64,000 nucleotides of DNA, taken from sequence record PP886230.1; one strand, written 5' to 3'. How positions within the stretch are numbered: the stretch's first letter is position 1; each line of letters begins with the position of its first letter. Made by a program: the position numbers and the translations under genes. Positions 1 to 64,000 of the stretch are shown piece by piece. The notes beneath the pieces were generated by a model. That model searched no databases and had not been told where the DNA came from. It saw only the letters and a list, made by a program, of their open reading frames with translations.

Positions 1-5
1 AGTAG

Positions 6-160
6 GCAGAGGAAGTCTGCCGTACTTTGTAGTTTCCAAGCTCCTTTTCCATTTTGTAAATTACATCAAATGTAATCAAAAGTAATCACGCAATGATTAG
101 TACTGAATTATTACTTTCACCTTAATTACAATTACCCTTTTACCCTTCGGGGTAAAATTC
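6..160. repeat. left-edge hairpins and short repeats
   Basis: GGCAGA-ggaag-TCTGCC at ~5-21; perfect TTTTACCC-TTCG-GGGTAAAA at ~138-157; repeated AATTACCC. Confidence 0.55.
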
Positions 161-400
161 AATTACCCCTTGAGGCTCCAGCAAAAAGTTGGTTAGTACT
201 CCATCCTAAATCTCGATCCTAAAAATTTTGGAGTACCTATGAAATAAAAGTTGGATCTTCGAAAGTTGAAATTTACGTTGGGACGTTTATGATTTGTGGG
301 ATATAATGATGTTTGTAGACGGGTAGTTCTCAAGAATATCAGTACTGAATGGTGAAAGAAAGTTATTGACATTATGATTCAGTACTGTATAATGTTTTAC

Positions 401-457
401 ATAGAGAGATGAGTTGCCGCAAACAATTCATTCACTCTACCTCCTGTCGTGAGACAG
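401..457 (+). ncRNA. candidate structured small RNA from the first promoter
   Basis: TTGACA(366)-16-TATAAT(388); long imperfect hairpin 402-439, then CTGTC-GTGA-GACAG (GNRA loop); no convincing ORF. Confidence 0.3.
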
Positions 458-795
458 TACAGAAAGATAGTTCCTCCAATGGGTGGTACATCTTTTTGAA
501 CCTCATATGAAAATTGTAATAACAGTACTGATATTAACAGAATGGTGTCAGTACTGATTTTAATCTAAAGCATTATGCCACCAGCACAAGCTGGTGGATT
601 CCCTCTAACAGTATTCAGTACTACATGATAGTCTTCATCCTCCTAGGGTAACATAGTGAGGGCTATGATGGCAGTACTGAATACTCCCTTTCAAAAGATA
701 GATCTATGGTATAGTACTGACGGATTTTGGGCGTAGTTACCCTGGATGGATTTTGGACGTAGATATGTCTAGCCCTCCAGAAGTCTGGAAGTAAA

Positions 796-901
796 GATGG
801 CTATCCATCTAGACGGCTAAACGGCTAGATTTCTGGATGGCTAGACGTTTGGACGGCTAAACGGCTAGATGGGTACACGTCTGGAAGTATAGACGGCTAA
901 A
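796..901. repeat. iteron-like RYGGCTAR repeat cluster (7 copies)
   Basis: GACGGCTAAACGGCTAGAT exact at 812-830 and 852-870, plus single units. Confidence 0.8.
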
Positions 902-1074
902 TCAAAATTTTATTTTGTTTTTCCAATAGTTCCCCTACCGCGTGGGGATAGTTTCCCCGCAGTATCTGAAGTTAGATTTTTCTGAATCTGGAATCATTAT
1001 CTTATAAACTGGGGGCAATGTCAACGGCCTGGCCGGATATTTTTAAAAATTTTTTCAGTACTGAATTTTGGGCG

Positions 1075-1115
1075 TAACTATGCACCCGATGGGCTTGAGT
1101 CTTTCTCGACTTGAT
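1075..1115 (-). ncRNA. CCC-ANN-GGGTG element
   Basis: motif 1083-1093 on minus strand behind TTGCTT-16-TATAAT (1149-1122). Confidence 0.4.
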
Positions 1116-1214
1116 GGAACTATTATACAGTACTGAAAAAATAAAGCAATACCCTGGAAGCAAAAAAGTTTTAATTAATTTGCTTGCTATCCTGGGCCGG
1201 ACTATGGTACTATA

Positions 1215-1270
1215 TTTCAGTACTGAGAAAGTGCGTTTACCTGCTAGGGTGCGGGAGTCTATCCTTTTTT
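1215..1270 (+). ncRNA. CCC-ANN-GGGTG element, degenerate copy
   Basis: CCTGCTAGGGTGCGGGAGTCTATCC; tail matches the 3180 copy. Confidence 0.25.
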
Positions 1271-1284
1271 TATATCTTGAATTT

Positions 1285-1330
1285 TGGACGGATCTTCCCA
1301 CCCCCTGGGGTATCCGCTTTCTCGCGTCTA
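1285..1330 (-). ncRNA. CCC-ANN-GGGTG element
   Basis: motif 1299-1309 on minus strand behind TTGACT-16-TATAAT (1365-1338). Confidence 0.4.
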
Positions 1331-1517
1331 TGTAGTAATTATACGCTTTTTCAGGATCAAGTCAATACCTAAAAACAAAATAATTGAAAATAATTTAACG
1401 CGTTTAAACGGCCCGTAACGCCCTGGATTGTTGGGAGTGGTGCAAATGTATAGCTTAGGTGTATTAATGCGTTAGAATGCGTCTGAGGCCGTTTTATGGG
1501 GTGTAGTAGTGATTTGG

Positions 1518-1610
1518 TTGATTCAGTACTGAATAATAGTACTCCTATATAGAAAGATAGTTCCCCTGGATTGATTCAGTACTGAATAATAGTACTCCTA
1601 TATAGAAAGA
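1518..1610. repeat. 40-bp direct repeat (2 copies, 53-bp period), two AGTACT sites per copy
   Basis: TTGATTCAGTACTGAATAATAGTACTCCTATATAGAAAGA at 1518-1557 and 1571-1610. Confidence 0.9.
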
Positions 1611-1724
1611 AAACTATTTTAAAAGTATTTGTAGAAAGTACTTGCACCGTACTGATAAAAGCGTATAATGTTTTACATCGAGAGCGGGAACACTTCCCGC
1701 TACACTTTAAGAGAGATTAATACG

Positions 1725-2087
1725 ATGGCAACTCAAATCACCAAAATTATTGCTAACCTGGTTAACTTCCGCGACGAGATGAAAGATCTTCCGGCGGCGA
1801 CGGTTAAAACTCACATTGACGCATACCGCGAACTGATTAAAATGCTGCCGCTTAAGCGTGAACAATACGCCGCTACCGTGATGCTTGATGCGATGATCCA
1901 TAAGATGATCGCCAGTGATTTGACGATGGTTTATCAGTATATGGGCGAAAATTTCGCGGTGTGTAGTAAGCCAGTACCAGGGATGGCAACAACTGAGGAA
2001 TTGCACGGCTTAAACTTAAAACAAGATGCATGGGATAATATGCCTCGTTTCCTGGTATGGGCTGACAGTGGCAAAATTTACAAATAA
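1725..2087 (+). CDS. hypothetical early protein
   Basis: promoter, hairpin and RBS; start moved from the promoter ATG at 1668. Confidence 0.8.
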   Translation: MATQITKIIANLVNFRDEMKDLPAATVKTHIDAYRELIKMLPLKREQYAATVMLDAMIHKMIASDLTMVYQYMGENFAVCSKPVPGMATTEELHGLNLKQDAWDNMPRFLVWADSGKIYK

Positions 2088-2182
2088 GTTTAATAAAGTA
2101 CTTGCAAACTATGTTTAATGGCGTATAATGTTTTACATCAGGTGGGGAATAGTTCCCCACTATATAAGAGGATTAAAAAAAA

Positions 2183-2422
2183 ATGGCTAAATCAAAAATG
2201 TTCTTAGGTCACAAAAACAAAACTCATTGGAATGTAAGCCTGTGGATTAATAACGATGAGGGATTGTATCGGTTGGCCCTGGACTTTATTGCCGCCAATA
2301 CTAATCGCAATGATGCGGCCCGTCATATGATGTTATTTTTAGAACAGACTGGACAAGATAAAACACCGGACGGATTCAAATATAGCACTACTGCGATCCG
2401 TGCGGCGATGGTTGGAATGTAA
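2183..2422 (+). CDS. phage hypothetical protein (WNVSLWINNDEGLY motif)
   Basis: own promoter and RBS. Confidence 0.8.
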   Translation: MAKSKMFLGHKNKTHWNVSLWINNDEGLYRLALDFIAANTNRNDAARHMMLFLEQTGQDKTPDGFKYSTTAIRAAMVGM

Positions 2423-2510
2423 TAGAATAGAATTTATTTAAAGTACTATTGCACGGGGATAGTACTTTATAATAGTGTTTTATTCATACACCAACGATAA
2501 GGGCAACAGC

Positions 2511-2777
2511 ATGAATATTAAGTATTTTGCGACGCGTGAACAAGCTCGGATCGCCGCTCGCCAGGACGGGGCAACGTTTAAAGATATGGGCGTACAATCG
2601 GAACGTGGTAAACGTTGGGCCATTGTAAAGCGTAGTACCGCCAGATCATTACAGTACTGGTTAGCGGCCTTAAAAAGTCCCGATAGTGTATCGCGTCGAG
2701 TGGTAGAAATAAAGCTCGACCGAAAGGGCAACCGCGTGACCGTGTACCGTACTAAAAAGATTGCAGTACTTGAATAA
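2511..2777 (+). CDS. hypothetical protein, paralog of 14728
   Basis: shared ATRE..AR, TFKDMG, DRKGNRVTVY. Confidence 0.8.
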   Translation: MNIKYFATREQARIAARQDGATFKDMGVQSERGKRWAIVKRSTARSLQYWLAALKSPDSVSRRVVEIKLDRKGNRVTVYRTKKIAVLE

Positions 2778-2864
2778 AAAGTACTTGCAAACTATGTTTA
2801 AAGGCGTATAATGTTTTACATCGAGAGCGGGAACTCTTCCCGCCTATAACCTGGAGTAATAAAA

Positions 2865-3095
2865 ATGACTAATATGTATATGACTGAAGTTAAAACCGTA
2901 AAAGATACTACCACGAATAAAACTACTTACTTACAGCGGATCTGTGGTGTATGGCAACGTATCAGCAAATCAAAGTACTTTAAATTAACATCATATGCAA
3001 ACCGTTCTGATTCATTCAGTACTGAAATAAAAGGTAATAAAGTACACCAATACGGCACTTATTATTATTACAGCCTGGACGCGATTGCAGTATAA
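2865..3095 (+). CDS. hypothetical early protein
   Basis: promoter cassette, GGAG RBS. Confidence 0.8.
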   Translation: MTNMYMTEVKTVKDTTTNKTTYLQRICGVWQRISKSKYFKLTSYANRSDSFSTEIKGNKVHQYGTYYYYSLDAIAV

Positions 3096-3159
3096 GCAGT
3101 TTACAAATCTTTACAATTGCCGGTATTGACTTATTTTGTCAGTACTGGCATAATGTATT

Positions 3160-3205
3160 CATTGGCAGATAAGCCGTAGCCCATAGGGTGCGGGAGTGTA
3201 TCTAT
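3160..3205 (+). ncRNA. CCC-ANN-GGGTG element
   Basis: motif 3180-3190 behind TTGACT-17-CATAAT (3126-3154). Confidence 0.45.
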
Positions 3206-3224
3206 AGAAAAATTAGTTTAGTAT

Positions 3225-3265
3225 AGTTACAATTGTGCACCCGGTGGGTTAGCTGTTGTCATGGG
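3225..3265 (-). ncRNA. CCC-ANN-GGGTG element
   Basis: motif 3238-3248 on minus strand behind TTGACA-17-CATAAT (3298-3270). Confidence 0.45.
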
Positions 3266-3379
3266 GTATATTATGCCAGTACTTGATAATGCTGTCAATA
3301 CTTTTTTTTACTATCCAGTACAGAAAACTATTTTTAAAAAGTACTTGCAAACTATGTTTAAAGGCGTATAATGTTTTAC

Positions 3380-3455
3380 ATCAGGACGGGGGAACGAAAT
3401 AAGTAACTTCCCGTTAAGTAGCCCAGGAGTAAGGCACACGAAAAACTCCCCTGAT
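3380..3455 (+). ncRNA. ~75-nt closed structured RNA candidate, copy 1
   Basis: own promoter; ATCAGG/CCTGAT closing stem; immediately followed by the next promoter. Confidence 0.5.
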
Positions 3456-3523
3456 AAAATAGTTTGACAAATGTTTTTAAAAGCGTATAATACTTACATC
3501 AACTACTGAATGAGGGTTACAAA

Positions 3524-4135
3524 ATGAAAACTATCACTACTACTACTTTCGTTATGGATTTTTCTGAATTGAACGCAGAACAAAAAACGTCAGCTATCGA
3601 ACTGGTTCGGGAACGTGAAAAAAACTCAAACGACAATTATTTTTCTGAAAGTGAAATTGAATACTATAAAGAAACAGTACTACCGGAATATGGCATTAAT
3701 GACGCTGAAATACAATTCAGTGGCTTTTGGTCCCAGGGTGACGGTGCATCAATCAGTACTGACCACGTTGACGCAGTGAAGTTTTTACGCAAGGTAAGAG
3801 CATTAACTAAGTATCGCTCAATCCGTCACTTGCTGAATGAAGATGATTTGGCGATGAGTGTAAAGCGTTCGCACTCCCACTACTCGCATGAGAATACTGT
3901 AAGCGGGTACATTGAATCGGCTTACACTGATTTAACCGCAAAACAAGAAACGTTAGTTAATGAGCTTGAGGAACTACTCACTGATACTATTCGTGAATTG
4001 TCCCGCAAGTTGTACCGTGATTTAGAGAATGCATATGAGGATCAATTCACTACTGAAAACATTACGGCACTGATTGAGGGTAACGAGTATCAATTCAATG
4101 TTATTGATGGCGTAGTGGAATCAATCGAATATTAA
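3524..4135 (+). CDS. phage/mobile-element hypothetical protein (FSGFWSQGDGA motif)
   Basis: motif recalled from MGE proteins often loosely annotated as antitoxin; function unknown. Confidence 0.75.
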   Translation: MKTITTTTFVMDFSELNAEQKTSAIELVREREKNSNDNYFSESEIEYYKETVLPEYGINDAEIQFSGFWSQGDGASISTDHVDAVKFLRKVRALTKYRSIRHLLNEDDLAMSVKRSHSHYSHENTVSGYIESAYTDLTAKQETLVNELEELLTDTIRELSRKLYRDLENAYEDQFTTENITALIEGNEYQFNVIDGVVESIEY

Positions 4136-4227
4136 TTTAAAAAGTACTTGCAAACTAAGTTTAAAAGCGTATAATACTTTATATCGAGAGCGGGAATAGT
4201 TCCCGCTACTAATGAGGAATACTACAA

Positions 4228-4392
4228 ATGAATACTTTTACCTTCGCTCAATTGAACGCCCTGGATGTATTGTCTGATGCTTTGCGGGATGCAACTGAAA
4301 GCGGTTTATTTGACAATGTTGACATTCACCCTGATGTAATTAATAATTTTTGTGATGCTATCGCAGAAGTACTGGAAGATCTAAAAAAATAA
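4228..4392 (+). CDS. small hypothetical protein (54 aa)
   Basis: promoter cassette and GAGG RBS; below ORF-track cutoff. Confidence 0.7.
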   Translation: MNTFTFAQLNALDVLSDALRDATESGLFDNVDIHPDVINNFCDAIAEVLEDLKK

Positions 4393-4480
4393 TAGAAAGT
4401 ACTTGCAATTAGTTTTTAGTACTGTATAATGTTTTACATAGAGGGGAGAAATGGTTCTCCCTGGTAATGAGGAAAATACA

Positions 4481-4702
4481 ATGGCTAATATCACTACTCT
4501 TTCCCAACTGGAAGCACTGGTTAAATCTATGCGGGAACATGCCGACAATATCGGCGTAAAAGATCCAGCCGTTTGCTTCTGCGACGAATTGAATGATGAT
4601 ACCCTGGTAATAGCAGAAGTCCAGGACGTTTCTAACTATTCCTCGCGTTACACTGGCGGCGTAGCAAATAAAGGTGACTTCTGTTTATACCTTACCAAAT
4701 AA
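4481..4702 (+). CDS. hypothetical early protein
   Basis: promoter cassette, RBS, terminator-like hairpin after. Confidence 0.8.
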   Translation: MANITTLSQLEALVKSMREHADNIGVKDPAVCFCDELNDDTLVIAEVQDVSNYSSRYTGGVANKGDFCLYLTK

Positions 4703-4754
4703 CAACGCGGGGAGATAATAACTCCCCGTTACTTTTTCAGTACTGAATCATTTA

Positions 4755-4803
4755 ATAGACGGATCTCGGCACCCGGTGGGTTAGTGACTGTTTCGTCTTG
4801 ATG
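4755..4803 (-). ncRNA. CCC-ANN-GGGTG element
   Basis: motif 4770-4780 on minus strand behind TTGACA-17-CATAAT (4837-4809). Confidence 0.45.
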
Positions 4804-4945
4804 TAGTAATTATGCCAGTACTGGATGCACTTGTCAACAACTATTTTTCAAATACTTTTTATTAAAATACTTGCTAATAGTTTTTAAACGCGTATAATGT
4901 TTTGCATAGGGGGAGCGGTTCCCCTGGTAACTAAGGAATAATAAA

Positions 4946-5182
4946 ATGCTTGAACAAATCAAATCAACGTCTGCGAATGTAACGGGAACGGTTGTACACT
5001 TTACTAGTGATGAATCGCGGGGCGTTCCCTATTGTGCTGTACATGTAAACACTGATGGCAACTACTGGTTTACGGTTTACGGATCATATTCATTTGGACG
5101 ACCAGGGCATCAAAAAATTCTGGATAAAGTACAGCCAACGGGTAAAAATATCACGGCTGAAATGTTTTATAAAAAATCATAA
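4946..5182 (+). CDS. hypothetical early protein
   Basis: promoter cassette and RBS. Confidence 0.8.
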   Translation: MLEQIKSTSANVTGTVVHFTSDESRGVPYCAVHVNTDGNYWFTVYGSYSFGRPGHQKILDKVQPTGKNITAEMFYKKS

Positions 5183-5267
5183 AGTACTTGATAATAGTTT
5201 TTAGTACTGTATAATATTTTACATCGCAAGGGGGTAATGGTTCCCCCTGGTAACTAAGGATAATCAA

Positions 5268-5567
5268 ATGAAAGTTGCATTCATCGCCCTGGCTTTATCT
5301 GTTTCCTCTTTTGCTGTTAATGCGTCGTTAGATGTAAGTAGTGAAAAATTCATTCAGTGCACTGTAGCAATGACAGATGAAAGTACTGGCGAGATTGTAT
5401 TAAAGGATCTGGAGATTCAGCCGGAAGCATTTAAAAACGGCCCGTTCCATGAAGAAGACGAAAACGGTAGCACAACAATTTATTATGATGCCAGTACTAA
5501 ACGCGGGTCGGTCACTGTTATGGATACTGAGAAAGTAACTCATACTGGCGTTATTAATTGCCGTTGA
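5268..5567 (+). CDS. exported protein with Sec-type signal peptide
   Basis: MKVAFIALALSVSSFAVNA (K, hydrophobic core, AxA). Confidence 0.7.
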   Translation: MKVAFIALALSVSSFAVNASLDVSSEKFIQCTVAMTDESTGEIVLKDLEIQPEAFKNGPFHEEDENGSTTIYYDASTKRGSVTVMDTEKVTHTGVINCR

Positions 5568-5588
5568 TAGATACTACGGGGTAACATC

Positions 5589-5819
5589 ATGACTAAGCGA
5601 ATTGTTTTACTTAACGAAAGCAGTACTACACAACTACTTAACGCCGTGCATTATGATATTGAAACGAGCGTTAATCTTATCAGTACTGTAGTACTGTTGG
5701 ACACTGGAAAGGTCGCCAATGATAAAGCGATTGCAGGTATACTAACGGATCTTGAGCCTGGTAGCAGTGCACCAATAACGTTAAATGGTAAAGTGTTTAA
5801 TATTTTACTCACTGATTAA
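5589..5819 (+). CDS. hypothetical protein
   Basis: RBS; followed by terminator. Confidence 0.75.
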   Translation: MTKRIVLLNESSTTQLLNAVHYDIETSVNLISTVVLLDTGKVANDKAIAGILTDLEPGSSAPITLNGKVFNILLTD

Positions 5820-5825
5820 GTACAT

Positions 5826-5847
5826 AGCCCACCTGGTGGGCTTTTTT
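5826..5847 (+). terminator. intrinsic terminator
   Basis: AGCCCAC-CTG-GTGGGCT-TTTTT. Confidence 0.85.
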
Positions 5848-5936
5848 GTTTTTGTAGTATCGTAGTACTGAGATACTTTGAAAATAGTTTTAAAAAAGTA
5901 GTTGACATTACCGCAGAAAAGCGTAGAATGTATTAC

Positions 5937-6009
5937 ATCAAGACGGGGAGCACTAAGTAGACCGCCAGTAAGTCGAACGAAAAACTGGACACGTCGAGAA
6001 AACTTTGAT
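5937..6009 (+). ncRNA. diverged third copy of the structured RNA, or leader of the H-NS-like gene
   Basis: ATCAA/TTGAT closing stem; shares ACGGGG, TAAGTAG, CGAAAA. Confidence 0.3.
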
Positions 6010-6050
6010 ACACTAATAAACGTAAACTAAACTTTAATTGAGGATTTATA

Positions 6051-6533
6051 ATGGCTAATGTAAAATCATTCATCAAAGCACTGGTAGCAAATGAAACTAA
6101 CGTCGCGGCTGAGATCCTGGCTGAACTGGATAACGATACCATGAAAGCGGTACGCAATAATTTTAACATCGCGTACAGTACTGCGAAAGAACTACAAGCA
6201 AATAAAGCGGCAGAAATTGAAGCGGCAAAGGCGGCCCGTGAAGCAGAACTACAAGCAACAATCGAAAGTATCCAGGCGGCGGTGTCTGGATTGGATCTGG
6301 AAGTGGTTGTGGAAATGGCACATAAAGCCCTGGCGGTTAAGTATGGTGAAGATAAGCCAGAATCTAAACCCAAAAAATGGATTCAGGAACGCGTAGCGGT
6401 AGTACTGGACAACGGGGAAGAATATCTGATTCCGGTGCGTGGTAACTGTATTGCGGTAGTACTGGACGCTATCAAAGAAAGCGGTATGACTCGCGAGGAA
6501 TGGATCGAAGCTCATCGCAAAGTTGAAGCATAA
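6051..6533 (+). CDS. H-NS/StpA-like protein with altered DNA-binding motif
   Basis: Ala/Glu coiled coil, basic linker, C-terminal VLDNGEEYLIPVRGNCIAVVLDAIKESGMTREEW aligns by eye with H-NS [34 protein letters not shown]. Confidence 0.55.
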   Translation: MANVKSFIKALVANETNVAAEILAELDNDTMKAVRNNFNIAYSTAKELQANKAAEIEAAKAAREAELQATIESIQAAVSGLDLEVVVEMAHKALAVKYGEDKPESKPKKWIQERVAVVLDNGEEYLIPVRGNCIAVVLDAIKESGMTREEWIEAHRKVEA

Positions 6534-6554
6534 CAATTAAAGTACTGAATCACT

Positions 6555-6580
6555 AGCCCACTGTATAAGTGGGCTTTTTT
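6555..6580 (+). terminator. intrinsic terminator
   Basis: AGCCCAC-TGTATAA-GTGGGCT-TTTTT. Confidence 0.85.
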
Positions 6581-6817
6581 GTGTTTATCGTTTACCAGGC
6601 CACCAGCACCGCCTAGAAACGATTCTAACGCATTAAACGGATTATCTGATGCATTGCCCTAGCTGGTGGCGTTAAGGCTGTAAGAACGCGATTGAGAGCG
6701 TTTAAAGTATTTTGCAAAAAGTAATAAAAAGTACTTGAACGATTAAGAGATTAGCGTATAATGTTTTACATCGAGAGGGGGAAACGGTTCTCCTTCCAAA
6801 TCAAAGGAATCAAAACA

Positions 6818-7045
6818 ATGGCTATTATCATTACTCGCGTATCTGGTACTACTGGCAACGAACAAGTAGTTGCAGTCATTACGAACAAGGCAGGTGCGGA
6901 ATTGCAAAATGCAATGAATACCTGGGCCGTTAATGAGTTCGGTCAGTGGGCAAGTGTAGCATACATTGAAACCTATCAAGTGCCGTCGATTAGTTTAACT
7001 GATTTGGGCGTTGAGCGTATCCTTTGCCTTGATGAATTAAATTAA
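6818..7045 (+). CDS. hypothetical early protein
   Basis: promoter cassette; start moved from 6761. Confidence 0.8.
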   Translation: MAIIITRVSGTTGNEQVVAVITNKAGAELQNAMNTWAVNEFGQWASVAYIETYQVPSISLTDLGVERILCLDELN

Positions 7046-7130
7046 AAAAGTACTTGCAAAGTAAATCGAATAAAGTATAATACATTACATCAAGGGGAGA
7101 AATGGTTCTCCCCACTACAAGGAAACTAAA

Positions 7131-7343
7131 ATGGCTATCATTACTAAAATCAAAGTTAGTAAATCACTGGTTAAACTTGAAGAAGTGAAAGAAGGTTATA
7201 AAGTATCTTGGTGCGGTATGTATCGGACGTTCGCAGATATAGATGATGCGATCAATTATTACACTGACACGGTTAAAAACTTTGTTCGTGCTGATGTGGT
7301 TATGGCAGTGGCAACATATAAAGCATCAAAAGAAAGTAAGTAA
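7131..7343 (+). CDS. hypothetical protein, weakly similar to 10287 and 11198
   Basis: Y.VS.G....T.....A..YY pattern. Confidence 0.75.
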   Translation: MAIITKIKVSKSLVKLEEVKEGYKVSWCGMYRTFADIDDAINYYTDTVKNFVRADVVMAVATYKASKESK

Positions 7344-7424
7344 AAATATTATCACAGTACTATTGACATAGTTTGATAGTACTGGCATAATAACTTTTAT
7401 CAAGACAACTAAGAGGAAATTAAA

Positions 7425-7769
7425 ATGGCTAACATCAATACTATAGCAGCACAAAATATCAACCTGTCTTCTGTTGAAGTTGTACATATTGCCGCTCGGC
7501 GTTGGTTCCAGGCTTCATATGGTAACACTTATTTCTCTTTAAGTGTAGACGTAGAAATTGATGGTAATTTTATTGAAGTAGTAAACGTGCCGTTCCAATA
7601 TGGATACGGGGATCATTTTGACACTGTAGCAATGGAAGAATTTAGCAAGGTTATTAATATGGAAGGTAAAGAGTTTTTACGCGGTTCTTATCTTTCCCGT
7701 TTTTGCCGTGATAATAATATCACTGTTTATAGTTCTGTTAGTGATGTTAAACGCAAAAAAGATCTTTAA
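7425..7769 (+). CDS. hypothetical protein, paralog of 14309
   Basis: shared RW...GNTY.S, F.YGYG, DVKRKKD. Confidence 0.8.
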   Translation: MANINTIAAQNINLSSVEVVHIAARRWFQASYGNTYFSLSVDVEIDGNFIEVVNVPFQYGYGDHFDTVAMEEFSKVINMEGKEFLRGSYLSRFCRDNNITVYSSVSDVKRKKDL

Positions 7770-7849
7770 TTAGCTTTACTTTATGCAGATACTTTGATAT
7801 AGTGTCTGCATAGGGGAAAGAAATTAAATTAACTTAAGAGGATAGTATA

Positions 7850-8119
7850 ATGAAAAATATCAGTACTTTAATCGATGCAGGTACTCATGTTCGTCGGTCT
7901 ATGGTTGCAACCAGTACTACAAAACAAGTAGCGAGCGGTTATCTTGTATTTGTGCACGATGGTAAACTCCTGGAACGTTCAATCAATTTTGATGTTAAAA
8001 ACAATTGCCGTTTTATTATCTTTAAGCGTGAGCAATATAAAATTGATTTACCAGCAAAGCCCATTAGTGGGGCGTACAACGTGCAATCATTGTTTGAACG
8101 TCAACCATACACCTATTAA
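7850..8119 (+). CDS. hypothetical protein
   Basis: GAGG RBS. Confidence 0.75.
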   Translation: MKNISTLIDAGTHVRRSMVATSTTKQVASGYLVFVHDGKLLERSINFDVKNNCRFIIFKREQYKIDLPAKPISGAYNVQSLFERQPYTY

Positions 8120-8170
8120 TCAAAACATCGTTAGCGGTCGATTCAGGCCGCTTATATTGGGGATTATACC

Positions 8171-8443
8171 ATGAACGTTAATCAAGTACTGAATGAGATC
8201 GAAAGCATCATTAAACCGATGAAGCGTACTGATGCTATGTTAACACCGGAAGAATGCCGCCTTTATGAGCGTTACAGCGTCGAACAAGTCCAGGCAATGG
8301 CTATGGCTACCCCAGCCGTTAAACCGCCTGAGAATGCGTTACAGGACGTTACAGGGGATTATATCATCAATCCAGTACTAGGGAAGATGGCTGCAATCAC
8401 CGAAGATCAACAAGACTACTTAAGCCAGTACTTAAAAGGTTAA
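8171..8443 (+). CDS. hypothetical protein
   Basis: RBS, in series. Confidence 0.7.
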   Translation: MNVNQVLNEIESIIKPMKRTDAMLTPEECRLYERYSVEQVQAMAMATPAVKPPENALQDVTGDYIINPVLGKMAAITEDQQDYLSQYLKG

Positions 8444-8448
8444 TTAAT

Positions 8449-8658
8449 ATGCTTACTGTACAGGATAAGATCGACATCTTAAAGGTTAATATGTATGTGA
8501 TTGATGCAGAACCTGGTAAAGTATTTGCATACGATGATAGTACTGTAAGCGATTTCTACTATAGCCAGGCCGTGGGGGATCTTTCTGTACAGTCGGTTAT
8601 TGAAAACGTAGTTAATGCAGCGTATGAGCATTTACTTTCAAATAGTACTTGCAATTAG
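8449..8658 (+). CDS. hypothetical protein
   Basis: in series with upstream gene. Confidence 0.7.
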   Translation: MLTVQDKIDILKVNMYVIDAEPGKVFAYDDSTVSDFYYSQAVGDLSVQSVIENVVNAAYEHLLSNSTCN

Positions 8659-8728
8659 TTTTTAAACGCGTATAATGTTTTACATCGAGAGCGGGAATAG
8701 TTCCCGCCTCACTTTTAAGGAATATGAA

Positions 8729-8875
8729 ATGAAAGCATCAAAAAAGAGTACTAACAAGAAAGCACGTTCAACCTTAGATGGGGTATTCCCTTTACGTTTC
8801 GTTGATGAAGTGGTTTCCTACCCGCCTGGCCTTACTCCTGAGATGGTAGAAAGTTTGCGTAAATCTAAAAAATAG
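8729..8875 (+). CDS. small basic hypothetical protein
   Basis: promoter cassette; start moved from 8675. Confidence 0.7.
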   Translation: MKASKKSTNKKARSTLDGVFPLRFVDEVVSYPPGLTPEMVESLRKSKK

Positions 8876-8956
8876 TACTTGCAATTAGTTTTTAGTACTG
8901 TATAATGTTTTACATGAAGGGGAGAAATGATTCTCCCCAATAACAGGAGAAACAAA

Positions 8957-9109
8957 ATGAAACAATACAACGCTCGGTTTGATGTTACTATCGGTAACGG
9001 CAAAGGTCAATTCTCTTTCAGTACTCGCCGCAGTTATACAGAAAACTTCCTGCGTAATTGTGCATTGACCGCCGCTCAAATTAAACATTATTTTCAGGCT
9101 AAAAAATGA
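8957..9109 (+). CDS. small hypothetical protein
   Basis: promoter cassette, AGGAG RBS. Confidence 0.7.
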   Translation: MKQYNARFDVTIGNGKGQFSFSTRRSYTENFLRNCALTAAQIKHYFQAKK

Positions 9110-9195
9110 GATCATTAGCTTATTACAGTTCGGCCCTGGTCGGTGCATTGATCGCGGCGTTGTTAGTAACCTATCTATTCTTTATGGTGATTTAA
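9106..9195 (+). CDS. 29-aa membrane peptide
   Basis: ATGA-coupled; ALVGALIAALLVTYLFFMVI. Confidence 0.5.
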   Translation: MRSLAYYSSALVGALIAALLVTYLFFMVI

Positions 9196-9333
9196 ATGAA
9201 TCCTAACGGTATAATTTACAGTACTCCTAAAACGAAAGCAGACAAGGTAAACGCTAAAAAAGCGAAAGTAAAGGAGTACATCAAACAAGGAATGACACGA
9301 AAGGCGGCGATTCTAAAAGCTAAAAATAAATGA
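9196..9333 (+). CDS. 45-aa lysine-rich peptide
   Basis: adjoins upstream ORF; ends before terminator hairpin. Confidence 0.55.
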   Translation: MNPNGIIYSTPKTKADKVNAKKAKVKEYIKQGMTRKAAILKAKNK

Positions 9334-9374
9334 AAAAGTGGTTGACTTCGGTCAGCCATTTTGCTATTATATAT

Positions 9375-9422
9375 TCATTGAGAGATAGCTCACTAGCCCA
9401 CAGGGTGCAGGAGTGTATCTAT
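9375..9422 (+). ncRNA. CCC-ANN-GGGTG element
   Basis: motif 9397-9407; -35 (9342) lies inside a UUCG terminator-like hairpin. Confidence 0.45.
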
Positions 9423-9553
9423 TGTATAATGTTTGAGTACTGAAAACTATTTTAAAGTATTTGATAAAAAGTACTTGCAAACTATCTCAATAAGCGTATA
9501 ATGTTTTACATCGCAAGGGGAAACGGTTTCCCCTAGTAATAAGGAAACGAATC

Positions 9554-9895
9554 ATGACTATCTCAATTGCTCAATCTAACTTTGAAAATGAAATCATCGC
9601 CCAGGCACTGCGTTTAAATGATGGTCGGGCCGAAATCAATTACGGTTTCAATTCAGGCGGTTGTGAAAAATATCAGTACTTTGTAACGGCTGATGGCGGT
9701 GTACTGGGCATCAATACAGTTATTGTAAACATACAGAAAATTAATTTCAATGATCCAGACGATAGCCAGTTTTACATCACTGGCGTAGACGTGAACTATG
9801 AGGATGACTCACTAACTGATGACCACACTGGCGAGAAGTTAGAAAGTGCATACGGTGAAGATGATTATCAGTCCGGTCCAGAAGATTTCGAATAA
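9554..9895 (+). CDS. acidic hypothetical protein (DVNYED..L.DDHTG..LESAYG)
   Basis: promoter cassette and RBS. Confidence 0.8.
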   Translation: MTISIAQSNFENEIIAQALRLNDGRAEINYGFNSGGCEKYQYFVTADGGVLGINTVIVNIQKINFNDPDDSQFYITGVDVNYEDDSLTDDHTGEKLESAYGEDDYQSGPEDFE

Positions 9896-9991
9896 TATTA
9901 AAAAATAGTTTGACAATAGATTATAGTACTGTATAATAGTTTACATCAAGGGGAGAAAAACTTCTCCCCACTAACAGAGAGAGAAAACAAA

Positions 9992-10204
9992 ATGGCTAAT
10001 ATCCGGTCGAAATTAAAAAATGCAAAACAAGTTTTATTTTCAGATCATGAATACTTTAATAAAGATATTACAGGAGTTACAAGTATCAAGGAAGTAAAAG
10101 AAAAAACCGGCGTTTTGTGTGATGTGCGATTAGTTGGGACATTTGGGAATAACGTGCTATATCGCTGTGGTGATTACAATTTTACACTGACTATCATTAA
10201 CTAA
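9992..10204 (+). CDS. hypothetical early protein
   Basis: promoter cassette. Confidence 0.8.
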   Translation: MANIRSKLKNAKQVLFSDHEYFNKDITGVTSIKEVKEKTGVLCDVRLVGTFGNNVLYRCGDYNFTLTIIN

Positions 10205-10286
10205 AAATATTATCACAGTACTATTGACATAGTTTGATAGTACTGACATAATAACTTTTATCAACTACACTACTAAGGAATTAAAA

Positions 10287-10466
10287 ATGGCTATCATCGC
10301 AAAAACTGAAATCATCGGCCTGGATTCTATCATCATGACGTTTGAAGATCAAAAAGGTATGTATGTGGTTTCCTATGGTGATTATGTTCGGGAGTATGAA
10401 ACGGTAGACGAAGCCTTTGAAAGTTACATTCGCCAGGTGAATAAAGCATACGACGACTACCGCTAA
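10287..10466 (+). CDS. small hypothetical protein (59 aa)
   Basis: promoter and AAGG RBS; related to 7131. Confidence 0.7.
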   Translation: MAIIAKTEIIGLDSIIMTFEDQKGMYVVSYGDYVREYETVDEAFESYIRQVNKAYDDYR

Positions 10467-10565
10467 AATATATTACCAGTACTATTAAAGATATTGACAA
10501 CGTTTGATAGTACTGTATAATAAGTTTTATAAACAGTAGTTAACTTAACCTAAGAGAGAAATAAA

Positions 10566-10709
10566 ATGATCGCACTGGATTCATTCATCGACGCAGTACT
10601 GGCAAAAACTGGCGAGGATCTGACCGCAGAACAATACGCGATGATCGAACAATGTCAACAGGACGGTAAATCGGTGAAAGATACTGTTAAGATTATCCGC
10701 AAGATGTAA
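10566..10709 (+). CDS. small hypothetical protein (47 aa)
   Basis: own promoter; terminator-like hairpin after. Confidence 0.65.
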   Translation: MIALDSFIDAVLAKTGEDLTAEQYAMIEQCQQDGKSVKDTVKIIRKM

Positions 10710-10814
10710 GATTATAGCCCACTGGTTAACGCTGGTGGGCTTTAATTCATTACCCTATACAATGCCAGTACTAAACCGTTTATCTCGTTAGAATGCGTTA
10801 CAGGACGTTTACCA

Positions 10815-11012
10815 ATGATTAGCATGAAATCAGTACAAAAACAAATAGAAACATTATCAAAAATTAAACGTAAACAGTACTCCTTAGAATATACAATCAA
10901 TGGTAACTATCATCTAATGAAAGAAAATAATTTTATAGTCATTGATGAATCATTGCAAATCATTAGTATAGTACTGAAAGCATTAATCAATGACAGAAAA
11001 AAATTAAAATAA
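10815..11012 (+). CDS. hypothetical protein
   Basis: ORF track; weak RBS. Confidence 0.55.
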   Translation: MISMKSVQKQIETLSKIKRKQYSLEYTINGNYHLMKENNFIVIDESLQIISIVLKALINDRKKLK

Positions 11013-11049
11013 ACTATTGACAATATCATCCAGCACTGGCATAATACTT

Positions 11050-11098
11050 ACACCAAGACGAGAACGTCACTAACCCATAGGGTGCACAAATGTAACTG
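11050..11098 (+). ncRNA. CCC-ANN-GGGTG element
   Basis: motif 11074-11084 behind TTGACA-17-CATAAT (11017-11045). Confidence 0.45.
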
Positions 11099-11132
11099 TA
11101 TAATATTGATCAAAAAATGATCTGATCAATAC

Positions 11133-11160
11133 TTGATCAATTTGCGTAAAGTAGTATAAT
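11133..11160 (+). promoter_or_regulatory. promoter with GATC in the -35, inside a cluster of four GATC sites
   Basis: TTGATC-16-TATAAT; GATC at 11108, 11119, 11124, 11135. Confidence 0.5.
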
Positions 11161-11197
11161 TCTATGCAGTTGGTTAGACGAAAGGTTATGATTAGTA

Positions 11198-11344
11198 GTG
11201 CAAGTGTATAAAAATTTTCATGGTGTATCGTTCCGCACATATGGGGATGAATATGTGGTATCATGTGGATTGGAAAAAGTAAGAACAAGTAATATTATTG
11301 TCGCATTACAGTACTATAGTATTTTTATAATGAGGTTAAAATAA
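11198..11344 (+). CDS. small hypothetical protein (GTG start, or 1-nt frameshift from ATG 11188)
   Basis: TAATG-coupled to the TraR-like gene; YVVSCG pattern as in 7131/10287. Confidence 0.45.
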   Translation: MQVYKNFHGVSFRTYGDEYVVSCGLEKVRTSNIIVALQYYSIFIMRLK

Positions 11345-11601
11345 TGGCTGTAGGATTCGCGAAAGATGGGGCCGAGCAAGACGAGATTAACGCAGTGATT
11401 CAGGCCGCCGTTAACCACGCTAGAAAGCAAATTAACGCACAAATAGAATCACTGATACATTGCCTCGACTGCGGCGATATAATCCCTGAGAAACGACGCC
11501 AGGCCGTTAAGGGATGTAAGTACTGCATAACTTGCCAGGAGGATCATGATAGTACTTTTAAACGTCCCCCGCGTAATTGTTGGCATAGATCTATGAGATA
11601 A
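11344..11601 (+). CDS. DksA/TraR-family C4 zinc-finger protein (YbiI/TraR-like)
   Basis: GFAKDGAEQDEI N-terminus; CLDCGDIIPEKRRQAVKGCKYCITCQ. Confidence 0.9.
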   Translation: MAVGFAKDGAEQDEINAVIQAAVNHARKQINAQIESLIHCLDCGDIIPEKRRQAVKGCKYCITCQEDHDSTFKRPPRNCWHRSMR

Positions 11602-11664
11602 AAAGTATTGACAGTACTGAAAGATAGTGTATAATGTTTTATATCTTAACTGAGGATAGTAATC

Positions 11665-12021
11665 ATGGGAATACAACATATCACGCGTACTACTGACAAT
11701 GGCGAGATCACTGGCTATCAAGTACAGGGCAAAGTAGCACAATTGCAGTACTGGTTTGTGAAACGTGGAATCATTGCACCGGATCTTGATTATGACCGTG
11801 TAGCGTTTATTGATTCTCTTTATGTTGATCCTGATAGTCGGGGCAATGGTGAAGGTAACGAATTAATGAATGCCTTTATTGATGCCGCCGATGATTCAGA
11901 TTGTATCATTTTAGAATGCGATACGGGAGAAGATAACGCCTTTAATCTTAAAGAATGGTACGAAGGTTTCGGATTCGAGGTACTGATCGATAGTGAATAT
12001 CCTATCATGATTTTATCATAG
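11665..12021 (+). CDS. GNAT-family acetyltransferase
   Basis: IDSLYVDPDSRGNGEG (motif A), LKEWYEGFGF (motif B); own promoter. Confidence 0.85.
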   Translation: MGIQHITRTTDNGEITGYQVQGKVAQLQYWFVKRGIIAPDLDYDRVAFIDSLYVDPDSRGNGEGNELMNAFIDAADDSDCIILECDTGEDNAFNLKEWYEGFGFEVLIDSEYPIMILS

Positions 12022-12099
12022 TACTTGCATTTAGTTTTCAGTACTGTTATAGTACTTGCATCAAGGGGAAACATCTTCCCCTACTAAGAGGAAATAAAA

Positions 12100-12288
12100 A
12101 TGGAAAACTTATCAAGTATTTTAGTACAAGATGATTTCGGTAATCCTGGAAGTGCTATCATTGTTCGGGGTAATAAAGCAACGTTTGTTATTGCTGGTGG
12201 ACCAGTACAGCGTAGCATTAAAAATAATGCTGTTACCATTAATAATGTACGCTATCGCTTAGATAAAGAATTGATTCATAAACTGTAA
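12100..12288 (+). CDS. hypothetical early protein
   Basis: promoter cassette. Confidence 0.75.
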   Translation: MENLSSILVQDDFGNPGSAIIVRGNKATFVIAGGPVQRSIKNNAVTINNVRYRLDKELIHKL

Positions 12289-12315
12289 TATTAATTTAAT
12301 AGAGGATAACAATAA

Positions 12316-12639
12316 ATGTACATTCATACTACTATCACAAAGGAAGTCCGTTGCCAGTTCGAAAGTATTCCGGGCGTATGTTTCATCACTGGTACGTTTT
12401 CCCCTGGTGATCGTGATAATCCAGTACTGTTACAATTACGCCATCCATCATGGGATAAAGCATTTGATCTACCGTTGAATGAATTCGCAACTACTGCTGA
12501 AAAGTACATTAAAAATATTCGCGAGAATGATCGACTATTCATTAATGCTTTTAGTGATTCCGCGTTAAGCGAGATCCACGGCGTATTGGTTGCAATCATG
12601 GAATCAATGCAGAAAACTAAATTCAAACAAGGTGAATAA
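12316..12639 (+). CDS. hypothetical protein
   Basis: GAGG RBS. Confidence 0.75.
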   Translation: MYIHTTITKEVRCQFESIPGVCFITGTFSPGDRDNPVLLQLRHPSWDKAFDLPLNEFATTAEKYIKNIRENDRLFINAFSDSALSEIHGVLVAIMESMQKTKFKQGE

Positions 12640-12722
12640 AAACTATTGACAATGCAACCCAGTACTGTATAATAGTTTACATGAAGGGGAGAAATGATTC
12701 TCCCCACTGAGAGGAAAGAAAA

Positions 12723-12935
12723 ATGCAAGGTCAACTAATCGTTCGTAAATGGTCTGATACTAACGAAAAACCGTGGGATGTACAATACATCGGACCGGAT
12801 GGGGTATCACGTTATCAGCCTGGCGTAACGCATAGTACTGAGCAATATGCCGCCGCTCACCGCGAACGCCTGTTAGAATCCATGAAACAGGGATTCTGTG
12901 AAAAATTCATTCAAGATCATTGGCTGAAAGATTAA
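12723..12935 (+). CDS. hypothetical early protein
   Basis: promoter cassette. Confidence 0.8.
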   Translation: MQGQLIVRKWSDTNEKPWDVQYIGPDGVSRYQPGVTHSTEQYAAAHRERLLESMKQGFCEKFIQDHWLKD

Positions 12936-12952
12936 TAGAAGGAGTACAGCTT

Positions 12953-13045
12953 ATGCAAATGAATCCGATGATTATTGTTTTAGCTGTACTTATGATCATT
13001 CATGCAATTGTAGAAGTATTAACGCAATCAGGAGTAATAAAATGA
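12953..13045 (+). CDS. 30-aa membrane peptide
   Basis: AAGGAG RBS; MIIVLAVLMIIHAIV. Confidence 0.55.
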   Translation: MQMNPMIIVLAVLMIIHAIVEVLTQSGVIK

Positions 13046-13215
13046 TTCAAGTAGAATTATCAGTACTGAAAGATCTGTTTTATCGGTTAGGTACTACTGG
13101 AGAGTATCCTAAAAGTGATACCGCAAAACTTTTTGTATCACTCGACTTATGGCAACGCGAACAATTAGTAATGTCCTGGCGTAAAGGTAAAGCAGATCGC
13201 GAGGTGAAAGCATGA
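13042..13215 (+). CDS. small hypothetical protein
   Basis: GGAG RBS, ATGA-coupled. Confidence 0.6.
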   Translation: MIQVELSVLKDLFYRLGTTGEYPKSDTAKLFVSLDLWQREQLVMSWRKGKADREVKA

Positions 13216-13361
13216 AAGAATTCTTATTCGAAGTAGTGTTTCAAGGTGTCGGTAGTAACCAACTGATTCGCTCAAGTGGTTACAATGTTAACCAGGCATG
13301 GAATAACATTAAACAAATGTACCCGAACGCTATCACCTATCGCAACCCGAAAGAAGTTTAA
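13212..13361 (+). CDS. small hypothetical protein
   Basis: GAGGTG RBS, ATGA-coupled. Confidence 0.6.
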   Translation: MKEFLFEVVFQGVGSNQLIRSSGYNVNQAWNNIKQMYPNAITYRNPKEV

Positions 13362-13411
13362 AAATATTTGAAAAAGGGATTGACTCCGGTCAGTCCCTTT
13401 GCTATTATATA

Positions 13412-13455
13412 CGCATAGAAACAATTCAGCCCACCGGGTGCATAAATGTATCTAT
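13412..13455 (+). ncRNA. CCC-ANN-GGGTG element
   Basis: motif 13430-13440; -35 inside GGGATTGAC-TCCG-GTCAGTCCC hairpin. Confidence 0.45.
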
Positions 13456-13533
13456 TATATGCTGGTGGCTAGTACTGAAAACTATTTTTAAAAAGTACTT
13501 GCATTGTATTTAGAATCAAGTATAATGTTTTAC

Positions 13534-13606
13534 ATCAGGACGGGGAACGAAACAAGTAACCCCGTTAAGTAGTCCAGGAGTAAGACATACGAAAACCTCC
13601 CCTGAT
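13534..13606 (+). ncRNA. ~75-nt closed structured RNA candidate, copy 2
   Basis: near-identical to 3380-3455 with a compensatory GCC/GGC to GTC/GAC change. Confidence 0.5.
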
Positions 13607-13674
13607 AAAATAGTTTGACAATAGAAATTAAACGAGTATAATACTTACATCAACCACTGATAAGGAAACATAAA

Positions 13675-13950
13675 ATGCGGATTCTACTGACAGCTAACGA
13701 AATCGAACAAGTACTGACTACTAACCTGGAAGACTGGAAACGTGAAGCAGATATCCAGGCGGTTCAATGGTTAAATGATAAGTTAACGCCGGATGACTTA
13801 AGCAAGATTGTAGATCCTCAATTCTACGAAGATATCCACGACACCGCGTTAAGCGTCGAGGATGTACTAGATAAGCACTTTATTGATACTGATTTGCAGG
13901 TTTACGGTCGTAAAAACTTTATCACTATTCACGACATTTACAATAATTAA
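13675..13950 (+). CDS. acidic hypothetical protein
   Basis: promoter and RBS. Confidence 0.8.
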   Translation: MRILLTANEIEQVLTTNLEDWKREADIQAVQWLNDKLTPDDLSKIVDPQFYEDIHDTALSVEDVLDKHFIDTDLQVYGRKNFITIHDIYNN

Positions 13951-14037
13951 GTATTGACAAAGTATCTTAGTACTGTATAATAGTTTACATCAAGCGAGGG
14001 GAATGGTTCCCCTCCTAACTAAAAGAGAGAAATAAAA

Positions 14038-14220
14038 ATGGCTAAGTGCACTATCTGCAAGAAAGAAATAGTATTAGTTCCAAGTGCCCGTGAACGTGCC
14101 GCTCGGTTCGGTGGCAAAGCGTCAGACTATACAAAAATGTTTACTACCCATACAGCTTGCCAGGTAGCAAAACGTTCACAAGAAAGCGTAGAATTAATGC
14201 GTAAACTTTCCAAAAAATAA
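14038..14220 (+). CDS. small putative Zn-binding protein (CxxC...HxxC)
   Basis: CTIC and HTAC; promoter cassette. Confidence 0.7.
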   Translation: MAKCTICKKEIVLVPSARERAARFGGKASDYTKMFTTHTACQVAKRSQESVELMRKLSKK

Positions 14221-14308
14221 GTATTGACAAAGTATCTTAGTACTGTATAATAGTTTACATCAAGTGAGGGGAAACGGTTCCCCTCCTAACAAAGAGAGAG
14301 AAATAAAA

Positions 14309-14632
14309 ATGGCTATGATCCTTGCCCAGAAAGTAGAATTGAAAATTGTAACCTCCTTTGACATTAACGTTAATCGGTGGACTGATTCACACGGCAATAC
14401 TTACCACTCTTGCTACGTGTCTGCGTTAATTGGCGACCGCTGGGAAGACCTGGGACACGAAACCTTTACATACGGTTACGGTACACAAGGCGAATACACG
14501 GGCTTGGAGATCATTAAAGAAACCGTTATAGGTTTCAACCCGAAAGAAAAAGTTATTCACCGCATCGAGGAAGAGATCAACAAAGAAATAACAGTTCGCT
14601 ACCACGATGTAAAACGTAAGAAAGACATGTAA
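14309..14632 (+). CDS. hypothetical protein, paralog of 7425
   Basis: shared motifs; start moved from 14264. Confidence 0.8.
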   Translation: MAMILAQKVELKIVTSFDINVNRWTDSHGNTYHSCYVSALIGDRWEDLGHETFTYGYGTQGEYTGLEIIKETVIGFNPKEKVIHRIEEEINKEITVRYHDVKRKKDM

Positions 14633-14727
14633 TAGAATCCATTTAAAGTACTATTTGACATTGCCCAGATAGTACTTTATAATAGACTCTAACTTGTAGT
14701 ACTAACTTAACTAATAGGATGTATACC

Positions 14728-15123
14728 ATGATTACTAAATTCTACGCTACCCGTGAAGCTGCCCGTATTGTTGCACGCGAGGAAGGCGAAACATTTAAAG
14801 ACATGGGCAAAGATGCACCGAAAGGTCAACGCTGGGCCGTACAGTTCAAAGAGATCTCTGATATTGTGAATTCACCGGAGCCAGTACTAACAGCAGCAGA
14901 ACTAAAACGAGCGGATTTACTGGCGTCAATACTTGATGCACAAGATGAGTTTATCGCTGATTCTGATATCAAAGTACAGACAAACCACACCGCTTGGACT
15001 CACGCGGATCACCTGGCAAACCTTAAGCGTCCAAGTGAACTGATTCGCAACCAGAAAGAGATCCGACACGACCGTAAGGGTAATCGTGTAACAGTATACA
15101 GTAAACGCCGCCAGGTTATCTAA
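14728..15123 (+). CDS. hypothetical protein, paralog of 2511
   Basis: shared motifs; terminator at 15146-15170. Confidence 0.8.
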   Translation: MITKFYATREAARIVAREEGETFKDMGKDAPKGQRWAVQFKEISDIVNSPEPVLTAAELKRADLLASILDAQDEFIADSDIKVQTNHTAWTHADHLANLKRPSELIRNQKEIRHDRKGNRVTVYSKRRQVI

Positions 15124-15184
15124 TAACTTGCAGTACTAACAACACGGCGGGATCAGTTCCCGCCTTTTTTATAGGACAAACAAA

Positions 15185-15439
15185 ATGATTAAGGTTCAAC
15201 TATATAAAGATAACATCTTACGGGTACACTATAAAGCACCTCAGAGAATCATCACAAAGGCCGTACAGCTTGCTAATGAGTTTATTAATGGTAACCTATT
15301 ACCAAGGAAGTTAAGCAACGGGAAACTGCGTGTAATCGATGTGGACACTAACAACAGAATAGTAATAGAGAACACAGGAAAAATAAACCTATATGAACAC
15401 CAACAATATAATAAGAAAATAAAACTAATATCACGTTGA
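15185..15439 (+). CDS. possible RelE/ParE-fold protein
   Basis: basic 84 aa; RKL..GKLRVIDV...RIV...LYEHQQYNK pattern recalled from ParE-like families. Confidence 0.4.
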   Translation: MIKVQLYKDNILRVHYKAPQRIITKAVQLANEFINGNLLPRKLSNGKLRVIDVDTNNRIVIENTGKINLYEHQQYNKKIKLISR

Positions 15440-15492
15440 CAGTACTCAAATGTTTTAGTACTATATGTACATACCAACACGGGGGAAACAAA

Positions 15493-15735
15493 ATGATTAC
15501 TTTAGAAAAACGTATCAAAGAAACTACATCGCTGGTGGAACTGTTAACAGTACTCAAATGTAAAACAACACCATTCAGCACGCCGGACTTTATTAATATG
15601 GTTGATGTTAATGGTCGCTATCGTATCACGGTCGAACAAGGAGCGGCGAAAGTATTCAGTACTAAAAACACGAAGGAAGTGATCCACGCCGTTAATGTTA
15701 AAAAAGTAGTTGCCATTGATAGTAAAGTACTGTAA
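15493..15735 (+). CDS. hypothetical protein
   Basis: promoter at ~15436; start moved. Confidence 0.75.
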   Translation: MITLEKRIKETTSLVELLTVLKCKTTPFSTPDFINMVDVNGRYRITVEQGAAKVFSTKNTKEVIHAVNVKKVVAIDSKVL

Positions 15736-15766
15736 GATAGTTACATTAACTCAAGGAGAACATGCA

Positions 15767-16351
15767 ATGCGTAATTATACTAAATTCATCCGTACACTGT
15801 CAGAAATGGAAACCAACAAAGAGATCCTTTCAGCTTGTCGGTTAGCTGGCCTGGAGATCATCGGTGCTGGTTCTTCCCGTATAGTATTCGCTTTAAATGA
15901 TCGGTTAGTGATTAAGGTCGCGAATTGTGATGCGGGTGTAGAACAAAATGAAACTGAATGTAAGGTATGGAATTTTTTAGACTATGACCGCCCTCAGTTG
16001 AAACAGTACTTTGCAAAGGTGCATATGCATTTATGCGATCCTGATAATATGTTTATCGTTATGGATCGGTTGAGTACTGCAAGCAAAGGCAGCGTAAAGC
16101 ACGTTAACGCGTGCAACGAATTAAAGTATAATATTAAACGTAATGCCATTGAACGCCAGCACCGCTTTGCTGATGCACTACAACACGTTGATGATACATT
16201 ATCAACACTAACGATAAGAGATATCAGAAAACAGAATATCGGCCAGGATCGTAATGGACTTATTAAAGTACTTGATTACGGTTTAACCCGCAATATCTGG
16301 AATCAGTACTATAAAAAGCGTGATGTAGAAGCAAGTAAGGTAACACGATAA
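15767..16351 (+). CDS. protein kinase-like (Ser/Thr kinase fold) protein
   Basis: IGAGSSRIVF (Gly loop), VIKVA (Lys), EQNETE (helix C), DIRKQNIG (catalytic loop), VLDYG (DFG-like). Confidence 0.8.
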   Translation: MRNYTKFIRTLSEMETNKEILSACRLAGLEIIGAGSSRIVFALNDRLVIKVANCDAGVEQNETECKVWNFLDYDRPQLKQYFAKVHMHLCDPDNMFIVMDRLSTASKGSVKHVNACNELKYNIKRNAIERQHRFADALQHVDDTLSTLTIRDIRKQNIGQDRNGLIKVLDYGLTRNIWNQYYKKRDVEASKVTR

Positions 16352-16403
16352 AAAAAGATTAAAAAAGGGATTGACTCCGGTCAGTCCCTTTGCTATTATA
16401 TAT

Positions 16404-16451
16404 TCATTGAGAGATAACTCACTGACCCATAGGGTGCGGAAGTGTATCTAT
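16404..16451 (+). ncRNA. CCC-ANN-GGGTG element
   Basis: motif 16426-16436; same hairpin-promoter upstream. Confidence 0.45.
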
Positions 16452-16573
16452 TATATAAGTATTCAGTACTGAAAACTATTTTTAAAAAGTACTTGCATTG
16501 TACTTAGAATCAAGTATAATGTTTTATATCGAGAGGGGAAATGGTTCTCCCTCAAAGAACAAGGAATAAAATC

Positions 16574-16795
16574 ATGACTACAATGACTTGCATTCACGCT
16601 TCAAACCTGCTTAATGATGCGGCCTTTAATGTTGAAACAGAATATCAATGTTATCGGGATGAAAATAAAAAAGTTTTTGTAGTTGATAATAATGGTTTCC
16701 ATATTGAATTGCAATCCGGCTTCACTGGCGTTGATGGTAAATCAGTATGGGGCGTACAGGATGATAAAGGCACATATCATTTTAAACGTAATTAA
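16574..16795 (+). CDS. hypothetical early protein
   Basis: promoter cassette; start moved from 16541. Confidence 0.8.
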   Translation: MTTMTCIHASNLLNDAAFNVETEYQCYRDENKKVFVVDNNGFHIELQSGFTGVDGKSVWGVQDDKGTYHFKRN

Positions 16796-16881
16796 GTATT
16801 GACAAAGTATATCAGTACTGTATAATAGTTTACATCAAGGGGAGAATAGTTCTCCCCACACCAATAAAAGGAAACATAATT

Positions 16882-17154
16882 ATGTCTAGCTACTCCGCTA
16901 CTATGATCATTAAAGATATGAACGGTAATCCTACTTCTGCTGGTGGATCATTTGGAAACATTAATTTAGATGGTCGGTTATCCATGCAATCAGCAATCGA
17001 TGCAGCGAAAGAAGTTTTTAAGAATGAATGTACTGTTAGTAAGCTGGATTATATGGGATTTGCTATCGAAAAAACTAATCGTTTTGTGGACTACAAAAAA
17101 CCACTGATGATTGATACTAACCTGAAAGCAAACGAAGTGGAGTACTTATTATGA
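16882..17154 (+). CDS. hypothetical early protein
   Basis: promoter cassette. Confidence 0.8.
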   Translation: MSSYSATMIIKDMNGNPTSAGGSFGNINLDGRLSMQSAIDAAKEVFKNECTVSKLDYMGFAIEKTNRFVDYKKPLMIDTNLKANEVEYLL

Positions 17155-17342
17155 CAGTTGAAGAAGTAAAAAAAGTACTGGCAGTACTACGCTATCATAA
17201 TCATTGTAAGGTGAAGAATGATCCTGATTATCTTGATTCATCCCTGGAAGAGGATACACTACAAGCAATAAGCCATATGCAAAAAATGCTTAAGCGTATG
17301 ACCGAAAAGAACAGGCCAGACTATATCGGAAATAAAATTTAA
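17151..17342 (+). CDS. hypothetical protein
   Basis: ATGA-coupled, GGAG RBS. Confidence 0.75.
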   Translation: MTVEEVKKVLAVLRYHNHCKVKNDPDYLDSSLEEDTLQAISHMQKMLKRMTEKNRPDYIGNKI

Positions 17343-17428
17343 AAAGTACTTGCATTGTAGTTAGATTAACGTATAATGTTTTACATAGAGCGGGGGAATA
17401 GTTCTCCCGCCAGTCCAGGAGATACACC

Positions 17429-17692
17429 ATGAACACTATCGAAATCACTATCAATGCACACGTATACGACAACGTAGTACTGCAAACTACTATGACCGCT
17501 AATGATACCAGTACTTTGCGGAATACTGTTATTAGTGCCGTATGTGCCGCTATCGGTGATGTCGCCCTGGAAAATGCAAAACACGTAAACGATGGTTTCA
17601 CTATGTGCAAACGTGATAACGCAAAACATATCATCGTGGAAGGTTACGGCGGTGTAGAATTTAATGTTTATATGAAAAAAGTACTTGCATAA
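17429..17692 (+). CDS. hypothetical early protein
   Basis: promoter cassette. Confidence 0.8.
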   Translation: MNTIEITINAHVYDNVVLQTTMTANDTSTLRNTVISAVCAAIGDVALENAKHVNDGFTMCKRDNAKHIIVEGYGGVEFNVYMKKVLA

Positions 17693-17759
17693 TAACTAAA
17701 ACAAAGTATAATGTTTTGCATAGGGGGAGATATCCTCCCCCACTAAAAGGAGTACTAAA

Positions 17760-17984
17760 ATGGCTAACTTTGATGAACTGATGCGGGAAGTAGCTAACCT
17801 GGCAGAAGAGAAGAAATCATTCGATTCTATCTATAACACCGCTCATCGTGATTCAGTACTGGCATGTAACCAGGATCAAAAAGATGAACTAATCGCCACC
17901 TATCATGAAGCATGGAAGTACTACCGACAATGGGAGAAAGAAGAAAGCGAGTCTACCATCAACGGCATCAATAATCTAATCTAA
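17760..17984 (+). CDS. hypothetical early protein
   Basis: promoter cassette. Confidence 0.8.
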   Translation: MANFDELMREVANLAEEKKSFDSIYNTAHRDSVLACNQDQKDELIATYHEAWKYYRQWEKEESESTINGINNLI

Positions 17985-18060
17985 AAGTTTTATTTCAGTA
18001 CTATTGACATAGCTTGATAGTACTGATGTAATAACTTTACTAACTACAAGGGGAAACATA

Positions 18061-18318
18061 ATGGAACAGTTCACACAATATCGGGTAAATCCTCAAGCTA
18101 TGGCCTACGTAGAAGACCATAAAACGTTACCAGTACTGCAACCAGTTAAAGGCCATATCTATCGTGCAATGTCGTGGTGTGCGGCCCAGGATGGCTATAA
18201 AACCGTAGCCGTGGGTATGTACTGCGGTAATGGTGAATGGTTTGATCCAAATAATCCGGTAGCCATTGACAGTACTGAAAAAATGAAATGGGCCGACTAC
18301 ATCGAAGATATTTCATAA
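18061..18318 (+). CDS. hypothetical protein
   Basis: promoter and RBS. Confidence 0.8.
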   Translation: MEQFTQYRVNPQAMAYVEDHKTLPVLQPVKGHIYRAMSWCAAQDGYKTVAVGMYCGNGEWFDPNNPVAIDSTEKMKWADYIEDIS

Positions 18319-18408
18319 AAACTATTTGACAGTACTAACCAGTAATGTATAATGTTTTACATAGAGCGGGGGAATAGTTCTCCCGCCAATAGTTTGGAGT
18401 TAAACATT

Positions 18409-18609
18409 ATGTCTATCGCTATCTCCCTGGTTGAAGTACTGAAAGAAGCTAAAGCCAACCAGATCGACGTAAAGATCCAGGAACTACAAAACGGCTTAAT
18501 CGGCTGTACTTGTACCGCTGGTGGAGCGGCAGACTATCGAGAACACGAATCACTCGAATCACTGGTTCGGTATCTTTCCATGATCGTTGATGATTGGAGA
18601 ATCATCTAA
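18409..18609 (+). CDS. hypothetical early protein
   Basis: promoter cassette; start moved from 18352. Confidence 0.75.
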   Translation: MSIAISLVEVLKEAKANQIDVKIQELQNGLIGCTCTAGGAADYREHESLESLVRYLSMIVDDWRII

Positions 18610-18662
18610 CAAAAAAGAATAAAAAAGGGATTGACTCCGGTCAGTCCCTTTGCTATTATATA

Positions 18663-18705
18663 CGCATAGACAAAAACTAGCCCACAGGGTGCATAGGTGT
18701 ATCCA
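18663..18705 (+). ncRNA. CCC-ANN-GGGTG element
   Basis: motif 18681-18691; same hairpin-promoter upstream. Confidence 0.45.
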
Positions 18706-18853
18706 AAATATATAGTTAATAACGGTGAGTAACTATCTGCTGGTGGAACTAAAACTATTAATAAAAAAGTATTGACAAAGTATATCAGTACTGCGATAAT
18801 GTATCTCGTAGGGCGGCAATGGTGCGACGGCCCACAAAGTTAGGAGATTCAAA

Positions 18854-19186
18854 ATGACTACTTCAATCGCTATCGTTAAAGCTTTCATCCGTACTAATGT
18901 TTCCTCTGTATTCATCGACGGCCTCGACCGTAACGTAGAATACTCAATCATTATCGCACAAACGGCAAACGGTTCTCGGTACATCCTGAATGATAGTGAA
19001 GCAAATCACTACTACTTCACTAAAGCCACTGGCTTTAAACGCATCGATGCTGATGTAGTATACGCTAAGATGAATAAGCTGGTAGATAAGATTAACGCTA
19101 AAGGTACTATAGATTTACAGTACTGGACCGAAACCGATCCAGAGTATGGATCTCACCGCTACCTGAATCCAGGTATCAAAATGTAA
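18854..19186 (+). CDS. hypothetical protein
   Basis: promoter and AGGAG RBS. Confidence 0.8.
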   Translation: MTTSIAIVKAFIRTNVSSVFIDGLDRNVEYSIIIAQTANGSRYILNDSEANHYYFTKATGFKRIDADVVYAKMNKLVDKINAKGTIDLQYWTETDPEYGSHRYLNPGIKM

Positions 19187-19275
19187 AAAGTACTTGCATA
19201 GTACTTAGATTCATGTATAATGTTTTACATAGAGAGGGGGAAATGGTTCTCCCTCCTAAATTAAGGAGTTTTATC

Positions 19276-19677
19276 ATGACCTTCTCAATCAATTCCTTCG
19301 CTGACGTTTTAGTACTGGCCCGGACTTTTGGTAAAGATGCACTGGAGTACGCTGTAAGTAATGGCACTATCCAACCGGAACAGTGCCGCATCATTGGAAA
19401 CTGCAAACGTTGGGCGGTATCCAATACTATTGCACTGGAAAACTTCCACGATGGCAACAATGAATATTCTGTTGATGTAGTATTCGAAGCCGTTGATCTC
19501 GGCGGTATCTATAATACTAACCTGAATGATGTGCGTATCGTTCGCACGGGGTTCGGTGCTTATGATGTATCTATCCGTGAAGCTATGAACACCGGATACA
19601 TTAGCAAGGACTTACTTGCTCACATCATGCAGCTGTGTACGGAACGTAACGAAGCACGTACTATCTTAGGGCTGTAA
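19276..19677 (+). CDS. hypothetical early protein
   Basis: promoter cassette; start moved from 19213. Confidence 0.8.
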   Translation: MTFSINSFADVLVLARTFGKDALEYAVSNGTIQPEQCRIIGNCKRWAVSNTIALENFHDGNNEYSVDVVFEAVDLGGIYNTNLNDVRIVRTGFGAYDVSIREAMNTGYISKDLLAHIMQLCTERNEARTILGL

Positions 19678-19745
19678 GCAATACACATCACCAAACATCA
19701 TAGGCCGCTCTCTAGCGGCCTTAACTATATCAGGAGTACATACAT

Positions 19746-19955
19746 ATGTTCTATACAGTATACAGCGTTCTAGGCACTATTGCAGGCGTACATGATAACG
19801 TCAATGATGCTATGCGTACAGTACTGCAACAGGTTCCACTAAAGCCTAAGACCATTAAGCAGATGACAGCACGACTAACCAGGGCGACGGCTGGCGTGGA
19901 AGTATGGCAGGACTATGGGGATACACAGATAATCGTAAGCGTAACGAAGGATTAA
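19746..19955 (+). CDS. hypothetical protein
   Basis: AGGAG RBS. Confidence 0.75.
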   Translation: MFYTVYSVLGTIAGVHDNVNDAMRTVLQQVPLKPKTIKQMTARLTRATAGVEVWQDYGDTQIIVSVTKD

Positions 19956-20146
19956 TGCGTAAAGGGATTTAGTACTGATTCAGAAAAAAGTCAAGGCGTT
20001 TTTAAAATTATGCGTTAAAAAAATGCATAGGTAATCCCTTGACTTTTTTGAAATAAAAGGGATTGGACTATGGCAAAATGCGTAGGGGGCTAAAGGGCGG
20101 GTAACCTTAGCGACTTCGATAAAGGGGTATTACGAATAAAATGTTA

Positions 20147-20174
20147 TTGATTTTTTATACGAATCGTATATTAT
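20147..20174 (+). promoter_or_regulatory. promoter upstream of the family A array
   Basis: TTGATT-16-TATTAT. Confidence 0.5.
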
Positions 20175-20204
20175 AGGATTGATATTATTTTTAATGGAGT
20201 CCCT

Positions 20205-20402
20205 ATGCGTATTTTAACTAAAGAACAGCACCACGAAAGACTTATCAATAACATGGCTATGATAATGTATAAGTCCCATGACCATGGTATTGCCTATAAG
20301 CGTGAATTAATTATGGCACTATTCATTGGAACTAACTTTCAGGAAAGGTATGTCAACGATTGGATTTGGTATTTAATTGAAGATATAACGAGTAAACTAT
20401 GA
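20205..20402 (+). CDS. family A paralog
   Basis: FIGTNFQE. Confidence 0.85.
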   Translation: MRILTKEQHHERLINNMAMIMYKSHDHGIAYKRELIMALFIGTNFQERYVNDWIWYLIEDITSKL

Positions 20403-20599
20403 AAATGCGTATTTTAAATAAAGAAGAATATCAATCACTGTTACGTAAAAACTTCACAAAGATTTATAATACAGACACACACGTAGAACGAATGGAGTTA
20501 TACCTTTTGATTACTTTGGGAACTAACTATCAGGAAAGATGGGTGATTCAATATATGGATACATTGAAAAATAAAATATTGTCCACGAGGAAACAATGA
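20399..20599 (+). CDS. family A paralog
   Basis: LGTNYQE. Confidence 0.85.
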   Translation: MKMRILNKEEYQSLLRKNFTKIYNTDTHVERMELYLLITLGTNYQERWVIQYMDTLKNKILSTRKQ

Positions 20600-20805
20600 A
20601 AACTATAACACGAACCCAATCATACGGTCTTATCTTGAAATACATGGACTTAATGGTGGATATCAGCAAAGACCTTCCTAAAACTGAAATTGAAGTTGCA
20701 AGAGCAGAGATCCGCATGTTGGCTGTACTGAACACAAACCATCAGGAAGAGTATGTTGACGATTGGATTCGATTTTTAATAGAAGATATTAAGAGTAAAC
20801 TATGA
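20596..20805 (+). CDS. family A paralog
   Basis: LNTNHQE. Confidence 0.85.
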   Translation: MKTITRTQSYGLILKYMDLMVDISKDLPKTEIEVARAEIRMLAVLNTNHQEEYVDDWIRFLIEDIKSKL

Positions 20806-21017
20806 TTATTATAGAAAACTCATATCAATATACTGAACGCATCGCTGCCAGACAACTTGAAATCCTCATAATATACGAAGAGACTTCTGATTTAAACTTA
20901 GCCGAGGTATTGGAAAATGATATACTATTGGGTGCATTCTTAGGAACAGACTATCAGAAGTATTATGAGGAAAAGTATTTGTCATCTCTTGAGAAATATA
21001 TCAGGAGCAAATTATGA
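20802..21017 (+). CDS. family A paralog
   Basis: LGTDYQK. Confidence 0.85.
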   Translation: MIIIENSYQYTERIAARQLEILIIYEETSDLNLAEVLENDILLGAFLGTDYQKYYEEKYLSSLEKYIRSKL

Positions 21018-21226
21018 TTTTTTTAACACCAGAAGAATATAAGAAACGTTTCAATTCCGCACAGGGTGAAATCTTACTTATATACCTTTCAAATGCAGAC
21101 CTTAACTTATCAAGGGTATTAGAAAAAGATTTACTTATGGGTGCATTCCTTGATACAGACTTTCAGGTGTATTATGTAGGGGAATACTTAATTGCACTTC
21201 AGAATTATATCAGGAGTAAACTATGA
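21014..21226 (+). CDS. family A paralog
   Basis: LDTDFQV. Confidence 0.85.
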   Translation: MIFLTPEEYKKRFNSAQGEILLIYLSNADLNLSRVLEKDLLMGAFLDTDFQVYYVGEYLIALQNYIRSKL

Positions 21227-21441
21227 AACATTTAAGTAATTACGAGAAGAATAAAATTATCGTTGCTGCAATAAACAAATATTTTACACTTCCTCACACA
21301 GAAGGTTTATGTGTAAGGGAACACAGGATAAACACCACCGATATACGCATGATGGCTGTACTGGGGACGAACTTTCAGGAAGAGTATGTTGTTGCACACA
21401 TAGTTGCCCTCACTGATCTAATAAGGGACAAATGTAAATGA
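21223..21441 (+). CDS. family A paralog
   Basis: LGTNFQE. Confidence 0.85.
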   Translation: MKHLSNYEKNKIIVAAINKYFTLPHTEGLCVREHRINTTDIRMMAVLGTNFQEEYVVAHIVALTDLIRDKCK

Positions 21442-21695
21442 AACACTTAACTGATGATGAATTTGAAACTATAATTCGTAAACTAACCCCCATCACAAGG
21501 ATAGTCTACGGTGACCCCAGCCTTACATGGAACCAAATGCGAGCTAAAGTTAATGAGCTATGGTTGCTGTACTTTATGGGGACTCAATATCAAGATAAGT
21601 TTTGCACAGAATATATCGAACAATTAACGAATGTTATACAGGATAAACTAGATGATTATTTGCTCACAAAACATGAAGACTTTATCAGGAGTTGA
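21438..21695 (+). CDS. family A paralog
   Basis: MGTQYQD. Confidence 0.85.
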   Translation: MKHLTDDEFETIIRKLTPITRIVYGDPSLTWNQMRAKVNELWLLYFMGTQYQDKFCTEYIEQLTNVIQDKLDDYLLTKHEDFIRS

Positions 21696-21924
21696 GTATC
21701 AAACTGCCCTATTCTCTTTAATCCATACCCTTAGAAAAAACAATGCCTTACATGGTGCACCTGAAGTGGATGTTATCAACGGTGAACTTTATCTTATGAA
21801 ATTCATTGGAACAAACTATCAAGATCTGTTCATTCAACGATACTTATCCGCATTAAGAAACCAAATCCAATATAAAACCATCAAGGCCAAAAAAGAATGG
21901 AATAAACAATGCGACAAAGACTAA
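21673..21924 (+). CDS. family A paralog
   Basis: IGTNYQD. Confidence 0.85.
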   Translation: MKTLSGVEYQTALFSLIHTLRKNNALHGAPEVDVINGELYLMKFIGTNYQDLFIQRYLSALRNQIQYKTIKAKKEWNKQCDKD

Positions 21925-22160
21925 ATCACAAAATGTATTGTAAACTATTGCAGACACTGGCACAGAAACACTATGACACTGTATCTGAAATATTACCCTA
22001 TGATATCATGCGTTTAATTCATAGTGAGGCAGAGATGCTTGTACTGATGACAGGCACTGATAAAAAAGCAATTGCCAAATCAATAGATATGTTCATCGAA
22101 GCACAATGTCAACACATTAGAACCGAGATATGGAGACGAGAGAATGATAACACTAAATGA
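21909..22160 (+). CDS. family A paralog (divergent)
   Basis: MTGTDKK. Confidence 0.75.
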   Translation: MRQRLNHKMYCKLLQTLAQKHYDTVSEILPYDIMRLIHSEAEMLVLMTGTDKKAIAKSIDMFIEAQCQHIRTEIWRRENDNTK

Positions 22161-22359
22161 GTTTCAGTATCATTGGAGGTTACAAACTATCAAATCAAAA
22201 GTGTATAGTATTGTGTTAAACAAATCTATTGCACAAGAGGACAAATGTGTTATAATAGCTGAAATGAAGTTGGGTGCTTTCGTAGGGACAAACTATCAAA
22301 ACATCTACACTGACGTATTGTTAAGTGCCTTACGTAACAAGGTGGTATCCAAAATATGA
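22144..22359 (+). CDS. family A paralog
   Basis: VGTNYQN. Confidence 0.85.
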   Translation: MITLNEFQYHWRLQTIKSKVYSIVLNKSIAQEDKCVIIAEMKLGAFVGTNYQNIYTDVLLSALRNKVVSKI

Positions 22360-22574
22360 GAAATTTACAAGGCTTTGAATACATCAGACTCCTGAAAACA
22401 TGCACCAGCAGAAGGAAAATCTTATCAAGCGATAAGAGCATCCAAGCTAACTTTAAGCACGCACTAGTAACTGAACTCTATGTAGGTGCACTCTTAGGCA
22501 CAAATTATCAACAAATGTATGTAGATCTATGGATTGACGCTCTACAGAAAGAGGTTAAAAGTAAATGCAAATGA
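22356..22574 (+). CDS. family A paralog
   Basis: LGTNYQQ. Confidence 0.85.
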   Translation: MRNLQGFEYIRLLKTCTSRRKILSSDKSIQANFKHALVTELYVGALLGTNYQQMYVDLWIDALQKEVKSKCK

Positions 22575-22783
22575 TTAATTTAAGTAAAGACGAATTTTAT
22601 GTTATACTGGCGAAAACTTATCCAGCACGTAAGGCCGTTTATGATAGTCACATTATTGAACCCTCAAAGAAGTTGATTTTAGTAAATGAGATAAAGATGC
22701 TTTCAGTCTTAGGAACAAACTATCAAGAGAATGCTGTACTGATGTTAATTGATGCCCTCCAGCGAGAGGTTAAACGTAAATGA
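22565..22783 (+). CDS. family A paralog
   Basis: LGTNYQE. Confidence 0.85.
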   Translation: MQMINLSKDEFYVILAKTYPARKAVYDSHIIEPSKKLILVNEIKMLSVLGTNYQENAVLMLIDALQREVKRK

Positions 22784-23010
22784 AAATGATTAATTTAACT
22801 TACCATGAATATCAAAAACGTTTAAATGCATCCAGAGATATAAGGATTCAAATATTCAATAACAAAAGATTGAAGCCTGATATCAGGAAAATCAAAATCA
22901 TAGAAGCCGTGTTGTGCAACTTCCTAGGGACTAACTATCAGGAAGGTAAGGTAGAAAACTATCTTATAGAACTCATGAATAGTATTGAAAATAAATGTAA
23001 GGGTAATTAA
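22780..23010 (+). CDS. family A paralog
   Basis: LGTNYQE. Confidence 0.85.
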   Translation: MKMINLTYHEYQKRLNASRDIRIQIFNNKRLKPDIRKIKIIEAVLCNFLGTNYQEGKVENYLIELMNSIENKCKGN

Positions 23011-23283
23011 CATGAAAATGATTAAATTATCTCAAGCAAAATATAAAGAACGCCTGGTAAAAATTGCACCTGGACTTAATGAAATCCATCACGGAGAAGT
23101 CATTAAACACGGAAATAAGATGATTATGAAACTTGAGTTAAAGGTGGGTGCATTCATAGGAACAAACTATCAGGAGTATTATGTAGATGAATACATAATC
23201 GCACTTAAGAGATACATTGGAAGAAAACTATATCTACAAACTAAAGAATAGTATTGAAAATAAATGTAAGGGTAATTAACATG
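22977..23283 (+). repeat. 38-bp direct repeat at family A gene junctions
   Basis: GAATAGTATTGAAAATAAATGTAAGGGTAATTAACATG at 22977-23014 and 23246-23283. Confidence 0.9.
23012..23251 (+). CDS. family A paralog
   Basis: IGTNYQE. Confidence 0.85.
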   Translation: MKMIKLSQAKYKERLVKIAPGLNEIHHGEVIKHGNKMIMKLELKVGAFIGTNYQEYYVDEYIIALKRYIGRKLYLQTKE

Positions 23284-23544
23284 CAAATGATCAATTTAAG
23301 TAAAGATGAATATACCGAGCGTATGACAAAAATTACGCACAAACGTAATACAATCTATCACAACCCAGAAATTCAACACAGTAAGAAAATGATTATGATG
23401 CGTGAGTTAAAGATGGGTGTATTCTTAGGAACAAACTATCAAGATACAGAAGTAAATCGCTTAATCGCGGAGTTACTACTGGAAATCAGAGGTAAGCTGT
23501 ACTTTCATCAAATGACCCAACCACTGAGGTGTACTAAGAAATGA
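23281..23544 (+). CDS. family A paralog
   Basis: LGTNYQD. Confidence 0.85.
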   Translation: MQMINLSKDEYTERMTKITHKRNTIYHNPEIQHSKKMIMMRELKMGVFLGTNYQDTEVNRLIAELLLEIRGKLYFHQMTQPLRCTKK

Positions 23545-23756
23545 TCAACATCACATTGCAAGAAAGATTCATCCGAATCAACTATGCAATTACCAAATTA
23601 GATGCTACTATAGGATTCCAAAGTCTACCATACAAAACCAGATTGTTATTAGAGTGTGAAGCTAAGTTGGGTGTACTATTAGGGACGCAACACCAACAAC
23701 GATATGTGGAAATCTGGATTGATCTTTTAACCCAGGATGTACATGAGAGAATGTAA
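23541..23756 (+). CDS. family A paralog
   Basis: LGTQHQQ. Confidence 0.85.
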   Translation: MINITLQERFIRINYAITKLDATIGFQSLPYKTRLLLECEAKLGVLLGTQHQQRYVEIWIDLLTQDVHERM

Positions 23757-24011
23757 ATGCAAAATGAAATGATATACTTAACCTATAATGAATACGTCGA
23801 GAGATTAGTTCGTGCCAAGAGATATACCAATAAACGTCCAATTGACCTAAACCAAACCCCTGCCGAAAGGAGTGCAGAAGTTTTATTCCAATCACTACCA
23901 TACCTTCTTGGAACTGATAGACAAGAGGAATATGTTGCACGTATGATTAGATATCTTAAAATCACTATTAAGGAAAAAGTAAATGCAAATGAAATACTTA
24001 ACAGACGATGA
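23757..24011 (+). CDS. family A paralog
   Basis: LGTDRQE. Confidence 0.85.
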   Translation: MQNEMIYLTYNEYVERLVRAKRYTNKRPIDLNQTPAERSAEVLFQSLPYLLGTDRQEEYVARMIRYLKITIKEKVNANEILNRR

Positions 24012-24234
24012 GTTAAAAGAACGACTAATTAAATCCAGAAAACTTACAAATCAACTTCCAAACGACACAAACAAGTCACATGCCGAAAGGAGTGCAGAAG
24101 TTTTATACATTCAACTCATGTACTTTCTTGGCACTGACAGACAAGAGTATTACATTGAAAGTATGCTTCGATATCTTAAATTCTCTATAAAGGAAAAGAT
24201 ACATGCTCAAGAATTTAAAAATCCTAACAGTTAA
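23983..24234 (+). CDS. family A paralog
   Basis: LGTDRQE; close to 23757. Confidence 0.85.
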   Translation: MQMKYLTDDELKERLIKSRKLTNQLPNDTNKSHAERSAEVLYIQLMYFLGTDRQEYYIESMLRYLKFSIKEKIHAQEFKNPNS

Positions 24235-24445
24235 TGAATATCATACGATTGTAATGAAAACTAATAGTGCAATTTCTAAAAAATCAAACCCAAAGTACAT
24301 ACTGGAACACACATTCGAAGAACGTCAATTAGCTTTAGTTGAAGCAAAACTTCTTGCACTCCTAGGAACAAACTATCAAGAAGAATACATCAGAAAACTA
24401 ATATACCTTTTAACTAAACATATAAGAAAAAGAAAAAATGCATGA
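24203..24445 (+). CDS. family A paralog
   Basis: LGTNYQE. Confidence 0.85.
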   Translation: MLKNLKILTVNEYHTIVMKTNSAISKKSNPKYILEHTFEERQLALVEAKLLALLGTNYQEEYIRKLIYLLTKHIRKRKNA

Positions 24446-24672
24446 AACACTTGACAGATGATGAACATGGGCTTATAGTAATGGATGTAATCAACATCGA
24501 ATACAAAAAGTTGATACGCTACCGTTGTTATGAAGATAAGCAACTCGTTCTAGCAGAACAGAAGTTGTTTCGACTCTTAAACACAAACTACCAAGCACAA
24601 TACGAAGAATCGTATATGTACCTTTTGGCGAGGAAAGCAAAAAGAGATTATGAAAATTTTAAGCGAAGGTGA
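24442..24672 (+). CDS. family A paralog
   Basis: LNTNYQA. Confidence 0.85.
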   Translation: MKHLTDDEHGLIVMDVINIEYKKLIRYRCYEDKQLVLAEQKLFRLLNTNYQAQYEESYMYLLARKAKRDYENFKRR

Positions 24673-24865
24673 TTCAGTAATATTACTTATAGAGAATGCA
24701 AGTAAATTCTTAAACATAACACTGTCTGATATAGATGATGATGACAAAGAAGTACTTAGAGCCGATTTAAGAGTTCTTTTATATGTTGGAACTAACTTAC
24801 AAGAGCAATACATTGAGGACTACATCAATGAACTTAAAGAATCAGTACTGAGAAAATGCAAATGA
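24650..24865 (+). CDS. family A paralog
   Basis: VGTNLQE. Confidence 0.85.
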   Translation: MKILSEGDSVILLIENASKFLNITLSDIDDDDKEVLRADLRVLLYVGTNLQEQYIEDYINELKESVLRKCK

Positions 24866-25095
24866 AAATCATTACAGAAGAAGAATACCTAACAATCATA
24901 AATGGACTGTTTTTGAAGTTATTTGCCATTAACACATCAAAACTACCAGATACTGATAAAATCATTAAGTTAAATGAAATCTACGTTCAAGCTACTCTAG
25001 GAACTAACTATCAAGAAGCCAATGTGTATAATTACATTAATACACTCAAAAGGGTAATACAATTAAAATGCACAAACATATACACAAACCCCTAG
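24856..25095 (+). CDS. family A paralog
   Basis: LGTNYQE. Confidence 0.85.
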   Translation: MQMKIITEEEYLTIINGLFLKLFAINTSKLPDTDKIIKLNEIYVQATLGTNYQEANVYNYINTLKRVIQLKCTNIYTNP

Positions 25096-25295
25096 GAACA
25101 GCAGAATACATTGAACTCATGGGATTACACTTCTCATCCTTTAAGAAACTGATGCAAGAATCAAATAATGATTTAGAATATCACATCAAAAGTTCAGATT
25201 TAAGATTGCTACTCACTCTAGGAACAGATTCCCAAGAGCGATTTGTCAATGAGCATATTAGAGCACTTTTAAATGGCATCAGGAATAAACTATGA
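25068..25295 (+). CDS. family A paralog
   Basis: LGTDSQE. Confidence 0.85.
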   Translation: MHKHIHKPLGTAEYIELMGLHFSSFKKLMQESNNDLEYHIKSSDLRLLLTLGTDSQERFVNEHIRALLNGIRNKL

Positions 25296-25507
25296 AGGAA
25301 ATATCAAATCAAGAGTACTTGGCACTATTCAGGAAGAATAATCACAAATATATGGCACTTGATTCAAGAACTGATATAAGTGAACTTGAAAAAAATCTTT
25401 TGCGTTCAGATATGATAGTACTGACACTCTTAGGAACACAGCATCAAGAGAGAACTGTTAATTCACACATAGGGATTCTTATGCAGATAGTACAGGAAAA
25501 GATATGA
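25292..25507 (+). CDS. family A paralog
   Basis: LGTQHQE. Confidence 0.85.
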   Translation: MKEISNQEYLALFRKNNHKYMALDSRTDISELEKNLLRSDMIVLTLLGTQHQERTVNSHIGILMQIVQEKI

Positions 25508-25725
25508 TAATCATAACACAACAAGATATTCTTAAGTTCACAAGGGTTCATGCATCTGAATTTGATGCTATATTATCAAAAAGTTACAACAACCCTTATA
25601 CACAAGATGTACATTACAGTGAATTATGGATGTATATACTTTTAGGTACAAATAAACAAGAGCAAGCAGTACAGAAGTATTTGACAGCTTTACGTGATGC
25701 TACTGCTAATGGAGTACATGTTTAA
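25504..25725 (+). CDS. family A paralog
   Basis: LGTNKQE. Confidence 0.85.
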   Translation: MIIITQQDILKFTRVHASEFDAILSKSYNNPYTQDVHYSELWMYILLGTNKQEQAVQKYLTALRDATANGVHV

Positions 25726-25726
25726 T

Positions 25727-25969
25727 ATGAAAGTACTGACAGAACTAGAAATGTATCATAGATTTAATAAGTACTATCATTTACTTAAGCCTATACAGAG
25801 GATTAAATGTCCATTTGAAGAGAAACAGGTTTTAATCTATGAGCACAAGTTCTTTGTATCATTAGGTACAGATCAACAAGAGTACTATTTGACGTTGTAC
25901 TTGATTACATTAATAGATTTAATTCACTATAAAACAAAACAAGCTAATAAAGAGAAATATGAAAACTAA
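25727..25969 (+). CDS. family A paralog
   Basis: LGTDQQE. Confidence 0.85.
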   Translation: MKVLTELEMYHRFNKYYHLLKPIQRIKCPFEEKQVLIYEHKFFVSLGTDQQEYYLTLYLITLIDLIHYKTKQANKEKYEN

Positions 25970-26303
25970 TATACAACTCAAGGTATATAAATCATTTGAA
26001 CATACATATATCAAAAGTAGTCTATGTAGAGATGTAATGGATTACAAGGGTAAGCCATTCACAATTACCTATGATTCTTATGTTAGTGATTTATATATAT
26101 CATTTGTTAATTACGAAAATAAAATATACAAGCACGTTGATATTAAAGATTTAAGTACTTTATCTGAAGAGGAATACTTTCAGGAATCATTAGTATGGGA
26201 TTTAGAGTTTCCTATGCCATTAGTACATAAGATGATAGTACTAATGAAAGAATCTAAACAGGAGCCTAATGGTGATTATGAAGAACACACAGTTGAGTAT
26301 TAA
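25959..26303 (+). CDS. family B paralog
   Basis: EEEYFQESLVWD. Confidence 0.85.
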   Translation: MKTNIQLKVYKSFEHTYIKSSLCRDVMDYKGKPFTITYDSYVSDLYISFVNYENKIYKHVDIKDLSTLSEEEYFQESLVWDLEFPMPLVHKMIVLMKESKQEPNGDYEEHTVEY

Positions 26304-26673
26304 AAGTACTGATAATATTAAGAGTTATACAAGCTCAAGTACTGTGACAATCGAAGTGAATTCTCTTAATGCTGGTAATACAGTAGATAAGTTCTTTATT
26401 GCTCAAGGGTACAGGAAAGATATTCATCAATATTGTTCAGTATATGGGGAGTACAATAGTACTGAAGATATAATTTATTGGTCAACACATCAAGATTATC
26501 TAACTAAAATTGGCGTTCCAGATGTTAGTACTTTATCTGAAGAAGAATACTTTCAGTACAGCTTAGTACATGATTTACCTATACCTTTAGGGTTAATCAA
26601 GGGTATACAGGAAGAGGTTCATAAGCTTAAATCCATGAGTAAAGGTACTTTCATTAGAACAGTGCAATACTAG
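26269..26673 (+). CDS. family B paralog
   Basis: EEEYFQYSLVHD. Confidence 0.85.
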   Translation: MVIMKNTQLSIKSTDNIKSYTSSSTVTIEVNSLNAGNTVDKFFIAQGYRKDIHQYCSVYGEYNSTEDIIYWSTHQDYLTKIGVPDVSTLSEEEYFQYSLVHDLPIPLGLIKGIQEEVHKLKSMSKGTFIRTVQY

Positions 26674-26674
26674 C

Positions 26675-26703
26675 TTGACAGTACTTTTCATTACTGATAT
26701 AGT
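26675..26703 (+). promoter_or_regulatory. sigma70 promoter
   Basis: TTGACA-17-TATAGT. Confidence 0.7.
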
Positions 26704-26732
26704 ACACTAACGTTAATCATAGGGTAAAAATT

Positions 26733-26978
26733 ATGTTAAATTTTTTAAATTTTCTTATCGTCTTGTGTATTGTTCTTGGGATTGCACCATTTGTATTGTA
26801 TTTCATGGATTCAGATGAAATGCAGAAGATGAATTGCACAAGGACAGGACAGAGTAGAGTAGAGACGATTCTTATGCCTGTTACGGTTATTGTTAACAAC
26901 ATGCCCATTACGAACATGGTCCCTACCCTAACGACAACGTACCAGTACTCTTGTACAGACGGAGAGAGGTGGAGATGA
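26733..26978 (+). CDS. single-pass membrane protein
   Basis: N-terminal hydrophobic FLIVLCIVLGIAPFVLYF. Confidence 0.75.
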   Translation: MLNFLNFLIVLCIVLGIAPFVLYFMDSDEMQKMNCTRTGQSRVETILMPVTVIVNNMPITNMVPTLTTTYQYSCTDGERWR

Positions 26979-27295
26979 AATTTAATATAGCAAAAACATC
27001 GAGTATATGTATTTTTGGTTATGCAGAAGAGTTAGGTGATATTGACATTCTTTTGTACAAAAAGGATGGTGTTATGCATTTCAAGTACCAGGATGAAGAG
27101 GCAGACAATTATCTTTTACCTAATTTAGTACAAATGCAGGAAGAGGAATTATTCCAGTACAGCTTAATATACGACATTGATATTTGCACGATGCCAGTAC
27201 TAATTAGTATTCAAAAAGTGATGCTCGATATGTATGATAAGCTAATACAAGGTACATCAGGGAGAATCATTGAAATCGATATACAAGACAATTAA
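26975..27295 (+). CDS. family B paralog
   Basis: EEELFQYSLIYD. Confidence 0.85.
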   Translation: MKFNIAKTSSICIFGYAEELGDIDILLYKKDGVMHFKYQDEEADNYLLPNLVQMQEEELFQYSLIYDIDICTMPVLISIQKVMLDMYDKLIQGTSGRIIEIDIQDN

Positions 27296-27488
27296 TCAAG
27301 AATGGAAGACCCAAAAGTACAGGGAATTCAACAGGAATTTTACAAAAGATGCATTGAATTTAAAAACAACAGAGTTTGATATGTTTATTTTTCTTGGAAC
27401 ACGTTCACAAGAACAATTTGTTCATTATTATATAAATTCGTTGCGAACGGAGATAGTATGCAAAACACAGGGTATTATAAAAAGGTAA
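27270..27488 (+). CDS. family A paralog
   Basis: FLGTRSQE. Confidence 0.8.
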   Translation: MKSIYKTINQEWKTQKYREFNRNFTKDALNLKTTEFDMFIFLGTRSQEQFVHYYINSLRTEIVCKTQGIIKR

Positions 27489-27724
27489 ACCAATATTTGT
27501 ACGCTACAAAGTACAGGGATTTTTGTTTAAAGGGTGGTGATGAAGATTTTTCTTTGCGATTATCAGAATTTAATCTGTTATTTTATCTTGGTACAAAAGA
27601 ACAAGAAGAAATGGCACAGAAATTTATCAAGCACCTTGTACAAAAAATTAATATGCAAATTTTGATGCTTAAGATACAGAATGAGATAAATGAATATGAA
27701 TCCAGAAATAGTTCAGGATCTTAA
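27458..27724 (+). CDS. family A paralog
   Basis: YLGTKEQE. Confidence 0.8.
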   Translation: MQNTGYYKKVNQYLYATKYRDFCLKGGDEDFSLRLSEFNLLFYLGTKEQEEMAQKFIKHLVQKINMQILMLKIQNEINEYESRNSSGS

Positions 27725-28082
27725 AAAAGTAATATTTCTTTTGAATACCAGAAGTGAATTGTATACAGAGTTAAAAGAGATTAATGCATTTTATCAGAAT
27801 TTTGTAATCCAAGAGATCAGTGATTTAATTACAGATGCATTATTTGAATTATCGGAGAAATACAAAGGTTCAGAGTTCAGTGTTAAGAATGTTATTCGTC
27901 CAAGTGCAAGGAAAATTATATTATCACATTTTACATTTGACAATAAAGATTTATTCAGTCATAATCCAAGTACAGCTTTATATTTTATTCCTGATTCAGA
28001 CAAAAATCATCCTATTCATTACGGATGGATTTTGTCATATATAGTACAAGGAAAGGAGTATCCTATTAAATGGAAAGATTAG
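27690..28082 (+). CDS. hypothetical protein
   Basis: coupled in array. Confidence 0.75.
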   Translation: MNMNPEIVQDLKKVIFLLNTRSELYTELKEINAFYQNFVIQEISDLITDALFELSEKYKGSEFSVKNVIRPSARKIILSHFTFDNKDLFSHNPSTALYFIPDSDKNHPIHYGWILSYIVQGKEYPIKWKD

Positions 28083-28231
28083 GGCGATTAGATTATTACA
28101 CAATTAATACAAATTATTTGTTGCGTAATATAAAATCCGATTACAAAATATGGATAAAGAACAGAGATAGCATGTGTTATGAATTTTATTTAGATTATGC
28201 TATCAAACGATTTTTAAGAGAAGAACATTAA
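28070..28231 (+). CDS. small hypothetical protein (53 aa)
   Basis: AAGGAG RBS; TAATG-coupled; below track cutoff. Confidence 0.6.
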   Translation: MERLGRLDYYTINTNYLLRNIKSDYKIWIKNRDSMCYEFYLDYAIKRFLREEH

Positions 28232-28434
28232 TGCAAAAGATTAATACGATAACATTAAATGCATTACAGGATTCATTATTAGATAGTATTAAGATGTATT
28301 ACAATATACATTTGAAGGGTGGTATTGATAATTACGATTATTATTTGAGTTTAATTACATTTGAGCACCTTTCAGTACAGGACAGGATTTTACATCCTAC
28401 AAATCCTAGGTATCCATCGATAGGTAAATTATGA
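28231..28434 (+). CDS. hypothetical protein
   Basis: coupled in array. Confidence 0.7.
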   Translation: MQKINTITLNALQDSLLDSIKMYYNIHLKGGIDNYDYYLSLITFEHLSVQDRILHPTNPRYPSIGKL

Positions 28435-28979
28435 ATGAGATAGAGTTATTAGCACACAAGATAAGTACAATAATGCTTATCCTCAATAACAACCATCCTA
28501 TATCGCATATAGATGGAATCCTGAGTCAGAGGACAGGTGGTAGTTTATATTTGTCCATAAACGCAGATATCGCAAGGAAATACATTGATATCGATGTTGA
28601 AATCGAATATGATACAACGGGGATTGTTGATGTAGGTGCATTAATCAGTTCAAATCCAGTATCAGCATCCCCATTGACCAAAGATGTTAGTACAGGATTC
28701 GAAGGATATTTGTGGTACAATACCAATGATGATTATTTTATATATCAGCATTCCAATACAAATTATGATGAAGACAAATTTCAGTTCATAGACCCTTATG
28801 ATGAAGCTGGCGTATTCCAACAATCATTAATCACAAAACCGCATGAGATGATGTATCTAATGTTATTCAGTACAATGCATTTGAATTCATTAATTAAAGG
28901 TTTAAAATTTTATATTCAATTAAATTTAGTCCATGTAGTTTATGATTTATTAATGCAAGGATATAGTTATGAAGTATAA
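28431..28979 (+). CDS. family B paralog
   Basis: EAGVFQQSLIT. Confidence 0.8.
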   Translation: MNEIELLAHKISTIMLILNNNHPISHIDGILSQRTGGSLYLSINADIARKYIDIDVEIEYDTTGIVDVGALISSNPVSASPLTKDVSTGFEGYLWYNTNDDYFIYQHSNTNYDEDKFQFIDPYDEAGVFQQSLITKPHEMMYLMLFSTMHLNSLIKGLKFYIQLNLVHVVYDLLMQGYSYEV

Positions 28980-29280
28980 AATGATGTATACCCCAGATAT
29001 GATTTATGTTGAATTAGAAGATGATGACGATGGGTGGAATTTGATTTATTCAAGAAGTTCAGGTTGGTACATGGCACATTTAAATGATTCGATAGTTACA
29101 GATTATTTTGTAGATTTCAATACATTATCCGATGAAGAATTGTTCCAACAGCAATTAGTGATTGACACGGGTGGTTATGATGTCTTATTATTAAAAAAGA
29201 TACAGAAAGCTGTTATTGATTTTAAGCCCATGATATGGCAAAGGAAATATTATGACCTCGAAGTACCGTACCAGCAATGA
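28969..29280 (+). CDS. family B paralog
   Basis: DEELFQQQLVID. Confidence 0.85.
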   Translation: MKYKMMYTPDMIYVELEDDDDGWNLIYSRSSGWYMAHLNDSIVTDYFVDFNTLSDEELFQQQLVIDTGGYDVLLLKKIQKAVIDFKPMIWQRKYYDLEVPYQQ

Positions 29281-29818
29281 AATTCAGTACACCTACGCTA
29301 ATGCAATCCTTATGGGACAAAAGTTAGCTTGTATTGTTGCAGCCTTATATAATGCCCAGAAATATCACAAGCGTCATTTCCACAAATGTATTGGTATTAT
29401 TCCATCGAAGTACAATACATATATTGTGTGCACGAGTCATTTTGATAAACGATTCAATACACCTGATACCCCAAATTCCCGTAGTGTTATTGGTCTTTTA
29501 GATTTCGCCCCTGGTGCTGTTATTGGAAAGAATGATTTAGAGTACGCATGGTATAATAAAAATTCCCCATTAGTAATGGTAACATATGATAAAGAAACGA
29601 ACAAAACAATAGAGTACAATACATATAAATCAGAGGAAGAATTTTTCCAAGGTTCATTGCTTGTACCAGTGCGTTTATTGTTTTATAATGTCATAATGAG
29701 TACAGTACACAATAGTCCATTACACAAGAATCACAAAATTAATTTCAATTTTTGTGCTTATGCGATTGATGGTGTATATGAGTGTTTAATGGAGGTATTG
29801 AGTTATGAAGCTGAATAA
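29252..29818 (+). CDS. family B paralog
   Basis: EEEFFQGSLL. Confidence 0.8.
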   Translation: MTSKYRTSNEIQYTYANAILMGQKLACIVAALYNAQKYHKRHFHKCIGIIPSKYNTYIVCTSHFDKRFNTPDTPNSRSVIGLLDFAPGAVIGKNDLEYAWYNKNSPLVMVTYDKETNKTIEYNTYKSEEEFFQGSLLVPVRLLFYNVIMSTVHNSPLHKNHKINFNFCAYAIDGVYECLMEVLSYEAE

Positions 29819-30146
29819 TACATTTGATATTAATAAGTTAAGAGAATGGTTTTATAGTATTGAAATTGAAGCCATCCCGTATCATAGATATGAACAATAT
29901 AATTTAACCAGTATTGATATCAGTGAGTTGTACGCGTATTATCAAAGTGCATTAGAGATGCATAAGTTATTTTTGAGTACAGATTTTGTTCTAAATTACA
30001 ATTTTGAGGAATTTAATAATTATAATTTAGTACAGAAATATGTAGTAGCAAAGTACATGTACCTTCAAGGAATTACAAGTATAGTGGAATTCAATACAGT
30101 CCTTGCTTTAGTTGAGGTAATTTTATGCAGTACATGTATGATTTAG
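29805..30146 (+). CDS. hypothetical protein
   Basis: coupled in array. Confidence 0.75.
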   Translation: MKLNNTFDINKLREWFYSIEIEAIPYHRYEQYNLTSIDISELYAYYQSALEMHKLFLSTDFVLNYNFEEFNNYNLVQKYVVAKYMYLQGITSIVEFNTVLALVEVILCSTCMI

Positions 30147-30631
30147 AGTTCAGCTTAGATGCTGCATTTAAATATGTTCACAAGATAGAAACAATATACA
30201 GTACATTATGTGCAATAAAATCAGTAACAGAAGAGCTTGATGTTGGTGAAAGGTATCAGGTGTGGAATAATTCATTTTTTAATAAAGAACATTCTGCGAC
30301 GGTATTTTATATTTTAGCATTTAATCCCAGCAATTGTTACCCAGAGAAGCATGAACGTTATCCAAATGACGACATGTGGTTTGAGTACAAAGAAGATGCT
30401 GATATGTCGTCAATTGAAGTTCCTGATGATTTTAATGCACAAGATTTAACAGAAGAGTGGTGGTTCCAGCAGAATTTAGTACATGATGATATTGATTTAT
30501 TTTTCTATATTGCATTTAAAATGCTTTATCACAACAATATAGTTAAAGAAAGTGTATCGTTTTCATGTCTATATATTGATGATTTGTACAATGAAATTCA
30601 AATAAACATGCCCAGAACGCCTGTATCGTAA
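30125..30631 (+). CDS. family B paralog
   Basis: EEWWFQQNLVHD. Confidence 0.85.
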   Translation: MQYMYDLEFSLDAAFKYVHKIETIYSTLCAIKSVTEELDVGERYQVWNNSFFNKEHSATVFYILAFNPSNCYPEKHERYPNDDMWFEYKEDADMSSIEVPDDFNAQDLTEEWWFQQNLVHDDIDLFFYIAFKMLYHNNIVKESVSFSCLYIDDLYNEIQINMPRTPVS

Positions 30632-30657
30632 GATATGGGCTTTTTTTCGTTTTGGTA

Positions 30658-30686
30658 TTGACATAGAAGACCAAAGCTGTTATCAT
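30658..30686 (+). promoter_or_regulatory. sigma70 promoter
   Basis: TTGACA-17-TATCAT. Confidence 0.7.
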
Positions 30687-31227
30687 GTGTATTCATTTTA
30701 AAGGAGAACATATAGTGAGTTTCATAATCCCAAGTACATACGAAGATGCATCAAGTGCAGTTCATAAGATTCATTATATTTTTAATTTAATTATTAGATC
30801 TGCAAAAATTAAAATGTATGCACCTCTTGTGACAAATAATCGAAATGAAGAAATTTTTATTAGCACAGACAAAATTATTTTTCCATATTTCAATGAAGAT
30901 AGATTGTGGTTCATACATTTAGCTGCATTACAAAAATATAAGATGTCAATTCGTAATAATTTGGTTATACCGTTATATCATCCAGATATTGGAGAGGATG
31001 AGTATTTTCAGTACAGTACAGTACATCGCCATGAAGATATCTTTGTTGCTATGCTTATTGCTAAATTGAACACCGTTGATTTGGAGTACCACAAATACAA
31101 TAATAAATCATGTAAGATCATAATCCCTGCATTCATAGCTCTTTATGATTATGTGGTGCATAACAAAAAAGATGATACATATGCTTTCAATGAAGAGTAT
31201 TTGGATTTTTTTAAGGATAACATATGA
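30685..31227 (+). CDS. family B paralog
   Basis: EDEYFQYSTVH. Confidence 0.8.
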   Translation: MCIHFKGEHIVSFIIPSTYEDASSAVHKIHYIFNLIIRSAKIKMYAPLVTNNRNEEIFISTDKIIFPYFNEDRLWFIHLAALQKYKMSIRNNLVIPLYHPDIGEDEYFQYSTVHRHEDIFVAMLIAKLNTVDLEYHKYNNKSCKIIIPAFIALYDYVVHNKKDDTYAFNEEYLDFFKDNI

Positions 31228-31763
31228 GCAGTACAACAGTATCAAAAGTACAGAAAGCAATGTCATTCAATGAAATTGGTACATTTAAAGATAAGATCAT
31301 TGATTGCCTTGAATACATGATTTGTAGTAATATCGAAAGTATCGAGATATTTAACAAGACAAATCGCTCTTACCATATGATGTACATTGCAAACAATAAT
31401 GGTATCATTCCATTTATTTCGGATAGTACAATATGGTACGCATGTGATACGAAAAAAACCACAATAGGTTTACATTTATTTGAGACACATTATGATCTAA
31501 TTATTCCTGAACATTGTATGCAAGAAGAAGAATATTTTCAAATGCAATGTATACATTCACCATTAGTGTTGTTTAGTTTATATATTATACCTTATATCAC
31601 CAAATGTGTTCATGACAATAAAGCTCCGTGGAATCATGAATTTGTATCGTTGAAGTTATTGTATAATGTATTAGTAGAATATTATGATTACAGGCACAAT
31701 GGTACAATCAGTGATGTATGGGATTTTGAATCGCTAAGGGTGAAAACATACACAGGTGAATGA
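31224..31763 (+). CDS. family B paralog
   Basis: EEEYFQMQCIH. Confidence 0.8.
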   Translation: MSSTTVSKVQKAMSFNEIGTFKDKIIDCLEYMICSNIESIEIFNKTNRSYHMMYIANNNGIIPFISDSTIWYACDTKKTTIGLHLFETHYDLIIPEHCMQEEEYFQMQCIHSPLVLFSLYIIPYITKCVHDNKAPWNHEFVSLKLLYNVLVEYYDYRHNGTISDVWDFESLRVKTYTGE

Positions 31764-31764
31764 T

Positions 31765-32379
31765 ATGACCAGAATTAAAATGTATGATTTGATGCAGTAC
31801 AGTAAAATTGCCATTCCAGTGCTTAATAAAGTGCTGGATGCATTCATTGCCAAATACCCTGAGAATTCAGTGTTATGTATTCCATTTAGTGTTCCAGATA
31901 AAGATGATATATTCCAAGTGAATGTCAGTACACGTGGTATTACATTACAGCAGAAATACATGGATACGGAATATTATGGAATAAAGTTGGATTCAGTACA
32001 GGGTTCAAAATCAGCCTATGATTTTTTTGTTCCTAATAATATAGAGTCATGGGAAACAAACATTTCAAAGAAAGATGAAAATGATGTTCCTATTAGTGGT
32101 GTGTTCAACAATAAAGTTTTTTATTATTACGAAACCGACAAATTCCCTGAAGAGTTATATTACAATTCAGAAATGAATGAAGATGTAGATGCATTCATGT
32201 TTCAATTATCTTTAGTACATGATATCATTGATGTTAAAGAGTTAAGAGCAGAAATCAATTTAGCTAAAGAGTTATCGGACATGCTGCCACCGTTTAGTAT
32301 GCTTTTTTGTGAAGGTGGTTATTTTTCAAAAGAAGTGTTTGAACATTTCGTAGATGTTGTAAAAGGGTTGGATATATAG
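31765..32379 (+). CDS. family B paralog
   Basis: DAFMFQLSLVHD. Confidence 0.8.
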   Translation: MTRIKMYDLMQYSKIAIPVLNKVLDAFIAKYPENSVLCIPFSVPDKDDIFQVNVSTRGITLQQKYMDTEYYGIKLDSVQGSKSAYDFFVPNNIESWETNISKKDENDVPISGVFNNKVFYYYETDKFPEELYYNSEMNEDVDAFMFQLSLVHDIIDVKELRAEINLAKELSDMLPPFSMLFCEGGYFSKEVFEHFVDVVKGLDI

Positions 32380-32380
32380 T

Positions 32381-32575
32381 ATGCTTACAGTTGATGTTAA
32401 ACAAAAATACCGTAAGTTTGATTGGTTCACCGACAGTTTCCAGCTTGAATTATTACATTTGAATATCTGTGAAACATTATGTGCAGAAACACAAGATGAA
32501 TTTGATGATAGAGTGATGAACATAGTAATGCTTTCTTGCTTTAAACATTTTGGTTATTTTTTCGGACAGAATTGA
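32381..32575 (+). CDS. hypothetical protein
   Basis: in array. Confidence 0.7.
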   Translation: MLTVDVKQKYRKFDWFTDSFQLELLHLNICETLCAETQDEFDDRVMNIVMLSCFKHFGYFFGQN

Positions 32576-32583
32576 GGTAAAAA

Positions 32584-33099
32584 ATGCATCAACACAAGCA
32601 TCATTCATATGATTTTGCAATTAACATTATGAAGTTCATTCGAGCGTTGGAGGATGGGAAGCTTAGTCATAAGTACACCAAAGTGGGTGACAATTGGTTC
32701 AGAAATGATGATGAGTTCAGAAGTCATAAGATTGTTTACAGCAATAATTACAGTGCCAATTACCTACAAGATGTAGTGATGTGTTTTGAATACGTGTTGC
32801 AGTTCAGGGGTTCAATCCAGGATGAGTTGATGGAGCACATGTACATCAGATACCTTCCAATGCTCAAAGATGAAAATGTATTATTAAATTCAATATACCA
32901 ACGAGTTCGTGAAATTGAGTGCAGGGATATATTAGATACAGAAGAATCGTATTTCCAGCAATCCCTGATTTATGCACCTGATTTATTACAGGTACATAAT
33001 TTGTTTAATACATTACGTCAAAACATCAGTACAGACATATTTTTGTCATTATCGGATTATGATACATTTGTCAAAGATTTAGAGGAAATAGGTTTATGA
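32584..33099 (+). CDS. family B paralog
   Basis: EESYFQQSLIY. Confidence 0.85.
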   Translation: MHQHKHHSYDFAINIMKFIRALEDGKLSHKYTKVGDNWFRNDDEFRSHKIVYSNNYSANYLQDVVMCFEYVLQFRGSIQDELMEHMYIRYLPMLKDENVLLNSIYQRVREIECRDILDTEESYFQQSLIYAPDLLQVHNLFNTLRQNISTDIFLSLSDYDTFVKDLEEIGL

Positions 33100-33440
33100 G
33101 TCGATTTTCGGTTTATATAGTAAACGTCAGTAAAGATGGTAGTTTAATTGAATTTGATGTAGTTGATAACAATGATAATTCATATGGTATTAAGGTACAG
33201 GACAATGATGTACAGTTCAGTACAAGGACAAATTTTGAGAATCCAGTCCAAGTTCCGAATTTCATAGAAGATGAAGCTGCACGATTCCAATACGAAACGG
33301 CATATGACAATGTACATATGCATATTATTATGCAACAGAGTTTAGTTCAATTAGTTCCTTTGTTCAGACAAAATATATATGTACATGAAGTGTCGATTAA
33401 TGGCATTCAAAGTTCCGTTTTGTTCGGTACAAATATGTAA
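33096..33440 (+). CDS. family B paralog
   Basis: EAARFQYETAYD. Confidence 0.75.
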   Translation: MSRFSVYIVNVSKDGSLIEFDVVDNNDNSYGIKVQDNDVQFSTRTNFENPVQVPNFIEDEAARFQYETAYDNVHMHIIMQQSLVQLVPLFRQNIYVHEVSINGIQSSVLFGTNM

Positions 33441-33450
33441 GGAAAGTACA

Positions 33451-33993
33451 ATGAGTTTATTAGATACATTAGAAAAAGACAGAAGTGCAATTAAGCGTTT
33501 AAAAGAGCAAGTACAAAAGATTGTATACAACGTTGATAAGTTTGAAGTCCCAGGAAGATTTGGTGATATTTCCCATACGGAGATCAAATCCCTTAAGTCA
33601 GATTTGTTGATTAAAAATAAAAATGGGTTGATTTTAGTTTTGAGTTCAGATATGATGGGGGCAACACATAGTTATAATGCAGTATCGGTGCGTTCAGAGT
33701 GTGAAGGTATATATCTATCACAGGGTTTCAATAGCGAGACACAGGTTTGTTTTTGTGATGCAGTACATGACCCTATGAAGTTCACGAGAAGTGAAGCCCA
33801 AGCGTTATTAGAGCTATCAGACGAGAGTTTGTTTCAGTACAGTACAATGTATGACAATGATAAGCTTCGTTGTATGTACGCTGTAAAGCATTATACACAG
33901 GAGTTCTCTGGATTTGCATACCTTTTAGTTAGAACCAATACCAGATATATTGATATGTTAGAAGATTACATCGATAAAGTTGTTAATGTATGA
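33451..33993 (+). CDS. family B paralog
   Basis: DESLFQYSTMYD; start moved from 33379. Confidence 0.85.
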   Translation: MSLLDTLEKDRSAIKRLKEQVQKIVYNVDKFEVPGRFGDISHTEIKSLKSDLLIKNKNGLILVLSSDMMGATHSYNAVSVRSECEGIYLSQGFNSETQVCFCDAVHDPMKFTRSEAQALLELSDESLFQYSTMYDNDKLRCMYAVKHYTQEFSGFAYLLVRTNTRYIDMLEDYIDKVVNV

Positions 33994-34015
33994 TGTATGA
34001 TTATGTGATGGTATA

Positions 34016-34183
34016 ATGCTGATGAAAGAGTTATTTGAAGATCAGTTCAATACATATGTGGATAATATTCTTTATTCCAGCCGTGCTAGTCAACGAGGAA
34101 ATCGTGCTTACAATATAGATTACCTATTAGTGGTGCTGAGTTCACAGTACACCTACGCTGTACAGAGGACATATTATGAATAA
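34016..34183 (+). CDS. small hypothetical protein (55 aa)
   Basis: overlaps next start; below track cutoff. Confidence 0.5.
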   Translation: MLMKELFEDQFNTYVDNILYSSRASQRGNRAYNIDYLLVVLSSQYTYAVQRTYYE

Positions 34184-34379
34184 TTTTAGAGATGTTGCTA
34201 AGGAGAAGTTCAAGTGCAGTTTAGATTTTGGGTTAAATGATTTTCTGACATGCACAATGTACAGGAATGATGATTATGAGCAATCCGTAATTTCGTTGCA
34301 CAGATATTTCGAAATAATTTACGCAAGATATCTTAGAAGGTTAGAGGGAATAGGGGATTGGAATTATGATTACGTTTGA
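34176..34379 (+). CDS. hypothetical protein
   Basis: GAGG RBS, coupled. Confidence 0.7.
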   Translation: MNNFRDVAKEKFKCSLDFGLNDFLTCTMYRNDDYEQSVISLHRYFEIIYARYLRRLEGIGDWNYDYV

Positions 34380-34590
34380 AGAGCCGGAAGTGGCATATTG
34401 CTTTAGTGTGAAAGGTTTTGAATTCATGATGGATTCTATTTTGAAGGATACATATTTGGTTCAGATTGCAGTTGCAGATAATACAGATAATGCATTACAG
34501 CGAGTATTGAATATATACGAGAGGACGAGTCGAAGGCTTTGTGCAATGAAAAGGATTGAAGAAATCAAGGTTTCTAGGCTGAATAAATAG
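34366..34590 (+). CDS. hypothetical protein
   Basis: coupled. Confidence 0.7.
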   Translation: MITFEEPEVAYCFSVKGFEFMMDSILKDTYLVQIAVADNTDNALQRVLNIYERTSRRLCAMKRIEEIKVSRLNK

Positions 34591-34788
34591 AGACGTTTCG
34601 TTTTGACAGGCCGCAGGGGGGGGTCAAAAAAATTTCCGCTGAAAAACATGCTAAGGTATATGTTTAATATAAAGTTTTATATTGTGTTTTTCAGAGTACA
34701 GTTCATGTTTCTTGAAACAAAAAATACCCCGCCGCCGAACGTTCTCCTTATATTGGAGTTTACCTTATTAATTATAGTAGAGATTAAG

Positions 34789-35166
34789 ATGGAAATAAAA
34801 TATAATGAATTTTGTGCAAGGACATGGATGTACACTGGTGAGTTAGTTACGCACTCTAACTTATACAAGGGTGATTTAAACTACGCTAGGGACAAGATTT
34901 TAAAGTACTGGAATGCTGACTTTTATTTGATGGATTTTAGTACTGGGTTTAGGGGTAAAGCAACCGAGATGTTGGACTATACAGTACTTGATGATGCTGC
35001 ACTGTTTCAGGAGGCATTAGTATTTGATAAGAAGTACATCTGTACATTAGAAGAGATGATTGAATTACAGCGTAGAATTAAATGTATTCACAGGGAATGT
35101 ATAGATATCTGGTGCAGTACTGGTGAAGATAATTTTTGTAATCATTTCAATCTAGGGGAAGTGTGA
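34789..35166 (+). CDS. family B paralog
   Basis: DAALFQEALVFD; start moved from 34603. Confidence 0.85.
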   Translation: MEIKYNEFCARTWMYTGELVTHSNLYKGDLNYARDKILKYWNADFYLMDFSTGFRGKATEMLDYTVLDDAALFQEALVFDKKYICTLEEMIELQRRIKCIHRECIDIWCSTGEDNFCNHFNLGEV

Positions 35167-35522
35167 TGGAATTTGATTTTTTAATATCAGTACATTCTTT
35201 TAAGAACAGTTATCAGTACTTTTGTAATTTAAACAAAGGTGATTTAATGCACAGTGCGAATGAGTATATTCATTACACTCAGGGTAAATTTACATTCATT
35301 GATTACAGTTCATTACAGTATCCACACCAAGATATGCCGGACTATACATTAATGGATACCGCAGAACTATTCCAAGAATCATTAGTATTTGATAAGAAGT
35401 ACTTGTGTACATTTGAAGAAGTTATTGCAATACAAAATGAAATGAAAGAGTATGCTGCTTTGCATAAACCCAATGCAAGTATTAATCAAGAATACAAATT
35501 CAATTTAGGAATTCAAGAATGA
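35163..35522 (+). CDS. family B paralog
   Basis: TAELFQESLVFD. Confidence 0.85.
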   Translation: MMEFDFLISVHSFKNSYQYFCNLNKGDLMHSANEYIHYTQGKFTFIDYSSLQYPHQDMPDYTLMDTAELFQESLVFDKKYLCTFEEVIAIQNEMKEYAALHKPNASINQEYKFNLGIQE

Positions 35523-35878
35523 CATATGATTATTCTATGTACTATTATAAGTTACCTAAAGGATGGGACTTGTGCTGTAATCTTATTAAGGGCGACTCGG
35601 AACATGAGTTGAGTTTATATATGCATTACAAAGATTCTTGTTTTAAATTTATTCATGTATCACATGACGACTATGACTATGAATCTGAGAGTCTTATAGA
35701 TTATACAGTACTGGACGATGGCGAACTATTTCAGGCTGCATTAGTGTTTGATAAGAATAAGTACTCCTGTACATTTGAAGAAATGGTTTCTTTGCAAAAT
35801 GAAATGAAGAGATTTGAAAAAGAAAACGTATTTAATCCATCCCCATCAAGAACGAATAATTATTATTTCAATATATGA
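35519..35878 (+). CDS. family B paralog
   Basis: DGELFQAALVFD. Confidence 0.85.
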   Translation: MTYDYSMYYYKLPKGWDLCCNLIKGDSEHELSLYMHYKDSCFKFIHVSHDDYDYESESLIDYTVLDDGELFQAALVFDKNKYSCTFEEMVSLQNEMKRFEKENVFNPSPSRTNNYYFNI

Positions 35879-35887
35879 GATTATAAA

Positions 35888-36379
35888 ATGACATTACAGA
35901 GTTCATTGGAAAAAGCAAAGAAGATTCATGAGTACATGAATATGGCAAAAGAAGGTTCAGTTTACGGTGTTTTCAAAGACACAAGTACTCAATATTATGT
36001 ACCGGATAACCTCCTTTATAATGACTGCTCAGATACAGAAACGTGCGTACTGGATACAGAAACGTGCATACTAGATACCGACCCTAATGATTATGAATGC
36101 TTCATTAATATGCATAATGAGTACATGGTCTATATTAATGATACAGATACCATCAACAGTACTGACAGCGATTCCAATGACATTATAATTCCGAGTGAAG
36201 TACTGGAAGGTCCGTGGGATAGTGAAGAGTATTACTTCCAACAAAGTACTGTATACGATGATGAAGTACTTGATGTTATTATAATTATGTGGTACTTTAA
36301 AAGTATTGGTTCTGGGAACTTCTATTTCGATTACAAATACGTAAAGAAAACTGTAGATAACGGTATTAACAGGGGTTGA
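35888..36379 (+). CDS. family B paralog (GPWDSEEYYFQ subfamily)
   Basis: EEYYFQQSTVYD; internal 21-bp tandem duplication (DTETCVL/DTETCIL). Confidence 0.85.
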   Translation: MTLQSSLEKAKKIHEYMNMAKEGSVYGVFKDTSTQYYVPDNLLYNDCSDTETCVLDTETCILDTDPNDYECFINMHNEYMVYINDTDTINSTDSDSNDIIIPSEVLEGPWDSEEYYFQQSTVYDDEVLDVIIIMWYFKSIGSGNFYFDYKYVKKTVDNGINRG

Positions 36380-36380
36380 A

Positions 36381-36851
36381 ATGAGTTTAGAAAGAGCATT
36401 AGAGATTGCGAAGTTAATTGATTTATGCAGCAAAGAAATTGTAGCAAATTGTCTTAATGGATATCTATTCAAGGAAGGTAAATCTTATTGTCGAATGAGA
36501 TACGATGACAGTAGTGAGTACATTCACATGTATGAAGAAAACTTAGATTCTTCTGAAACAACACTCAATGGGTGTGATGTTAATTTGGAAGATAATTACA
36601 TGTACTTCTGTCGTGATGCTGATATTTTAATACAAGATTCTGACATTATATCTGGTGCAGCAGAGAAACATCTTCCATATTCAGTACTGGATAATGACTG
36701 GGGAAGTGAAGAGTACTACTTCCAGCAGAATACTATCTACGCAGAAGATGTACTTGACAAGCTTGTCATTCTGTGGTACTTTAATAATACAGATTGTCCT
36801 AGCTTCTATTTGGACTTGGATCTACTACGAGTTATAAAAGAGGATATATGA
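36381..36851 (+). CDS. family B paralog (GPWDSEEYYFQ subfamily)
   Basis: WGSEEYYFQQNTIY. Confidence 0.85.
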   Translation: MSLERALEIAKLIDLCSKEIVANCLNGYLFKEGKSYCRMRYDDSSEYIHMYEENLDSSETTLNGCDVNLEDNYMYFCRDADILIQDSDIISGAAEKHLPYSVLDNDWGSEEYYFQQNTIYAEDVLDKLVILWYFNNTDCPSFYLDLDLLRVIKEDI

Positions 36852-37291
36852 GTTTAGCAAGTGCACTTAAACTGGCACACAAAATACATCACTTCCACGA
36901 TAACATAAAAAGTGGGTTCTATGGTGATAAAGTAAGTGCATTTGGTGATGAGTATTATCTATCAGGTATAAAGACATACTCTGATGATATTTTACTTATG
37001 GGACAGGATAAAGACAATACTATACAGTACTCTTCATGTAGTCAATATACTAGTTTTTTTGTATATATTCCAGGTACTAAGATTACGTTTGACACATCAA
37101 ATGCACCTGTTGACTTCGGGGTACTTGATGGCCCGTGGGGTACTGAAGAGTATTATTTCCAACAGAGTTTCATTTTTAACCAAGAAATGCTTGATTCCTT
37201 GGTTGTGTTGTGGTACTTTAAGGAATTGAATTTTGAACCATTCTTTCTTGACTGGGGAGCATGTGAATATTTAAGTACAGGGGATTTGTAA
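36848..37291 (+). CDS. family B paralog (GPWDSEEYYFQ subfamily)
   Basis: GPWGTEEYYFQQSFIF. Confidence 0.85.
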   Translation: MSLASALKLAHKIHHFHDNIKSGFYGDKVSAFGDEYYLSGIKTYSDDILLMGQDKDNTIQYSSCSQYTSFFVYIPGTKITFDTSNAPVDFGVLDGPWGTEEYYFQQSFIFNQEMLDSLVVLWYFKELNFEPFFLDWGACEYLSTGDL

Positions 37292-37779
37292 TGTCATTAC
37301 AAAGTGCATTGAAAGAAGCAAAGAAGATTCATGAGTACATGATTATGGTACAGGAAGGTTCAGTACCAGGTGTATATAAAACATCTGATACTGAATTTTT
37401 TGTAAAAGACCGTGACGATTATGACGAGTCCGAGATATGTGCAGAAACATTAGTACTGCACACTGATACTGGTGACAGTGATAACTGTGAATATCATATG
37501 TACAATCAGTACATTAGTTATTGCCGTAATGAAGATATTACCATCTACAACACAGATAGTGATGCTGATGACACTATCATTCCTTATTCAGTACTGGAAG
37601 GTCCGTGGGATAGTGAAGAGTATTACTTCCAGAATACTACGTTGTACAATGAAGAAGAATTAGATGTTATTGTAATTATGTGGTATTTCAAAAGTATTGA
37701 CTCCAGTAGTTTCTATTTTGATTATGAATATGTAGAGAATACTGTAGGAGAAGGTAATGTCATTACAAAGTGCTCTTGA
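37291..37779 (+). CDS. family B paralog (GPWDSEEYYFQ subfamily)
   Basis: GPWDSEEYYFQNTTLY. Confidence 0.85.
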   Translation: MSLQSALKEAKKIHEYMIMVQEGSVPGVYKTSDTEFFVKDRDDYDESEICAETLVLHTDTGDSDNCEYHMYNQYISYCRNEDITIYNTDSDADDTIIPYSVLEGPWDSEEYYFQNTTLYNEEELDVIVIMWYFKSIDSSSFYFDYEYVENTVGEGNVITKCS

Positions 37780-38209
37780 AAAAGCAAAAGAACTACATAG
37801 ATACTTTAACGATATAAAGGCAGGAAAGTTCAAAGAAGTGTACAAAGCCGAGAACGGCAACTACTACAAGGATGAAATGTATAATAACTCCGTTGGTGTA
37901 AGGGTTATTCTTGGGTTGAATTCCAATAGTCCTATATCGTTTTCTGAATACAATAGAGATGCAGAATTTATTAGTTATGTTGAAAATGGTAGCATTCGTT
38001 TTATTAATCGCAAAAAACCATTAATTTTGAATTATGAAGTACTGGATGGTCAGTGGGATAGTGAAGAGTATTACTTCCAAAACAGTACTGTTTACGATGA
38101 TGAAGTACTTGAAGCATTAGTTATTATGTGGTACTTAAAGAGTGTTAACTGTCCTCGATTTTATTTGGATTTCGAAGAACTTCGTAAAGATCCAGAAGGT
38201 ATAGAATGA
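37757..38209 (+). CDS. family B paralog (GPWDSEEYYFQ subfamily)
   Basis: GQWDSEEYYFQNSTVYD. Confidence 0.85.
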   Translation: MSLQSALEKAKELHRYFNDIKAGKFKEVYKAENGNYYKDEMYNNSVGVRVILGLNSNSPISFSEYNRDAEFISYVENGSIRFINRKKPLILNYEVLDGQWDSEEYYFQNSTVYDDEVLEALVIMWYLKSVNCPRFYLDFEELRKDPEGIE

Positions 38210-38520
38210 AAAACTTATTCAGTGTTCAGTACGTCCCTGGTGAAATTAGTTTATTGTATCTGTTTGATCATGATAATTCATTATTACTAGTAGTAAAGAA
38301 ATGCCAAGCTAGTTCATTTGTTGAATACATTCACGATAGTGAATATATACCTGATTTTTTAGAGTGTGATTATTACGATGAACATGAATCATTTATTTTC
38401 CAGGAATCGCTCGTGTGGGATAAATCGATCAACTTCTTTACGTTAATTGAATTACAAAAGCAGGTGAAGTATCATTGGGATTACTTAATCACACAGGATT
38501 ACATTGAGATAGAAATATAA
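38206..38520 (+). CDS. family B paralog
   Basis: ESFIFQESLVWD. Confidence 0.85.
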   Translation: MKNLFSVQYVPGEISLLYLFDHDNSLLLVVKKCQASSFVEYIHDSEYIPDFLECDYYDEHESFIFQESLVWDKSINFFTLIELQKQVKYHWDYLITQDYIEIEI

Positions 38521-38828
38521 TGACTAAAAATGAATTTGATTCACTTTGTACGGTTTATAATTCATTGACAGAAATACCTGACTTTATTAATTACATTTCA
38601 GCTTTAAATCAAATTATGCATAGTTTTGAACAATCGTTTGAAGAGAAATATGCTGGTAGAAAAGTTCTATGTCATATGTCAATGTACTTAGGAGATGGTG
38701 AGCCTTACACTACAAGTACTACATGTGAAATAAAAAAATATAATATATTATTGGGGACAATAGAATTCACAGTATCCAATGGTGGTAGTTATATGTACTT
38801 TAGAGATGGAGTGGTTGAATTATTATGA
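38520..38828 (+). CDS. hypothetical protein
   Basis: TAATG-coupled. Confidence 0.75.
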   Translation: MTKNEFDSLCTVYNSLTEIPDFINYISALNQIMHSFEQSFEEKYAGRKVLCHMSMYLGDGEPYTTSTTCEIKKYNILLGTIEFTVSNGGSYMYFRDGVVELL

Positions 38829-39274
38829 GTTACGAAAGTGCAATCAAGAAAGCAAATGATATTTTACGCGTCGTTAAATTCTTCAAAGAAAATCCTGAAT
38901 ACTTAGCTGATGAAAACCATGATCACGATGAGAGATTGAGACGAAAAATTGTCGCTTTATTTGACACTAATGCGGATAATTATAGTCTAATTGAGTTAGC
39001 ATACGACTATATTTCATTGAACCGAAACGGCAATATGGTTAATATAGAAAGACATGCGACTGAAGAATCTTTTAAAATTTCAGATATTTTATCCCTGAGT
39101 ACTGAAGAAGGGTACTTCCAGGGTAGTACTGTTTATGAACAAGGAACACTTGACAATCTATGCACATTCAGTGTAATATATCAGAAATCTGTACTGGATG
39201 TATTTTATCTTGACACTGCTGAACTGGATACACTAACCAATTTTGTTACTACTGAAGAGGCTACATTCGAGTGA
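38825..39274 (+). CDS. family B paralog
   Basis: EEGYFQGSTVYE. Confidence 0.85.
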   Translation: MSYESAIKKANDILRVVKFFKENPEYLADENHDHDERLRRKIVALFDTNADNYSLIELAYDYISLNRNGNMVNIERHATEESFKISDILSLSTEEGYFQGSTVYEQGTLDNLCTFSVIYQKSVLDVFYLDTAELDTLTNFVTTEEATFE

Positions 39275-39807
39275 TGAAAGTTAACATCAATGACTTTGAT
39301 GCATTACAAGATTTATCAAAAAAGATTCGCACCATTGTACCAGTACTCAAAAAATGCAGTACTGGTTTAATCGATCCTAGTACTGTTGTTAATGAGAAGT
39401 ACAATTTTCATTATGTATTACAGGGTACTGGGGCATTCCAGAAGTGTGAGGTGCGTGAGACACACGTAATTGATACATCATTGTTTTCTATTGGTGCACC
39501 TGTGTCGAATAATACTATTTTCCTAGACAACGCTGGAAATATTCAACAATTAACATTTAAGAAAAGGAAAAAGAACAATAACATTGGTGTGTATGCGATG
39601 AAGTGGGGTCAACCTGATTTGAAGCGTGAAATTCACATCCCTAAGTACAATTACAATTCATTTGACGAACAGTGTTTTCAACTATCGTGTACTGACCCTG
39701 ACTATGCTATTATTCAGTTCTATATGGAATTGCAGATTGCATTTAACAGTAATTTGTATATTAACTTATTGGCGATGAACATCGATGAAGTATTCAAAAA
39801 CATTTAA
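39271..39807 (+). CDS. family B paralog
   Basis: DEQCFQLSCTD. Confidence 0.75.
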   Translation: MMKVNINDFDALQDLSKKIRTIVPVLKKCSTGLIDPSTVVNEKYNFHYVLQGTGAFQKCEVRETHVIDTSLFSIGAPVSNNTIFLDNAGNIQQLTFKKRKKNNNIGVYAMKWGQPDLKREIHIPKYNYNSFDEQCFQLSCTDPDYAIIQFYMELQIAFNSNLYINLLAMNIDEVFKNI

Positions 39808-40003
39808 TCGAATTGAATACATGAGAACTGTGAGTGCAGTGTGGGACATATGGTTCACTACTAAACCAAAAATGGATTACCATGACTTTAAGCTCTTGTT
39901 CTTCGTTGGCTCTAACAAACAGGATGTTGCAATGAAGGGTTATATTCAGCACTTACAGGAACTAATCCAGAAGAGAATATATGAAAATAATAGACCAAAA
40001 TGA
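39785..40003 (+). CDS. family A paralog (dispersed)
   Basis: FVGSNKQD. Confidence 0.75.
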   Translation: MKYSKTFNRIEYMRTVSAVWDIWFTTKPKMDYHDFKLLFFVGSNKQDVAMKGYIQHLQELIQKRIYENNRPK

Positions 40004-40172
40004 CATTGCTAAACTATTCAATATATATTCTACTAGAATGATGCAAACCGACTCATATAGTACTGAATTCAAAGAGTTGAAAGTCCTGATGTACTTGGGA
40101 ACCCAATATCAGGAACAAGTTATTTTGGAATATATTAATTCGCTGAAGAAGGATATCCGTTATGTACGATGA
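39981..40172 (+). CDS. family A paralog (dispersed)
   Basis: YLGTQYQE. Confidence 0.8.
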   Translation: MKIIDQNDIAKLFNIYSTRMMQTDSYSTEFKELKVLMYLGTQYQEQVILEYINSLKKDIRYVR

Positions 40173-40722
40173 TTTAGATCTTGCGTTTGAACGTATGGTA
40201 ATTTTAATGCAATGTGCAGAAATGCATGAAACAATCCGTCGCACCAAAGGGATTGAATATACAAGTAAACTATTCTCATACGAAAGTCGTCGAGGGATGG
40301 ATCATTTTTACTGCACTGATTGTTCAAAGTTTTCAGTACTGAAATATTATCATCCTACTGTTTCCAATAATAGTTTAATATCCACATATGACGGTGATCT
40401 GTTTAGTGTAATGTATGACACATTACATCCATCAATTTCAATCTATAAAGATTGCGATAGTAGTTTATCGTATATAATTGAAGATTACTTATCTCCTAAT
40501 ACTGAAGAGAATATTTTTCAGAACAGTGTGTTGCATGATGAATTAAGTATAAAATGCATCTATATGTTCAATAAGTTAAAAGAGTACGCCGATAATAATT
40601 ACTTAATTGATAAGTTAGCAGTATTGTCTGTTTCCGTTTTTAATACAAATGACATTGATATGAAATACTATAATGAGATTTGTAAAGTACATCATATGTA
40701 TAAGGAACTATTATGTCAATAA
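40162..40722 (+). CDS. family B paralog
   Basis: EENIFQNSVLHD. Confidence 0.85.
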   Translation: MYDDLDLAFERMVILMQCAEMHETIRRTKGIEYTSKLFSYESRRGMDHFYCTDCSKFSVLKYYHPTVSNNSLISTYDGDLFSVMYDTLHPSISIYKDCDSSLSYIIEDYLSPNTEENIFQNSVLHDELSIKCIYMFNKLKEYADNNYLIDKLAVLSVSVFNTNDIDMKYYNEICKVHHMYKELLCQ

Positions 40723-41317
40723 ATGCAAATAAATGTTGTAGTGCAGATGTGCATTTGTTTTTTAAGAAATTAGCAAATGATATTATATATATATGCAGGA
40801 AATGATTTATCACAAACGAGCGGATTTAGAAAAAGCATTAGTACAGTTCTCATTTATGCTTGATGGTGATATATTTCTAGAGAGTGATGCATTGCGAATA
40901 GTATTAGACAAAAATGCTAAAAGATTTTTATTTCATATAGATAATAAATTATGTTCCTCCGTATGTCGTACTTTTTATAATCGTGATTCGGACTTATATC
41001 AATTCCTTTATTCTAAAGGTGCAGTAGAAGCATCATATGGTGATGGTTATGCCCTAGGAAAGAGTATTCCATTTATGAAATCATTTAAAATAGAACACAT
41101 CAGTACTGATGAAGATGCAATGTTCACAAATGATATAACTATGGGACGTGAAGATGCAATGCGATATATTACAAATTCTATGCATACATTCTTTCAACGA
41201 ACAGAATTTGATAATGTATATATATCAAATGTAAATATTTTCAATGACCTGTGTCAGTACTTGAAAAGTGTTTGTGATTTTGATGAAAGCTATTGTAAGC
41301 TTTATACTGAGGTATAA
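40713..41317 (+). pseudogene. family B-like gene split by a frameshift at an (AT)5 run (fragments 40713-40805 and 40793-41317)
   Basis: AAGGAA RBS before 40713; removing one AT unit at 40785-40794 fuses the frames. Confidence 0.5.
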
Positions 41318-41322
41318 AACAA

Positions 41323-41685
41323 ATGAACACATTAAGTATTACATACTATACAACTAAAAAATTAGTTACTTGTTTAATATCATTGAAGACAAACCATGAT
41401 GATATGTTTGATATGGCGGCATATGAATTAGAATTATCAGAAGATGGCTTCAAGAGCTATGAAGTATATAGCTATGTTCGTGAAGATGTAATTGACACTA
41501 CACTAATGCAAGAGGATGAGTTATTCCAAGAAAGTTTAGTATGGGATAATAAGTACGATTGTAACTTTGATTTCTTATGTTTAATCCAGAAAGAAATGAA
41601 AAGAATCTTTGATAATTATCCAGTGAAGAGATTGAGTACTGGACCGGAGCAGTACAGGAGAATTTTATTCCGTTATGAAGACTGA
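41323..41685 (+). CDS. family B paralog
   Basis: EDELFQESLVWD. Confidence 0.85.
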   Translation: MNTLSITYYTTKKLVTCLISLKTNHDDMFDMAAYELELSEDGFKSYEVYSYVREDVIDTTLMQEDELFQESLVWDNKYDCNFDFLCLIQKEMKRIFDNYPVKRLSTGPEQYRRILFRYED

Positions 41686-42010
41686 ATTAGTGAAAGTAAT
41701 GTACGCTACTCATATTAAACTACTACTTGTGAAATTTGATTATAATAAAAAACATAATGATTTCTATACTTTAATTCGTGATGAAAATACATTCTCCTTG
41801 CGATGCAACAATATACCGTTGAAGATAAATGATTTTACTTCACTTGACGAGGGTGAATTATTTCAAGAATCATTAGTTTTTAATAGTAATATAAAAATTG
41901 ATATAGAAGTTATTAAAAAATACCAGATTTTATTGAACAAAATTATGAATTGTTATCCATGTGAAATAGGAGGTCATATGCAGTTCAAATCAAAAATGTA
42001 TGAATTATGA
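41675..42010 (+). CDS. family B paralog
   Basis: EGELFQESLVFN. Confidence 0.85.
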   Translation: MKTELVKVMYATHIKLLLVKFDYNKKHNDFYTLIRDENTFSLRCNNIPLKINDFTSLDEGELFQESLVFNSNIKIDIEVIKKYQILLNKIMNCYPCEIGGHMQFKSKMYEL

Positions 42011-42554
42011 GGTTTATATGTTAGATGAAAAAATGAACAATGGAACACAATATAATCATCTTAAGTTGGATACATTCGAATCAGCTATCAGTACTGCACA
42101 AGATATAATTGATATTATCAAGTTCATTAAAGAAAATAAGTTCAAATGTTTGAAAATACTAAATCGTTCAATGTACCGTGATAAAAATATTCATGTATCA
42201 GTACGTAGACCGAAAGATCAAGAAAGTGGGAGAGATTTCTATAACAACAGTGAGCAGTTCGAATGTGAATATGATCCAGAATTCAGAGGCGGTTTCATGT
42301 GTTACAGTATAAAGGATACCTCACACATTGAGATACGTTCATCGAAAGGTGGCATACGTACATTAGAGTTCATTGATATAGTTTTAAATCAGGAATACTA
42401 CTTTCAACTATCATTATTGTTTCCTGCATACGATTTAGGAGTTCTATTCATGTATAAGTACTTTCATGAGCACTGGAATGAAGACTTCTATCTGGACTTA
42501 GAAGATTACCAATTAGTTTGGAAAGAAATGGTAGAACTTCGCAATCCCTCTTGA
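42000..42554 (+). CDS. family B paralog
   Basis: QEYYFQLSLLFP. Confidence 0.85.
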   Translation: MNYEVYMLDEKMNNGTQYNHLKLDTFESAISTAQDIIDIIKFIKENKFKCLKILNRSMYRDKNIHVSVRRPKDQESGRDFYNNSEQFECEYDPEFRGGFMCYSIKDTSHIEIRSSKGGIRTLEFIDIVLNQEYYFQLSLLFPAYDLGVLFMYKYFHEHWNEDFYLDLEDYQLVWKEMVELRNPS

Positions 42555-42580
42555 CACCCACCGATTCTTTGTGATATAAT
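42551..42580 (+). promoter_or_regulatory. sigma70 promoter
   Basis: TTGACA-18-TATAAT with TG extension. Confidence 0.7.
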
Positions 42581-42613
42581 CCCTTTATATTAATTGTAAA
42601 GGGTTATAACACA

Positions 42614-43090
42614 ATGTCCAAAGACCTATCATTTAGCAATGCACAAAAAATAGCAAAAGACATTATCAGGGTTTATAAATTCCTTGCGAATGTTACTGAA
42701 GATTTTTCCGTGGGGGAACATAAAGTTATTAAACGAAATGGATACCTTTCATTTATGGATGGGTTACTCTATAGTTCAGATGAATCAACTTGTAGCATTA
42801 GAGTACTTGATGAAGTACCAAGTGGTGATTTTATTTCATACCATTTTCCAAGTTCAGATAATTTCAAATACTACAATCATCTTCTTATAAATGAAGCATT
42901 TAATACGATTGTAATTAACACTGAAGAAGAGTTCTTCCAGTACAGTACTGTGTATCCAGAGAGGATTGTTTTCAGTTCAGTGATTTACACTGCCCTTAAA
43001 AATGAACTAAATTCCGATAGTGATCATTTCTACTTGGACCTGAACAATGTCGATTGTATTATTGAGTACATGGAGAAAAATGGTTTATGA
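42614..43090 (+). CDS. family B paralog
   Basis: EEEFFQYSTVYP. Confidence 0.85.
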   Translation: MSKDLSFSNAQKIAKDIIRVYKFLANVTEDFSVGEHKVIKRNGYLSFMDGLLYSSDESTCSIRVLDEVPSGDFISYHFPSSDNFKYYNHLLINEAFNTIVINTEEEFFQYSTVYPERIVFSSVIYTALKNELNSDSDHFYLDLNNVDCIIEYMEKNGL

Positions 43091-43581
43091 TTACTACAGA
43101 ATATGATTACTATGGTGTTTTAGAATTTACAGAAAATATCTATCGCATTGCAAAGGAGTTCAGAAGTCCTAAGCCTTTTGGTGGTATGTTTCAATACGAT
43201 GAGTTCAGTTCATCCAAAGGAAGACTTGCATTTACTAATGTTAGAGGTAATCAAATCTACGCGGAGTACTTTGATGATAATGACTTTCATTACAAAACCG
43301 AATACATTTCATATTGCCCTGGGTCTGATTTGAAGATTAATATTGATACCTTTAGAGATTCAGTGCTTGTCCCTTATAGTGAGTTAGTTTTCATGACAGA
43401 AGAAATGTACTTCCAAGGGTCTTGTATTCATGATGCAAAAGTACTTAATGCTATGTTATTTTATGGTGCACTACTTCATCATTACAAATACAAACAACGA
43501 TTCTTTTTAGATTTAGTAGTATACTATAAATGCGTGGATTATTTGAATGCAAAATACGACAACAATTCAGTACATGACTGA
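43087..43581 (+). CDS. family B paralog
   Basis: EEMYFQGSCIHD. Confidence 0.85.
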   Translation: MITTEYDYYGVLEFTENIYRIAKEFRSPKPFGGMFQYDEFSSSKGRLAFTNVRGNQIYAEYFDDNDFHYKTEYISYCPGSDLKINIDTFRDSVLVPYSELVFMTEEMYFQGSCIHDAKVLNAMLFYGALLHHYKYKQRFFLDLVVYYKCVDYLNAKYDNNSVHD

Positions 43582-43909
43582 TGGTTCTGAATACTTTGTT
43601 TCAAGATATGTAATCACACACAACCATTATGTAACCTATATTCCAGAGTACAATCAATTTTATATTCAGATTTATCAAAATAATGGAAAGATAAATGATA
43701 TATATTCAGAAATAAAAATCCCTGATTATAGTACTTTATCAGTAGAGGAATTGTTTCAGGAGAACACTATAAGTACTGAAGATGTGTACGAAATAATGGA
43801 ATACCAAAAGGTACTTAAACATTTTCATGAAACAAATGATATACAAATAGATATTGTTAAACCGTGGTGTTACAATACATATGAGGTAAATTATGTTAGA
43901 AATGATTAA
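43574..43909 (+). CDS. family B paralog
   Basis: VEELFQENTIS. Confidence 0.8.
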   Translation: MTDGSEYFVSRYVITHNHYVTYIPEYNQFYIQIYQNNGKINDIYSEIKIPDYSTLSVEELFQENTISTEDVYEIMEYQKVLKHFHETNDIQIDIVKPWCYNTYEVNYVRND

Positions 43910-44306
43910 AATTATGCAACGCTGTATTGTTGACCAACACGGGGTATATGGATATCGTTTAAGTGCTCCTATTGACAAAAATAAAACAACCTATGTAAGC
44001 TATAATGCTGTACAAGGATTTGATATATTCATTAGTACTAATTATCAAATCAAACAAGCTAAAGATGTGTCTATAATGACCCCTGATGAGTTATTTCAGT
44101 ACAGCTTAGTCTTTCCTACATGTATCGATTTACAACGTCTAGGAGCGATACAGAAGGTTTTACGCGAACATAAAGTACAACCCAATAAAGTCACACACAT
44201 TCCAGAAACAATCTTCAAAACCATAGAAGTAGAAACTCCTGATTATATGTTAAGTGATGATGAGTTCTACGAGAAGCACTTCCCTGGTAAAGTTTGGAGA
44301 GACTAA
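43893..44306 (+). CDS. family B paralog
   Basis: PDELFQYSLVFP. Confidence 0.85.
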   Translation: MLEMIKIMQRCIVDQHGVYGYRLSAPIDKNKTTYVSYNAVQGFDIFISTNYQIKQAKDVSIMTPDELFQYSLVFPTCIDLQRLGAIQKVLREHKVQPNKVTHIPETIFKTIEVETPDYMLSDDEFYEKHFPGKVWRD

Positions 44307-44797
44307 TGAACCGAAAGTACAGAGAAACTATGAAGTTCGCTAAGGAGTGTTTAGAAGTGTTTGAGTTCATCAATGCTCATAAAGATTTACTCCATAGATA
44401 CATTGCAATCAGTGAGACAGATGACCATAGGTACATATGTTCTCGAATTCAAGATAAGATATATAAGATTGTGTTCTCGGAAACATACACAGATACATCT
44501 AATTCACTATATGATTTTGCACGTACTGATTACGTTTCATACAAATCTTGGTCTGATAGTATTAAAATTGTGCACAAGCAAAATACATTTTATTCTTTTC
44601 TTACAGACATTTCCGAAGAAAGTTACTTTCAAAACAGTTTAATTTATACAGAAAAAGAACTCAAAATGTTATTCATAATGTCGTACTTTAAAAAGTACTG
44701 CAAATTTAATACATTATCTTTTGAGATTTCTGCAATGAAAGTATTCATTAAAAATGTAAAAGAATTAAAGAGGGCTTTTAATGTACATAGAAAATGA
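44306..44797 (+). CDS. family B paralog
   Basis: EESYFQNSLIY. Confidence 0.85.
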   Translation: MNRKYRETMKFAKECLEVFEFINAHKDLLHRYIAISETDDHRYICSRIQDKIYKIVFSETYTDTSNSLYDFARTDYVSYKSWSDSIKIVHKQNTFYSFLTDISEESYFQNSLIYTEKELKMLFIMSYFKKYCKFNTLSFEISAMKVFIKNVKELKRAFNVHRK

Positions 44798-45323
44798 GAA
44801 TGTAAAATGCATTACTGACATTTGTATAAAATTAATGAAAATTTTCATTAACCCAAAATACAAGACTCGTTCTTTACGTCATAATATTGATGAGCATTGT
44901 ACCATTAATATACTAGGTAGTATTCTTGATGTAAAATATGATGGTAAAATGTTATTCGGTATAAGAGAAGAGAAGATAGATGATGCATTCTTTTCTTCTA
45001 AAGATAAATTTGAACCTTCTGATTATAAAGTGATTATTCGTGATGATAGCATCTATATTAGTAGTGATTATTCAAATTACTTCGATAAAATATACACTGA
45101 AAACGTTGACTACCATTATGAAATGATAGATTTACCAGTAACAGACATTGATATGGAGAGAATCAAATTTTCATTATCAGATAATGAGTACTTAGGTATA
45201 CAAACATATTATTCACTACAAGGAAAGATTCCACCTGCTATGTATATAAGGATTGAGATTGGTAATGTATTCAATGATAAGGTTATATCTATTGCTGATA
45301 AAATATTGAGGGTTGAATTATGA
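44781..45323 (+). CDS. hypothetical protein, degenerate family B-like
   Basis: ERIKFSLSDN at the equivalent position. Confidence 0.7.
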   Translation: MYIENENVKCITDICIKLMKIFINPKYKTRSLRHNIDEHCTINILGSILDVKYDGKMLFGIREEKIDDAFFSSKDKFEPSDYKVIIRDDSIYISSDYSNYFDKIYTENVDYHYEMIDLPVTDIDMERIKFSLSDNEYLGIQTYYSLQGKIPPAMYIRIEIGNVFNDKVISIADKILRVEL

Positions 45324-45883
45324 ATATCAATGATTACCAATTTCATAGGCTTGAATTTCGTCATTGTGTTGCATTTGCAAAAACATTGATGTGCATCATT
45401 GACACTCTTTCATCCAAACAATTTCGTAAGGATAATGATTTATTTCTGAAAAAAGGTCGTGTAACATCAACCGATATCGGTATTGAACTATTTGTTGATA
45501 TCAGTGTTGATACCGGAGACAGTACAAGGGTTGGTTGTATAGGTCATATTGGTACACATTGCTTCACATGGAATCCAAATACAAGTCAAGTACGAATTGA
45601 TTATAGAAATTCACGTTGGGTTGATCTTAGTACTGAATCAGATTTAGAATCAGCTATGTTCCAGCTAAGTTTAATTCACAATCCTAATGAACTTCTTTAC
45701 ATTATTACTTTCAGTTATCTGTTACAAAACTACGATAATCCATCAGGATTTTTCATAGAATCAGATATAGATGAAATTATGGAAGAGATTCCAAGTTTAA
45801 AGAATATTCTCGAAGAAAAAGATTTCTATGAAGACTTCAGAGATTTATACGACATGCACTTGGAGTTATTTAAAAATGGATAA
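45320..45883 (+). CDS. family B paralog
   Basis: ESAMFQLSLIHN. Confidence 0.85.
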   Translation: MNINDYQFHRLEFRHCVAFAKTLMCIIDTLSSKQFRKDNDLFLKKGRVTSTDIGIELFVDISVDTGDSTRVGCIGHIGTHCFTWNPNTSQVRIDYRNSRWVDLSTESDLESAMFQLSLIHNPNELLYIITFSYLLQNYDNPSGFFIESDIDEIMEEIPSLKNILEEKDFYEDFRDLYDMHLELFKNG

Positions 45884-46394
45884 AGATGATATTCTAATTA
45901 GACTAATTAATAGTTTAATAAAGTTCTCAAATAATGATGTCGATACATACAAAGTGGGGGATATTGAATTTAAATCATTTGGTATGTACGGTGAGGATAA
46001 AACATATTATGCGTCAATGAAATTTCAAGATTTTCACGAGATGTTAATATCGTTATCATATGAAGATGTTGATCCAAGATGGAGTTCCAGTATTTCACTA
46101 TCGAGAATGGTAATTCGTAGTAAGCATCGTTATATTTCGTCAAAGAATACTCCTAACTTGATTAATATTGTGTTGAATGAAAATACAAATCCCCTATCTA
46201 AACATGATATCGTACCGTTAACCGATGAAGTTATTTTTCAATTGAGTACCATTTGTGATGAAGATGTGATATCATGTATGAAAATTTATGAGAAGGTTGG
46301 GAGTGATATTCCCATGAACTATTACCTAACTATAGATGGAACGTACCTTCGAGATGAGGTTCTAGCGTACATCGACAGTGTTTTACCAAAATAA
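45876..46394 (+). CDS. family B paralog
   Basis: DEVIFQLSTICD. Confidence 0.85.
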   Translation: MDKDDILIRLINSLIKFSNNDVDTYKVGDIEFKSFGMYGEDKTYYASMKFQDFHEMLISLSYEDVDPRWSSSISLSRMVIRSKHRYISSKNTPNLINIVLNENTNPLSKHDIVPLTDEVIFQLSTICDEDVISCMKIYEKVGSDIPMNYYLTIDGTYLRDEVLAYIDSVLPK

Positions 46395-46454
46395 AGACCC
46401 GTATGGGTCTTTTTGTGTTTATGGCTTTACAAGAGCATTCAGGTGTGTTATACT
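46394..46454 (+). promoter_or_regulatory. terminator followed by sigma70 promoter
   Basis: AGACCC-GTAT-GGGTCT-TTTT; TTTACA-17-TATACT (46426-46454). Confidence 0.75.
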
Positions 46455-46481
46455 TGATTTTAACTAGAGTTGGAGGAATCT

Positions 46482-47048
46482 ATGAGTACTGAATTAATTA
46501 AAGAAGTCACATTACTTCTGAAGCATTGTTTTAAGTTCATTCCTGATACTGGCTCACGCCAGTACATTAAAGTTAATGAGAAATATAACATCAATATCCT
46601 TGTATCTGAAACTGCGAGCAGTTATGCAAACATTGAGTTGGATTCTGAAGAAAAATATACAGTATTACAAATCATAGCAGATGTACAACGTAAACAAGAT
46701 TATCGTTCTTCATTTTACAACGATCATCTGTGTGTTTGCTCAAACTTCAGTGAGAATAAAATTGTGTATAAGAATTTATACACACATGAAGTGATTGATA
46801 CATATAATTATAAAATTTCATCTGATGAATACAATGTTCTAATGTTCAACGCAAACCTTTTGTATGATGCCAGTACTGTACGCTGTTTAGAGTTAGCATA
46901 TAAAATTCCAAAGATCATGGAAAGAAAAGATTTGATTCACTTTAAAACTATTTTAAAATACAGTACAAAAGAATTAGAGGATTTAGTACAGGCTCTTAAG
47001 AATTTCATTAATGAACATATACCTGTTAAATTCGAGGATGCACAATGA
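46482..47048 (+). CDS. hypothetical protein, degenerate family B-like
   Basis: VLMFNANLLYD; GGAGG RBS. Confidence 0.75.
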   Translation: MSTELIKEVTLLLKHCFKFIPDTGSRQYIKVNEKYNINILVSETASSYANIELDSEEKYTVLQIIADVQRKQDYRSSFYNDHLCVCSNFSENKIVYKNLYTHEVIDTYNYKISSDEYNVLMFNANLLYDASTVRCLELAYKIPKIMERKDLIHFKTILKYSTKELEDLVQALKNFINEHIPVKFEDAQ

Positions 47049-47629
47049 ACCATATCAGAACTAAAATTTTGAGACTCATGCATGACATTGCAGAACTTTC
47101 AGAGATTCATGACATTACAGAAATTGTTGAATTTGATGATTATCGACTGAAAATTGAAAACAAATCCAAACATCGTTTTGGATCAGTTCAGTTGGATGTA
47201 TATAAAACTTATGAATTTTCTAAAAAAATTAAAAGTTCATGGGATACGATTACTATGTACATTCGCACATCCAGAAATCGTGAACGTATTGGTTCTATTT
47301 CTTCTAATATGGTATTTGCGAATGCATTACATGAAAAAATGAATAAAATTGTAGAATCTAATTTCAGTGAAGATGATGGATTTATTGGGTTGGATGTTCC
47401 ACCAGAATTAGACCAAAGTGAAGATATTCGAGATGCATTCATTTTCCAGAAATCCTTGTTGGACAATTACAAAGAATTCGAGTACTTAATGCTTTGTTAC
47501 GATACTGCAAAAATTCTTGATTGTGGTGAACTAGTTATGTACAATGATTTTATCAATTGCAAGACTGATGTTCTGAATACACTACTTCAAAATATAGAAT
47601 CTGTTAAGGAAAAATATGAACGCTTATAG
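47045..47629 (+). CDS. family B paralog
   Basis: DAFIFQKSLLD. Confidence 0.8.
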   Translation: MNHIRTKILRLMHDIAELSEIHDITEIVEFDDYRLKIENKSKHRFGSVQLDVYKTYEFSKKIKSSWDTITMYIRTSRNRERIGSISSNMVFANALHEKMNKIVESNFSEDDGFIGLDVPPELDQSEDIRDAFIFQKSLLDNYKEFEYLMLCYDTAKILDCGELVMYNDFINCKTDVLNTLLQNIESVKEKYERL

Positions 47630-48194
47630 TTATATGACAGAACGCCATCAGTTATTATATGATATCAGTAAAAAAATGCTATCAATTGTTGGTAGTGCGA
47701 AAGAAATTGAAAAACAATATCTCATCCGTGATGTATCAATTTCATCCAAATGTTGGTCAAATGAATATTACGACCACGGTATTCTTACTATTTCTGGGGC
47801 CAGAAATATTTGTATTGTAAAAAATAAAAGTAAAAGTAATGAAGAGTGTGAGATTAGAACCGATATACAAATTAAGGATGATGGAAGTTTTTCACACCAC
47901 CCATTCCATATTAGTACTGTTGGTGTTTTATATAATATTAAAGTACTATTCGGTGATGAAGAGTATGTGTTAAAATCTATCAATCCAGATTCAAGTACAG
48001 TTGAAGAAGAACTGTCCCAGATGAGCACTGTTATACCTGAAGAGGTTCTTAGTACTATTATTTTTTGTAGTTTAATTTATCATGAATACAAAAAGAACCA
48101 GTTCGATTTCCACATGTTAGGAACGTACATCTTCAATAATTTGAATGTAGATCGTTTAAAAGCATTAAATGCAGCAATGGATAAGGTTATATAA
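47616..48194 (+). CDS. family B paralog
   Basis: EEELSQMSTVIP. Confidence 0.8.
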   Translation: MNAYSYMTERHQLLYDISKKMLSIVGSAKEIEKQYLIRDVSISSKCWSNEYYDHGILTISGARNICIVKNKSKSNEECEIRTDIQIKDDGSFSHHPFHISTVGVLYNIKVLFGDEEYVLKSINPDSSTVEEELSQMSTVIPEEVLSTIIFCSLIYHEYKKNQFDFHMLGTYIFNNLNVDRLKALNAAMDKVI

Positions 48195-48622
48195 TGACAA
48201 GAGATGATTGTTTGTACATATGGGATATAATTGAAACTACACTTTCAAATCCAGAAAATTATAAAACAAAAAAAAGACAACGACACAAAATATGGATAGA
48301 TTTGTTCGTTGAGGGCATACACGCAGTGACTATTTGGGATTCACCGAGGGCATCAGCATCTACTCTATTGGACAATGAATGCATTGATTGCATTAATTCC
48401 ACTTTTCATCTCTACGGTACTACATTTTTCGGTACATTTCTGGATATTGAAAGTAAAGATGATATTGATTCACTTGCGTTACAATACCAAGTACTGTATA
48501 ATACTAAATTAATTTACGATTTAGTACTAGCTTCTTATGTGTATAAATTAATGATGAAATATAATCATATTTCTGTTTCAGTTTATACTAAGGATATTCT
48601 TTCATTAAGAGACAAAACATGA
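48194..48622 (+). CDS. hypothetical protein, degenerate family B-like
   Basis: DSLALQYQVLYN. Confidence 0.7.
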   Translation: MTRDDCLYIWDIIETTLSNPENYKTKKRQRHKIWIDLFVEGIHAVTIWDSPRASASTLLDNECIDCINSTFHLYGTTFFGTFLDIESKDDIDSLALQYQVLYNTKLIYDLVLASYVYKLMMKYNHISVSVYTKDILSLRDKT

Positions 48623-49128
48623 GTTTATTAAATGCACGCGAATTAGTTGAGATGTATGAGATTTTGTCTTCATATAAAAATTCTCATGGAGATGTGATTC
48701 TCGACAAAAAGTTCCATGTCAGTGTTGAACATATATCAAATATAGATATGATTTCTTTGGTGGAAAGTAATAAGTCAGGTCTTGAACGCGATATCATGCG
48801 TTTGATTTATATTCCCAAACCATCATATACTAATGATAGTTCAATTAGTAATGAGACATTCATGTATAGTCCTGGTACGGATTCTACTATAGTATCGCTG
48901 TCCAATAAATCAATGGGTACTTTCCAATTCATCTATACCAGTACTGATAACATTGAAGAAATTGAATTTCAAAACAATACATTAAGTCCATGTAGTAGTG
49001 TTATAACCTTTATGTCATATCTATGGTCAACTAAAACAAGTGCTGTTGTATATAGTTCAAATTATACACAAGATAGTATTGTTGAATCATATAAAGTTCT
49101 AAAGGAATACTATGAAAATAACAAATGA
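48619..49128 (+). CDS. family B paralog
   Basis: EEIEFQNNTLS. Confidence 0.8.
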   Translation: MSLLNARELVEMYEILSSYKNSHGDVILDKKFHVSVEHISNIDMISLVESNKSGLERDIMRLIYIPKPSYTNDSSISNETFMYSPGTDSTIVSLSNKSMGTFQFIYTSTDNIEEIEFQNNTLSPCSSVITFMSYLWSTKTSAVVYSSNYTQDSIVESYKVLKEYYENNK

Positions 49129-49693
49129 TTTTATTAAAAGTGTAGTACACCCTATGCTTAGTATTATGAAAAAAATACAGAATCTACCGGAAGATAACGA
49201 TTACAAGTTTAATCGTTTTGATTCAGATGTGTTTTGTATTGAAATTGAAATTAATAACAATCGCAATTTACATTTAAAATTCAAAGAATCGTCAAGTCCG
49301 TACTACAACTTTGATATGAATTTTAAAATAGATACTGACATTGAAGAAAACGTAATATCAAATCATACTAGCAAAAATGGTTTTATGCATAGAACTACTA
49401 TGTACAATAATAAAAATAGTATTATATCTAAATGGAATCATCAATTCACTAAAATTTGTGAAATTGAATATAGTGATTTTGGTGAAGAGAATTACTTTCA
49501 GTTAAGTACAATTCATGAACTTCCACCGTATGATTATGTTAAAACATGGTTTGATATTCATAATATAATTGATGATGCAATCAAACTTCCATTTGGTGTG
49601 TCAATATCATATACTGCTCCTAAAACATTTGTTTTTACTGAAGATATGATTATGAAAAAGATATGGGCAATTATCCCACTTATGATGGATTAA
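49112..49693 (+). CDS. family B paralog
   Basis: EENYFQLSTIHE. Confidence 0.85.
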   Translation: MKITNDFIKSVVHPMLSIMKKIQNLPEDNDYKFNRFDSDVFCIEIEINNNRNLHLKFKESSSPYYNFDMNFKIDTDIEENVISNHTSKNGFMHRTTMYNNKNSIISKWNHQFTKICEIEYSDFGEENYFQLSTIHELPPYDYVKTWFDIHNIIDDAIKLPFGVSISYTAPKTFVFTEDMIMKKIWAIIPLMMD

Positions 49694-49698
49694 ATTCG

Positions 49699-49736
49699 TA
49701 CCAGGGGTTGACTCTGGTATTTTTGTATGATACATT
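49699..49736 (+). promoter_or_regulatory. hairpin overlapping a sigma70 promoter
   Basis: TACCAG...CTGGTA around TTGACT-17-TACATT. Confidence 0.6.
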
Positions 49737-49754
49737 GTCCTAAAGGAGAATTTT

Positions 49755-50306
49755 ATGAACTACAATCATGATCTTTTTACATTATGTGCATCCAAATGTG
49801 TTGATGGATGGACAGATAAAATCAATACCATAATTCATCGATATCTGGTCTTTAGTTCTCGTGCACGAAGTGAGGGGGCTATGGATTTCAAATATACACT
49901 ATCTATTGATGGTGTAACTATCCATGCAGACGAAGAACGTCTGAGCATTAATTTGTATGATTCCTGTGTATTTGCTATTCACCAAAAGATGGGGAAAGGA
50001 TGGGGTTGTAATAACATTAACTCAAAAGCTATCTTTTGGGTTGGTCACCACCAGACAGTACTTGATCCTTCAATCAAATCTAATCTTTTATCCGATAATA
50101 TGGTTTATGATTTATTGTACTCCGAAGAACAACATTTTCAGTTAAGTACATTACATGATCTGGCACAGTACGAGGATTGTTACAAAACATTAGAACTATG
50201 CCATTCCCTTGAACTTAAAGATAAATTGATACAAGTTTACCCTTCATTCTTTCATGAAGAAGTACAAAGTACACTAGATCATATTTTATATGGATACGAT
50301 AAATGA
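49755..50306 (+). CDS. family B paralog
   Basis: EEQHFQLSTLHD. Confidence 0.85.
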   Translation: MNYNHDLFTLCASKCVDGWTDKINTIIHRYLVFSSRARSEGAMDFKYTLSIDGVTIHADEERLSINLYDSCVFAIHQKMGKGWGCNNINSKAIFWVGHHQTVLDPSIKSNLLSDNMVYDLLYSEEQHFQLSTLHDLAQYEDCYKTLELCHSLELKDKLIQVYPSFFHEEVQSTLDHILYGYDK

Positions 50307-50905
50307 GAAAAAGTTATCAAGAAGCTATTGACTTAATTCGTGAAGTTATCAAGGTGGCTCCTGCTGCTATTGAGTTCAAGAAGTCCATATACAAGAAGTA
50401 TGGTTCAATGTCGAGTATGTGCTTTCAAAAGAAACGTAGAGCATTCACTACCCAGTACTGGAATGATTCTATCATCCTGAGCAATGAGACTCAGCGTATT
50501 TTAACACTAGAATCTGAACCTAATGAGTACGGGGAAGGGAACATTTGTGTACCTGATTATGATGAAATTAACTTCAACTGCGGTGATTTTGAAACAACAT
50601 TATTACTTCATGAGGGTTATCCAGAAGGTGATGTATTAGCTGAGTACAATCCAAAAACTAAAATTCTCAAAAGAGGAATCCAGTTCACTATTAATAACAA
50701 AGATGATGTTCAAGCAGCACTGATGCAACTGAGTACAAGTGAACCTATCACTATTAGTGTAGAAGAGTTATGGGGAATTATTTCAGTACTCAATGAGTGC
50801 TACAAAGTAAAATCATTGCGTAAACACAGCATTATATTACATACCAATATGGCAAATATAAAATGTAAGCACATTCAAGAAATGGTGGTTCCAGATGGAC
50901 TTTAA
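50303..50905 (+). CDS. family B paralog (degenerate)
   Basis: QAALMQLSTS. Confidence 0.75.
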   Translation: MRKSYQEAIDLIREVIKVAPAAIEFKKSIYKKYGSMSSMCFQKKRRAFTTQYWNDSIILSNETQRILTLESEPNEYGEGNICVPDYDEINFNCGDFETTLLLHEGYPEGDVLAEYNPKTKILKRGIQFTINNKDDVQAALMQLSTSEPITISVEELWGIISVLNECYKVKSLRKHSIILHTNMANIKCKHIQEMVVPDGL

Positions 50906-51479
50906 AGAAATTGAAAGTAAATTAAAGTACTTCAAAGATATCAAACTTCTTTGGAAAAAGTATAAAGTTGATTACAATTTCAGTGATGATGAGACAATAA
51001 AATACATTGAGATTAATATCAAAATCAAGTTCAAGAATAATAATTATGGTGAAGTAACCTTAAATCATACTGGTATATCACTCAAGGACTATGATGGTAC
51101 AACACTCGCATATTTTGACTTCACACCAGAACCAGGTGAAACACTACTTAGTGAGATAAATTCCTATGACATGGAAGTGTTCGGCGGGAATCCGTTACTG
51201 TTCCGACTTTCTGAAGAGTGGAGTGAAGAGTACTACACTTACAAAGATGGTGTAGTACTTGACATTCATGGAGAAGTTGTGAATGACTTGGAAGAACGTT
51301 TGTTCCAAGAATTGTGTGTTTCAAATACTTCATATGCATACAATCATATCCTTGACATGTTTGATTTATATAGTAAAATAGATGCTGAAATGAAGGCACA
51401 TGGTATTCATTACCTTACAATTAACGACTATGCTCAACTCGAAACCGCTGTGAAAGCATTGACTAAAGTACTGAAATAG
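50895..51479 (+). CDS. family B paralog
   Basis: EERLFQELCVS. Confidence 0.8.
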   Translation: MDFKEIESKLKYFKDIKLLWKKYKVDYNFSDDETIKYIEINIKIKFKNNNYGEVTLNHTGISLKDYDGTTLAYFDFTPEPGETLLSEINSYDMEVFGGNPLLFRLSEEWSEEYYTYKDGVVLDIHGEVVNDLEERLFQELCVSNTSYAYNHILDMFDLYSKIDAEMKAHGIHYLTINDYAQLETAVKALTKVLK

Positions 51480-51488
51480 GAATGAAAT

Positions 51489-51902
51489 ATGAAACTGTAT
51501 CATGCGAGTACTGTAAAAATTGATAACTTTTATATCCCGTATGGTGGTCTTCATATGGGAGGTAAACACAGTGCTTTGGAAGCTGCATTACGCAAGCTGA
51601 GAAGCCCACTGAACGTAGTAGACGCATGTACAGTATACTTGCATACCTTAGAAGTTGATGTTGATAACGTGCTTCTGTGTGAAGATTTAGGCAGTGATGA
51701 TGAGTGGCGTTCACTTATTGAGAATTGCACTGCTCAAGGTTATGATGCTGTTCAGTACAAAAATGACTACGAGCCTGATAATGTTCCTAGCTTTATGATT
51801 TGGGATGCATCTAAAGTTCGCATCATTGAAGTTGATGCTATGCATATGGATGAAGCTGAAATGATTATCGAAGATTTTCTTGATGAATATGAAGGTGTAT
51901 AA
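51489..51902 (+). CDS. possible ADP-ribosyltransferase-fold protein
   Basis: KLYHAS...F...GGLHMG...AA, then acidic YKNDYE; His-led first strand as in H-Y-E-type ARTs. Confidence 0.4.
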   Translation: MKLYHASTVKIDNFYIPYGGLHMGGKHSALEAALRKLRSPLNVVDACTVYLHTLEVDVDNVLLCEDLGSDDEWRSLIENCTAQGYDAVQYKNDYEPDNVPSFMIWDASKVRIIEVDAMHMDEAEMIIEDFLDEYEGV

Positions 51903-52438
51903 TGACTGACCCGATGGTAGCACTGGCACGTACTAAGTTACTATTAAAGATTGGTGAGATTTTTACGGTTCTTCTGTCCAATAATATTGATATTACTGAG
52001 CTAGATATTAAGCAACCGTGGGAAGTGACTATGTTCTCGGCGTTCCACCGATTGTCATATAAAGGTGAAAGTGTTCTTGATTTTAACCCTAAAGCAAAAT
52101 TCATAGATTATGCTGCGTTGTACAGAGAGTTGCACCGAAATATTTATTCCGGTTGTATAACCAATAACTTCAAAGAAATTAAAGTTCAAACTGCATCACA
52201 TGAGTTCAATGATTTACTTTATCCAGAATTTAATCTAACGGAAGAATTACTCTTTCAGTACTCGTTAATTCTCACAAATCTCGAAACACTAGAGTTCTAC
52301 AAAGAGTTAGTAGATATTTTTATGAATACACGACTTTCAAAAGATATTGTGATATTCTGGTATACAGAGCATGTTACGGAGGAATTGCTTACTGAATTTC
52401 TTCTAAATATGACAGCTATAAAGGAGAAGTTATGTTAG
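51902..52438 (+). CDS. family B paralog
   Basis: EELLFQYSLIL. Confidence 0.85.
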   Translation: MTDPMVALARTKLLLKIGEIFTVLLSNNIDITELDIKQPWEVTMFSAFHRLSYKGESVLDFNPKAKFIDYAALYRELHRNIYSGCITNNFKEIKVQTASHEFNDLLYPEFNLTEELLFQYSLILTNLETLEFYKELVDIFMNTRLSKDIVIFWYTEHVTEELLTEFLLNMTAIKEKLC

Positions 52439-52905
52439 ATATTTTAGGAAACATCGATACTGCAAATTATTTTATCCAGGACGCACTGTTCAATACAGTT
52501 CAACAAGGATTAGAAGTTCGTCATAACGTTTACCAAGGTGATGGTTATTTCGTTGATATTGTTGAGGCACGAAAGAATACGTTTAATGTTAACATTACAA
52601 CACTGGGTAGACAGAACATTGCACGAATTTTAGTAAGTAAAGATGAAATTGTATTGAGATACAGTGCTAAGTTTATGTTGACTTATAAGAAAAAAACTGA
52701 TATGTTCAGTACTAATTTATTTGATGAGCCATTTGACCTTGAAGATATTGAAGCTACTTTCTTTACTCAAAGTACTATGGTAAAATACACTGATGTTCAA
52801 TTTTCTGCTGATGTAATGTCAGAAACATTACAAATGATCAAGGTATTATTTTATGCATTTGAGCAATTTAGAGAAGAAAGAAACAAGGTTAACAACCACA
52901 GATGA
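52432..52905 (+). CDS. family B paralog (degenerate)
   Basis: EATFFTQSTMV. Confidence 0.75.
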   Translation: MLDILGNIDTANYFIQDALFNTVQQGLEVRHNVYQGDGYFVDIVEARKNTFNVNITTLGRQNIARILVSKDEIVLRYSAKFMLTYKKKTDMFSTNLFDEPFDLEDIEATFFTQSTMVKYTDVQFSADVMSETLQMIKVLFYAFEQFREERNKVNNHR

Positions 52906-53266
52906 ACTAATAGAGGCGATGACTAAGGAGTCAAAATACCACAAAGGGATTCGTCTATATTTTATAGATATTGGTTCAATGGAAGGCATATACATTTATG
53001 GTTCACAATCTTTATCTTATGATGTAATGCCAAAAAAACATGTAAAAATCTTTTTAGGTTCAAATAAAAAAACTTTCTTGACAATTAATGATAAAAACGT
53101 TATTATGAATTCGTTGGGTCATGATAAGGTGGAAATTGATCTAAACACACTGGAGGATATTGATTTTTTTCAATACGAGTGTTTAGGTGTTGACTTACAT
53201 GGCATTAGTAGCGATATGATAAAATCATTAATCAAATATTTCGAAGGTGTTCATAAATGTATCTAA
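52853..53266 (+). CDS. family B paralog
   Basis: DIDFFQYECL. Confidence 0.75.
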   Translation: MHLSNLEKKETRLTTTDELIEAMTKESKYHKGIRLYFIDIGSMEGIYIYGSQSLSYDVMPKKHVKIFLGSNKKTFLTINDKNVIMNSLGHDKVEIDLNTLEDIDFFQYECLGVDLHGISSDMIKSLIKYFEGVHKCI

Positions 53267-53754
53267 CTAAATCAATGAAAAATTCATTTGATAAAATTAA
53301 GAGTTGTCTTGATGGAGAAAATATTACAAGTGTTACACAAACTGCTGACCAAATTCAAAGCAGTTCAAGTGATTGCACTGTTATTTTTGGTTTACATAGT
53401 CTGCGTTTATCAATAGTAAATAATATTGACAACACTGCTATTGTAATCACACCATGCAATATTCAAAATGAGAATGGTGTATATCTTCATCACATGGGAA
53501 CAGTATTTCACATTTTCAATTCAAACGAAAACATTGTTAAGGAATACAATACTCTTAATATTGATTCAGGTGAATTATTTCAAATGAGTACTTTGTACTC
53601 ATGTAATTTTACAGATACTTCATGTATTTTGCCATTTTTCTTGGAAATTATTAAGAAAATGGAAAATTTAAAACGTGAATACAATAAAGAAATGGTTCCT
53701 GAAGCTATATTAAATATTACTAATGCTATAGAGAAGTATAATGCAGTGACTTAA
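53257..53754 (+). CDS. family B paralog
   Basis: SGELFQMSTLYS. Confidence 0.85.
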   Translation: MYLTKSMKNSFDKIKSCLDGENITSVTQTADQIQSSSSDCTVIFGLHSLRLSIVNNIDNTAIVITPCNIQNENGVYLHHMGTVFHIFNSNENIVKEYNTLNIDSGELFQMSTLYSCNFTDTSCILPFFLEIIKKMENLKREYNKEMVPEAILNITNAIEKYNAVT

Positions 53755-53796
53755 TAAAAACGCACATGGAGTGCATTAGAAGATCAAGGATAGATC

Positions 53797-54270
53797 ATGG
53801 AGATTAAAACTGTTGAAAATGGGAAAATTGATGACATTTTAGAGTTGGACGCATTCAAAGTTCATGATATAATGTTTAATGTGAAGGACATTATTCAATG
53901 TCTATTTTTGTGTAGCAAGACAATGCATGATTTTTTTCACAACCCAAATACTAACGTTTTTATACTAACAATCAGTACTGAAAACTCGTTTATCATGGGT
54001 ATGCCTATGAGTACAAATGAACAATATATTGATTGTGTTATTCGTAATAACGATAGTATTACGCCACAATCTGAAGTACGTAAAAAGAAAAACACCTACA
54101 CAATCAAAGATGATAAAATTATGATGTGCTGTAGTAAAGGGTTTATATTAGATAATTTTATCGTCAAAGACAGTTATCACGACTTTAAAGTGTCTGAAAA
54201 TCAATCCAATGTAGTTCTTTATGCGAGTGACATAGAAAGTCTAACAGTTAAAGATCCCAGTTTGGAGTAA
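53797..54270 (+). CDS. hypothetical protein
   Basis: AAGGA RBS. Confidence 0.75.
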   Translation: MEIKTVENGKIDDILELDAFKVHDIMFNVKDIIQCLFLCSKTMHDFFHNPNTNVFILTISTENSFIMGMPMSTNEQYIDCVIRNNDSITPQSEVRKKKNTYTIKDDKIMMCCSKGFILDNFIVKDSYHDFKVSENQSNVVLYASDIESLTVKDPSLE

Positions 54271-54272
54271 GT

Positions 54273-54404
54273 ATGGCTAAGAAAGTAAACAATTTCGTAC
54301 AGAAACACATGAATGAGTTTAACAAGCCTCAGACACATGTGGACCGTAAAAAAGCAATGAAGAATGGTAAAGTAAAACACAAGTCGAGATTTATTCTCGA
54401 CTAA
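54273..54404 (+). CDS. small basic phage protein (HMNEFNKP...DRKK motif, 43 aa)
   Basis: GGAG RBS; terminator AGTCGAG...CTCGACT overlaps its 3' end. Confidence 0.7.
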   Translation: MAKKVNNFVQKHMNEFNKPQTHVDRKKAMKNGKVKHKSRFILD

Positions 54405-54437
54405 TTTTTTGTCCGAAATTTAGGAGATTGTATTACT

Positions 54438-55283
54438 ATGGATACAACAGATTTTCGTAATTTCAAAAAGTATTCAGTACTTGAACATATCAACGAATTT
54501 CTGAATTCCCCAACACCATTTGGTATCAGTACATCAGATACATACGATGGATATAGAATCTTCCCATGCAATGACTTTCAAATTTCTGTCAAAAAAGGTA
54601 CTTCAAAAGAAGTTGCAATTCGTGATGTAGTAATGTATAGCGATTCTTCTATTTATTACTGTCATGATGTGAACAAGTTTGAATCTCTTGCAACACCTAA
54701 TTGTTCATACTACAAATCACATGACACGATGATGTATAAAGAACAACATATCAATGGTGTTTCGTTCTATAAAACTAGCAGTGATAAATCATATACATCT
54801 AGAGATGATTTTGGAAAATACACATGTACTATGCACACGGATAATGAAAAAACAAATTACACTCATTCATTCGAGTCCAAATTCCAAGAGAGTGAAGTTT
54901 CAAATATCACTATACAAGAACAGGTTTCAGAAGGCATTGTATATCGTAGCACTGCATTCTTTCGCATGAAAGATATTGCCACAGGCAGACCAATGATGTA
55001 CAATATTGATATATACATGAAAGGTGATATATCCGAAATAGTGATTAGTACTGGTTATCGTGAAAAATATACAGTTACAATGGAATCACCAGATGCATCA
55101 TTAGTTCACCTCTTTAACAATTTATATACATTCCAATTCGAACTTAGTTTCGATCCAAATGAATATCAAATATTTGATATATTAAAAAGTAATATTATTA
55201 ATAAGTTAGAATATTACTACAAGTTAGGTGGTAAGATGTGCATAGTTAATACTATGTTACATAACATAAAAGAAACATTATAA
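54438..55283 (+). CDS. hypothetical protein
   Basis: AGGAG RBS, 281 aa. Confidence 0.8.
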   Translation: MDTTDFRNFKKYSVLEHINEFLNSPTPFGISTSDTYDGYRIFPCNDFQISVKKGTSKEVAIRDVVMYSDSSIYYCHDVNKFESLATPNCSYYKSHDTMMYKEQHINGVSFYKTSSDKSYTSRDDFGKYTCTMHTDNEKTNYTHSFESKFQESEVSNITIQEQVSEGIVYRSTAFFRMKDIATGRPMMYNIDIYMKGDISEIVISTGYREKYTVTMESPDASLVHLFNNLYTFQFELSFDPNEYQIFDILKSNIINKLEYYYKLGGKMCIVNTMLHNIKETL

Positions 55284-55299
55284 ATCTGGAGGATTTGGT

Positions 55300-55593
55300 A
55301 TGGATACTAAATTCAAAATTATTTTTAAAACTAAGCCGTATATTCCACATACCGCAGAACGTTTTATACCACATGGTGCTGAGGAAATTATTCACCAAGA
55401 TGGTACTAAGTTATACCTTGTTCCTTGTTCTTATGAACGTGCAGTAGAAATGTTACTAATGAATGCTAGACTATGCAAAAACAAGTACATTAGTTACCTA
55501 TACAATGAACATATTTTAGATTTCAATGATGAAAATATGTTCATTCTAGCAATCGAGGATTTTGATAACTGGTACAATATTATTAAAATCTAA
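55300..55593 (+). CDS. hypothetical protein
   Basis: GGAGG RBS. Confidence 0.8.
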   Translation: MDTKFKIIFKTKPYIPHTAERFIPHGAEEIIHQDGTKLYLVPCSYERAVEMLLMNARLCKNKYISYLYNEHILDFNDENMFILAIEDFDNWYNIIKI

Positions 55594-55664
55594 TGAAAAT
55601 AATGTGAACATATTAGATTCTTGTGATATAATGTTCACATCTTTTTTTGATAACGGAGATATAG

Positions 55665-56051
55665 ATGAATACAAGTTCAATCCTAAAAGCAATTGGTGGT
55701 GTTTTACTCATTGAAGTAAAAGGTGAGCCAAAGCTATGCTGTTTAGAAGATATGAAGAATACAAAACACTTCAGTACTGGTCAGATTTTCAATGCCATTC
55801 GTATTCTAAATGACAAATCCATTGCTGATTATGGAAAAGTTTGGCCTGTATATCAAAATGCTGATGGTGATATCAGTACTGATTGGAAAACAATTGAGGC
55901 GGTACGACAAAGTTGTGAGAGTGATTGGGACTTCATTGTTGAAGTTTGTGATCAACTACAAGAAGATGTTCCAGAAATTGTCGAACGAAAAGAAGTCCTA
56001 TCACGACTTGAAAAATTCCGTCACGGAACACTACAGTATGACACAATCTAA
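55665..56051 (+). CDS. hypothetical protein
   Basis: promoter and GGAG RBS. Confidence 0.8.
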   Translation: MNTSSILKAIGGVLLIEVKGEPKLCCLEDMKNTKHFSTGQIFNAIRILNDKSIADYGKVWPVYQNADGDISTDWKTIEAVRQSCESDWDFIVEVCDQLQEDVPEIVERKEVLSRLEKFRHGTLQYDTI

Positions 56052-56100
56052 TCTGCTTATTAAAAATATCTAATTAACATTATATAAAAGGAATTTAAAA

Positions 56101-56406
56101 ATGGAAGACAATGGAATGAAATTTGATATGTTTGAAGGTGTACCAGAGTTCGATTTCAACAAACTTGAAGAAGGTGAGGAATCAGAACTAGTCAGTGTTA
56201 CACTTAAAGCAGATTCTAAGAAGAAATATTCATCAGCAGTACGTTCACGTTCACAAGAAGAATACGAAACATTTATTGAAAGTATTCATTATGAAACATT
56301 CCATCATGCAGATGGAACTCCATATGAAGTACGTGTAACAGTGCTGAAGCCTGAAGTAAATCCAATGGAAAATCTACGTCCTGTTTACTGCTGGGCAAGT
56401 CACTAA
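56101..56406 (+). CDS. acidic hypothetical protein
   Basis: AAGGAA RBS; terminator at 56413-56445. Confidence 0.8.
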   Translation: MEDNGMKFDMFEGVPEFDFNKLEEGEESELVSVTLKADSKKKYSSAVRSRSQEEYETFIESIHYETFHHADGTPYEVRVTVLKPEVNPMENLRPVYCWASH

Positions 56407-56457
56407 TAAACCAAAGGACGGGATTTGTTATCTCGTCCTTTTTTTATCTGGAGATGT

Positions 56458-57312
56458 ATGAAACTTTATCTAATCGTTGACTACAATAAGGATTATGCTG
56501 GTAACTTCACCGAAGATTCGGATGGATATTGCACATCGACTAATGTCAATGTACGTATCAGTAATGCTCATGAACATGAATCTTGTAAAAATCTAAAAGA
56601 TTTTATCACATACCGAGCATTTGAAAAGAACTTCTGCCGCAGTAGATATTCGAAGTTTGAGTACCCGTTAATTGATGTTCCTGATGATTTAATGTTCCAG
56701 TTAATGCTAACTGGAGTTCAAGATTATGATTACATAGCATATAATCATATTACTAAGAAAATTTATATTGGTACATCATCACATGACACTTCTATGTATG
56801 CATCATGCCCAGATGATCGAATGAATGATAGAAAATCATACTATAGTGGATCAGTTGGTTTAAATGATTCATTAAATGAAAATTTATTCTTTGAGTATGT
56901 TTATGATTACCATCATGAGAAAAAAGAACGTGAAGATTACTGTATAGCAATTGATAGTACTAATGGGTATGAAGACGTGAAAGAAGCACTTATGCCGTAC
57001 ATTATTGAAAAGTACTACAAAGATTTTCAGTACTGTAGTAATTTTCTAATCAGAAATTCTATTATAATCGGTCGCCAATCTAGTGCATACTCTCAGTACT
57101 ATAATGATTCACCAGTAGCATCGGCAAATGAAATGTGTGATATTTTACAAATTCCACGTGAAGATATGGCATTCATTTTTACATCTTTTATTGAAGATGA
57201 TGAGTTGTATATTAAAAATAAACACCGTTTCATGCCAAGCAAGATTGAGGTTATTCGAAGTTTTAGTGTTGATATACTAACAAATTTCACAGAAAAAACC
57301 GAATATAACTGA
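56458..57312 (+). CDS. hypothetical protein with one family B-like motif
   Basis: DDLMFQLML; start moved from 56425. Confidence 0.8.
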   Translation: MKLYLIVDYNKDYAGNFTEDSDGYCTSTNVNVRISNAHEHESCKNLKDFITYRAFEKNFCRSRYSKFEYPLIDVPDDLMFQLMLTGVQDYDYIAYNHITKKIYIGTSSHDTSMYASCPDDRMNDRKSYYSGSVGLNDSLNENLFFEYVYDYHHEKKEREDYCIAIDSTNGYEDVKEALMPYIIEKYYKDFQYCSNFLIRNSIIIGRQSSAYSQYYNDSPVASANEMCDILQIPREDMAFIFTSFIEDDELYIKNKHRFMPSKIEVIRSFSVDILTNFTEKTEYN

Positions 57313-57339
57313 GACAAATGATAAGTTAATGATATAATA

Positions 57340-57374
57340 TAAGGTGACAACATAATATGTTAGTCACCTTTTTT
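57340..57374 (+). terminator. bidirectional terminator-like hairpin
   Basis: AAGGTGAC-AACAT/ATGTT-A-GTCACCTT-TTTTT. Confidence 0.65.
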
Positions 57375-57890
57375 TAATCCTGAAAGGTTCCCATAAGGAA
57401 ATGATTAAAAGCCTAATCCACTCGAAAATGTAGAGGGTAGATGAGTAGTCCTTTCAGTACGAACAGCAGATGAAACCCGTTAGATGATGGCATAGTTTGA
57501 ACCACTCACGGCAATGCGGCTGTATAAAGAACTCCAATAGGATAAAGAGAGTTCCTCGATAGACATATAAGGATCGCACCTTACCAATTATCTAAGGGAG
57601 ATTTCATAAGAAATATGCGGTCGGAATTATACAATATAGTTGCGTCCAAATTTTGTGAAATCAAATACAAGTACTGGTCATATGGTATTTGTATTATGTG
57701 TCGGGATGTTTAAGACCGACGACCGTTGCTACAAGAACCGCGATAGAGAGAAACAGAGCAACCCGCTTTCGTCTCGTAAGAGAATTCGTGATATGAACTA
57801 TGTGAAGGCCACCAGCGTCAAACTTTTTTGTTCTTTCCCCTGCGGGGGGATGAAATATGCTCAAGCAAACCCCGTCAATATTAATTAAAA
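57375..57890 (+). ncRNA. ~500-nt structured non-coding island (large ncRNA candidate)
   Basis: visibly higher GC than flanks; several helices; no RBS-led ORF; strand assumed. Confidence 0.45.
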
Positions 57891-57990
57891 GAAAATAGTA
57901 CTTGTAGAATTAGACATGCGTAGCATGGTAATTCTACTGATGTTGATGAAATCAACGTCACGTATATTCATTGATGTTTCCATAGGAATA

Positions 57991-58536
57991 ATGATGGCAT
58001 TTATTAGAAAACAAAAAACTTTTACCTATAAGACTTTGGATTTTGTTGATTGTGAAAACCAATTACAAGATGAAGATAACTTTACAGGATTTGTTGTTAT
58101 TAAAGAAAAAGGATGCATTTCTTACATAAAGGAATTACAGAACGGCATTGAAGTTACTTCAGTCAAATTACTTCCTACACAAAAACCAACAATATTAAAA
58201 GCACAGTATGGTAATTATTTCGAGGAAAGATATAGTAATAATTTAATAAGTGTTAAGGCTTATATTATAAAAGGAGAACTAGAAGGAGAATATAGAAAAT
58301 ACAACCCACAAGGAAAATGTGTTTGGGTTAAATACTTCAATTCAGGAAATGATGTAACATCTGAAATAATTGAGTTTTTAGGTTTAACATGTACCCCTGA
58401 AACTCTTCATGATTACAAATTTAATACTGAAGAAGAGTTTAATCTGATGATGCGTTATGGTTCACATTTTAAATTTTTGTATGAATATAACATTGACAGT
58501 AGTACTTTTGATAAGATAGTACAGAACTGTCTATAA
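57991..58536 (+). CDS. hypothetical protein with a MORN/YwqK-like repeat
   Basis: GELEGEYRKYNPQGK; start moved from 57916. Confidence 0.6.
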   Translation: MMAFIRKQKTFTYKTLDFVDCENQLQDEDNFTGFVVIKEKGCISYIKELQNGIEVTSVKLLPTQKPTILKAQYGNYFEERYSNNLISVKAYIIKGELEGEYRKYNPQGKCVWVKYFNSGNDVTSEIIEFLGLTCTPETLHDYKFNTEEEFNLMMRYGSHFKFLYEYNIDSSTFDKIVQNCL

Positions 58537-58552
58537 CAAAAGGATTTATAAC

Positions 58553-59074
58553 ATGTCGAAGAAGGATACTTCGAACAAACATTCAGTACACTTCAGTACT
58601 GGTAAAGATAACTGGACAACTCCAAAAGATTTCTTTGAAGAGTTAGATGAGTTATGGGGATTTACGCTTGATGCTGCTTGTGTTGATGAGACTGCATTAT
58701 GTGAGAATTATTTTACACCAAATGATGATTCTCTTTCACAGGATTGGGGAAAGAATATAGTTTGGTTGAACCCTCCATATAGTGATTTGAAAACATGGTT
58801 ATCTAAAGCAGTAGATGCGTATAATAAAGGGGCAACTGTATTAATTCTTGTACCATCAAGAACGGATACTATAGCTTTTCAGGATTATGCTGCGAAAGTT
58901 TGTGATTGTATTTGTTTTATTAAGGGAAGGTTACGATTTGGTATCCCAGAAGAACCAGAGAAGAAAACAGATTCAGCACCATTTCCTTCGTGTCTGATAG
59001 TACTAGATAAGTACTTAACCACTGCTAAAATCAATTATCTTAAATCTCTTGGATTGGTGATGAAGAATTTATGA
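58553..59074 (+). CDS. dam: DNA N6-adenine methyltransferase, phage T1/HP1 Dam-like family
   Basis: WTTPKDFF, FTLDAAC, DSLSQDW, VWLNPPYS (motif IV), LVPSRTDT; target sequence unknown. Confidence 0.9.
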   Translation: MSKKDTSNKHSVHFSTGKDNWTTPKDFFEELDELWGFTLDAACVDETALCENYFTPNDDSLSQDWGKNIVWLNPPYSDLKTWLSKAVDAYNKGATVLILVPSRTDTIAFQDYAAKVCDCICFIKGRLRFGIPEEPEKKTDSAPFPSCLIVLDKYLTTAKINYLKSLGLVMKNL

Positions 59075-59604
59075 AAGAAACATGTATATTATCATTTATG
59101 AGATGTAACCCAGTCCACAATGGTCATGGTTTAGTTTTTGAAAAGGCCAAAACATTACAAGAACAGTACAATGCAGATTTGAAAATATATCTAAGCACCA
59201 GTACTGATAATATAAAAAACCCGCTTCCTCCTGAATTAAAGATGTATTACACTGAGGGTTTCTATCCTTCGGTTCAAGAAAACATTTATACTGAAGATAA
59301 TCTTTTTGATATAATGCGTGAATTAGATGGAAAATATTTAGATGTATTTTTTATATGTGGTTCAGACCGTATTGATTCTTTTCAGAAAACACTTGACAGT
59401 TACAATGGGAAGTTGTATAATTTTTGTAATATAAAAGCAATTCAAGCAGGTATTGACCGCCAATCAAGTCAATATAGCTCAACACAAATGCGTAACTTCG
59501 CAAAAAATGAAGATTTTGATAGTTTTCGTGAGTTTTTACCTGGAAATGACGAGGACTTAAAAATACAATTATTTGAAGACGTTATAAAATACATGAGGAA
59601 ATAA
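59071..59604 (+). CDS. HIGH-superfamily nucleotidyltransferase (cytidyltransferase/NMNAT-like)
   Basis: RCNPVHNGH (HxGH), NPL, CGSDR, YSSTQMR. Confidence 0.85.
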   Translation: MKETCILSFMRCNPVHNGHGLVFEKAKTLQEQYNADLKIYLSTSTDNIKNPLPPELKMYYTEGFYPSVQENIYTEDNLFDIMRELDGKYLDVFFICGSDRIDSFQKTLDSYNGKLYNFCNIKAIQAGIDRQSSQYSSTQMRNFAKNEDFDSFREFLPGNDEDLKIQLFEDVIKYMRK

Positions 59605-59606
59605 TT

Positions 59607-59900
59607 ATGTCAGTACTGTTCAAAACCAATCCAGTACTTTGGGATCAAAATGAGCAATCAGGATTTCGTTCCATCCATGTTGAATACAAAGGTAATACTG
59701 TAGTTGCAATTATTGCTAACAAAACTCTAGGAAACTGGACTGCACAGGTTGTTCCTATGGGATATTCTTACACATCTGATGAGGTTCAATTCCTGGCTGA
59801 ACTATATCGTCAAGTGCCGTTTATCATTAATGTACTAGAAGGTAATGATACATTATCACATGCAGATGTGATTAATTTTCTTGGAAACTTGCATGTGTGA
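59607..59900 (+). CDS. hypothetical protein
   Basis: GAGG RBS. Confidence 0.75.
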   Translation: MSVLFKTNPVLWDQNEQSGFRSIHVEYKGNTVVAIIANKTLGNWTAQVVPMGYSYTSDEVQFLAELYRQVPFIINVLEGNDTLSHADVINFLGNLHV

Positions 59901-60180
59901 TGAAATAAATCTTACAGGATATTTTTTACAAGAATCAATGATTAAATTTAGTGATAAATTTTCAGTACTGGATGGTATCGAAATGTGGCATGTCAAACCA
60001 CTGTTCCACACTTTCAGTAAAGAGCACAAAATGTTATTGACTGAAGCCAGTAAATCAAATAACATATGTGAAATCAAAATTGGTGTAAATGTCTATAAAG
60101 GGATGGTTATCTTTTTTGACAATAACAGCAACTACTTTTATATTGTTAAGGAGCATTACGTTGACAAATACAAATACTAA
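59893..60180 (+). CDS. hypothetical protein
   Basis: coupled. Confidence 0.7.
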   Translation: MCDEINLTGYFLQESMIKFSDKFSVLDGIEMWHVKPLFHTFSKEHKMLLTEASKSNNICEIKIGVNVYKGMVIFFDNNSNYFYIVKEHYVDKYKY

Positions 60181-60775
60181 TACATACTTCCGTTATCTTC
60201 GCTTAGGTCTTTCCCTACGTCCGATCCGTGGAAAGTGCGATTCACTCGCTGACCTTGACTATGCATATGCATTACATCATGAAGGTGTACAGTATGTATT
60301 GGGTGATTATGGTGAATTTGAAGAAACAAATGACAGTACTGGAATTAATGCTGGTGTAGAAAATCTTAACAACATTGCTAACAGTTCTCGCCATGACATT
60401 GTGTTACAGATTCAAAACTTTATTGAGCAACACACAGGCAAACGTGTTTGGTGCTATGTCGGTACTGATGCACAAATGTCAATTTCATTCGGTAACGATG
60501 AAGGATATGTTGCACAGCTTATTATGGATTTTGAATCTGAAGAGAAGTTTTTAGAATTCAAAGAAAAGATTATTCAGTCACTTGTTGATATGGGTATCCC
60601 CGAAGATAAAATGCCAGAAGTCCAAAACATTGATGAATTTGTTTTGATTCCATCTGATGAGAAATATGATGCAATGTTTACTGCTCTTAATATTCCAGGA
60701 GTTATTGTGGAGTACTTTGATGATGGTGATGATAGTATCTATATCGATCTAGATGACGATGACGACGATGAATAA
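60161..60775 (+). CDS. acidic hypothetical protein (TTG start)
   Basis: AAGGAG RBS; terminator at 60781-60809. Confidence 0.75.
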   Translation: MTNTNTNTYFRYLRLGLSLRPIRGKCDSLADLDYAYALHHEGVQYVLGDYGEFEETNDSTGINAGVENLNNIANSSRHDIVLQIQNFIEQHTGKRVWCYVGTDAQMSISFGNDEGYVAQLIMDFESEEKFLEFKEKIIQSLVDMGIPEDKMPEVQNIDEFVLIPSDEKYDAMFTALNIPGVIVEYFDDGDDSIYIDLDDDDDDE

Positions 60776-60821
60776 TGTACATAGCCCGACATAAGTTCGG
60801 GCTATTTTTGTAAGGGGATAT

Positions 60822-61097
60822 ATGAATTATAAAGTTCTACAATATACATACAGTGTTTTGTTTGATTTACATCACAATGGAAGATATCTCAATACAATAC
60901 GAGAAAACACATTCACTCATACTATCTGGATTAATCACTTAATAATGATACGTGAATATTTTGTTAATAGTGAGATAATCATTCGTGGTAAAAAACAGAA
61001 GATAGAACAAGTTAATAGTTTTGGTGGTAAATTAGTACTATCATTTATAGATAGTAATACTAATGAAAGATATAGTATAGATTTGGTGGACATATGA
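60822..61097 (+). CDS. family C paralog
   Basis: LQYTYSVLFDL. Confidence 0.8.
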   Translation: MNYKVLQYTYSVLFDLHHNGRYLNTIRENTFTHTIWINHLIMIREYFVNSEIIIRGKKQKIEQVNSFGGKLVLSFIDSNTNERYSIDLVDI

Positions 61098-61360
61098 ATT
61101 ATAAAGATTTCCTACTAACATACAAGATTATTCGAGATTTAGCACACGACAATGATAGCCCTAGTCTAGAAGACACATGCACTGAAATGATTCATACGAT
61201 TCGTGGTAAGATTAAAAAAAAATTCAGTACTGTTATTATTGGTGATGACCATGCAGAATTTTCTGATATAATCATTAGACGTGATGGTAAAGTTGAGGTT
61301 CAGTACTACACTGATTTTGGATTTACCAGTATTCCGTTGGAGATATTCCCTTGGGATTAA
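61094..61360 (+). CDS. family C paralog
   Basis: FLLTYKIIRDL. Confidence 0.8.
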   Translation: MNYKDFLLTYKIIRDLAHDNDSPSLEDTCTEMIHTIRGKIKKKFSTVIIGDDHAEFSDIIIRRDGKVEVQYYTDFGFTSIPLEIFPWD

Positions 61361-61662
61361 ATTTAAATGATATACAATTCACTTATAAGATCCTATATGA
61401 TTTGTATGATGTATACCTTGTTAGTAACAACATAGGTTCACATAACCCATACAAAGAACAACCATTTATTGATTTATATATTGAGTACTTAGATTCAGTA
61501 GGTGAATATATAAAAAAGAATTACAGTACTTTTATCGATGGAAATGATATATTCGAGTTCTCTGGAGTTAAATCATACAATGGGATTATCCATGTTGAAT
61601 TTCTTGAAATAACCGATAGGGGATTTATCGAGATTAAAGTTGTGAAGTTGGTGAATTTATAA
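61351..61662 (+). CDS. family C paralog
   Basis: IQFTYKILYDL. Confidence 0.8.
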   Translation: MGLNLNDIQFTYKILYDLYDVYLVSNNIGSHNPYKEQPFIDLYIEYLDSVGEYIKKNYSTFIDGNDIFEFSGVKSYNGIIHVEFLEITDRGFIEIKVVKLVNL

Positions 61663-61672
61663 GAGGTTACAT

Positions 61673-61984
61673 ATGTTATTAAATGATATACAATTCACAT
61701 ACAAATTTTTGTATATCCAATACGCTACGGTTGATGCTGGAGAATATCTCTACAGTGAAATCTATCGTTCGGTATGGATAAAGTTTTTGGATGAATTACA
61801 TGAATATTACCATGATTTGTGTATAGTTCGTGATAATAAAATATACAAATTTCGCGATATTGTTAGTCATAGCGGTAAGCTACGATTGGAATTAAGTACT
61901 GATAGTGATGTTGATTGGATTGGTGTAAATTTACTGGAATTGAAGAATGAAAAACAACTTAAAGGAAATACAAGTATTTTATAA
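61673..61984 (+). CDS. family C paralog
   Basis: IQFTYKFLY. Confidence 0.8.
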   Translation: MLLNDIQFTYKFLYIQYATVDAGEYLYSEIYRSVWIKFLDELHEYYHDLCIVRDNKIYKFRDIVSHSGKLRLELSTDSDVDWIGVNLLELKNEKQLKGNTSIL

Positions 61985-62231
61985 ATTCTTATACTTATCA
62001 TATGTAAAAGATGAGTACTATGAAAGTGTATATTATTTTTTATGGCAACATTACCGTACTATAGTAAGAGATTTATATATAGGAAAATCTATCATATCCA
62101 ATGGTGAAAAATGTATCTGTACGGATGTAGTTAGTTTTAATGGTTCTTTAACACTGTGTTTCAGATGCGATAATAATAGTGGGTCATTTTCATTAAACGT
62201 ATATCAGTTAGAAGGAATAAATTTTGAATAA
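61947..62231 (+). CDS. family C paralog
   Basis: IQVFYKFLY. Confidence 0.8.
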   Translation: MKNNLKEIQVFYKFLYLSYVKDEYYESVYYFLWQHYRTIVRDLYIGKSIISNGEKCICTDVVSFNGSLTLCFRCDNNSGSFSLNVYQLEGINFE

Positions 62232-62424
62232 ATGTCCATATTGTAACAGTACTCAATTAGCTCGTTTCCGTTTAGATTCAGACTGGGCGACTGGTGCTGG
62301 TGATTTCTTCCCTATTAATGATGATGCAGAATACACCGAAGAACAGCACAAAGATTTTGATAAATCATGGCGACCTGACATTGAGTGCATTTATTGCCTT
62401 AATTGTGAGCGTGTTCATGACTAA
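62224..62424 (+). CDS. small zinc-ribbon protein
   Basis: CPYC...CLNC. Confidence 0.7.
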   Translation: MNKCPYCNSTQLARFRLDSDWATGAGDFFPINDDAEYTEEQHKDFDKSWRPDIECIYCLNCERVHD

Positions 62425-62680
62425 AGCTGAACTAATAGTTCATACATATAAAATGATATCAAGTACTGAGTTATCATATAGTGCAGATAATCCAGTACTG
62501 GATTATTTTGTTGAATTATTGAAAGAGCATTATATTGGTAAATCACTGATTCTTAATAATATTAATTTCACGGTAAAGGATGTAGCACCTGGAAAAAACG
62601 TACTAATAGTATGTGTTACTTCATCTGATAACCCAGTATACCCAATATCAATAATTTTTGAGATATTAGGAGATTTATGA
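62417..62680 (+). CDS. family C paralog
   Basis: IVHTYKMI; start moved from 62294. Confidence 0.75.
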   Translation: MTKAELIVHTYKMISSTELSYSADNPVLDYFVELLKEHYIGKSLILNNINFTVKDVAPGKNVLIVCVTSSDNPVYPISIIFEILGDL

Positions 62681-62967
62681 ATATCATTTTAATGCAGAAA
62701 ACATATGCTATATTGGTGAAAGATTATTCCATTACTTTCGATTCACAAGAAAGTGCTCTACATAACCTATACAAAAACGTAACACAAGAATACAGAAATA
62801 TGTTTTCTGACTTAGTAGTAGGAAGGTATTTCAGTACTAGAAAATACCCAAAACTTCAAATAGTTGATGTTTCTTTTTATTTCAATGGTCATATTACTAT
62901 TCATAGTTTAGACCAAGATTCAACAACGTACTTAAACTTTTCATTTGATGAGGTAACATTTTTATGA
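62677..62967 (+). CDS. family C paralog
   Basis: MQKTYAILVKD. Confidence 0.75.
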   Translation: MNIILMQKTYAILVKDYSITFDSQESALHNLYKNVTQEYRNMFSDLVVGRYFSTRKYPKLQIVDVSFYFNGHITIHSLDQDSTTYLNFSFDEVTFL

Positions 62968-63140
62968 GAACAGTATTTTTTATCTGGAGTCTTTTTTCAT
63001 TGGCAGTACTGACAGTATGTGGGATTTGTTTCCTTTCATCAATTAATACTTGGTATATCAATTTACTATTTCCATTTGTCGGTGTTGGTTTAGGGTTTAC
63101 TTTGCATAGTGTATGTAAGGATTACAATGAGAACAAATGA
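62964..63140 (+). CDS. small two-TM membrane protein (58 aa)
   Basis: GAGG RBS, ATGA-coupled, two hydrophobic segments. Confidence 0.6.
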   Translation: MRTVFFIWSLFSLAVLTVCGICFLSSINTWYINLLFPFVGVGLGFTLHSVCKDYNENK

Positions 63141-63405
63141 AGTACTTATTGCTGAAACAATGAAGATGATTTACAATATCACGTCAGCACAGAATATGCC
63201 CTATCCAACTAAGTCTTTATTGAGGACTGTGTATCTGGGGATAGTACAGGAGTACTACAAATCCAAGCACCGAAGCATTATTAGTGTTTATCGTGATTAT
63301 GAAAGGATTCGTATTTTATTCTGGAACAAGAATCGAGTACGTTCTGAATGTGACCTAGTGGACTTTAAATTAGAGAATCTTTATTGCTATAAACAGGGAC
63401 AATAG
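63127..63405 (+). CDS. family C-like paralog
   Basis: IAETMKMIYNI. Confidence 0.65.
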   Translation: MRTNEVLIAETMKMIYNITSAQNMPYPTKSLLRTVYLGIVQEYYKSKHRSIISVYRDYERIRILFWNKNRVRSECDLVDFKLENLYCYKQGQ

Positions 63406-63463
63406 TTTAATTCATGATATAATAATGGGTAAGGAACAATAATTAACACAAGGAGTGTGTGAA

Positions 63464-64000
63464 ATGCTTGACCGTATCCGTTTCGCTACAGAGATGGCGA
63501 ATGAATTAAACATGGCAAATTTCCAAATGTTAACATCAGTAATGGCTGAACATGCATGTGCTTATTCTGTAAGTGGTGTGCAGTGTGGTCAGGAGAATAT
63601 GTTAGCAGATGTTTATAGTGAAGTGCAAAGTAAGCAATATAGTGTAAAGACATATAAGGATAAGTTTGTTAGTCTTTATATGAACGAAGATATTGCCGAA
63701 GACCGTAAATTCACTGATTTTATTATTGAACGCCGAGTATCAGGTGTATCTAATCCTAATGCATCAAGCGAGGAAGTTTTTGCAGAAGTACTGAAAGATA
63801 TATACGAAAATGAATTAAAAAGTAAGAATCATTACAATGTACGTGAAACTAACACAGTGCTCTTGGGATATGATGAAGACGAAGAATACTATTATTTTCG
63901 TATGACTGAAGTTCCTTTTGAATACAAATCTCCATATACAACTACAGTGAAAGAATTTACTGAAAAAAGTAAAAACTTCATGAAGCATGAAGGAAATCGT
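63464..64000 (+). CDS. hypothetical protein, truncated by the window end; possible PD-(D/E)xK nuclease-like
   Basis: AAGGAG RBS, open to the end; EHA...LADV...YSVK pattern. Confidence 0.55.
   Translation, partial: MLDRIRFATEMANELNMANFQMLTSVMAEHACAYSVSGVQCGQENMLADVYSEVQSKQYSVKTYKDKFVSLYMNEDIAEDRKFTDFIIERRVSGVSNPNASSEEVFAEVLKDIYENELKSKNHYNVRETNTVLLGYDEDEEYYYFRMTEVPFEYKSPYTTTVKEFTEKSKNFMKHEGNR

What the first reader, a model, noticed from the sequence alone, without database searches (positions are those of the whole stretch)
6051..6533. Early H-NS-like protein whose QGR DNA-binding motif is replaced
Seen: a coiled-coil N-terminal half, a KPESKPKK linker and a C-terminal block that aligns by eye with the H-NS DNA-binding domain (NGE, G, AV...A..E.G, terminal aromatic). 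TWTGQGRTP is replaced by LIPVRGNCI. It has its own promoter and terminator. Known: the Q/RGR motif inserts in the AT-rich minor groove; oligomerisation-only H-NS variants such as H-NST are dominant negative; T7 gp5.5 and T4 Arn/MotB counter H-NS. Inference: a phage anti-silencer that co-oligomerises with host H-NS to keep the AT-rich phage genome transcribable, or a nucleoid protein with new specificity, possibly for AGTACT.
Basis: partly seen in the sequence, partly recalled or inferred. Interest (0 to 1): 0.7.

Follow-up and report, generated by a model that had tools for sequence, protein, structure and literature searches.

The report
Phage-encoded H-NS-like early protein
A giant E. coli phage carries, in its predicted early gene region, a divergent copy of the bacterial DNA-silencing protein H-NS whose DNA-reading loop has the Gly-Asn form used by the Pseudomonas silencer MvaT, so it probably changes how the host's silencing machinery treats the AT-rich phage genome.

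Summary
The ORF (window 6051-6533, +, 160 aa) is real. It is conserved across Rak2-like jumbo phages of Enterobacterales and lies in the 20.1-kb direct terminal repeat of Escherichia phage vB_EcoM_E9.1. It has its own sigma70-type promoter and terminator.

The H-NS likeness holds:
- hhalign of the family against H-NS gives 87% probability (reversed control 1.8%).
- The AlphaFold model has the H-NS topology.
- The 19 best Foldseek matches in Swiss-Prot are all H-NS or StpA.
- The best PDB matches for the C-terminal domain are the DNA-binding domains of MvaT, Ler and H-NS.
- A GenBank note on the Klebsiella phage Muenster orthologue already records an HHpred hit to StpA.

QGR is indeed replaced, but not by a degenerate loop. 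Gly131-Asn132 is invariant in the family and matches Gly99-Asn100 of MvaT's "AT-pincer". The DNA-binding domain aligns across the whole family with no length variation, unlike the helical half. This argues against an oligomerisation-only poison.

However, the basic linker and lysine network are missing: the C-terminal half has net charge -3, against +4 to +6 in H-NS, StpA and Pmr. DNA affinity is therefore uncertain.

Best reading: a self-assembling H-NS-family protein that competes with or remodels host H-NS on phage DNA. The function is inferred and untested. In passing, AGTACT is 10- to 30-fold over-represented and sits on early promoters.

The parts
5826..5850 (+). Intrinsic terminator of the upstream gene (hairpin 5826-5842 plus T-run). 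It insulates the unit from read-through.
   Evidence: sequence
5902..5929 (+). Sigma70-type promoter, TTGACA-16 nt-TAGAAT, preceded by an A-rich stretch (ttaaaaaagtag). Predicted transcription start near 5936.
   Evidence: 11 of 12 matches. The same module sits upstream of the orthologues in other genera.
5937..6050 (+). Leader of about 115 nt with a GAGG Shine-Dalgarno at 6040-6043. No significant structure. The annotated CDS0019 (5902-6030, TTG start) overlaps the promoter and leader and is probably not a gene.
   Evidence: z +1.09
6051..6533 (+). CDS for a 160-aa H-NS-family protein (CDS0020, XDC03241.1). An identical second copy lies in the right terminal repeat, at record positions 353795-354277.
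6051..6344 (+). Residues 1-98: helical oligomerisation-type domain (a1 2-12, a2 16-23, long a3 28-77, turn G80-L-D82-L83, a4 83-98). This is the same helix order as the H-NS N-terminal domain.
   Evidence: AF2 model. Foldseek aligns the full length to H-NS and StpA. hhalign covers H-NS residues 31-83. The Rak2-type orthologue hits Pfam Histone_HNS_N at E 2e-4, below the curated cut-off. Atlas features.
6345..6389 (+). Residues 99-113: flexible linker that includes KPESKPKK. Net charge about +1, against about +5 for the H-NS linker.
   Evidence: pLDDT dip and absence of secondary structure. The +1 and +5 figures were hand-counted from the printed sequences; computed only the whole C-terminal halves.
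6390..6515 (+). Residues 114-155: H-NS/MvaT-type DNA-binding-domain fold (b1 114-118, b2 124-128, loop 129-134, helix 135-144, helix 148-155). R114 is near-invariant and sits at the start of b1.
   Evidence: (C against C, 72%)
6438..6446 (+). Codons for R130-G131-N132, the loop that replaces Q112-G113-R114 of H-NS. G-N is invariant across the family and corresponds in position to Gly99-Asn100 of MvaT.
   Evidence: PMC4466236
6555..6582 (+). Intrinsic terminator of the unit (8-bp stem, 5-nt loop, T-run).
   Evidence: In the downstream sequence of each orthologue a hairpin with a T-run can be read by eye; that script did not score terminators.
1..20107 (.). Context: the left direct terminal repeat of the phage genome. 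It is identical to record positions 347745-367851. It is a dense array of small + strand genes, most with their own sigma70-like promoter.
   Evidence: Terminal repeats of about 20-21.5 kb are annotated or reported for relatives.

Best explanation
The gene encodes a divergent, full-length member of the H-NS family, carried by a strictly lytic jumbo phage (Asteriusvirus; Rak2-like clade). The family is present throughout that clade.

Shown:
- It has the H-NS domain order: a helical N-terminal domain with a long central helix and a helix-turn-helix at G80-x-D82-L83, then a flexible linker, then a beta-beta-alpha-alpha C-terminal domain.
- It is a monocistronic unit with a near-consensus sigma70-type promoter and its own terminator.
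- It lies in the 20.1-kb direct terminal repeat, so each genome carries two copies.
- The QGR loop of H-NS is replaced by x-Gly-Asn. Gly-Asn is invariant, and a near-invariant Arg (R114) sits at the N-terminal edge of the domain.

Inferred:
- Host RNA polymerase makes the protein immediately after DNA entry.
- It self-assembles through its N-terminal domain.
- Its C-terminal domains probably still read the minor groove of AT/TpA-rich DNA in an MvaT-like way. Asn would stand in for the last Arg of the AT-hook, and an Arg from the N-terminal arm or R130 would complete a pincer.
- Because its linker and domain are not basic, it should bind less tightly and less indiscriminately than H-NS.
- The most likely job is to occupy or remodel H-NS/StpA nucleoprotein on the very AT-rich phage DNA (31-39% GC in this window; host about 51%). 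That would keep phage promoters usable, in the manner of Ler or a competing paralogue, not a truncated dominant-negative.
For: Identity and distribution:
- The window is the first 64 kb of PP886230.1.
- The family is restricted to Rak2-like phages of Escherichia, Klebsiella, Salmonella, Erwinia and Serratia and to metagenomes. Only 12 clusters were found among 1.84 billion representatives.

Homology to H-NS:
- BLASTP against H-NS is colinear, E 0.003.
- hhalign of the family against H-NS gives 84-87% probability and E 4e-6 over about 101 columns, spanning H-NS residues 31-136. Controls score 0.1-1.8%.
- For calibration, H-NS against MvaT scores only 13.8%.
- The AF2 model (pLDDT 82.9) has the H-NS topology.
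- The top 19 Foldseek hits in AFDB Swiss-Prot are all H-NS, StpA or plasmid H-NS, with probability 0.89-0.97 and alignments over residues 1-151. The next hit drops to 0.2.
- For the DNA-binding-domain model, rank 1 of 48,161 PDB representatives is the MvaT C-terminal domain bound to DNA (2mxf; Z 3.7, 2.8 A over 44 of 47 residues). Rank 3 is the Ler C-terminal domain bound to DNA. Foldseek's rank 1 in PDB is the H-NS DNA-binding domain 1hnr.
- Atlas features: the N-terminal part resembles Histone_HNS_N clusters, and the C-terminal part resembles MvaT_DBD and Histone_HNS clusters.

Functional loop:
- G131 and N132 are invariant and R114 is near-invariant.
- The MvaT AT-pincer is Arg80 plus Gly99-Asn100, with Asn in the place of the last Arg of Q/RGR. 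N100A impairs MvaT function (PMC4466236).

Early expression:
- Promoter and terminator.
- The terminal repeat is full of sigma70-like promoters.
- Terminal-repeat genes are early in PA5oct.
- CBB's small-gene region with RpoD-like promoters is thought to be early.

AT-richness.
Against: - No curated model reaches threshold. Pfam Histone_HNS is not hit at all. Histone_HNS_N is hit only by the Rak2-type orthologue, at 21.5 bits against a cut-off of 24.5.
- HMMER profile searches against PDB find no H-NS.
- Structural Z-scores for the 57-residue domain are low in absolute terms (3.7, 2.4 and 2.0).
- The C-terminal half is neutral to acidic across the family (net -4 to +2; E9.1 -3, pI 5.1), against +4 to +6 (pI 9.6-10.2) in H-NS, StpA and Pmr.
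- The lysines that form MvaT's lysine network and the KK of the H-NS helix are absent in the E9.1 protein. Strong DNA binding is therefore not assured.
- Nothing tested here shows DNA binding, oligomerisation, timing of expression or any effect on silencing.
- Metatranscriptome contigs were uninformative.
Confidence: 0.5

Rival explanations
1. Dominant-negative poison of host H-NS. The N-terminal domain co-oligomerises with host H-NS/StpA, and the altered, non-basic C-terminal domain lowers the DNA avidity or bridging of the mixed filaments. Silencing of the phage genome is relieved in the manner of H-NST.
For: - H-NS-like helical topology and a conserved site-2-like turn, GLDLE against DGIDP.
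- A non-basic linker and domain.
- The Q/RGR motif is absent.
- All known hosts of the family are Enterobacterales, which carry H-NS (general knowledge).
Against: - Sequence similarity of the N-terminal half to H-NS is weak: hhalign N against N gives 5%, about 19% identity, limited to H-NS residues 51-81.
- The length of the central helix varies by tens of residues within the family. That is unexpected if it had to fit host filaments, whose H-NS is expected to be nearly invariant across these hosts (general knowledge, not measured here).
- The C-terminal domain carries two of the four invariant residues (Gly-Asn) and aligns without length variation. That is unexpected for a vestigial domain.
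- H-NST-type antagonists simply lack the domain (PMC7074111).
Confidence: 0.2
2. Stealth or defence-silencing paralogue, like Sfh of R27 or the role proposed for the H-NS of phage EPV1. The phage supplies extra H-NS-like protein. That way the entry and replication of about 350 kb of AT-rich DNA does not titrate host H-NS off H-NS-repressed loci such as CRISPR-Cas and defence islands. Alternatively, the protein represses such loci directly.
For: - Full-length architecture with a conserved DNA-binding loop.
- A very AT-rich, very large genome.
- Precedents are reviewed in PMC7074111.
Against: - The non-basic C-terminal half suggests it is not a simple substitute for H-NS.
- No evidence on its targets.
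- A lytic infection may be too short for titration effects to matter (inference).
Confidence: 0.13
3. Phage-specific chromatin or temporal switch that reads AGTACT. The protein nucleates at the hyper-abundant AGTACT palindromes, which overlap the -35 element and the spacer of many terminal-repeat promoters. It then spreads by oligomerisation and shuts off or organises the early region.
For: - AGTACT is the most over-represented hexamer: 133 observed against about 6 expected in the terminal repeat, and 117 against about 11 in the rest of the window.
- The same is true of all five relatives examined, all of which carry the protein family.
- It sits at -5 (11 of 41) and +15 (14 of 41) relative to the -35 element of terminal-repeat promoters.
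- The motif has a central TpA step, and MvaT-type readers favour TpA and tolerate G/C (PMC4466236).
Against: - Co-occurrence within one clade is not independent evidence.
- A small minor-groove domain is a poor candidate for reading a 6-bp palindrome with two G-C pairs.
- The residue before Gly-Asn varies (R, S, T, K, N) while the motif stays invariant.
Confidence: 0.1
4. Not an H-NS relative. It is a coiled-coil protein with a small alpha/beta domain, and the resemblance is chance or convergence. The function is unrelated to DNA.
For: - No curated family or PDB sequence hit reaches threshold.
- Foldseek against PDB is not significant.
- Long helices give generic matches.
- The C-terminal half is acidic.
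Against: Several largely independent methods point to the same family, domain by domain and colinearly. Negative controls are clean.
Confidence: 0.05

Closest known systems
H-NS / StpA of Enterobacterales (Pfam Histone_HNS_N PF22470 plus Histone_HNS PF00816)
   Same: - Same domain order and secondary-structure topology over the full length.
- Colinear profile match to H-NS residues 31-136 (87%).
- Shared residues: NGE in the hairpin, the loop Gly, AV..A..E.G, and a terminal aromatic residue.
- A site-2-like turn.
- These are the best Foldseek hits in Swiss-Prot.
   Different: - Q-G-R is replaced by x-G-N.
- The linker is not basic.
- The C-terminal half has net charge -3 against +4 to +6.
- Below Pfam thresholds; about 20% identity.
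- The first 40 or so residues show no detectable profile similarity.
- Encoded by a lytic phage as a predicted immediate-early gene.
MvaT / MvaU / Pmr of Pseudomonas (MvaT_DBD PF22055; PDB 2mxf)
   Same: - Gly-Asn at the tip of the DNA-reading loop, where H-NS has Gly-Arg.
- An Arg in the N-terminal arm of the domain.
- Best structural match in PDB for the C-terminal domain (Z 3.7, 44 of 47 residues).
- The nearest Atlas feature clusters for residues 100-160.
   Different: - No significant sequence or profile similarity (hhalign 0.2-3.4%).
- The lysine network (K81, K83, K97, K102, K105, K108) is not conserved.
- The N-terminal half resembles H-NS more than MvaT.
- The Gly-Asn loop is therefore a parallel solution within the H-NS lineage and not evidence of MvaT ancestry.
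Ler (LEE-encoded regulator; PDB 2lev)
   Same: - An H-NS-type C-terminal domain on a different, self-associating N-terminal coiled coil.
- Acts as a counter-silencer by competing with H-NS on AT-rich DNA.
- Third-best PDB structural match.
   Different: - Ler keeps the RGR motif and is basic.
- It is chromosomal or island-encoded and is not a phage early gene.
H-NST, the truncated H-NS antagonist of the serU island
   Same: A horizontally acquired H-NS-family protein that relieves silencing.
   Different: H-NST has only the N-terminal domain. Here the C-terminal domain is present and carries two of the four invariant residues of the family.
Sfh (R27), Acr2, Pmr (plasmids) and the H-NS of phage EPV1: mobile-element-encoded full-length silencer homologues
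   Same: Full-length H-NS-family proteins carried by AT-rich mobile DNA. Proposed stealth or defence-modulating roles.
   Different: - Those are canonical in sequence, pass Pfam and keep QGR (or, for Pmr, the MvaT motif with its lysines).
- tblastn with E. coli H-NS found no canonical H-NS in 50,697 phage records, apart from one mislabelled Salmonella contig.
T7 gp5.5, T4 Arn and MotB, LUZ24 Mip: phage anti-silencer proteins (general knowledge)
   Same: A possible shared purpose: protecting AT-rich phage DNA from xenogeneic silencing early in infection.
   Different: These are unrelated folds that bind H-NS or MvaT or mimic DNA. None is itself an H-NS homologue.

Membership tests
H-NS family (PF22470 + PF00816) | Sequence match to the curated family models at their thresholds | tested here: not met
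   - Histone_HNS is not hit by any of the 27 family members at E<=1.
- Histone_HNS_N is hit by 2 members, best at 21.5 bits against a cut-off of 24.5.
- Profile-profile comparison is positive, however: hhalign 84-87%, E 4e-6 to 8e-6.
H-NS family (PF22470 + PF00816) | N-terminal helical oligomerisation domain: a1-a2-long a3-turn-a4, giving two dimerisation sites | tested here: inconclusive
   - The predicted topology is identical.
- Foldseek aligns residues 1-151 to full-length H-NS and StpA at probability 0.89-0.97.
- Atlas features point to Histone_HNS_N.
- N-against-N profile similarity is weak: 5%, site 2 only.
- Oligomerisation itself was not tested.
H-NS family (PF22470 + PF00816) | Flexible, positively charged linker that contributes to DNA binding | tested here: not met
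   A linker is present (low pLDDT and no secondary structure at 99-113). Its net charge is only about +1, hand-counted from the sequence. The whole C-terminal half is -3, against +4 for H-NS and +6 for StpA.
H-NS family (PF22470 + PF00816) | C-terminal beta-beta-alpha-(3-10/alpha) DNA-binding fold | tested here: met
   - AF2 models.
- Top PDB matches are 2mxf (MvaT) and 2lev (Ler) by VIA-align.
- 1hnr (H-NS) is the top match by Foldseek.
- hhalign C against C gives 72%.
- Absolute scores are modest because the domain is about 45 residues long.
H-NS family (PF22470 + PF00816) | Q/RGR AT-hook-like motif in the loop after strand 2 | tested here: not met
   The loop is R130-G131-N132 here and x-G-N across the family. 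The last Arg is always Asn.
H-NS family (PF22470 + PF00816) | Binds AT-rich DNA and silences or bridges it | not testable with these tools
   Needs EMSA, PBM, ChIP and reporter assays.
MvaT/MvaU family (PF22055) | AT-pincer: Gly-Asn in loop 2 plus an Arg from the N-terminal arm (Arg80, Gly99, Asn100) | tested here: inconclusive
   Gly-Asn is met and invariant. A near-invariant Arg (R114) lies at the start of strand 1. Counting back from Gly-Asn, it falls within 2-3 residues of MvaT positions 80-83 (PMC4466236). No residue-level superposition was available.
MvaT/MvaU family (PF22055) | Lysine network contacting the DNA backbone (K81, K83, K97, K102, K105, K108) | tested here: not met
   Aligned positions in the E9.1 protein are mostly non-basic. 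For example, the helix after the loop reads AVVLDAIKE, against HKTLKEWK in Pmr. Net charge is -3 against +5.
MvaT/MvaU family (PF22055) | Sequence or profile similarity to MvaT proteins | tested here: not met
   - hhalign of the family against a 7-member MvaT alignment gives 3.4% (full length) and 0.2% (C-terminal domain only).
- BLASTP against Pmr gives E 8.5.
H-NST-type truncated antagonists | N-terminal domain only; no DNA-binding domain | tested here: not met
   A complete C-terminal domain is present and holds two of the four invariant residues of the family.

The most novel reading that the evidence does not exclude
An H-NS-fold protein has been re-tooled by a clade of jumbo phages into a phage-specific chromatin protein. 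Its invariant Gly-Asn loop, on a non-basic domain, would recognise the AGTACT palindromes that are 10- to 30-fold over-represented in these genomes and that sit on the -35 element and spacer of the early promoters. Oligomerisation from these sites would then switch off or organise the terminal-repeat early region. That would be a virus-encoded, sequence-nucleated silencing system acting on the virus's own genome.
Probability: 0.1. Interest if true: 0.8.

Novelty: new variant of a known kind. Interest (0 to 1): 0.5.

Why it matters
Xenogeneic silencing by H-NS is a first-line barrier to AT-rich foreign DNA. Known phage countermeasures, such as T7 gp5.5, T4 Arn/MotB and LUZ24 Mip, are unrelated small binders or DNA mimics.

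Here a whole clade of strictly lytic, roughly 350-kb, AT-rich phages carries a full-length but strongly diverged H-NS homologue in its predicted early region, twice per genome. If it competes with or remodels host H-NS filaments, it would be a Ler-like counter-silencer invented by phages.

The protein is also a natural experiment in H-NS DNA recognition. An H-NS-lineage domain has adopted the MvaT-type Gly-Asn loop while shedding the basic linker. That allows a direct test of how much of AT-rich DNA recognition lies in the loop and how much in electrostatics.

Practically, these phages are being developed against E. coli O157, APEC and Klebsiella. Knowing their host-takeover genes helps predict host range and resistance.

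Tried and rejected
Sequence searches that found no H-NS link:
- Pfam, NCBIfam and PHROGs scans of the protein and of 27 relatives gave no threshold hit. PHROGs lists only unknown-function families: phrog_27871 (its own family) and phrog_20181 (the longer relatives).
- phmmer and a profile hmmsearch against PDB sequences found no H-NS.
- An exhaustive phmmer search and a profile word search of the large protein collections found only phage or metagenome relatives. No bridging sequence carried an H-NS Pfam domain.

Structure searches that were uninformative:
- Foldseek of the full-length model against PDB gave nothing significant, because PDB holds only isolated H-NS domains.
- VIA-align of the full-length model returned only generic long-helix matches.

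Ideas tested and rejected:
- MvaT ancestry of the domain is rejected. Profile comparison with Pmr or MvaT is at noise level, while comparison with H-NS is clearly positive (against 40).
- My first recollection, that MvaT has a contiguous R-G-N motif, was wrong. The paper shows Arg80 plus Gly99-Asn100.

Other negative results:
- Expression evidence from public RNA runs is uninformative. Only fragmentary metatranscriptome or metagenome contigs of relatives were found, with no direction and no ends.
- Rfam found no hits in the terminal repeat.
- The leader has no significant fold.
- tblastn with E. coli H-NS against 50,697 phage records found no canonical phage H-NS.
- Literature searches on jumbo phages, Asteriusvirus, phAPEC6, CBB, fEgEco12, Muenster and RaK2 found no description of this protein.
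Full report
WHAT AND WHERE. The window is the first 64 kb of Escherichia phage vB_EcoM_E9.1 (PP886230.1, 367,851 bp). It is a Rak2-like jumbo myovirus and its closest relatives are classified as Asteriusvirus. The ORF at 6051-6533 (+) exists exactly as described: 160 aa, ATG start, GAGG Shine-Dalgarno at 6040-6043. GenBank calls it a hypothetical protein. Window positions 1-20107 are identical to record positions 347745-367851. This is the long direct terminal repeat, so the gene occurs twice per genome, with the second copy at 353795-354277. Relatives have annotated or experimentally supported repeats of 20-21.5 kb. GC content is about 39% in the repeat and 31-34% beyond it.

TRANSCRIPTION UNIT. 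A hairpin with a T-run ends the upstream gene at 5826-5842. A near-consensus sigma70-type promoter follows at 5902-5929 (TTGACA-16-TAGAAT, 11 of 12 matches). A second hairpin with a T-run at 6555-6575 ends the unit. The leader of about 115 nt has no significant fold. Orthologues in vB_Ec-M-J, Klebsiella phage Muenster, Salmonella phage SE_PL, Serratia phage BF and a 362-kb contig each have a similar promoter module (ttaaaaaagta[G/C]-TTGACA/G), and a hairpin with a T-run can be read in the printed downstream sequence of each. The repeat holds 41 such + strand promoter-like sites. In the related phage PA5oct, RNA-seq shows that terminal-repeat genes are early (10.1101/679506). For phage CBB, the small-gene region with RpoD-like promoters was proposed to be early (PMC5259590). 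"Early" is therefore well supported by inference but was not measured for this phage. Public RNA runs gave only uninformative contigs.

THE FAMILY. Close homologues (70-98% identity) occur in Asteriusvirus phages. More distant ones (25-54%) occur in Klebsiella, Salmonella, Erwinia and Serratia jumbo phages and in metagenomes. An exhaustive HMMER search of 1.84 billion representatives found only 12 clusters. Across 27 sequences, four columns are invariant: G80, K97, G131 and N132. Near-invariant columns are F38, A45, E66, D82, L83, R114, G122 and I152. The length of the central helix varies by tens of residues, whereas the C-terminal domain aligns without length variation.

IS IT H-NS-LIKE? Curated libraries say nothing at threshold, and HMMER against PDB sequences finds no H-NS. 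Several independent lines still converge on H-NS.
- hhalign of the family against an H-NS/StpA alignment gives 84-87% probability and E 4e-6 to 8e-6 over about 101 colinear columns, covering H-NS residues 31-136.
- In my controls, reversed H-NS scores 1.8% and cross-domain pairs score 0.1-0.2%. C against C scores 72%. N against N scores 5%, covering only the site-2 region.
- As a yardstick, H-NS against MvaT, which are accepted structural relatives, scores 13.8%.
- The Rak2-type orthologue hits Pfam Histone_HNS_N (E 2e-4, 21.5 bits against a cut-off of 24.5), with residues 18-70 matching profile positions 13-65.
- The AlphaFold2 model (pLDDT 82.9) has helices at 2-12, 16-23, 28-77 and 83-98, a disordered stretch at 99-113, strands at 114-118 and 124-128, a loop at 129-134, and helices at 135-144 and 148-155. 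This is the H-NS order of elements.
- Foldseek against Swiss-Prot AlphaFold models returns H-NS, StpA or plasmid H-NS as all 19 top hits, with probability 0.89-0.97 and alignments over residues 1-151. The next hit drops to 0.2.
- A model of residues 104-160 alone was compared with 48,161 PDB representatives without Foldseek. Rank 1 is the MvaT C-terminal domain bound to DNA (2mxf; Z 3.7, 2.8 A over 44 of 47 residues). Rank 3 is the Ler C-terminal domain bound to DNA (2lev). Foldseek's top PDB hit is the H-NS DNA-binding domain 1hnr, which is not significant on its own.
- Language-model features place residues 1-100 next to Histone_HNS_N clusters and residues 100-160 next to MvaT_DBD and Histone_HNS clusters. 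These are leads only.
- The annotators of Klebsiella phage Muenster recorded for the orthologue [quoted passage not shown]. That accession is StpA.
I conclude that it is a divergent H-NS-family protein (probability about 0.9), closer to H-NS proper than MvaT is.

THE LOOP. [9 protein letters not shown] aligns with LIPVRGNCI, giving Q112>R130, G113=G131 and R114>N132. The Gly-Asn pair is invariant across the family, while the residue before it varies (R, S, T, K, N). In the MvaT-DNA structure, Gly99-Asn100 "function as half of the AT-hook". Asn100 takes the conformation of the last Arg of Q/RGR, and Arg80 from the N-terminal arm completes an "AT-pincer". R80A and N100A impair function (PMC4466236). 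Pmr and MvaT sequences show K-G-G-N in that loop. The phage family also has a near-invariant Arg (R114) at the start of strand 1. Counting back from Gly-Asn, it falls within 2-3 residues of MvaT positions 80-83. I could not obtain a residue-level superposition. The loop therefore looks functional and MvaT-like, although the family shows no profile similarity to MvaT (0.2-3.4%). This points to a parallel solution inside the H-NS lineage.

WHAT SPEAKS AGAINST ORDINARY DNA BINDING. The linker plus domain has net charge -3 (pI 5.1) in this protein and -4 to +2 across the family. The corresponding values are +4 (pI 9.6) for H-NS, +6 for StpA and +5 for Pmr. The basic H-NS linker and the MvaT lysine network are not conserved. 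If the protein binds DNA, it should do so more weakly or more selectively, relying on oligomer avidity.

MECHANISM (inference). The protein is made by host RNA polymerase at once after DNA entry. It self-assembles through an H-NS-like helical domain, and its domains probe the minor groove of AT/TpA-rich DNA. The phage DNA (31-39% GC) is a prime H-NS substrate in hosts with 51-58% GC. The most economical role is to compete with or remodel H-NS/StpA filaments so that phage promoters stay accessible, in a Ler-like way. I rate hetero-oligomeric poisoning lower, for three reasons. The N-terminal similarity to H-NS is weak. The helix length is variable. The C-terminal domain is conserved. A stealth or defence-silencing role, as for Sfh or as proposed for EPV1 H-NS (PMC7074111), is also possible.

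AGTACT. AGTACT is the most over-represented hexamer, with 133 observed against about 6 expected in the repeat and 117 against about 11 in the rest of the window. The excess is 18- to 32-fold in the equivalent regions of Muenster, vB_Ec-M-J, SE_PL, BF and the 362-kb contig. Sites occur in all three codon phases and are denser between genes. They cluster at two positions in the repeat's promoters: overlapping the upstream edge of the -35 element (11 of 41) and in the spacer just before the -10 element (14 of 41). Whether this protein reads the motif cannot be decided here. Co-occurrence within one clade is weak evidence, and a small minor-groove domain is not an obvious reader of a palindrome with two G-C pairs.

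NOVELTY. Phage- and plasmid-encoded H-NS, MvaT and Lsr2 homologues are known (PMC7074111). tblastn with H-NS found no canonical copy in 50,697 phage records. This family has escaped Pfam and has no paper in the searchable library. Its only trace is a GenBank note for one orthologue. It is a new variant of a known kind: H-NS lineage, MvaT-type loop, non-basic C-terminal half, and a predicted immediate-early gene of lytic jumbo phages.

Noticed in passing
window 1-64000, densest in 1-20107: AGTACT (often CAGTACTG) is hugely over-represented. The terminal repeat has 133 sites against about 6 expected, and the rest of the window has 117 against about 11. The same 18- to 32-fold excess is found in the equivalent regions of Klebsiella phage Muenster, vB_Ec-M-J, Salmonella phage SE_PL, Serratia phage BF and a 362-kb contig. 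Sites occur in all three codon phases and are about 2.5 times denser between genes, so this is a DNA-level signal.
   Followed up: partly
window 366-18772 (41 promoter-like sites on the + strand): In the terminal-repeat promoters, AGTACT sits at two fixed places. It overlaps the upstream edge of the -35 element (AGTAC-TTGCAA; 11 of 41), and it lies in the spacer just before the -10 element (AGTACTG-TATAAT; 14 of 41). This looks like an operator or a promoter sub-element. The H-NS-like gene's own promoter has AGTAG there and no spacer copy.
   Followed up: partly
window 1-20107 and about 20100: The left direct terminal repeat ends at 20107. It is identical to record positions 347745-367851. GC content drops from about 39% inside the repeat to 31-34% beyond it.
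   Followed up: yes
window 9342, 13380, 16371, 18631; and 13954, 14224, 16799, 18772: Near-identical promoter cassettes recur. One group is TTGACT-ccggtcagtccctttgc-TATTAT (the copy at 9342 differs in the spacer). The other is TTGACA-aagtat(c/a)t(t/c)agtactg-TATAAT (the copy at 18772 has GATAAT), with three of its four copies sharing the leader start agtttacatcaa. This suggests duplicated promoter-leader modules in the early region.
   Followed up: no
window 5902-6030 (+) and 6625-6717 (-): The annotated small CDSs CDS0019 (TTG start, overlapping the promoter and leader of the H-NS-like gene) and CDS0021 (antisense in the downstream spacer) are probably not genes.
   Followed up: partly
window 6585-6735: The unusually long spacer after the gene folds into a moderately stable structure with a 9-bp stem, GCCACCAGC/GCUGGUGGC (z -1.97). 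Its first 75 bases or so are nearly identical in vB_Ec-M-J, the only part compared. There is no Rfam match. Orthologues in other genera are also flanked by long non-coding stretches of 400-600 nt.
   Followed up: partly
window 11344-11601 and 11665-12021: The terminal repeat also encodes a DksA/TraR-type zinc-finger protein (Pfam E 1.6e-10) and a GNAT acetyltransferase (E 4e-9). Both are plausible host-takeover factors acting on RNA polymerase or host proteins. Eight other repeat proteins scanned had no Pfam match.
   Followed up: partly
L008 3055-3666 (Klebsiella phage Muenster); possibly window 3524-4135: Muenster annotates a YeeU-like antitoxin of the same length (612 bp) and relative position as E9.1 CDS0012. 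The E9.1 protein has no Pfam hit, and orthology was not checked.
   Followed up: no

Follow-up and report, generated by a model that had tools for sequence, protein, structure and literature searches.

The window that we analyzed covers bases 1-64000 of the 368 kb genome of Escherichia phage vB_EcoM_E9.1, an Asteriusvirus (PP886230.1). It opens with the left direct terminal repeat (DTR, 1..20107), which exhibits 100% identity over 20,107 bp with positions 347745-367851 of the same record. Starting 98 bp past the DTR end is an array of 26 consecutive plus-strand ORFs (20205-25969; 65-96 aa as longest ORFs), all listed as hypothetical proteins in the GenBank record, that constitute family A. In vB_Ec-M-J the annotated DTR covers 1-21525 and the first array gene is located at 21624, and for the relative fEgEco12 both PhageTerm and restriction digests confirmed the DTR (PMC13070987). 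The DTR end at 20107 is spanned by a near-invariant block, GGGCGGGTAACCTTAGCGACTTCG (20093..20116, plus strand), that is identical across 11 aligned phages, the divergent Turkey5 included, except for its first two bases (Turkey5 reads GTGCGGG...). The block is a candidate terminus-recognition sequence.

Between the repeat and the array is a predicted sigma70-type promoter (TTGATT-N16-TATTAT, 20147..20174, plus strand), the one promoter that a preliminary description of this DNA had recognized ahead of the array. The site matches consensus at only 9 of 12 positions in E9.1, but it is conserved in relatives, where it is nearer to consensus (TTGACT-N17-TAAAAT), and in Turkey5, where it is kept with a TG-extended -10 despite differing flanks. 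A consensus scan showed no enrichment of promoter-like sites in the array region. The next sigma70-like promoter (TTGACA-N17-TATAGT, TG-extended, 11/12 match; 26675..26703, plus strand) sits in the first intergenic gap of at least 45 nt that the gap map shows downstream of the array.

An HMM built from the 26 array ORFs recovers all 26 among the six-frame ORFs of the window, followed by four dispersed copies, with the next-best ORF after these 30 members at E 0.3. Leave-one-out (LOO) scoring, which removes the circularity of an HMM built from its own members, places 25 of the 26 at E <= 2e-10. The array begins with m01 (20205..20402, 65 aa, LOO E 1.1e-14), m02 (20399..20599, 66 aa, 4.4e-15), m03 (20596..20805, 69 aa, 7.1e-17), the acidic m04 (20802..21017, 71 aa, pI 4.45, 2.2e-14), which is 56% identical to m05 (21014..21226, 70 aa, 1.3e-16), m06 (21223..21441, 72 aa, 1.3e-17), m07 (21438..21695, 85 aa, 3.3e-19) and m08 (21673..21924, 83 aa, longest ORF from 21652, 9.4e-13). 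The outlier m09 (21909..22160, 83 aa), which carries two small indels, is the one exception with a LOO E of 0.1; it is kept in 12 relatives with an omega of 0.25, and since hhalign places the profile of its orthologs in register with the remaining 25 (P 0.009), its sequence indicates that it is probably a very divergent family member. It is followed by m10 (22144..22359, 71 aa, 1.7e-17), m11 (22356..22574, 72 aa, 1.1e-20), m12 (22565..22783, 72 aa, 2e-19), m13 (22780..23010, 76 aa, 3.2e-19), m14 (23012..23251, 79 aa, longest ORF from a TTG at 22985, 1.8e-22), m15 (23281..23544, 87 aa, 3.5e-21), m16 (23541..23756, 71 aa, 7.9e-15), m17 (23757..24011, 84 aa, 54% identical to m18, 7e-14) and m18 (23983..24234, 83 aa, 8.9e-19). 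The last third comprises m19 (24203..24445, 80 aa, 2.4e-16), m20 (24442..24672, 76 aa, 2.3e-10), the acidic m21 (24650..24865, 71 aa, pI 4.44, 2.5e-17), m22 (24856..25095, 79 aa, 3.6e-19), m23 (25068..25295, 75 aa, 1.2e-14), m24 (25292..25507, 71 aa, 2.7e-15), m25 (25504..25725, 73 aa, 2.5e-12) and m26 (25718..25969, 83 aa, longest ORF from a GTG at 25694, 1.7e-12).

The dispersed copies, also on the plus strand, form two pairs. The first consists of m27 (27270..27488, 72 aa from a TTG start; HMM E 2.7e-9), of which GenBank annotates 27381-27488 only, and m28 (27458..27724, 88 aa; 1.1e-5). The second consists of m29 (39785..40003, 72 aa; 4.2e-5), which shares 94% identity with database cluster P0076 (a family match in its own right, at 3e-10), and m30 (39981..40172, 63 aa; 3.9e-12). 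The 26 consecutive paralogs, with m09 marginal, and the four dispersed copies of the preliminary description are thus upheld, as is its unbroken and translationally coupled array. Specifically, overlaps occur at 22 of the 25 array junctions and take the form ATGA at 12, no gap is longer than 29 nt, and an SD-like motif precedes 26 of 28 starts.

The turn motif has 26 matches in the array as compared to 0.29 expected from shuffles. The claim that every member contains a GT(N/D)xQ turn holds for its threonine, which is invariant among the 26, but is too strict for the other positions. The glycine is present in 23/26, being replaced by N in m03 and m20 (LNT) and by D in m05 (LDT); the glutamine is present in 25/26, with K in its place in m09 (TGTDKK); and the dispersed m29 has GS instead of GT (VGSNKQ).

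An AlphaFold (AF2) model of m11 (pLDDT 97.2, pTM 0.81) shows four helices (residues 6-14, 17-25, 31-45 and 52-71) and a beta-bridge between residues 2 and 49. In this model the G-T-(N/D)-x-Q turn joins helices 3 and 4 and is pinned by the bridge to residue 2, and the N terminus is capped by L-(T/S)-x-x-E-Y. The fold search that the preliminary description had called for returned no match to this model in PDB, AFDB, BFVD or ESM Atlas, and its statement that no catalytic motif or known domain is recognizable agrees with searches of Pfam, NCBIfam, PADLOC and PDB sequences that were likewise empty. Overall, family A is confidently modeled as a compact four-helix scaffold without a known fold, and no transmembrane segment is predicted in it. 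Conserved columns lie in the hydrophobic core, in the cap at the N terminus and in the GT turn, while helices 1 and 2, the loop, and helices 3 and 4 on their outward-facing sides are near-random between paralogs. This pattern fits the conserved scaffold with variable surface that had been proposed, with charge diversified as well.

Family A was found in 36 of 50,697 phage records, all of them Escherichia/Salmonella jumbo phages, and is confined to one phage genus, Asteriusvirus. Among 1.84 billion representatives it forms 96 clusters, all of short proteins except for a 269-aa fusion, P0184, which is the sole natural fusion and has an orphan C-terminal part. PHROG 4148, together with the fragment family PHROG 28039, is the same family: 9 of 10 tested members match it over their entire length, with E values from 1e-9 to 4e-24 (for example m01 at 1e-19, m07 at 9e-21, m27 at 7e-9 and m30 at 1e-16), m09 being the one without a match. 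The annotation of SHEFM2K labels most of its array genes phrog 4148, and the catalogue entry itself gives neither a function nor a structure, and neither describes the array nor analyzes its evolution.

The preliminary description had interpreted the array as an arms-race accordion, in which recent tandem duplication is combined with positive selection against variable host proteins, and had suggested that copy number and dN/dS be compared across relatives. This comparison yields 21-31 copies in the region between phages and a pooled ortholog omega of 0.35 relative to 0.23 in flanking genes. These values speak for an accordion, as do the tandem layout, the existence of accessory members and a 269-bp DNA-level repeat (77%, TRF), the only one in the array, that marks m14/m15 as the youngest duplicate pair (m14 is present or absent among relatives and 100% identical in 18 phage records). 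However, across 14 arrays the highest within-genome paralog identity is 48-63%, the ~8 accessory members gained or lost among arrays are 29-56% identical to their nearest paralog, and ~22 members occur in the same order in 12-14 of the 14 arrays. Furthermore, omega per ortholog set (pairwise pooled NG86, which can miss a small number of selected sites) is 0.12-0.80, with m25 highest, and no structural region reaches 1; constraint is strongest in the GT turn (0.12), and the columns most variable between paralogs still show 0.42-0.53 within ortholog sets. The accordion reading is therefore very improbable and largely refuted for the sampled timescale, and the sequences make the array look like an old, individually maintained repertoire and not a recent amplification. 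The opposite pattern, an invariant array under uniform purifying selection, which the preliminary description had set against its own proposal, is seen as regards purifying selection but not invariance, given the accessory members. An almost entirely different repertoire is found in the Turkey5/JNE01 lineage, and likewise in one metagenomic relative; note that the Turkey5 divergence covers the whole post-repeat region and not family A alone.

These data also bear on whether the ORFs are spurious, decaying duplicates or filler, for which one could cite their hypothetical annotation and lack of a known function. They are intact and ordered in 14 arrays, their starts have SD-like motifs, and a common fold is predicted with very high confidence. 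We give this explanation almost no credence, as it is ruled out by the range of omega values.

The array end is overlapped by two genes of family B, encoding 114 and 134 aa (25959..26673, plus strand; PHROG 13866 and a family-B HMM), which complete the same gap-free unit with overlaps of -11 and -35 nt. The gene map reads A x26, B, B /., B, A, A ... B x12, A, A, B, with both dispersed A pairs among B genes and both families restricted to the 20-52 kb region. This interleaving, and a coupling that favors matched production, would suit a single intracellular assembly, in which the A proteins act stoichiometrically with one another, or a two-family system in which A and B proteins form adaptor/effector, inhibitor/effector or chaperone/client pairs. 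We nevertheless regard such a system as doubtful, since a shared assembly interface would call for conserved surfaces, which the A paralogs lack, there are 30 A versus about 35 B genes with most A genes lacking an adjacent B, and neither homology between A and B nor a known fold hinting at partnership was found. Family B is itself an orphan fold which, as with the orphan part of P0184, leaves the context without a functional anchor.

Member charge is relevant to a different possibility, that the family is a panel of small nucleic-acid-binding proteins acting as transcription or translation regulators, or as nucleoid-associated proteins, on phage or host DNA/RNA. Calculated pI is above 8 in 17 of the 30 members, C-terminal tails of basic members are often K/R-rich, K70 is kept in 20/26 and R12 is common. 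There is also a jumbo-phage precedent for this interpretation: such a role was proposed for the zinc ribbon that Bacillus phage G carries in ~35 copies, a lineage-specific expansion whose function was inferred only from general considerations (Iyer et al., 2021; PMC7824862). In both cases one jumbo-phage genome encodes a small domain in dozens of paralogous copies, but family A is an orphan four-helix bundle of heterogeneous charge in one coupled operon at the DTR boundary. Neither Pfam nor the fold searches turned up a fold or motif of the HTH, ribbon-helix-helix or zinc-ribbon type, and the basic flanks noted in the preliminary description are not uniform, as pI ranges from 4.4 to 9.9 with several neutral members and five below 6 (4.4-5.3). 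In addition, part of the C-terminal 'RSKL' conservation stems from codons that double as the Shine-Dalgarno and start of the following gene (AGGAGTAAACTATGA). A nucleic-acid-binding panel thus appears unlikely.

Other jumbo phages have paralogous inner-body proteins. The phAPEC6 inner-body rod is described as being of unassigned composition (PMC7247149), which could accommodate family A as capsid inner-body components or ejected proteins. However, the family A genes of phAPEC6 (gp462c and gp467c-489c) are absent among the 62 virion proteins considered from Table 1 of that report, which pass directly from gp347 to gp549, even though a protein as small as the 4.7-kDa gp315c was detected; moreover, the array promoter is sigma70-type and not late-type. 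A virion-internal location is accordingly disfavored and has only a slight chance of being correct. Regarding timing, DTR genes of the distant relative PA5oct are of the early class (PMC7318152), and the authors describing CBB suspected that the repeat-proximal region is early (PMC5259590).

The reading that we favor, at a probability of roughly 0.4, is that family A is an old, subfunctionalized panel of small, soluble, non-virion and probably early binding proteins built on one compact four-helix scaffold. The 26 A and two B genes would be read as one gap-free coupled unit from the conserved sigma70-type promoter just past the left repeat, so that host RNA polymerase probably expresses all of its members jointly at an early stage of infection. 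Purifying selection appears to hold each paralog on its private surface, indicating that the copies are not redundant, and most likely every member is a small inhibitor or adaptor module that binds its own macromolecular partner in the infected cell, different from those of the others. Such a panel would serve host take-over or counter-defense across variable hosts, with its repertoire shifting slowly as old, diverged members drop out, are exchanged or give way to others in whole modules; no bursts of duplication were seen in the 14 arrays. Against this reading, an omega below 1 everywhere is unlike the trace that an active interface arms race usually leaves, and database and fold searches found no link of family A to a known anti-defense or take-over protein.

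Several known systems resemble such a panel in part. The colicin DNase immunity proteins Im2/7/8/9 are four-helix inhibitors of ~85 aa in which the hot-spot helix is conserved and the specificity helix varies. They share with family A a similar size, an all-helical makeup and a conserved scaffold with variable specificity surfaces, but by analogy only, as there is no sequence or fold match (Foldseek, VIA-align) and no cognate toxins lie nearby. The MGF110/360/505 families of ASFV and the terminal host-range families of poxviruses are paralogs near terminal repeats that are thought to meet host variation and whose repertoire varies between strains. Paralogs beside terminal repeats and a variable repertoire are common to these families, the poxvirus K3L accordion and family A, without homology; unlike K3L, family A exhibits neither recent copy-number amplification nor positive selection, and the accordion mechanism does not apply. 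SPO1 gp37-60, the T4 'monkey-wrench' early genes and the T5 pre-early terminal-repeat genes are early host-takeover modules. These modules and that of PA5oct (PMC7318152) resemble the array in encoding small non-structural proteins of no known fold near a genome end with host-type promoters, whereas theirs are mostly unrelated genes, often with their own promoters, and the array consists of 26 copies from a single family that share one coupled operon.

By megablast, bases 20000-26000 of the window match the record of Escherichia phage vB_EcoM_E9.1 (PP886230.1, 367,851 bp) at 100% identity and at the same coordinates, so that the window corresponds to bases 1-64000 of this record. This phage, hereafter E9.1, belongs to the genus Asteriusvirus and is a jumbo myovirus of the PBECO4/121Q/phAPEC6-like ('Rak2-like') type. 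At 20205-25969 its genome holds 26 consecutive plus-strand ORFs of 65-96 aa, all of which are annotated in GenBank as hypothetical proteins. An HMM built from these 26 array members recovers all 26 of them and then four dispersed copies (E 4e-12 to 4e-5), while the best ORF outside of this family (family A) scores at E 0.3. Given that recovery is circular for the 26 array members, we repeated the search in leave-one-out form, where 25 of the 26 are found at E 2e-10 or better and the remaining member, m09 (21909-22160), at E 0.1. A profile of m09 orthologs aligns in register with the other 25 members (P 0.009), and from its sequence m09 is probably a very divergent member of the family. These ORF and HMM results confirm the paralog array and the four dispersed copies of the preliminary description, with m09 as a marginal case. 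The turn motif, expected 0.29 times from shuffles, is seen 26 times in the array; it had been reported for every member, which is true of its invariant T but not of its G (23 of 26) or its Q (25 of 26). Likewise, a description of the flanks as basic is only partly right, as the pI of family-A proteins ranges from 4.4 to 9.9. Translational coupling is well borne out, with 22 of the 25 junctions overlapping (12 of these as ATGA) and the widest gap spanning 29 nt. SD-like motifs are present upstream of 26 of 28 starts, and a recurring C-terminal '...RSKL' is partly dual-coded with the SD and start of the downstream gene (AGGAGTAAACTATGA).

Three of the dispersed members, which lie at loci 27270-27488 and 39785-40172, are shortened in GenBank (27381-27488, 39821-40003 and 40038-40172). 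HMM alignment supports the longer ORFs, including one with a TTG start at 27270. Our scan of the E9.1 genome for extra copies covered 1-112 kb and 330-368 kb, and revealed none in 64-112 kb, where recognisable enzymes start, or in 330-368 kb. The literature searched contains no account of the array, its fold or its evolution, and nothing specific on tandem paralog arrays of phages. The family is already catalogued as PHROG 4148, hypothetical in 36 genomes; the HMM of this group matches nine of ten tested members (E 7e-9 to 4e-24, profile positions 1-72 of 74) and does not match m09. Using tblastn, family A is found in 36 of 50,697 phage records, namely those of 32 Escherichia and four Salmonella phages, which range from 310 to 386 kb. 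When 1.84 billion representatives were searched exhaustively with a profile, 96 clusters emerged, all of short proteins except for one 269-aa fusion. The divergent clusters come from further Asteriusvirus-like coliphages (Turkey5, JNE01) and from metagenomic contigs of this kind. These searches gave no cellular homologs, and matches labelled 'E. coli' sit on ~350 kb contigs that match the size of these phages. The natural fusion P0184 (8001-8810 in the sequences L003-L005), present in few relatives at a position equivalent to ~26.7 kb of the window, joins a family-A domain to an orphan 204-aa C-terminal part for which there is no Pfam or PHROG match and no homolog in 5.8 billion proteins or in the window. 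In phAPEC6, whose DNA is 94% identical, the family-A genes are gp462c and gp467c-489c. Their products do not appear in the part of the 62-protein virion list examined (Table 1 of PMC7247149), a list that describes this relative and not E9.1 itself, and the same proteome did detect a protein of only 4.7 kDa. From the entries examined, it is highly improbable that family A codes for virion-internal proteins.

The array is located directly past a terminal repeat. Bases 1-20107 are identical to 347745-367851 and therefore constitute a direct terminal repeat (DTR). An equivalent DTR is annotated in the relative vB_Ec-M-J, and PhageTerm together with restriction digests established a DTR of roughly 21 kb in fEgEco12 (PMC13070987). 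G+C content falls from 0.37-0.42 within the DTR to 0.31-0.34 past it. A 24-nt block at 20093-20116 (GGGCGGGTAACCTTAGCGACTTCG) extends across the DTR end and is invariant in relatives except for its first two bases in Turkey5 (L016); this block may be part of a terminus-generating signal. When E9.1 is compared with Turkey5 over 15767-33993 of the window, proteins at the DTR end are 92-100% identical and those of all genes to the right of the boundary only 25-74%, so that the DTR end is a sharp mosaic boundary between these two phages. It is thus the entire post-DTR module that has diverged, rather than family A alone. Within the DTR there are also four perfect (12/12) sigma70 consensus promoters, at 14224, 14655, 16799 and 18326, as well as a 28-nt hairpin repeated at 16364-16391 and 18624-18651 (AAAGGGATTGACTCCGGTCAGTCCCTTT) that embeds a TTGACT -35 element. 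Could this repeated hairpin be a terminator-promoter cassette? Motifs related to it (AAAGGGATT) are found again upstream of the array.

A promoter proposed at 20147, which is 40-70 nt beyond the conserved block at the DTR end, is upheld by comparison. Although this sigma70-type site matches the consensus at only 9 of 12 positions in E9.1, it is conserved as TTGACT-N17-TAAAAT in close relatives, and its Turkey5 version has a TG-extended -10 despite diverged surrounding DNA. Promoter-like sites are not enriched overall (72 matches versus a shuffle expectation of 75.6). Internal sites such as that at 24451 (11/12) were set aside, as such hits occur at shuffle level and the one at 24451 arises from codons of the conserved N-terminal 'LTD'. 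The first intergenic gap of at least 45 nt past the array, at 26674-26732, comes only after two genes of a second paralog family (family B, first two genes at 25959-26673) and carries the next sigma70-like promoter. The sequence thus points to a likely unit composed of the predicted promoter, 26 family-A genes and two family-B genes. In the alignment, Salmonella phage SD-15_S21 (L015, about 3960-4000) is missing ~75 bp, among them the array promoter and the first gene's SD. Either a true deletion or an assembly artefact could account for this; relatives of this phage have records that are ~25-40 kb longer. Neither an Rfam scan nor a tRNA scan of the window gave a match. Because no Asteriusvirus transcriptome was found in the literature searched, we infer the timing of array expression from other phages. 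Specifically, DTR genes belong to the early class in PA5oct, a distant relative (PMC7318152), and the authors of the CBB study suspect that repeat-proximal genes are early (PMC5259590). By analogy, the array would be expressed early by host RNA polymerase.

The absence of a known domain or catalytic motif, noted in the preliminary description, also stands. Searches with Pfam, NCBIfam and PADLOC gave no match at gathering score, only scattered single-member chance matches, and when PHROGs and a PDB-sequence HMM search are included the sole known-family match is PHROG 4148, of unknown function. Given an alignment of the 30 paralogs, AlphaFold2 predicts four helices (residues 6-14, 17-25, 31-45 and 52-71, referred to as H1-H4) with a pLDDT of 97.2 and a pTM of 0.81, and a one-residue beta-bridge from residue 2 to the invariant T49. 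Foldseek searches of PDB, AFDB clusters and BFVD recover family members alone (TM 0.7-0.9), with all others at E above 0.1 and a best PDB match at E 2.2. The top VIA-align score against 48,161 PDB representatives (Z 6.8) is within the stated noise for helical proteins, the ESM Atlas yields nothing beyond family members by shape or by features, and a PDB sequence profile search gives E above 1. A likeness to podovirus adaptor or tail-tubular-A proteins of the T7 gp11 type (Foldseek probability 0.3-0.6 over ~45 residues; VIA Z 5.2-5.7) was rejected as generic helix packing because these scores are below the stated helical noise level. Family-A proteins contain no transmembrane segment. Neither a helix-turn-helix nor any other known DNA-binding fold was matched by Foldseek, VIA-align or the PDB profile search, making it unlikely that these proteins are nucleic-acid binders. 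Conserved columns map to the hydrophobic core, an N-terminal L-(T/S)-x-x-E-Y cap and the G-T-(N/D)-x-Q-E turn, and the model therefore suggests that the turn motif is a structural clasp rather than a catalytic site. Paralogs differ almost at random in H1, H2, the loop at 26-30 and the outward-facing sides of H3 and H4, so that the view of a conserved scaffold with a variable surface survives.

Our comparison of the array region spans 14 phages or assemblies. Escherichia phage CMSTMSU (L009, MH494197.1), an UNVERIFIED record with many fragmented ORFs, was excluded from ortholog and dN/dS (omega) counts; 20 of its 33 family matches are fragments, which suggests that the record carries many frameshift errors. 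Each region contains 21-31 family-A members. About 22 of the 26 members are found in the same order in 12-14 of the 14 arrays, and ~8 accessory members are gained or lost, with members 12, 14, 16 and 19 occasionally lost and members 4 and 5 swapping order. Even in Turkey5, 21 members that are 35-74% identical to those of E9.1 are roughly collinear with them. The array is thus not invariant. For a recent gene accordion, the mode of evolution first proposed for it, near-identical copies would be expected. However, maximal paralog identity within a genome is only 48-63% across the 14 arrays, accessory members are 29-56% identical to their closest paralog, and TRF detects a single repeat (m14/m15, 77%). 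With no fresh near-identical copies, copy-number differences therefore reflect loss or exchange of old paralogs.

Pooled omega is 0.35 (0.12-0.80 per gene) by Nei-Gojobori comparison of E9.1 with 12 relatives, values that rest on pairwise comparisons with a single reference and lack phylogenetic independence, and that indicate purifying rather than positive selection; for twenty flanking non-family genes omega is 0.23. By region, omega is lowest at the GT turn (0.12), intermediate in H3 (0.30) and H4 (0.32) and higher in H1 (0.42), the loop (0.46) and H2 (0.50). No structural region exceeds 0.9, and overlapping reading frames inflate the 0.88 of the tails. Even where the entropy of a column between paralogs exceeds 3 bits, omega is 0.42-0.53 within ortholog sets. 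The private surface of each paralog is thus conserved, a pattern that marks genes as subfunctionalised and non-redundant. These values speak against an active arms race at the sampled timescale, and together with the low paralog identities they make a recent accordion very unlikely. That the array is junk is close to negligible in probability given the conserved order of ~22 members and the pooled omega. Rather than an accordion in motion, the array is an old, stable, subfunctionalised repertoire. It is a solid conclusion that family A is an old, genus-restricted multigene family with a predicted orphan four-helix fold, and equally solid, as judged from the sequence comparisons, that the array represents one coupled operon at the DTR boundary in which every copy is individually maintained.

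The poxvirus K3L gene accordion differs from family A in that it involves recent near-identical tandem copies and positive selection on the amplified gene. In an accordion of this type copy number would also vary between close isolates by means of such copies; the array regions compared here have 21-31 members, and those that differ are old paralogs. In toxin-immunity and toxin-antitoxin arrays a cognate toxin lies beside each small protein, whereas E9.1 array genes adjoin other array genes; Pfam and PHROGs revealed no toxin or nuclease domain in the genes flanking the array. Virus terminal-region multigene families and lineage-specific expansions of jumbo phages are of the same general kind, from which the E9.1 array is set apart by its scale, operon architecture and predicted orphan fold. 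Our main reading, to which we assign a probability of about 0.4, is that family-A proteins would be small binding modules that form a panel, each with its own partner, produced early in infection and serving host take-over or counter-defence. Most jumbo-phage genes have no known function, and among the large paralog families that these phages keep the array is an unusually clean case, with 30 copies of one predicted orphan fold that are each conserved with a private surface. Asteriusvirus members are also under development against pathogenic E. coli and Salmonella. If family-A members inhibit distinct host factors, they would provide a new small scaffold for protein inhibitors and a ready panel for finding new defence or take-over targets. 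Nucleic-acid binding or formation of an assembly would be novel as well, since no relative of the fold is known.

Family B has ~35 members by HMM (104-193 aa, window 25959-52438) with the core motif EE-x-[YF]-FQ-x-S-x-[VI]-[YFW]-D, which resembles a potyviral-protease-type site, probably by chance. Its genes take up a large share of 25.9-52 kb and alternate with blocks of family A, the gene map reading A x26, B, B /., B, A, A ... B x12, A, A, B and so on. Together both families comprise roughly 65 genes, about a tenth of E9.1 genes. An AlphaFold2 model of family B (pLDDT 86) is alpha/beta and has no fold match, and remote homology between A and B was rejected (hhalign probability 0.2%). Family A could alternatively build one assembly, or A and B a two-component system, which we also consider unlikely with the two families being non-homologous and both devoid of a fold match. 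A further proposal, which is quite doubtful, is that the 30 A and ~35 B members would form a germline-encoded combinatorial repertoire that is batch-made as infection begins. Family-A proteins would then be specificity modules (inhibitors or adaptors on the orphan four-helix scaffold), each directed at a different host factor that varies between strains, for example a defence effector or an Abi toxin, with some pairing with B. Such a phage counterpart of an innate 'receptor panel' would underlie the broad host range of these jumbo phages.

Other paralog groups are also present in this genome. A third tandem family of five ORFs (88-103 aa) occupies 60822-62231 of the window, which additionally contains two-member paralog pairs such as 28431/29252, 32584/42000 and 33379/45828. 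Directly left of the right DTR there is an array of ~22 tandem ORFs of ~60 aa (PP886230.1 342680-347471; L002 12681-17472), and its membership in family A was ruled out as there is no family-A HMM match. Finally, eleven tandem minus-strand paralogs at PP886230.1 329687-342576 (L002 1-12577) are annotated as 'regulator of chromosome condensation' (RCC1-like). Two 'DNA condensation proteins', gp549 and gp551, are listed among the virion proteins of phAPEC6 (PMC7247149), and these may be counterparts of the E9.1 RCC1-like paralogs.

Follow-up and report, generated by a model that had tools for sequence, protein, structure and literature searches.

A candidate gene for an independently transcribed, structured RNA of ~0.5 kb in RaK2-like jumbo phages and Enterobacterales islands

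Locus, promoter and coding potential

The window that we analysed, 64 kb in length, comprises bases 1–64000 of the 367,851-bp genome of Escherichia phage vB_EcoM_E9.1 (PP886230.1), which BLAST and the GenBank record identify as a 121Q/PBECO4-like member of the 121Q/RaK2-like jumbo phages. Between positions 57313 and 57915 there is no open reading frame (ORF) of 90 aa or more; the flanking GenBank genes end at 57312 upstream and restart at 57994 downstream, and the longest ORF restarts at 57916. The initial annotation, made from the letters of the window alone, had singled out this gap for its length and its raised GC content, and had proposed that it holds a large non-coding RNA (ncRNA). The gap is among the two longest of its kind within ~26–64 kb, but the first 26 kb of the window has longer ones, because the genes there are short. 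The GC enrichment is fully borne out, with values of 0.41–0.445 in 200-nt windows over 57400–57899 against 0.27–0.33 in the flanks, and 0.41 for the element against 0.342 for the whole 64-kb window. A search for repeats within the window returned this one copy only, the three other paralogues of the genome lying outside it.

On the plus strand, a sigma-70-type promoter occupies 57311–57338 and consists of GAGACA, a 16-nt spacer and a TG-extended TATAAT, with 10 of 12 matches and the TG present. The extended −10 element that had been noted here is TGATATAAT at 57330–57338, with GAGACA 16 nt upstream. Promoters of the same class, G(A/G)(A/G)ACA followed after 16–17 nt by TGnTATAAT, precede every copy of the element, as seen for copies B and C of the same genome and in an alignment of 43 sequences, and the bacterial copies have the same promoter layout. 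Separate near-consensus promoters lie downstream of the element.

A predicted plus-strand hairpin, GGTGACAAC/GTTAGTCACC, followed by U7, stands downstream of the −10 box and ahead of the conserved core (57343–57375). The matching position is annotated as a terminator in phage G17, and the arrangement of hairpin and U-run is kept in A-type paralogues of other genera. It either terminates the gene upstream or forms the 5′ leader of the copy in the window (copy A), and its role is unexplained; if it terminates efficiently, expression from the copy-A promoter would be limited. This hairpin and U-run after the promoter had been missed in the initial annotation, as had the four paralogues, their spread through RaK2-like phages and islands, and several pseudoknots.

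The TTG-initiated ORF at 57640–57888 (plus strand; 82 aa, 82 codons), which had been listed as the only ORF of the gap, does exist; it is not conserved across relatives and is a chance ORF. No conserved reading frame was found in 43 relatives, in which the longest stop-free stretches shift position and do not exceed those of shuffled sequence, with a median length of 55 aa on the plus strand and 68 aa on the minus strand, against a shuffled median of 57 aa. The tiny ORFs annotated at the locus in GenBank are likewise unsupported.

Comparative analysis of the fold

As a single sequence, copy A does not fold significantly better than chance (minimum free energy z-score of −1.2 for the plus strand and −0.2 for the minus strand), and our case is therefore made on comparative evidence rather than on the counting of helices. 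We collected ~150 copies, of which 74 are less than 95% identical and come from phage, metagenome and bacterial sources, and aligned these 74 blind to structure, with a profile HMM followed by hmmalign; an earlier version of this alignment held 43 sequences. The family supports at least 13 helices and 4–5 pseudoknots, canonical pairing being 93–100%, or 84–86% in P9, P13 and P15, with hundreds of compensatory changes. All features described below lie on the plus strand.

The 5′ domain (57376–57528) comprises P1, P1a, P2, Y, P3 and P4. P1 (57380–87 with 57450–57) is 98% canonical in the 74 sequences and the P1a hairpin (57388–91 with 57397–400) 96%, while the three-pair stem Y (57445–47 with 57458–60) and P3 (57463–67 with 57519–23) both reach 100%, and P4 (57477–80 with 57508–11) reaches 99.7%; P2 (57413–40) is a hairpin with a conserved loop, GAAAAUGUA. 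The central domain (57529–57697) contains P5, P6 (57568–72 with 57579–83; 95% canonical in the same 74 sequences), P7, which is a hairpin of variable length (57600–07 with 57655–62), P8 and the invariant junctions CUCGAUAGACAUAU and CUAAGGGAG. The 3′ domain (57698–57823), for which we relied on RNAalifold counts, a covariance-model alignment (A5) and our own pair counts, contains P9–P14. Here P11 (57739–43 with 57786–90), P12 (57746–50 with 57766–70) and P13 (57772–75 with 57780–83) are 99%, 100% and 86% canonical, respectively, again in the 74 sequences, and the P14 hairpin (57804–57821) ends in the first of two AYCNYCGUCAR motifs. A 3′ tail (57824–57885), defined by comparison of the copies, follows with a U-run, P15 and the second such motif.

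The helices that the initial annotation had read from the single sequence all lie where it placed them and are all recovered among relatives. GAACTC/GAGTTC at 57529–57554 (P5, 57529–34 with 57549–54) is 93–97% canonical, with compensatory changes in six of six pairs; in relatives, the 11-bp stem AATACAAGTAC/GTATTTGTATT at 57664–57695 (P8, 57664–74 with 57685–95) is 94% canonical, GTCGG/CCGAC at 57700–57720 (P9, 57700–04 with 57716–20) 85% and GTTGC/GCAAC at 57725–57762 (P10, 57725–29 with 57758–62) 100%. The hairpin of a C-run with a G-run at 57831–57854 (P15, 57831–40 with 57845–54) is 84% canonical, its variation passing mostly through G·U.

Sliding the partners of well-supported helices by 1–3 columns, as a control, left only 40–65% canonical pairs in the 74 sequences, in which each helix holds 33–168 double-change cells. 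In well-supported helices, G·U pairs greatly outnumber A·C combinations (126 versus 9 in P8, 43 versus 0 in P12 and 20 versus 1 in P11), so the plus strand is the folded strand, which argues for RNA. Alignments made with covariance models extend this support to both halves of the element. In A5, which covers the 3′ domain, 99.4% of cells are paired, compared to 79.8% in shuffles and 34–46% with slid partners; it contains 358 double-change cells versus 87 and has a covariation score of 0.62 versus 0.22, and none of 500 shuffles scored as high. In A7, which covers the 5′ domain, 99.1% of cells are paired, compared to 73.9% in shuffles and 30–42% with slid partners, with changes on both sides in 17 of 21 pairs and a covariation of 0.615 versus 0.147. 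Both A5 and A7 were fitted to structure, a bias against which the structure-blind alignment, giving the same result, guards; the E-values of the covariance models are rough (shortened calibration).

Several of these helices interlock. Stem Y closes a loop that contains the 3′ strand of P1, P11 and P12 are both crossed by P10, and the P8 loop (57677–83) forms a pseudoknot with 57791–97 that is 94% canonical in the 74 sequences, with all seven of its seven pairs covarying. A long-range pairing of AUG 57514–16 with CAU 57564–66 is never broken, and in 15 of the 74 sequences has A–U in place of G57516–C57564. A further contact, of the P5 loop (57538–44) with 57589–94, is probable; it is weaker under automatic alignment (61%) but can be seen by eye in several lineages. 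RNAalifold also proposed a long-range helix of GAC 57721–23 with GUC 57817–19, which is invariant, so that covariation speaks neither for nor against it, and which competes with P14.

Between the helices stand invariant single-stranded blocks: GAUGAG, AUAAAG, CUCGAUAGACAUAU, CUAAGGGAG, GAAACAGA, CCCG and AAUUC. Other parts of the element differ from copy to copy. P7 can be as short as a GAAA-capped mini-hairpin or as long as 60 nt, a ~35-nt module that is itself conserved, UUUUGUACAAUAUAGAUCCGUCCAAAAUU, is found at the tip of P7 in some copies, at that of P13 in others and at both places in a few, and the insert in P4 takes two alternative forms. In this, the variable regions resemble the peripheral elements of large folded RNAs.

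The two AYCNYCGUCAR motifs, at 57810–21 and 57868–79, each form the 3′ strand of a small hairpin, GAYGA...UCGUC in P14 and GAUGA...UCGUC in the tail, where the P15 3′ strand is used. They change together: 49 of the 74 sequences have U in both, 25 have C in both and none is mixed. Where CGUC has become UGUC, it has done so in both motifs, and in one Serratia copy, where both motifs have GAC instead of GUC, the two 5′ strands have changed to match. Such concerted change suggests either one partner that reads both motifs or two equivalent processing sites. We consider that the twin hairpins are probably two sites for one partner, none having been identified; a search for a covarying partner of the motifs found nothing beyond their own hairpin strands.

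Paralogues, bacterial islands and transcription

The vB_EcoM_E9.1 genome contains four paralogues, all on the plus strand: copy A at 57376–57890, copy B at ~111975–112552, copy C at ~190765–191273 and copy D at ~302384–302874. Their mutual identity is 68–85%, and a profile HMM run over the genome detects exactly these four at E <1e-5 and no others. Each lies in a gap with only tiny, unconvincing GenBank ORFs. Copy C is a plus-strand element flanked by minus-strand genes, with minus-strand late genes after it, and therefore cannot be the leader of its neighbours.

A BLAST comparison with related jumbo phages, which the initial annotation had suggested, found the element conserved, with 4–5 matching places per related record. 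The phage database holds 62–72 records with the family, all of them RaK2-like jumbo phages with 4–5 places each, and their hosts belong to Escherichia, Salmonella, Klebsiella, Cronobacter, Serratia, Yersinia, Erwinia, Pectobacterium and Xanthomonas; related genera have five paralogues compared to the four of vB_EcoM_E9.1. RaK2 has a diverged copy in the syntenic place, upstream of the dam methylase, detected by two covariance models at 88 and 73 bits. Pattern scans returned 51 loci in IMG/VR, all on contigs of ~350–378 kb or on fragments, 89 loci in metagenomes and, unexpectedly, eight in bacterial genomes, among them those of Silvania, Buttiauxella and Enterobacter chinensis and one complete chromosome, that of Serratia fonticola. 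Of 5,426 complete genomes of E. coli, two have a copy, and no match was found among the 72,556 plasmids of a plasmid database. Only relatives that retain the P10–P12 core are within reach of the pattern scans, and the actual distribution may therefore be broader.

A tree of the 74 sequences (a quick FastTree, midpoint-rooted and without support values) places several phage genera in each paralogue clade, from which we infer that the duplications predate the genera. These ancient paralogues are retained in every genus, and a fifth paralogue clade is absent from the 121Q group. The copy from the E. coli island nests inside a phage clade and the other bacterial copies form a clade of their own with some metagenomic sequences; this split placement implies at least two exchanges between phages and islands.

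In the bacterial loci that we examined, the RNA always adjoins the recombinase of the element, which is of the large serine type in six loci and a tyrosine integrase in the other three. Most of these loci have the RNA followed by a divergent pair of a cI-like repressor and a cro-like gene, the cI-like gene being convergent with the RNA. In S. fonticola, the RNA lies between two ParB/RepB-like genes and tilS. The E. coli island, ~10.7 kb long, is situated beside ffs and carries the candidate defence system PDC-M45. No homologue is shared between the island proteins and the proteins encoded beside the phage copies, and a PHROGs search of the island proteins was uninformative.

For evidence of transcription, we compared four public runs over 55001–60900, namely two wastewater metatranscriptomes, one RNA-seq run and one DNA-like run. 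The three environmental RNA libraries gave contigs over ~57409–57924 at a depth of 6–17, and their cover of the 5.4 kb of flanks is about zero in two and sparse and low in the third; the DNA-like run covers element and flanks alike. Loose ends of the RNA-library contigs belong to paralogues B and D. These data are assembled contigs from mixed environmental libraries, which may contain DNA and sum close relatives; they fit an abundant, stable RNA and, given assembled contigs and unmapped ends, do not prove it. Lack of transcription or of conservation had been named in the initial annotation as grounds for refutation: the element is conserved, and a transcript is supported, although not proven, by the RNA-library contigs.

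The extent of the RNA on its 3′ side is less certain. Copy A has a U-run at 57824–29, and at the equivalent point after P14 most other copies have a terminator-like hairpin with a U-run, which scores as a terminator in copy C and is absent in A and D. Since P15 and the tail come after this hairpin and are nonetheless conserved, the mature RNA may fall short of the full conserved element, or there may be two products. An AT-rich spacer with a predicted hairpin at 57904–57937 (together 57886–57940, plus strand) is the probable 3′ end region of the copy-A transcript; the end is unmapped, and a metatranscriptome contig covering 57748–57924 stops there.

Interpretation and comparison with known RNAs

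No Rfam model reached its gathering score anywhere in the whole 64-kb window, a comparison that the initial annotation had recommended. Over 57250–58050, Rfam 15 searched at E-values up to 10 returned only noise (≤27 bits, all under half the cut-off), and the E. coli island copy likewise matched no model; the models include those of ROOL, GOLLD, OLE, HEARO, raiA, 6S and riboswitches. That the initial annotation could not match the element to tmRNA, RNase P or group I/II intron cores agrees with our results. With ARAGORN, the window yields neither a tRNA nor a tmRNA; scans of all helix pairs and of mutual information reveal no end-to-end pairing of the kind expected for RNase P, for which there is also no covariance-model match; and the element is intergenic, has its own promoter and matches no intron covariance model.

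Some local likenesses were considered and set aside. An RNase P-like reading of ACAGAGCAACCCGC was rejected because of local pairing; the segment CCCGCUUUC, loosely reminiscent of CR-V, forms P12 locally with 100% support. The order of elements, P10-P11-P12-P10′-P12′-P13-P11′, differs from the P7-P3′-P8-P7′ order of a group I core, and a hammerhead-like reading of CAGAUGAG with GAAA was rejected because the helix order does not fit. Our survey of the literature on jumbo-phage ncRNAs and large structured ncRNAs found no description of the family, and the GenBank records of E9.1, G17 and RaK2, together with the feature summaries of the BLAST-matched records, show the locus as empty, as a terminator feature or as small hypothetical ORFs. 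Because the Rfam 15 models failed and no paper or annotation was found, we rate the family as a new class of RNA, although large RNAs of unknown function that are borne by phages have precedents as a broader category.

The element fits the general definition of a structured ncRNA gene, with compensatory pairing beyond controls, its own promoter and no conserved ORF, the transcript being supported only. The large ncRNA proposed at the outset is upheld by covariation in both halves of the element and in the structure-blind alignment, by the promoter, by the absence of a conserved ORF and by the RNA-library contigs, and we are highly confident that the element is a genuine structured RNA gene. 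Our best explanation, held with somewhat more confidence than doubt, is an independently transcribed ncRNA gene of ~0.5 kb at 57.31–57.94 kb, shared by RaK2-like phages and Enterobacterales islands. With much the same leaning we infer that it acts in trans rather than in cis. Host RNA polymerase would make the RNA as soon as infection begins and, in cells that carry an island, constitutively; the RNA would fold compactly, its invariant junctions forming a binding or active core; and it would then serve in trans, most likely as a scaffold or decoy for a conserved host or phage factor, or as a self-assembling particle of the ROOL/GOLLD sort, catalysis being less likely. This leaning towards a trans-acting scaffold, decoy or self-assembling particle takes in the small weight that we give to catalysis and the slightly smaller weight that we give to an anti-CRISPR or anti-defence decoy. 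A cis-regulatory leader is disfavoured because of the setting of copy C, the convergent cI genes, the separate downstream promoters and the conserved junctions.

A bolder reading, offered tentatively and with more doubt than belief on our part, is that of a new and ornate RNA class with an activity of its own, as a ribozyme or as a self-assembling RNA or RNP particle, with 4–5 anciently diverged, specialised paralogues at work from the first minutes of infection and exchanged at least twice with integrative islands of Enterobacterales: a mobile RNA ‘organelle’ or weapon to which no protein gene is attached.

The strongest rival to a trans-acting RNA, improbable in our view, is a cis-acting origin transcript of the ColE1 RNA II or T4 oriF/oriG type, in which a persistent hybrid near a G-run would prime the leading strand, the copies would be origins of the 350-kb genome, and the islands would have borrowed an origin. 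The genomic setting suits this idea, as 4–5 copies are dispersed round the genome in one orientation, each with a strong early-type promoter, and on the 3′ side of the element a run of six G is followed by AT-rich DNA. The phage has T4-like replication genes and RNase H, the Serratia copy adjoins two ParB/RepB-like genes, and no protein partner is common to phage and islands. However, the highly conserved single-stranded junctions and 4–5 pseudoknots are, in our judgement, more elaborate than an origin transcript should be, in most copies a terminator-like hairpin precedes the G-run, the RNA-library contigs point to an RNA that accumulates as a stable species, and the plasmid database, with its 72,556 entries, contains no match.

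A ribozyme is only marginally less plausible than an origin transcript. Its conserved core would process itself at the two CGUCAR motifs, or cleave or ligate another RNA. Large ribozymes are expected to show such size, pseudoknots and invariant junctions, the phage carries RNA repair enzymes, and the two 3′ motifs, which are identical, change in step, as would be expected if a single active site acted on both. Set against this are the lack of similarity to Rfam ribozyme families, the failure to find an internal guide that covaries with the two motifs, and a metatranscriptome contig that spans both motifs.

We give slightly less credence again to an anti-defence decoy, in which the C-run/G-run hairpin mimics a CRISPR repeat, as RNA anti-CRISPRs do, or the RNA in its entirety titrates an immune nuclease of the host. 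P15 with its flanks gave the sole repeatable Rfam match of the element, to the CRISPR repeat family CRISPR-DR57 (15.5 bits, E 0.35 on 101 nt), and the UUCCCC...GGGGAU.AA of this region also resembles a type I-E CRISPR repeat. The RNA is also common to lytic phages and mobile islands, one of them with the candidate defence system PDC-M45. The match is nevertheless far below the gathering score of 39, host repeats were not compared, the P15 stem is shorter than that of I-E repeats, and a repeat mimic would not need 450 nt of conserved structure upstream.

We regard a cis-regulatory leader, or a processive antiterminator of the put/EAR type, for downstream early genes as very unlikely. In copies A, B and D, the order of promoter, structured RNA, terminator-like hairpin and plus-strand genes is that of a leader, but copy C is followed by minus-strand late genes and the bacterial copies by a convergent cI-like gene, separate near-consensus promoters stand beyond the element, and the known put and EAR elements are several times smaller than the phage element. 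Least credible of all is that the locus is no RNA gene, being instead a decayed protein gene, a set of small ORFs or a DNA-level site (pac, recombination or a protein-binding array), for which the tiny ORFs in GenBank records and the direct repetition of the two 11-nt motifs could be cited. Against this, no reading frame is conserved; indels are located in hairpin tips and do not come in threes; double-stranded DNA sites do not fit compensatory changes in which G·U is strand-specific; and both 3′ hairpins of one Serratia copy have 5′ strands that changed to match the altered motifs.

The ancient paralogues, four to five per genome, the spread to bacterial islands and the concerted twin 3′ motifs raise the question of what a mobile element can gain from an RNA alone. 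The family is present in the well-studied, culturable E. coli phages 121Q, PBECO4, phAPEC6 and G17, and is therefore directly testable; its recognition also does away with several spurious ‘hypothetical protein’ annotations in dozens of GenBank entries.

Few large RNAs of bacteria or phages have a comparable amount of conserved tertiary structure; those known include ribozymes (RNase P, introns), RNP cores (tmRNA, SRP, OLE) and RNA-only assemblies (ROOL, GOLLD). Compared with RNA anti-CRISPRs, the phage element likewise has a short C/G hairpin with repeat-like flanks, occurs in phages and islands and has its own promoter, but the likeness is sub-threshold only and the C/G hairpin makes up the last tenth of a larger conserved fold. 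With ColE1 RNA II and T4 oriF/oriG it has in common a promoter-driven RNA of a few hundred nt and a G-rich stretch near an AT-rich region, and, with T4-type origins, several copies in a genome that replicates in a T4-like manner. It departs from these origin transcripts in the terminator-like hairpin that most phage copies have before the G-run and in the lack of priming evidence, and conserved multi-pseudoknot cores are not known from origin transcripts.

OLE, at ~600 nt, is likewise highly conserved and complex in structure, and its biochemical function has yet to be established (PMC12054373). It is chromosomal, found in Bacillota and accompanied by genes for dedicated protein partners, whereas the phage RNA is borne by mobile elements, has no constant neighbour and has no Rfam match.

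Closest in lifestyle are ROOL and GOLLD, which are ~0.5 kb or more in length, reside in phages or prophage-like elements, have many helices and pseudoknots and no associated protein gene, and, like the phage element, are of unknown function. The phage element does not match their Rfam models and differs in its setting, with Enterobacterales jumbo-phage hosts, 4–5 diverged paralogues per genome and a location that is not beside tRNA clusters, ROOL and GOLLD being known from Lactobacillales and from rumen or lake samples. According to a preprint (bioRxiv 10.1101/2024.12.08.627333), ROOL and GOLLD form RNA-only multimers, which is the kind of self-assembling particle considered here for the phage RNA.

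Sequences flanking the RNA core

Directly 3′ of the -10 box and ahead of the conserved RNA core, A-type paralogues from several genera encode a stable hairpin followed by a run of six to seven U residues (window 57330–57375; equivalents in the sequence pieces L028, L029, L031, L038 and L043). The hairpin and its U-run are terminator-like and lie only a few bases past the start site; this element might be an attenuator, a protective 5′ hairpin or merely the terminator of the upstream gene.

At the other end of the RNA gene, several copies carry near-consensus sigma-70 promoters immediately 3′ of the RNA tail, with TTGACA or TTGACT separated by 17 nt from TAGAAT or TACAAT (positions 2875–2903 of L007, a piece of PP886230.1 beyond the window, and downstream of the element in the pieces L039–L042 and L046), in some cases with a small hairpin within the spacer. 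The early genes downstream are therefore served by promoters of their own.

Annotated small ORFs and other regions of the phage genome

The GenBank annotation of PP886230.1 places four minus-strand ORFs of 29–56 codons (CDS0168–0171) across the RNA gene (window 57413–57983), and equivalent small ORFs are annotated at its paralogues, copies B, C and D. In other records the locus is empty. We found no conservation of these small ORFs, either of CDS0168–0171 or of their equivalents at B, C and D, and they most probably reflect artefacts of annotation.

Only one further gap of ~600 nt in the gene-dense portion of the window lacks an ORF of at least 90 aa; it lies at 33994–34602, and the RNA profile gave no match to it. 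Beyond the window, PP886230.1 contains ~12 tandem minus-strand genes annotated as ‘regulator of chromosome condensation’ (RCC1-like) at 328–343 kb (L007 and L008); a long array of ~60-codon paralogous genes comes next, at 343–347 kb.

Copies in bacterial islands

In E. coli LR-29-1 (locus L069, NZ_AP027515.1 3467139–3491515), the RNA gene resides in a ~10.7-kb island between ffs and ybaA. Also on this island are an IS3-interrupted integrase fragment and a trio (DUF4326/DUF488/dual-OB) matching PDC-M45, a candidate defence system. A 2.8-kb contig from a ‘Clostridium sp.’ MAG (L067, DPOH01000171.1) shows 93–95% identity to Buttiauxella and Enterobacteriaceae island loci; it is probably not a clostridial copy but a mis-binned piece of an enterobacterial genome.

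Peripheral module and C-run/G-run hairpin

The RNA family shares a conserved module of ~35 nt, UUUUGUACAAUAUAGAUCCGUCCAAAAUU, with the palindrome UGUACA inside it (window 57413–57662 region; 12330–12440 in the piece L003; 12180–12460 in L069). In some copies it sits at the tip of hairpin P7 and in others at that of P13; copy B and the copy in the E. coli island have it at both tips. Its behaviour is that of a movable peripheral element.

The C-run/G-run hairpin P15 and its flanks (window 57831–57866; L069 12491–12529) gave a weak Rfam match to CRISPR-DR57. It also resembles the type I-E CRISPR repeat (UUCCCC...GGGGAU.AA). An RNA anti-CRISPR role for this hairpin is a lead, not an established function.
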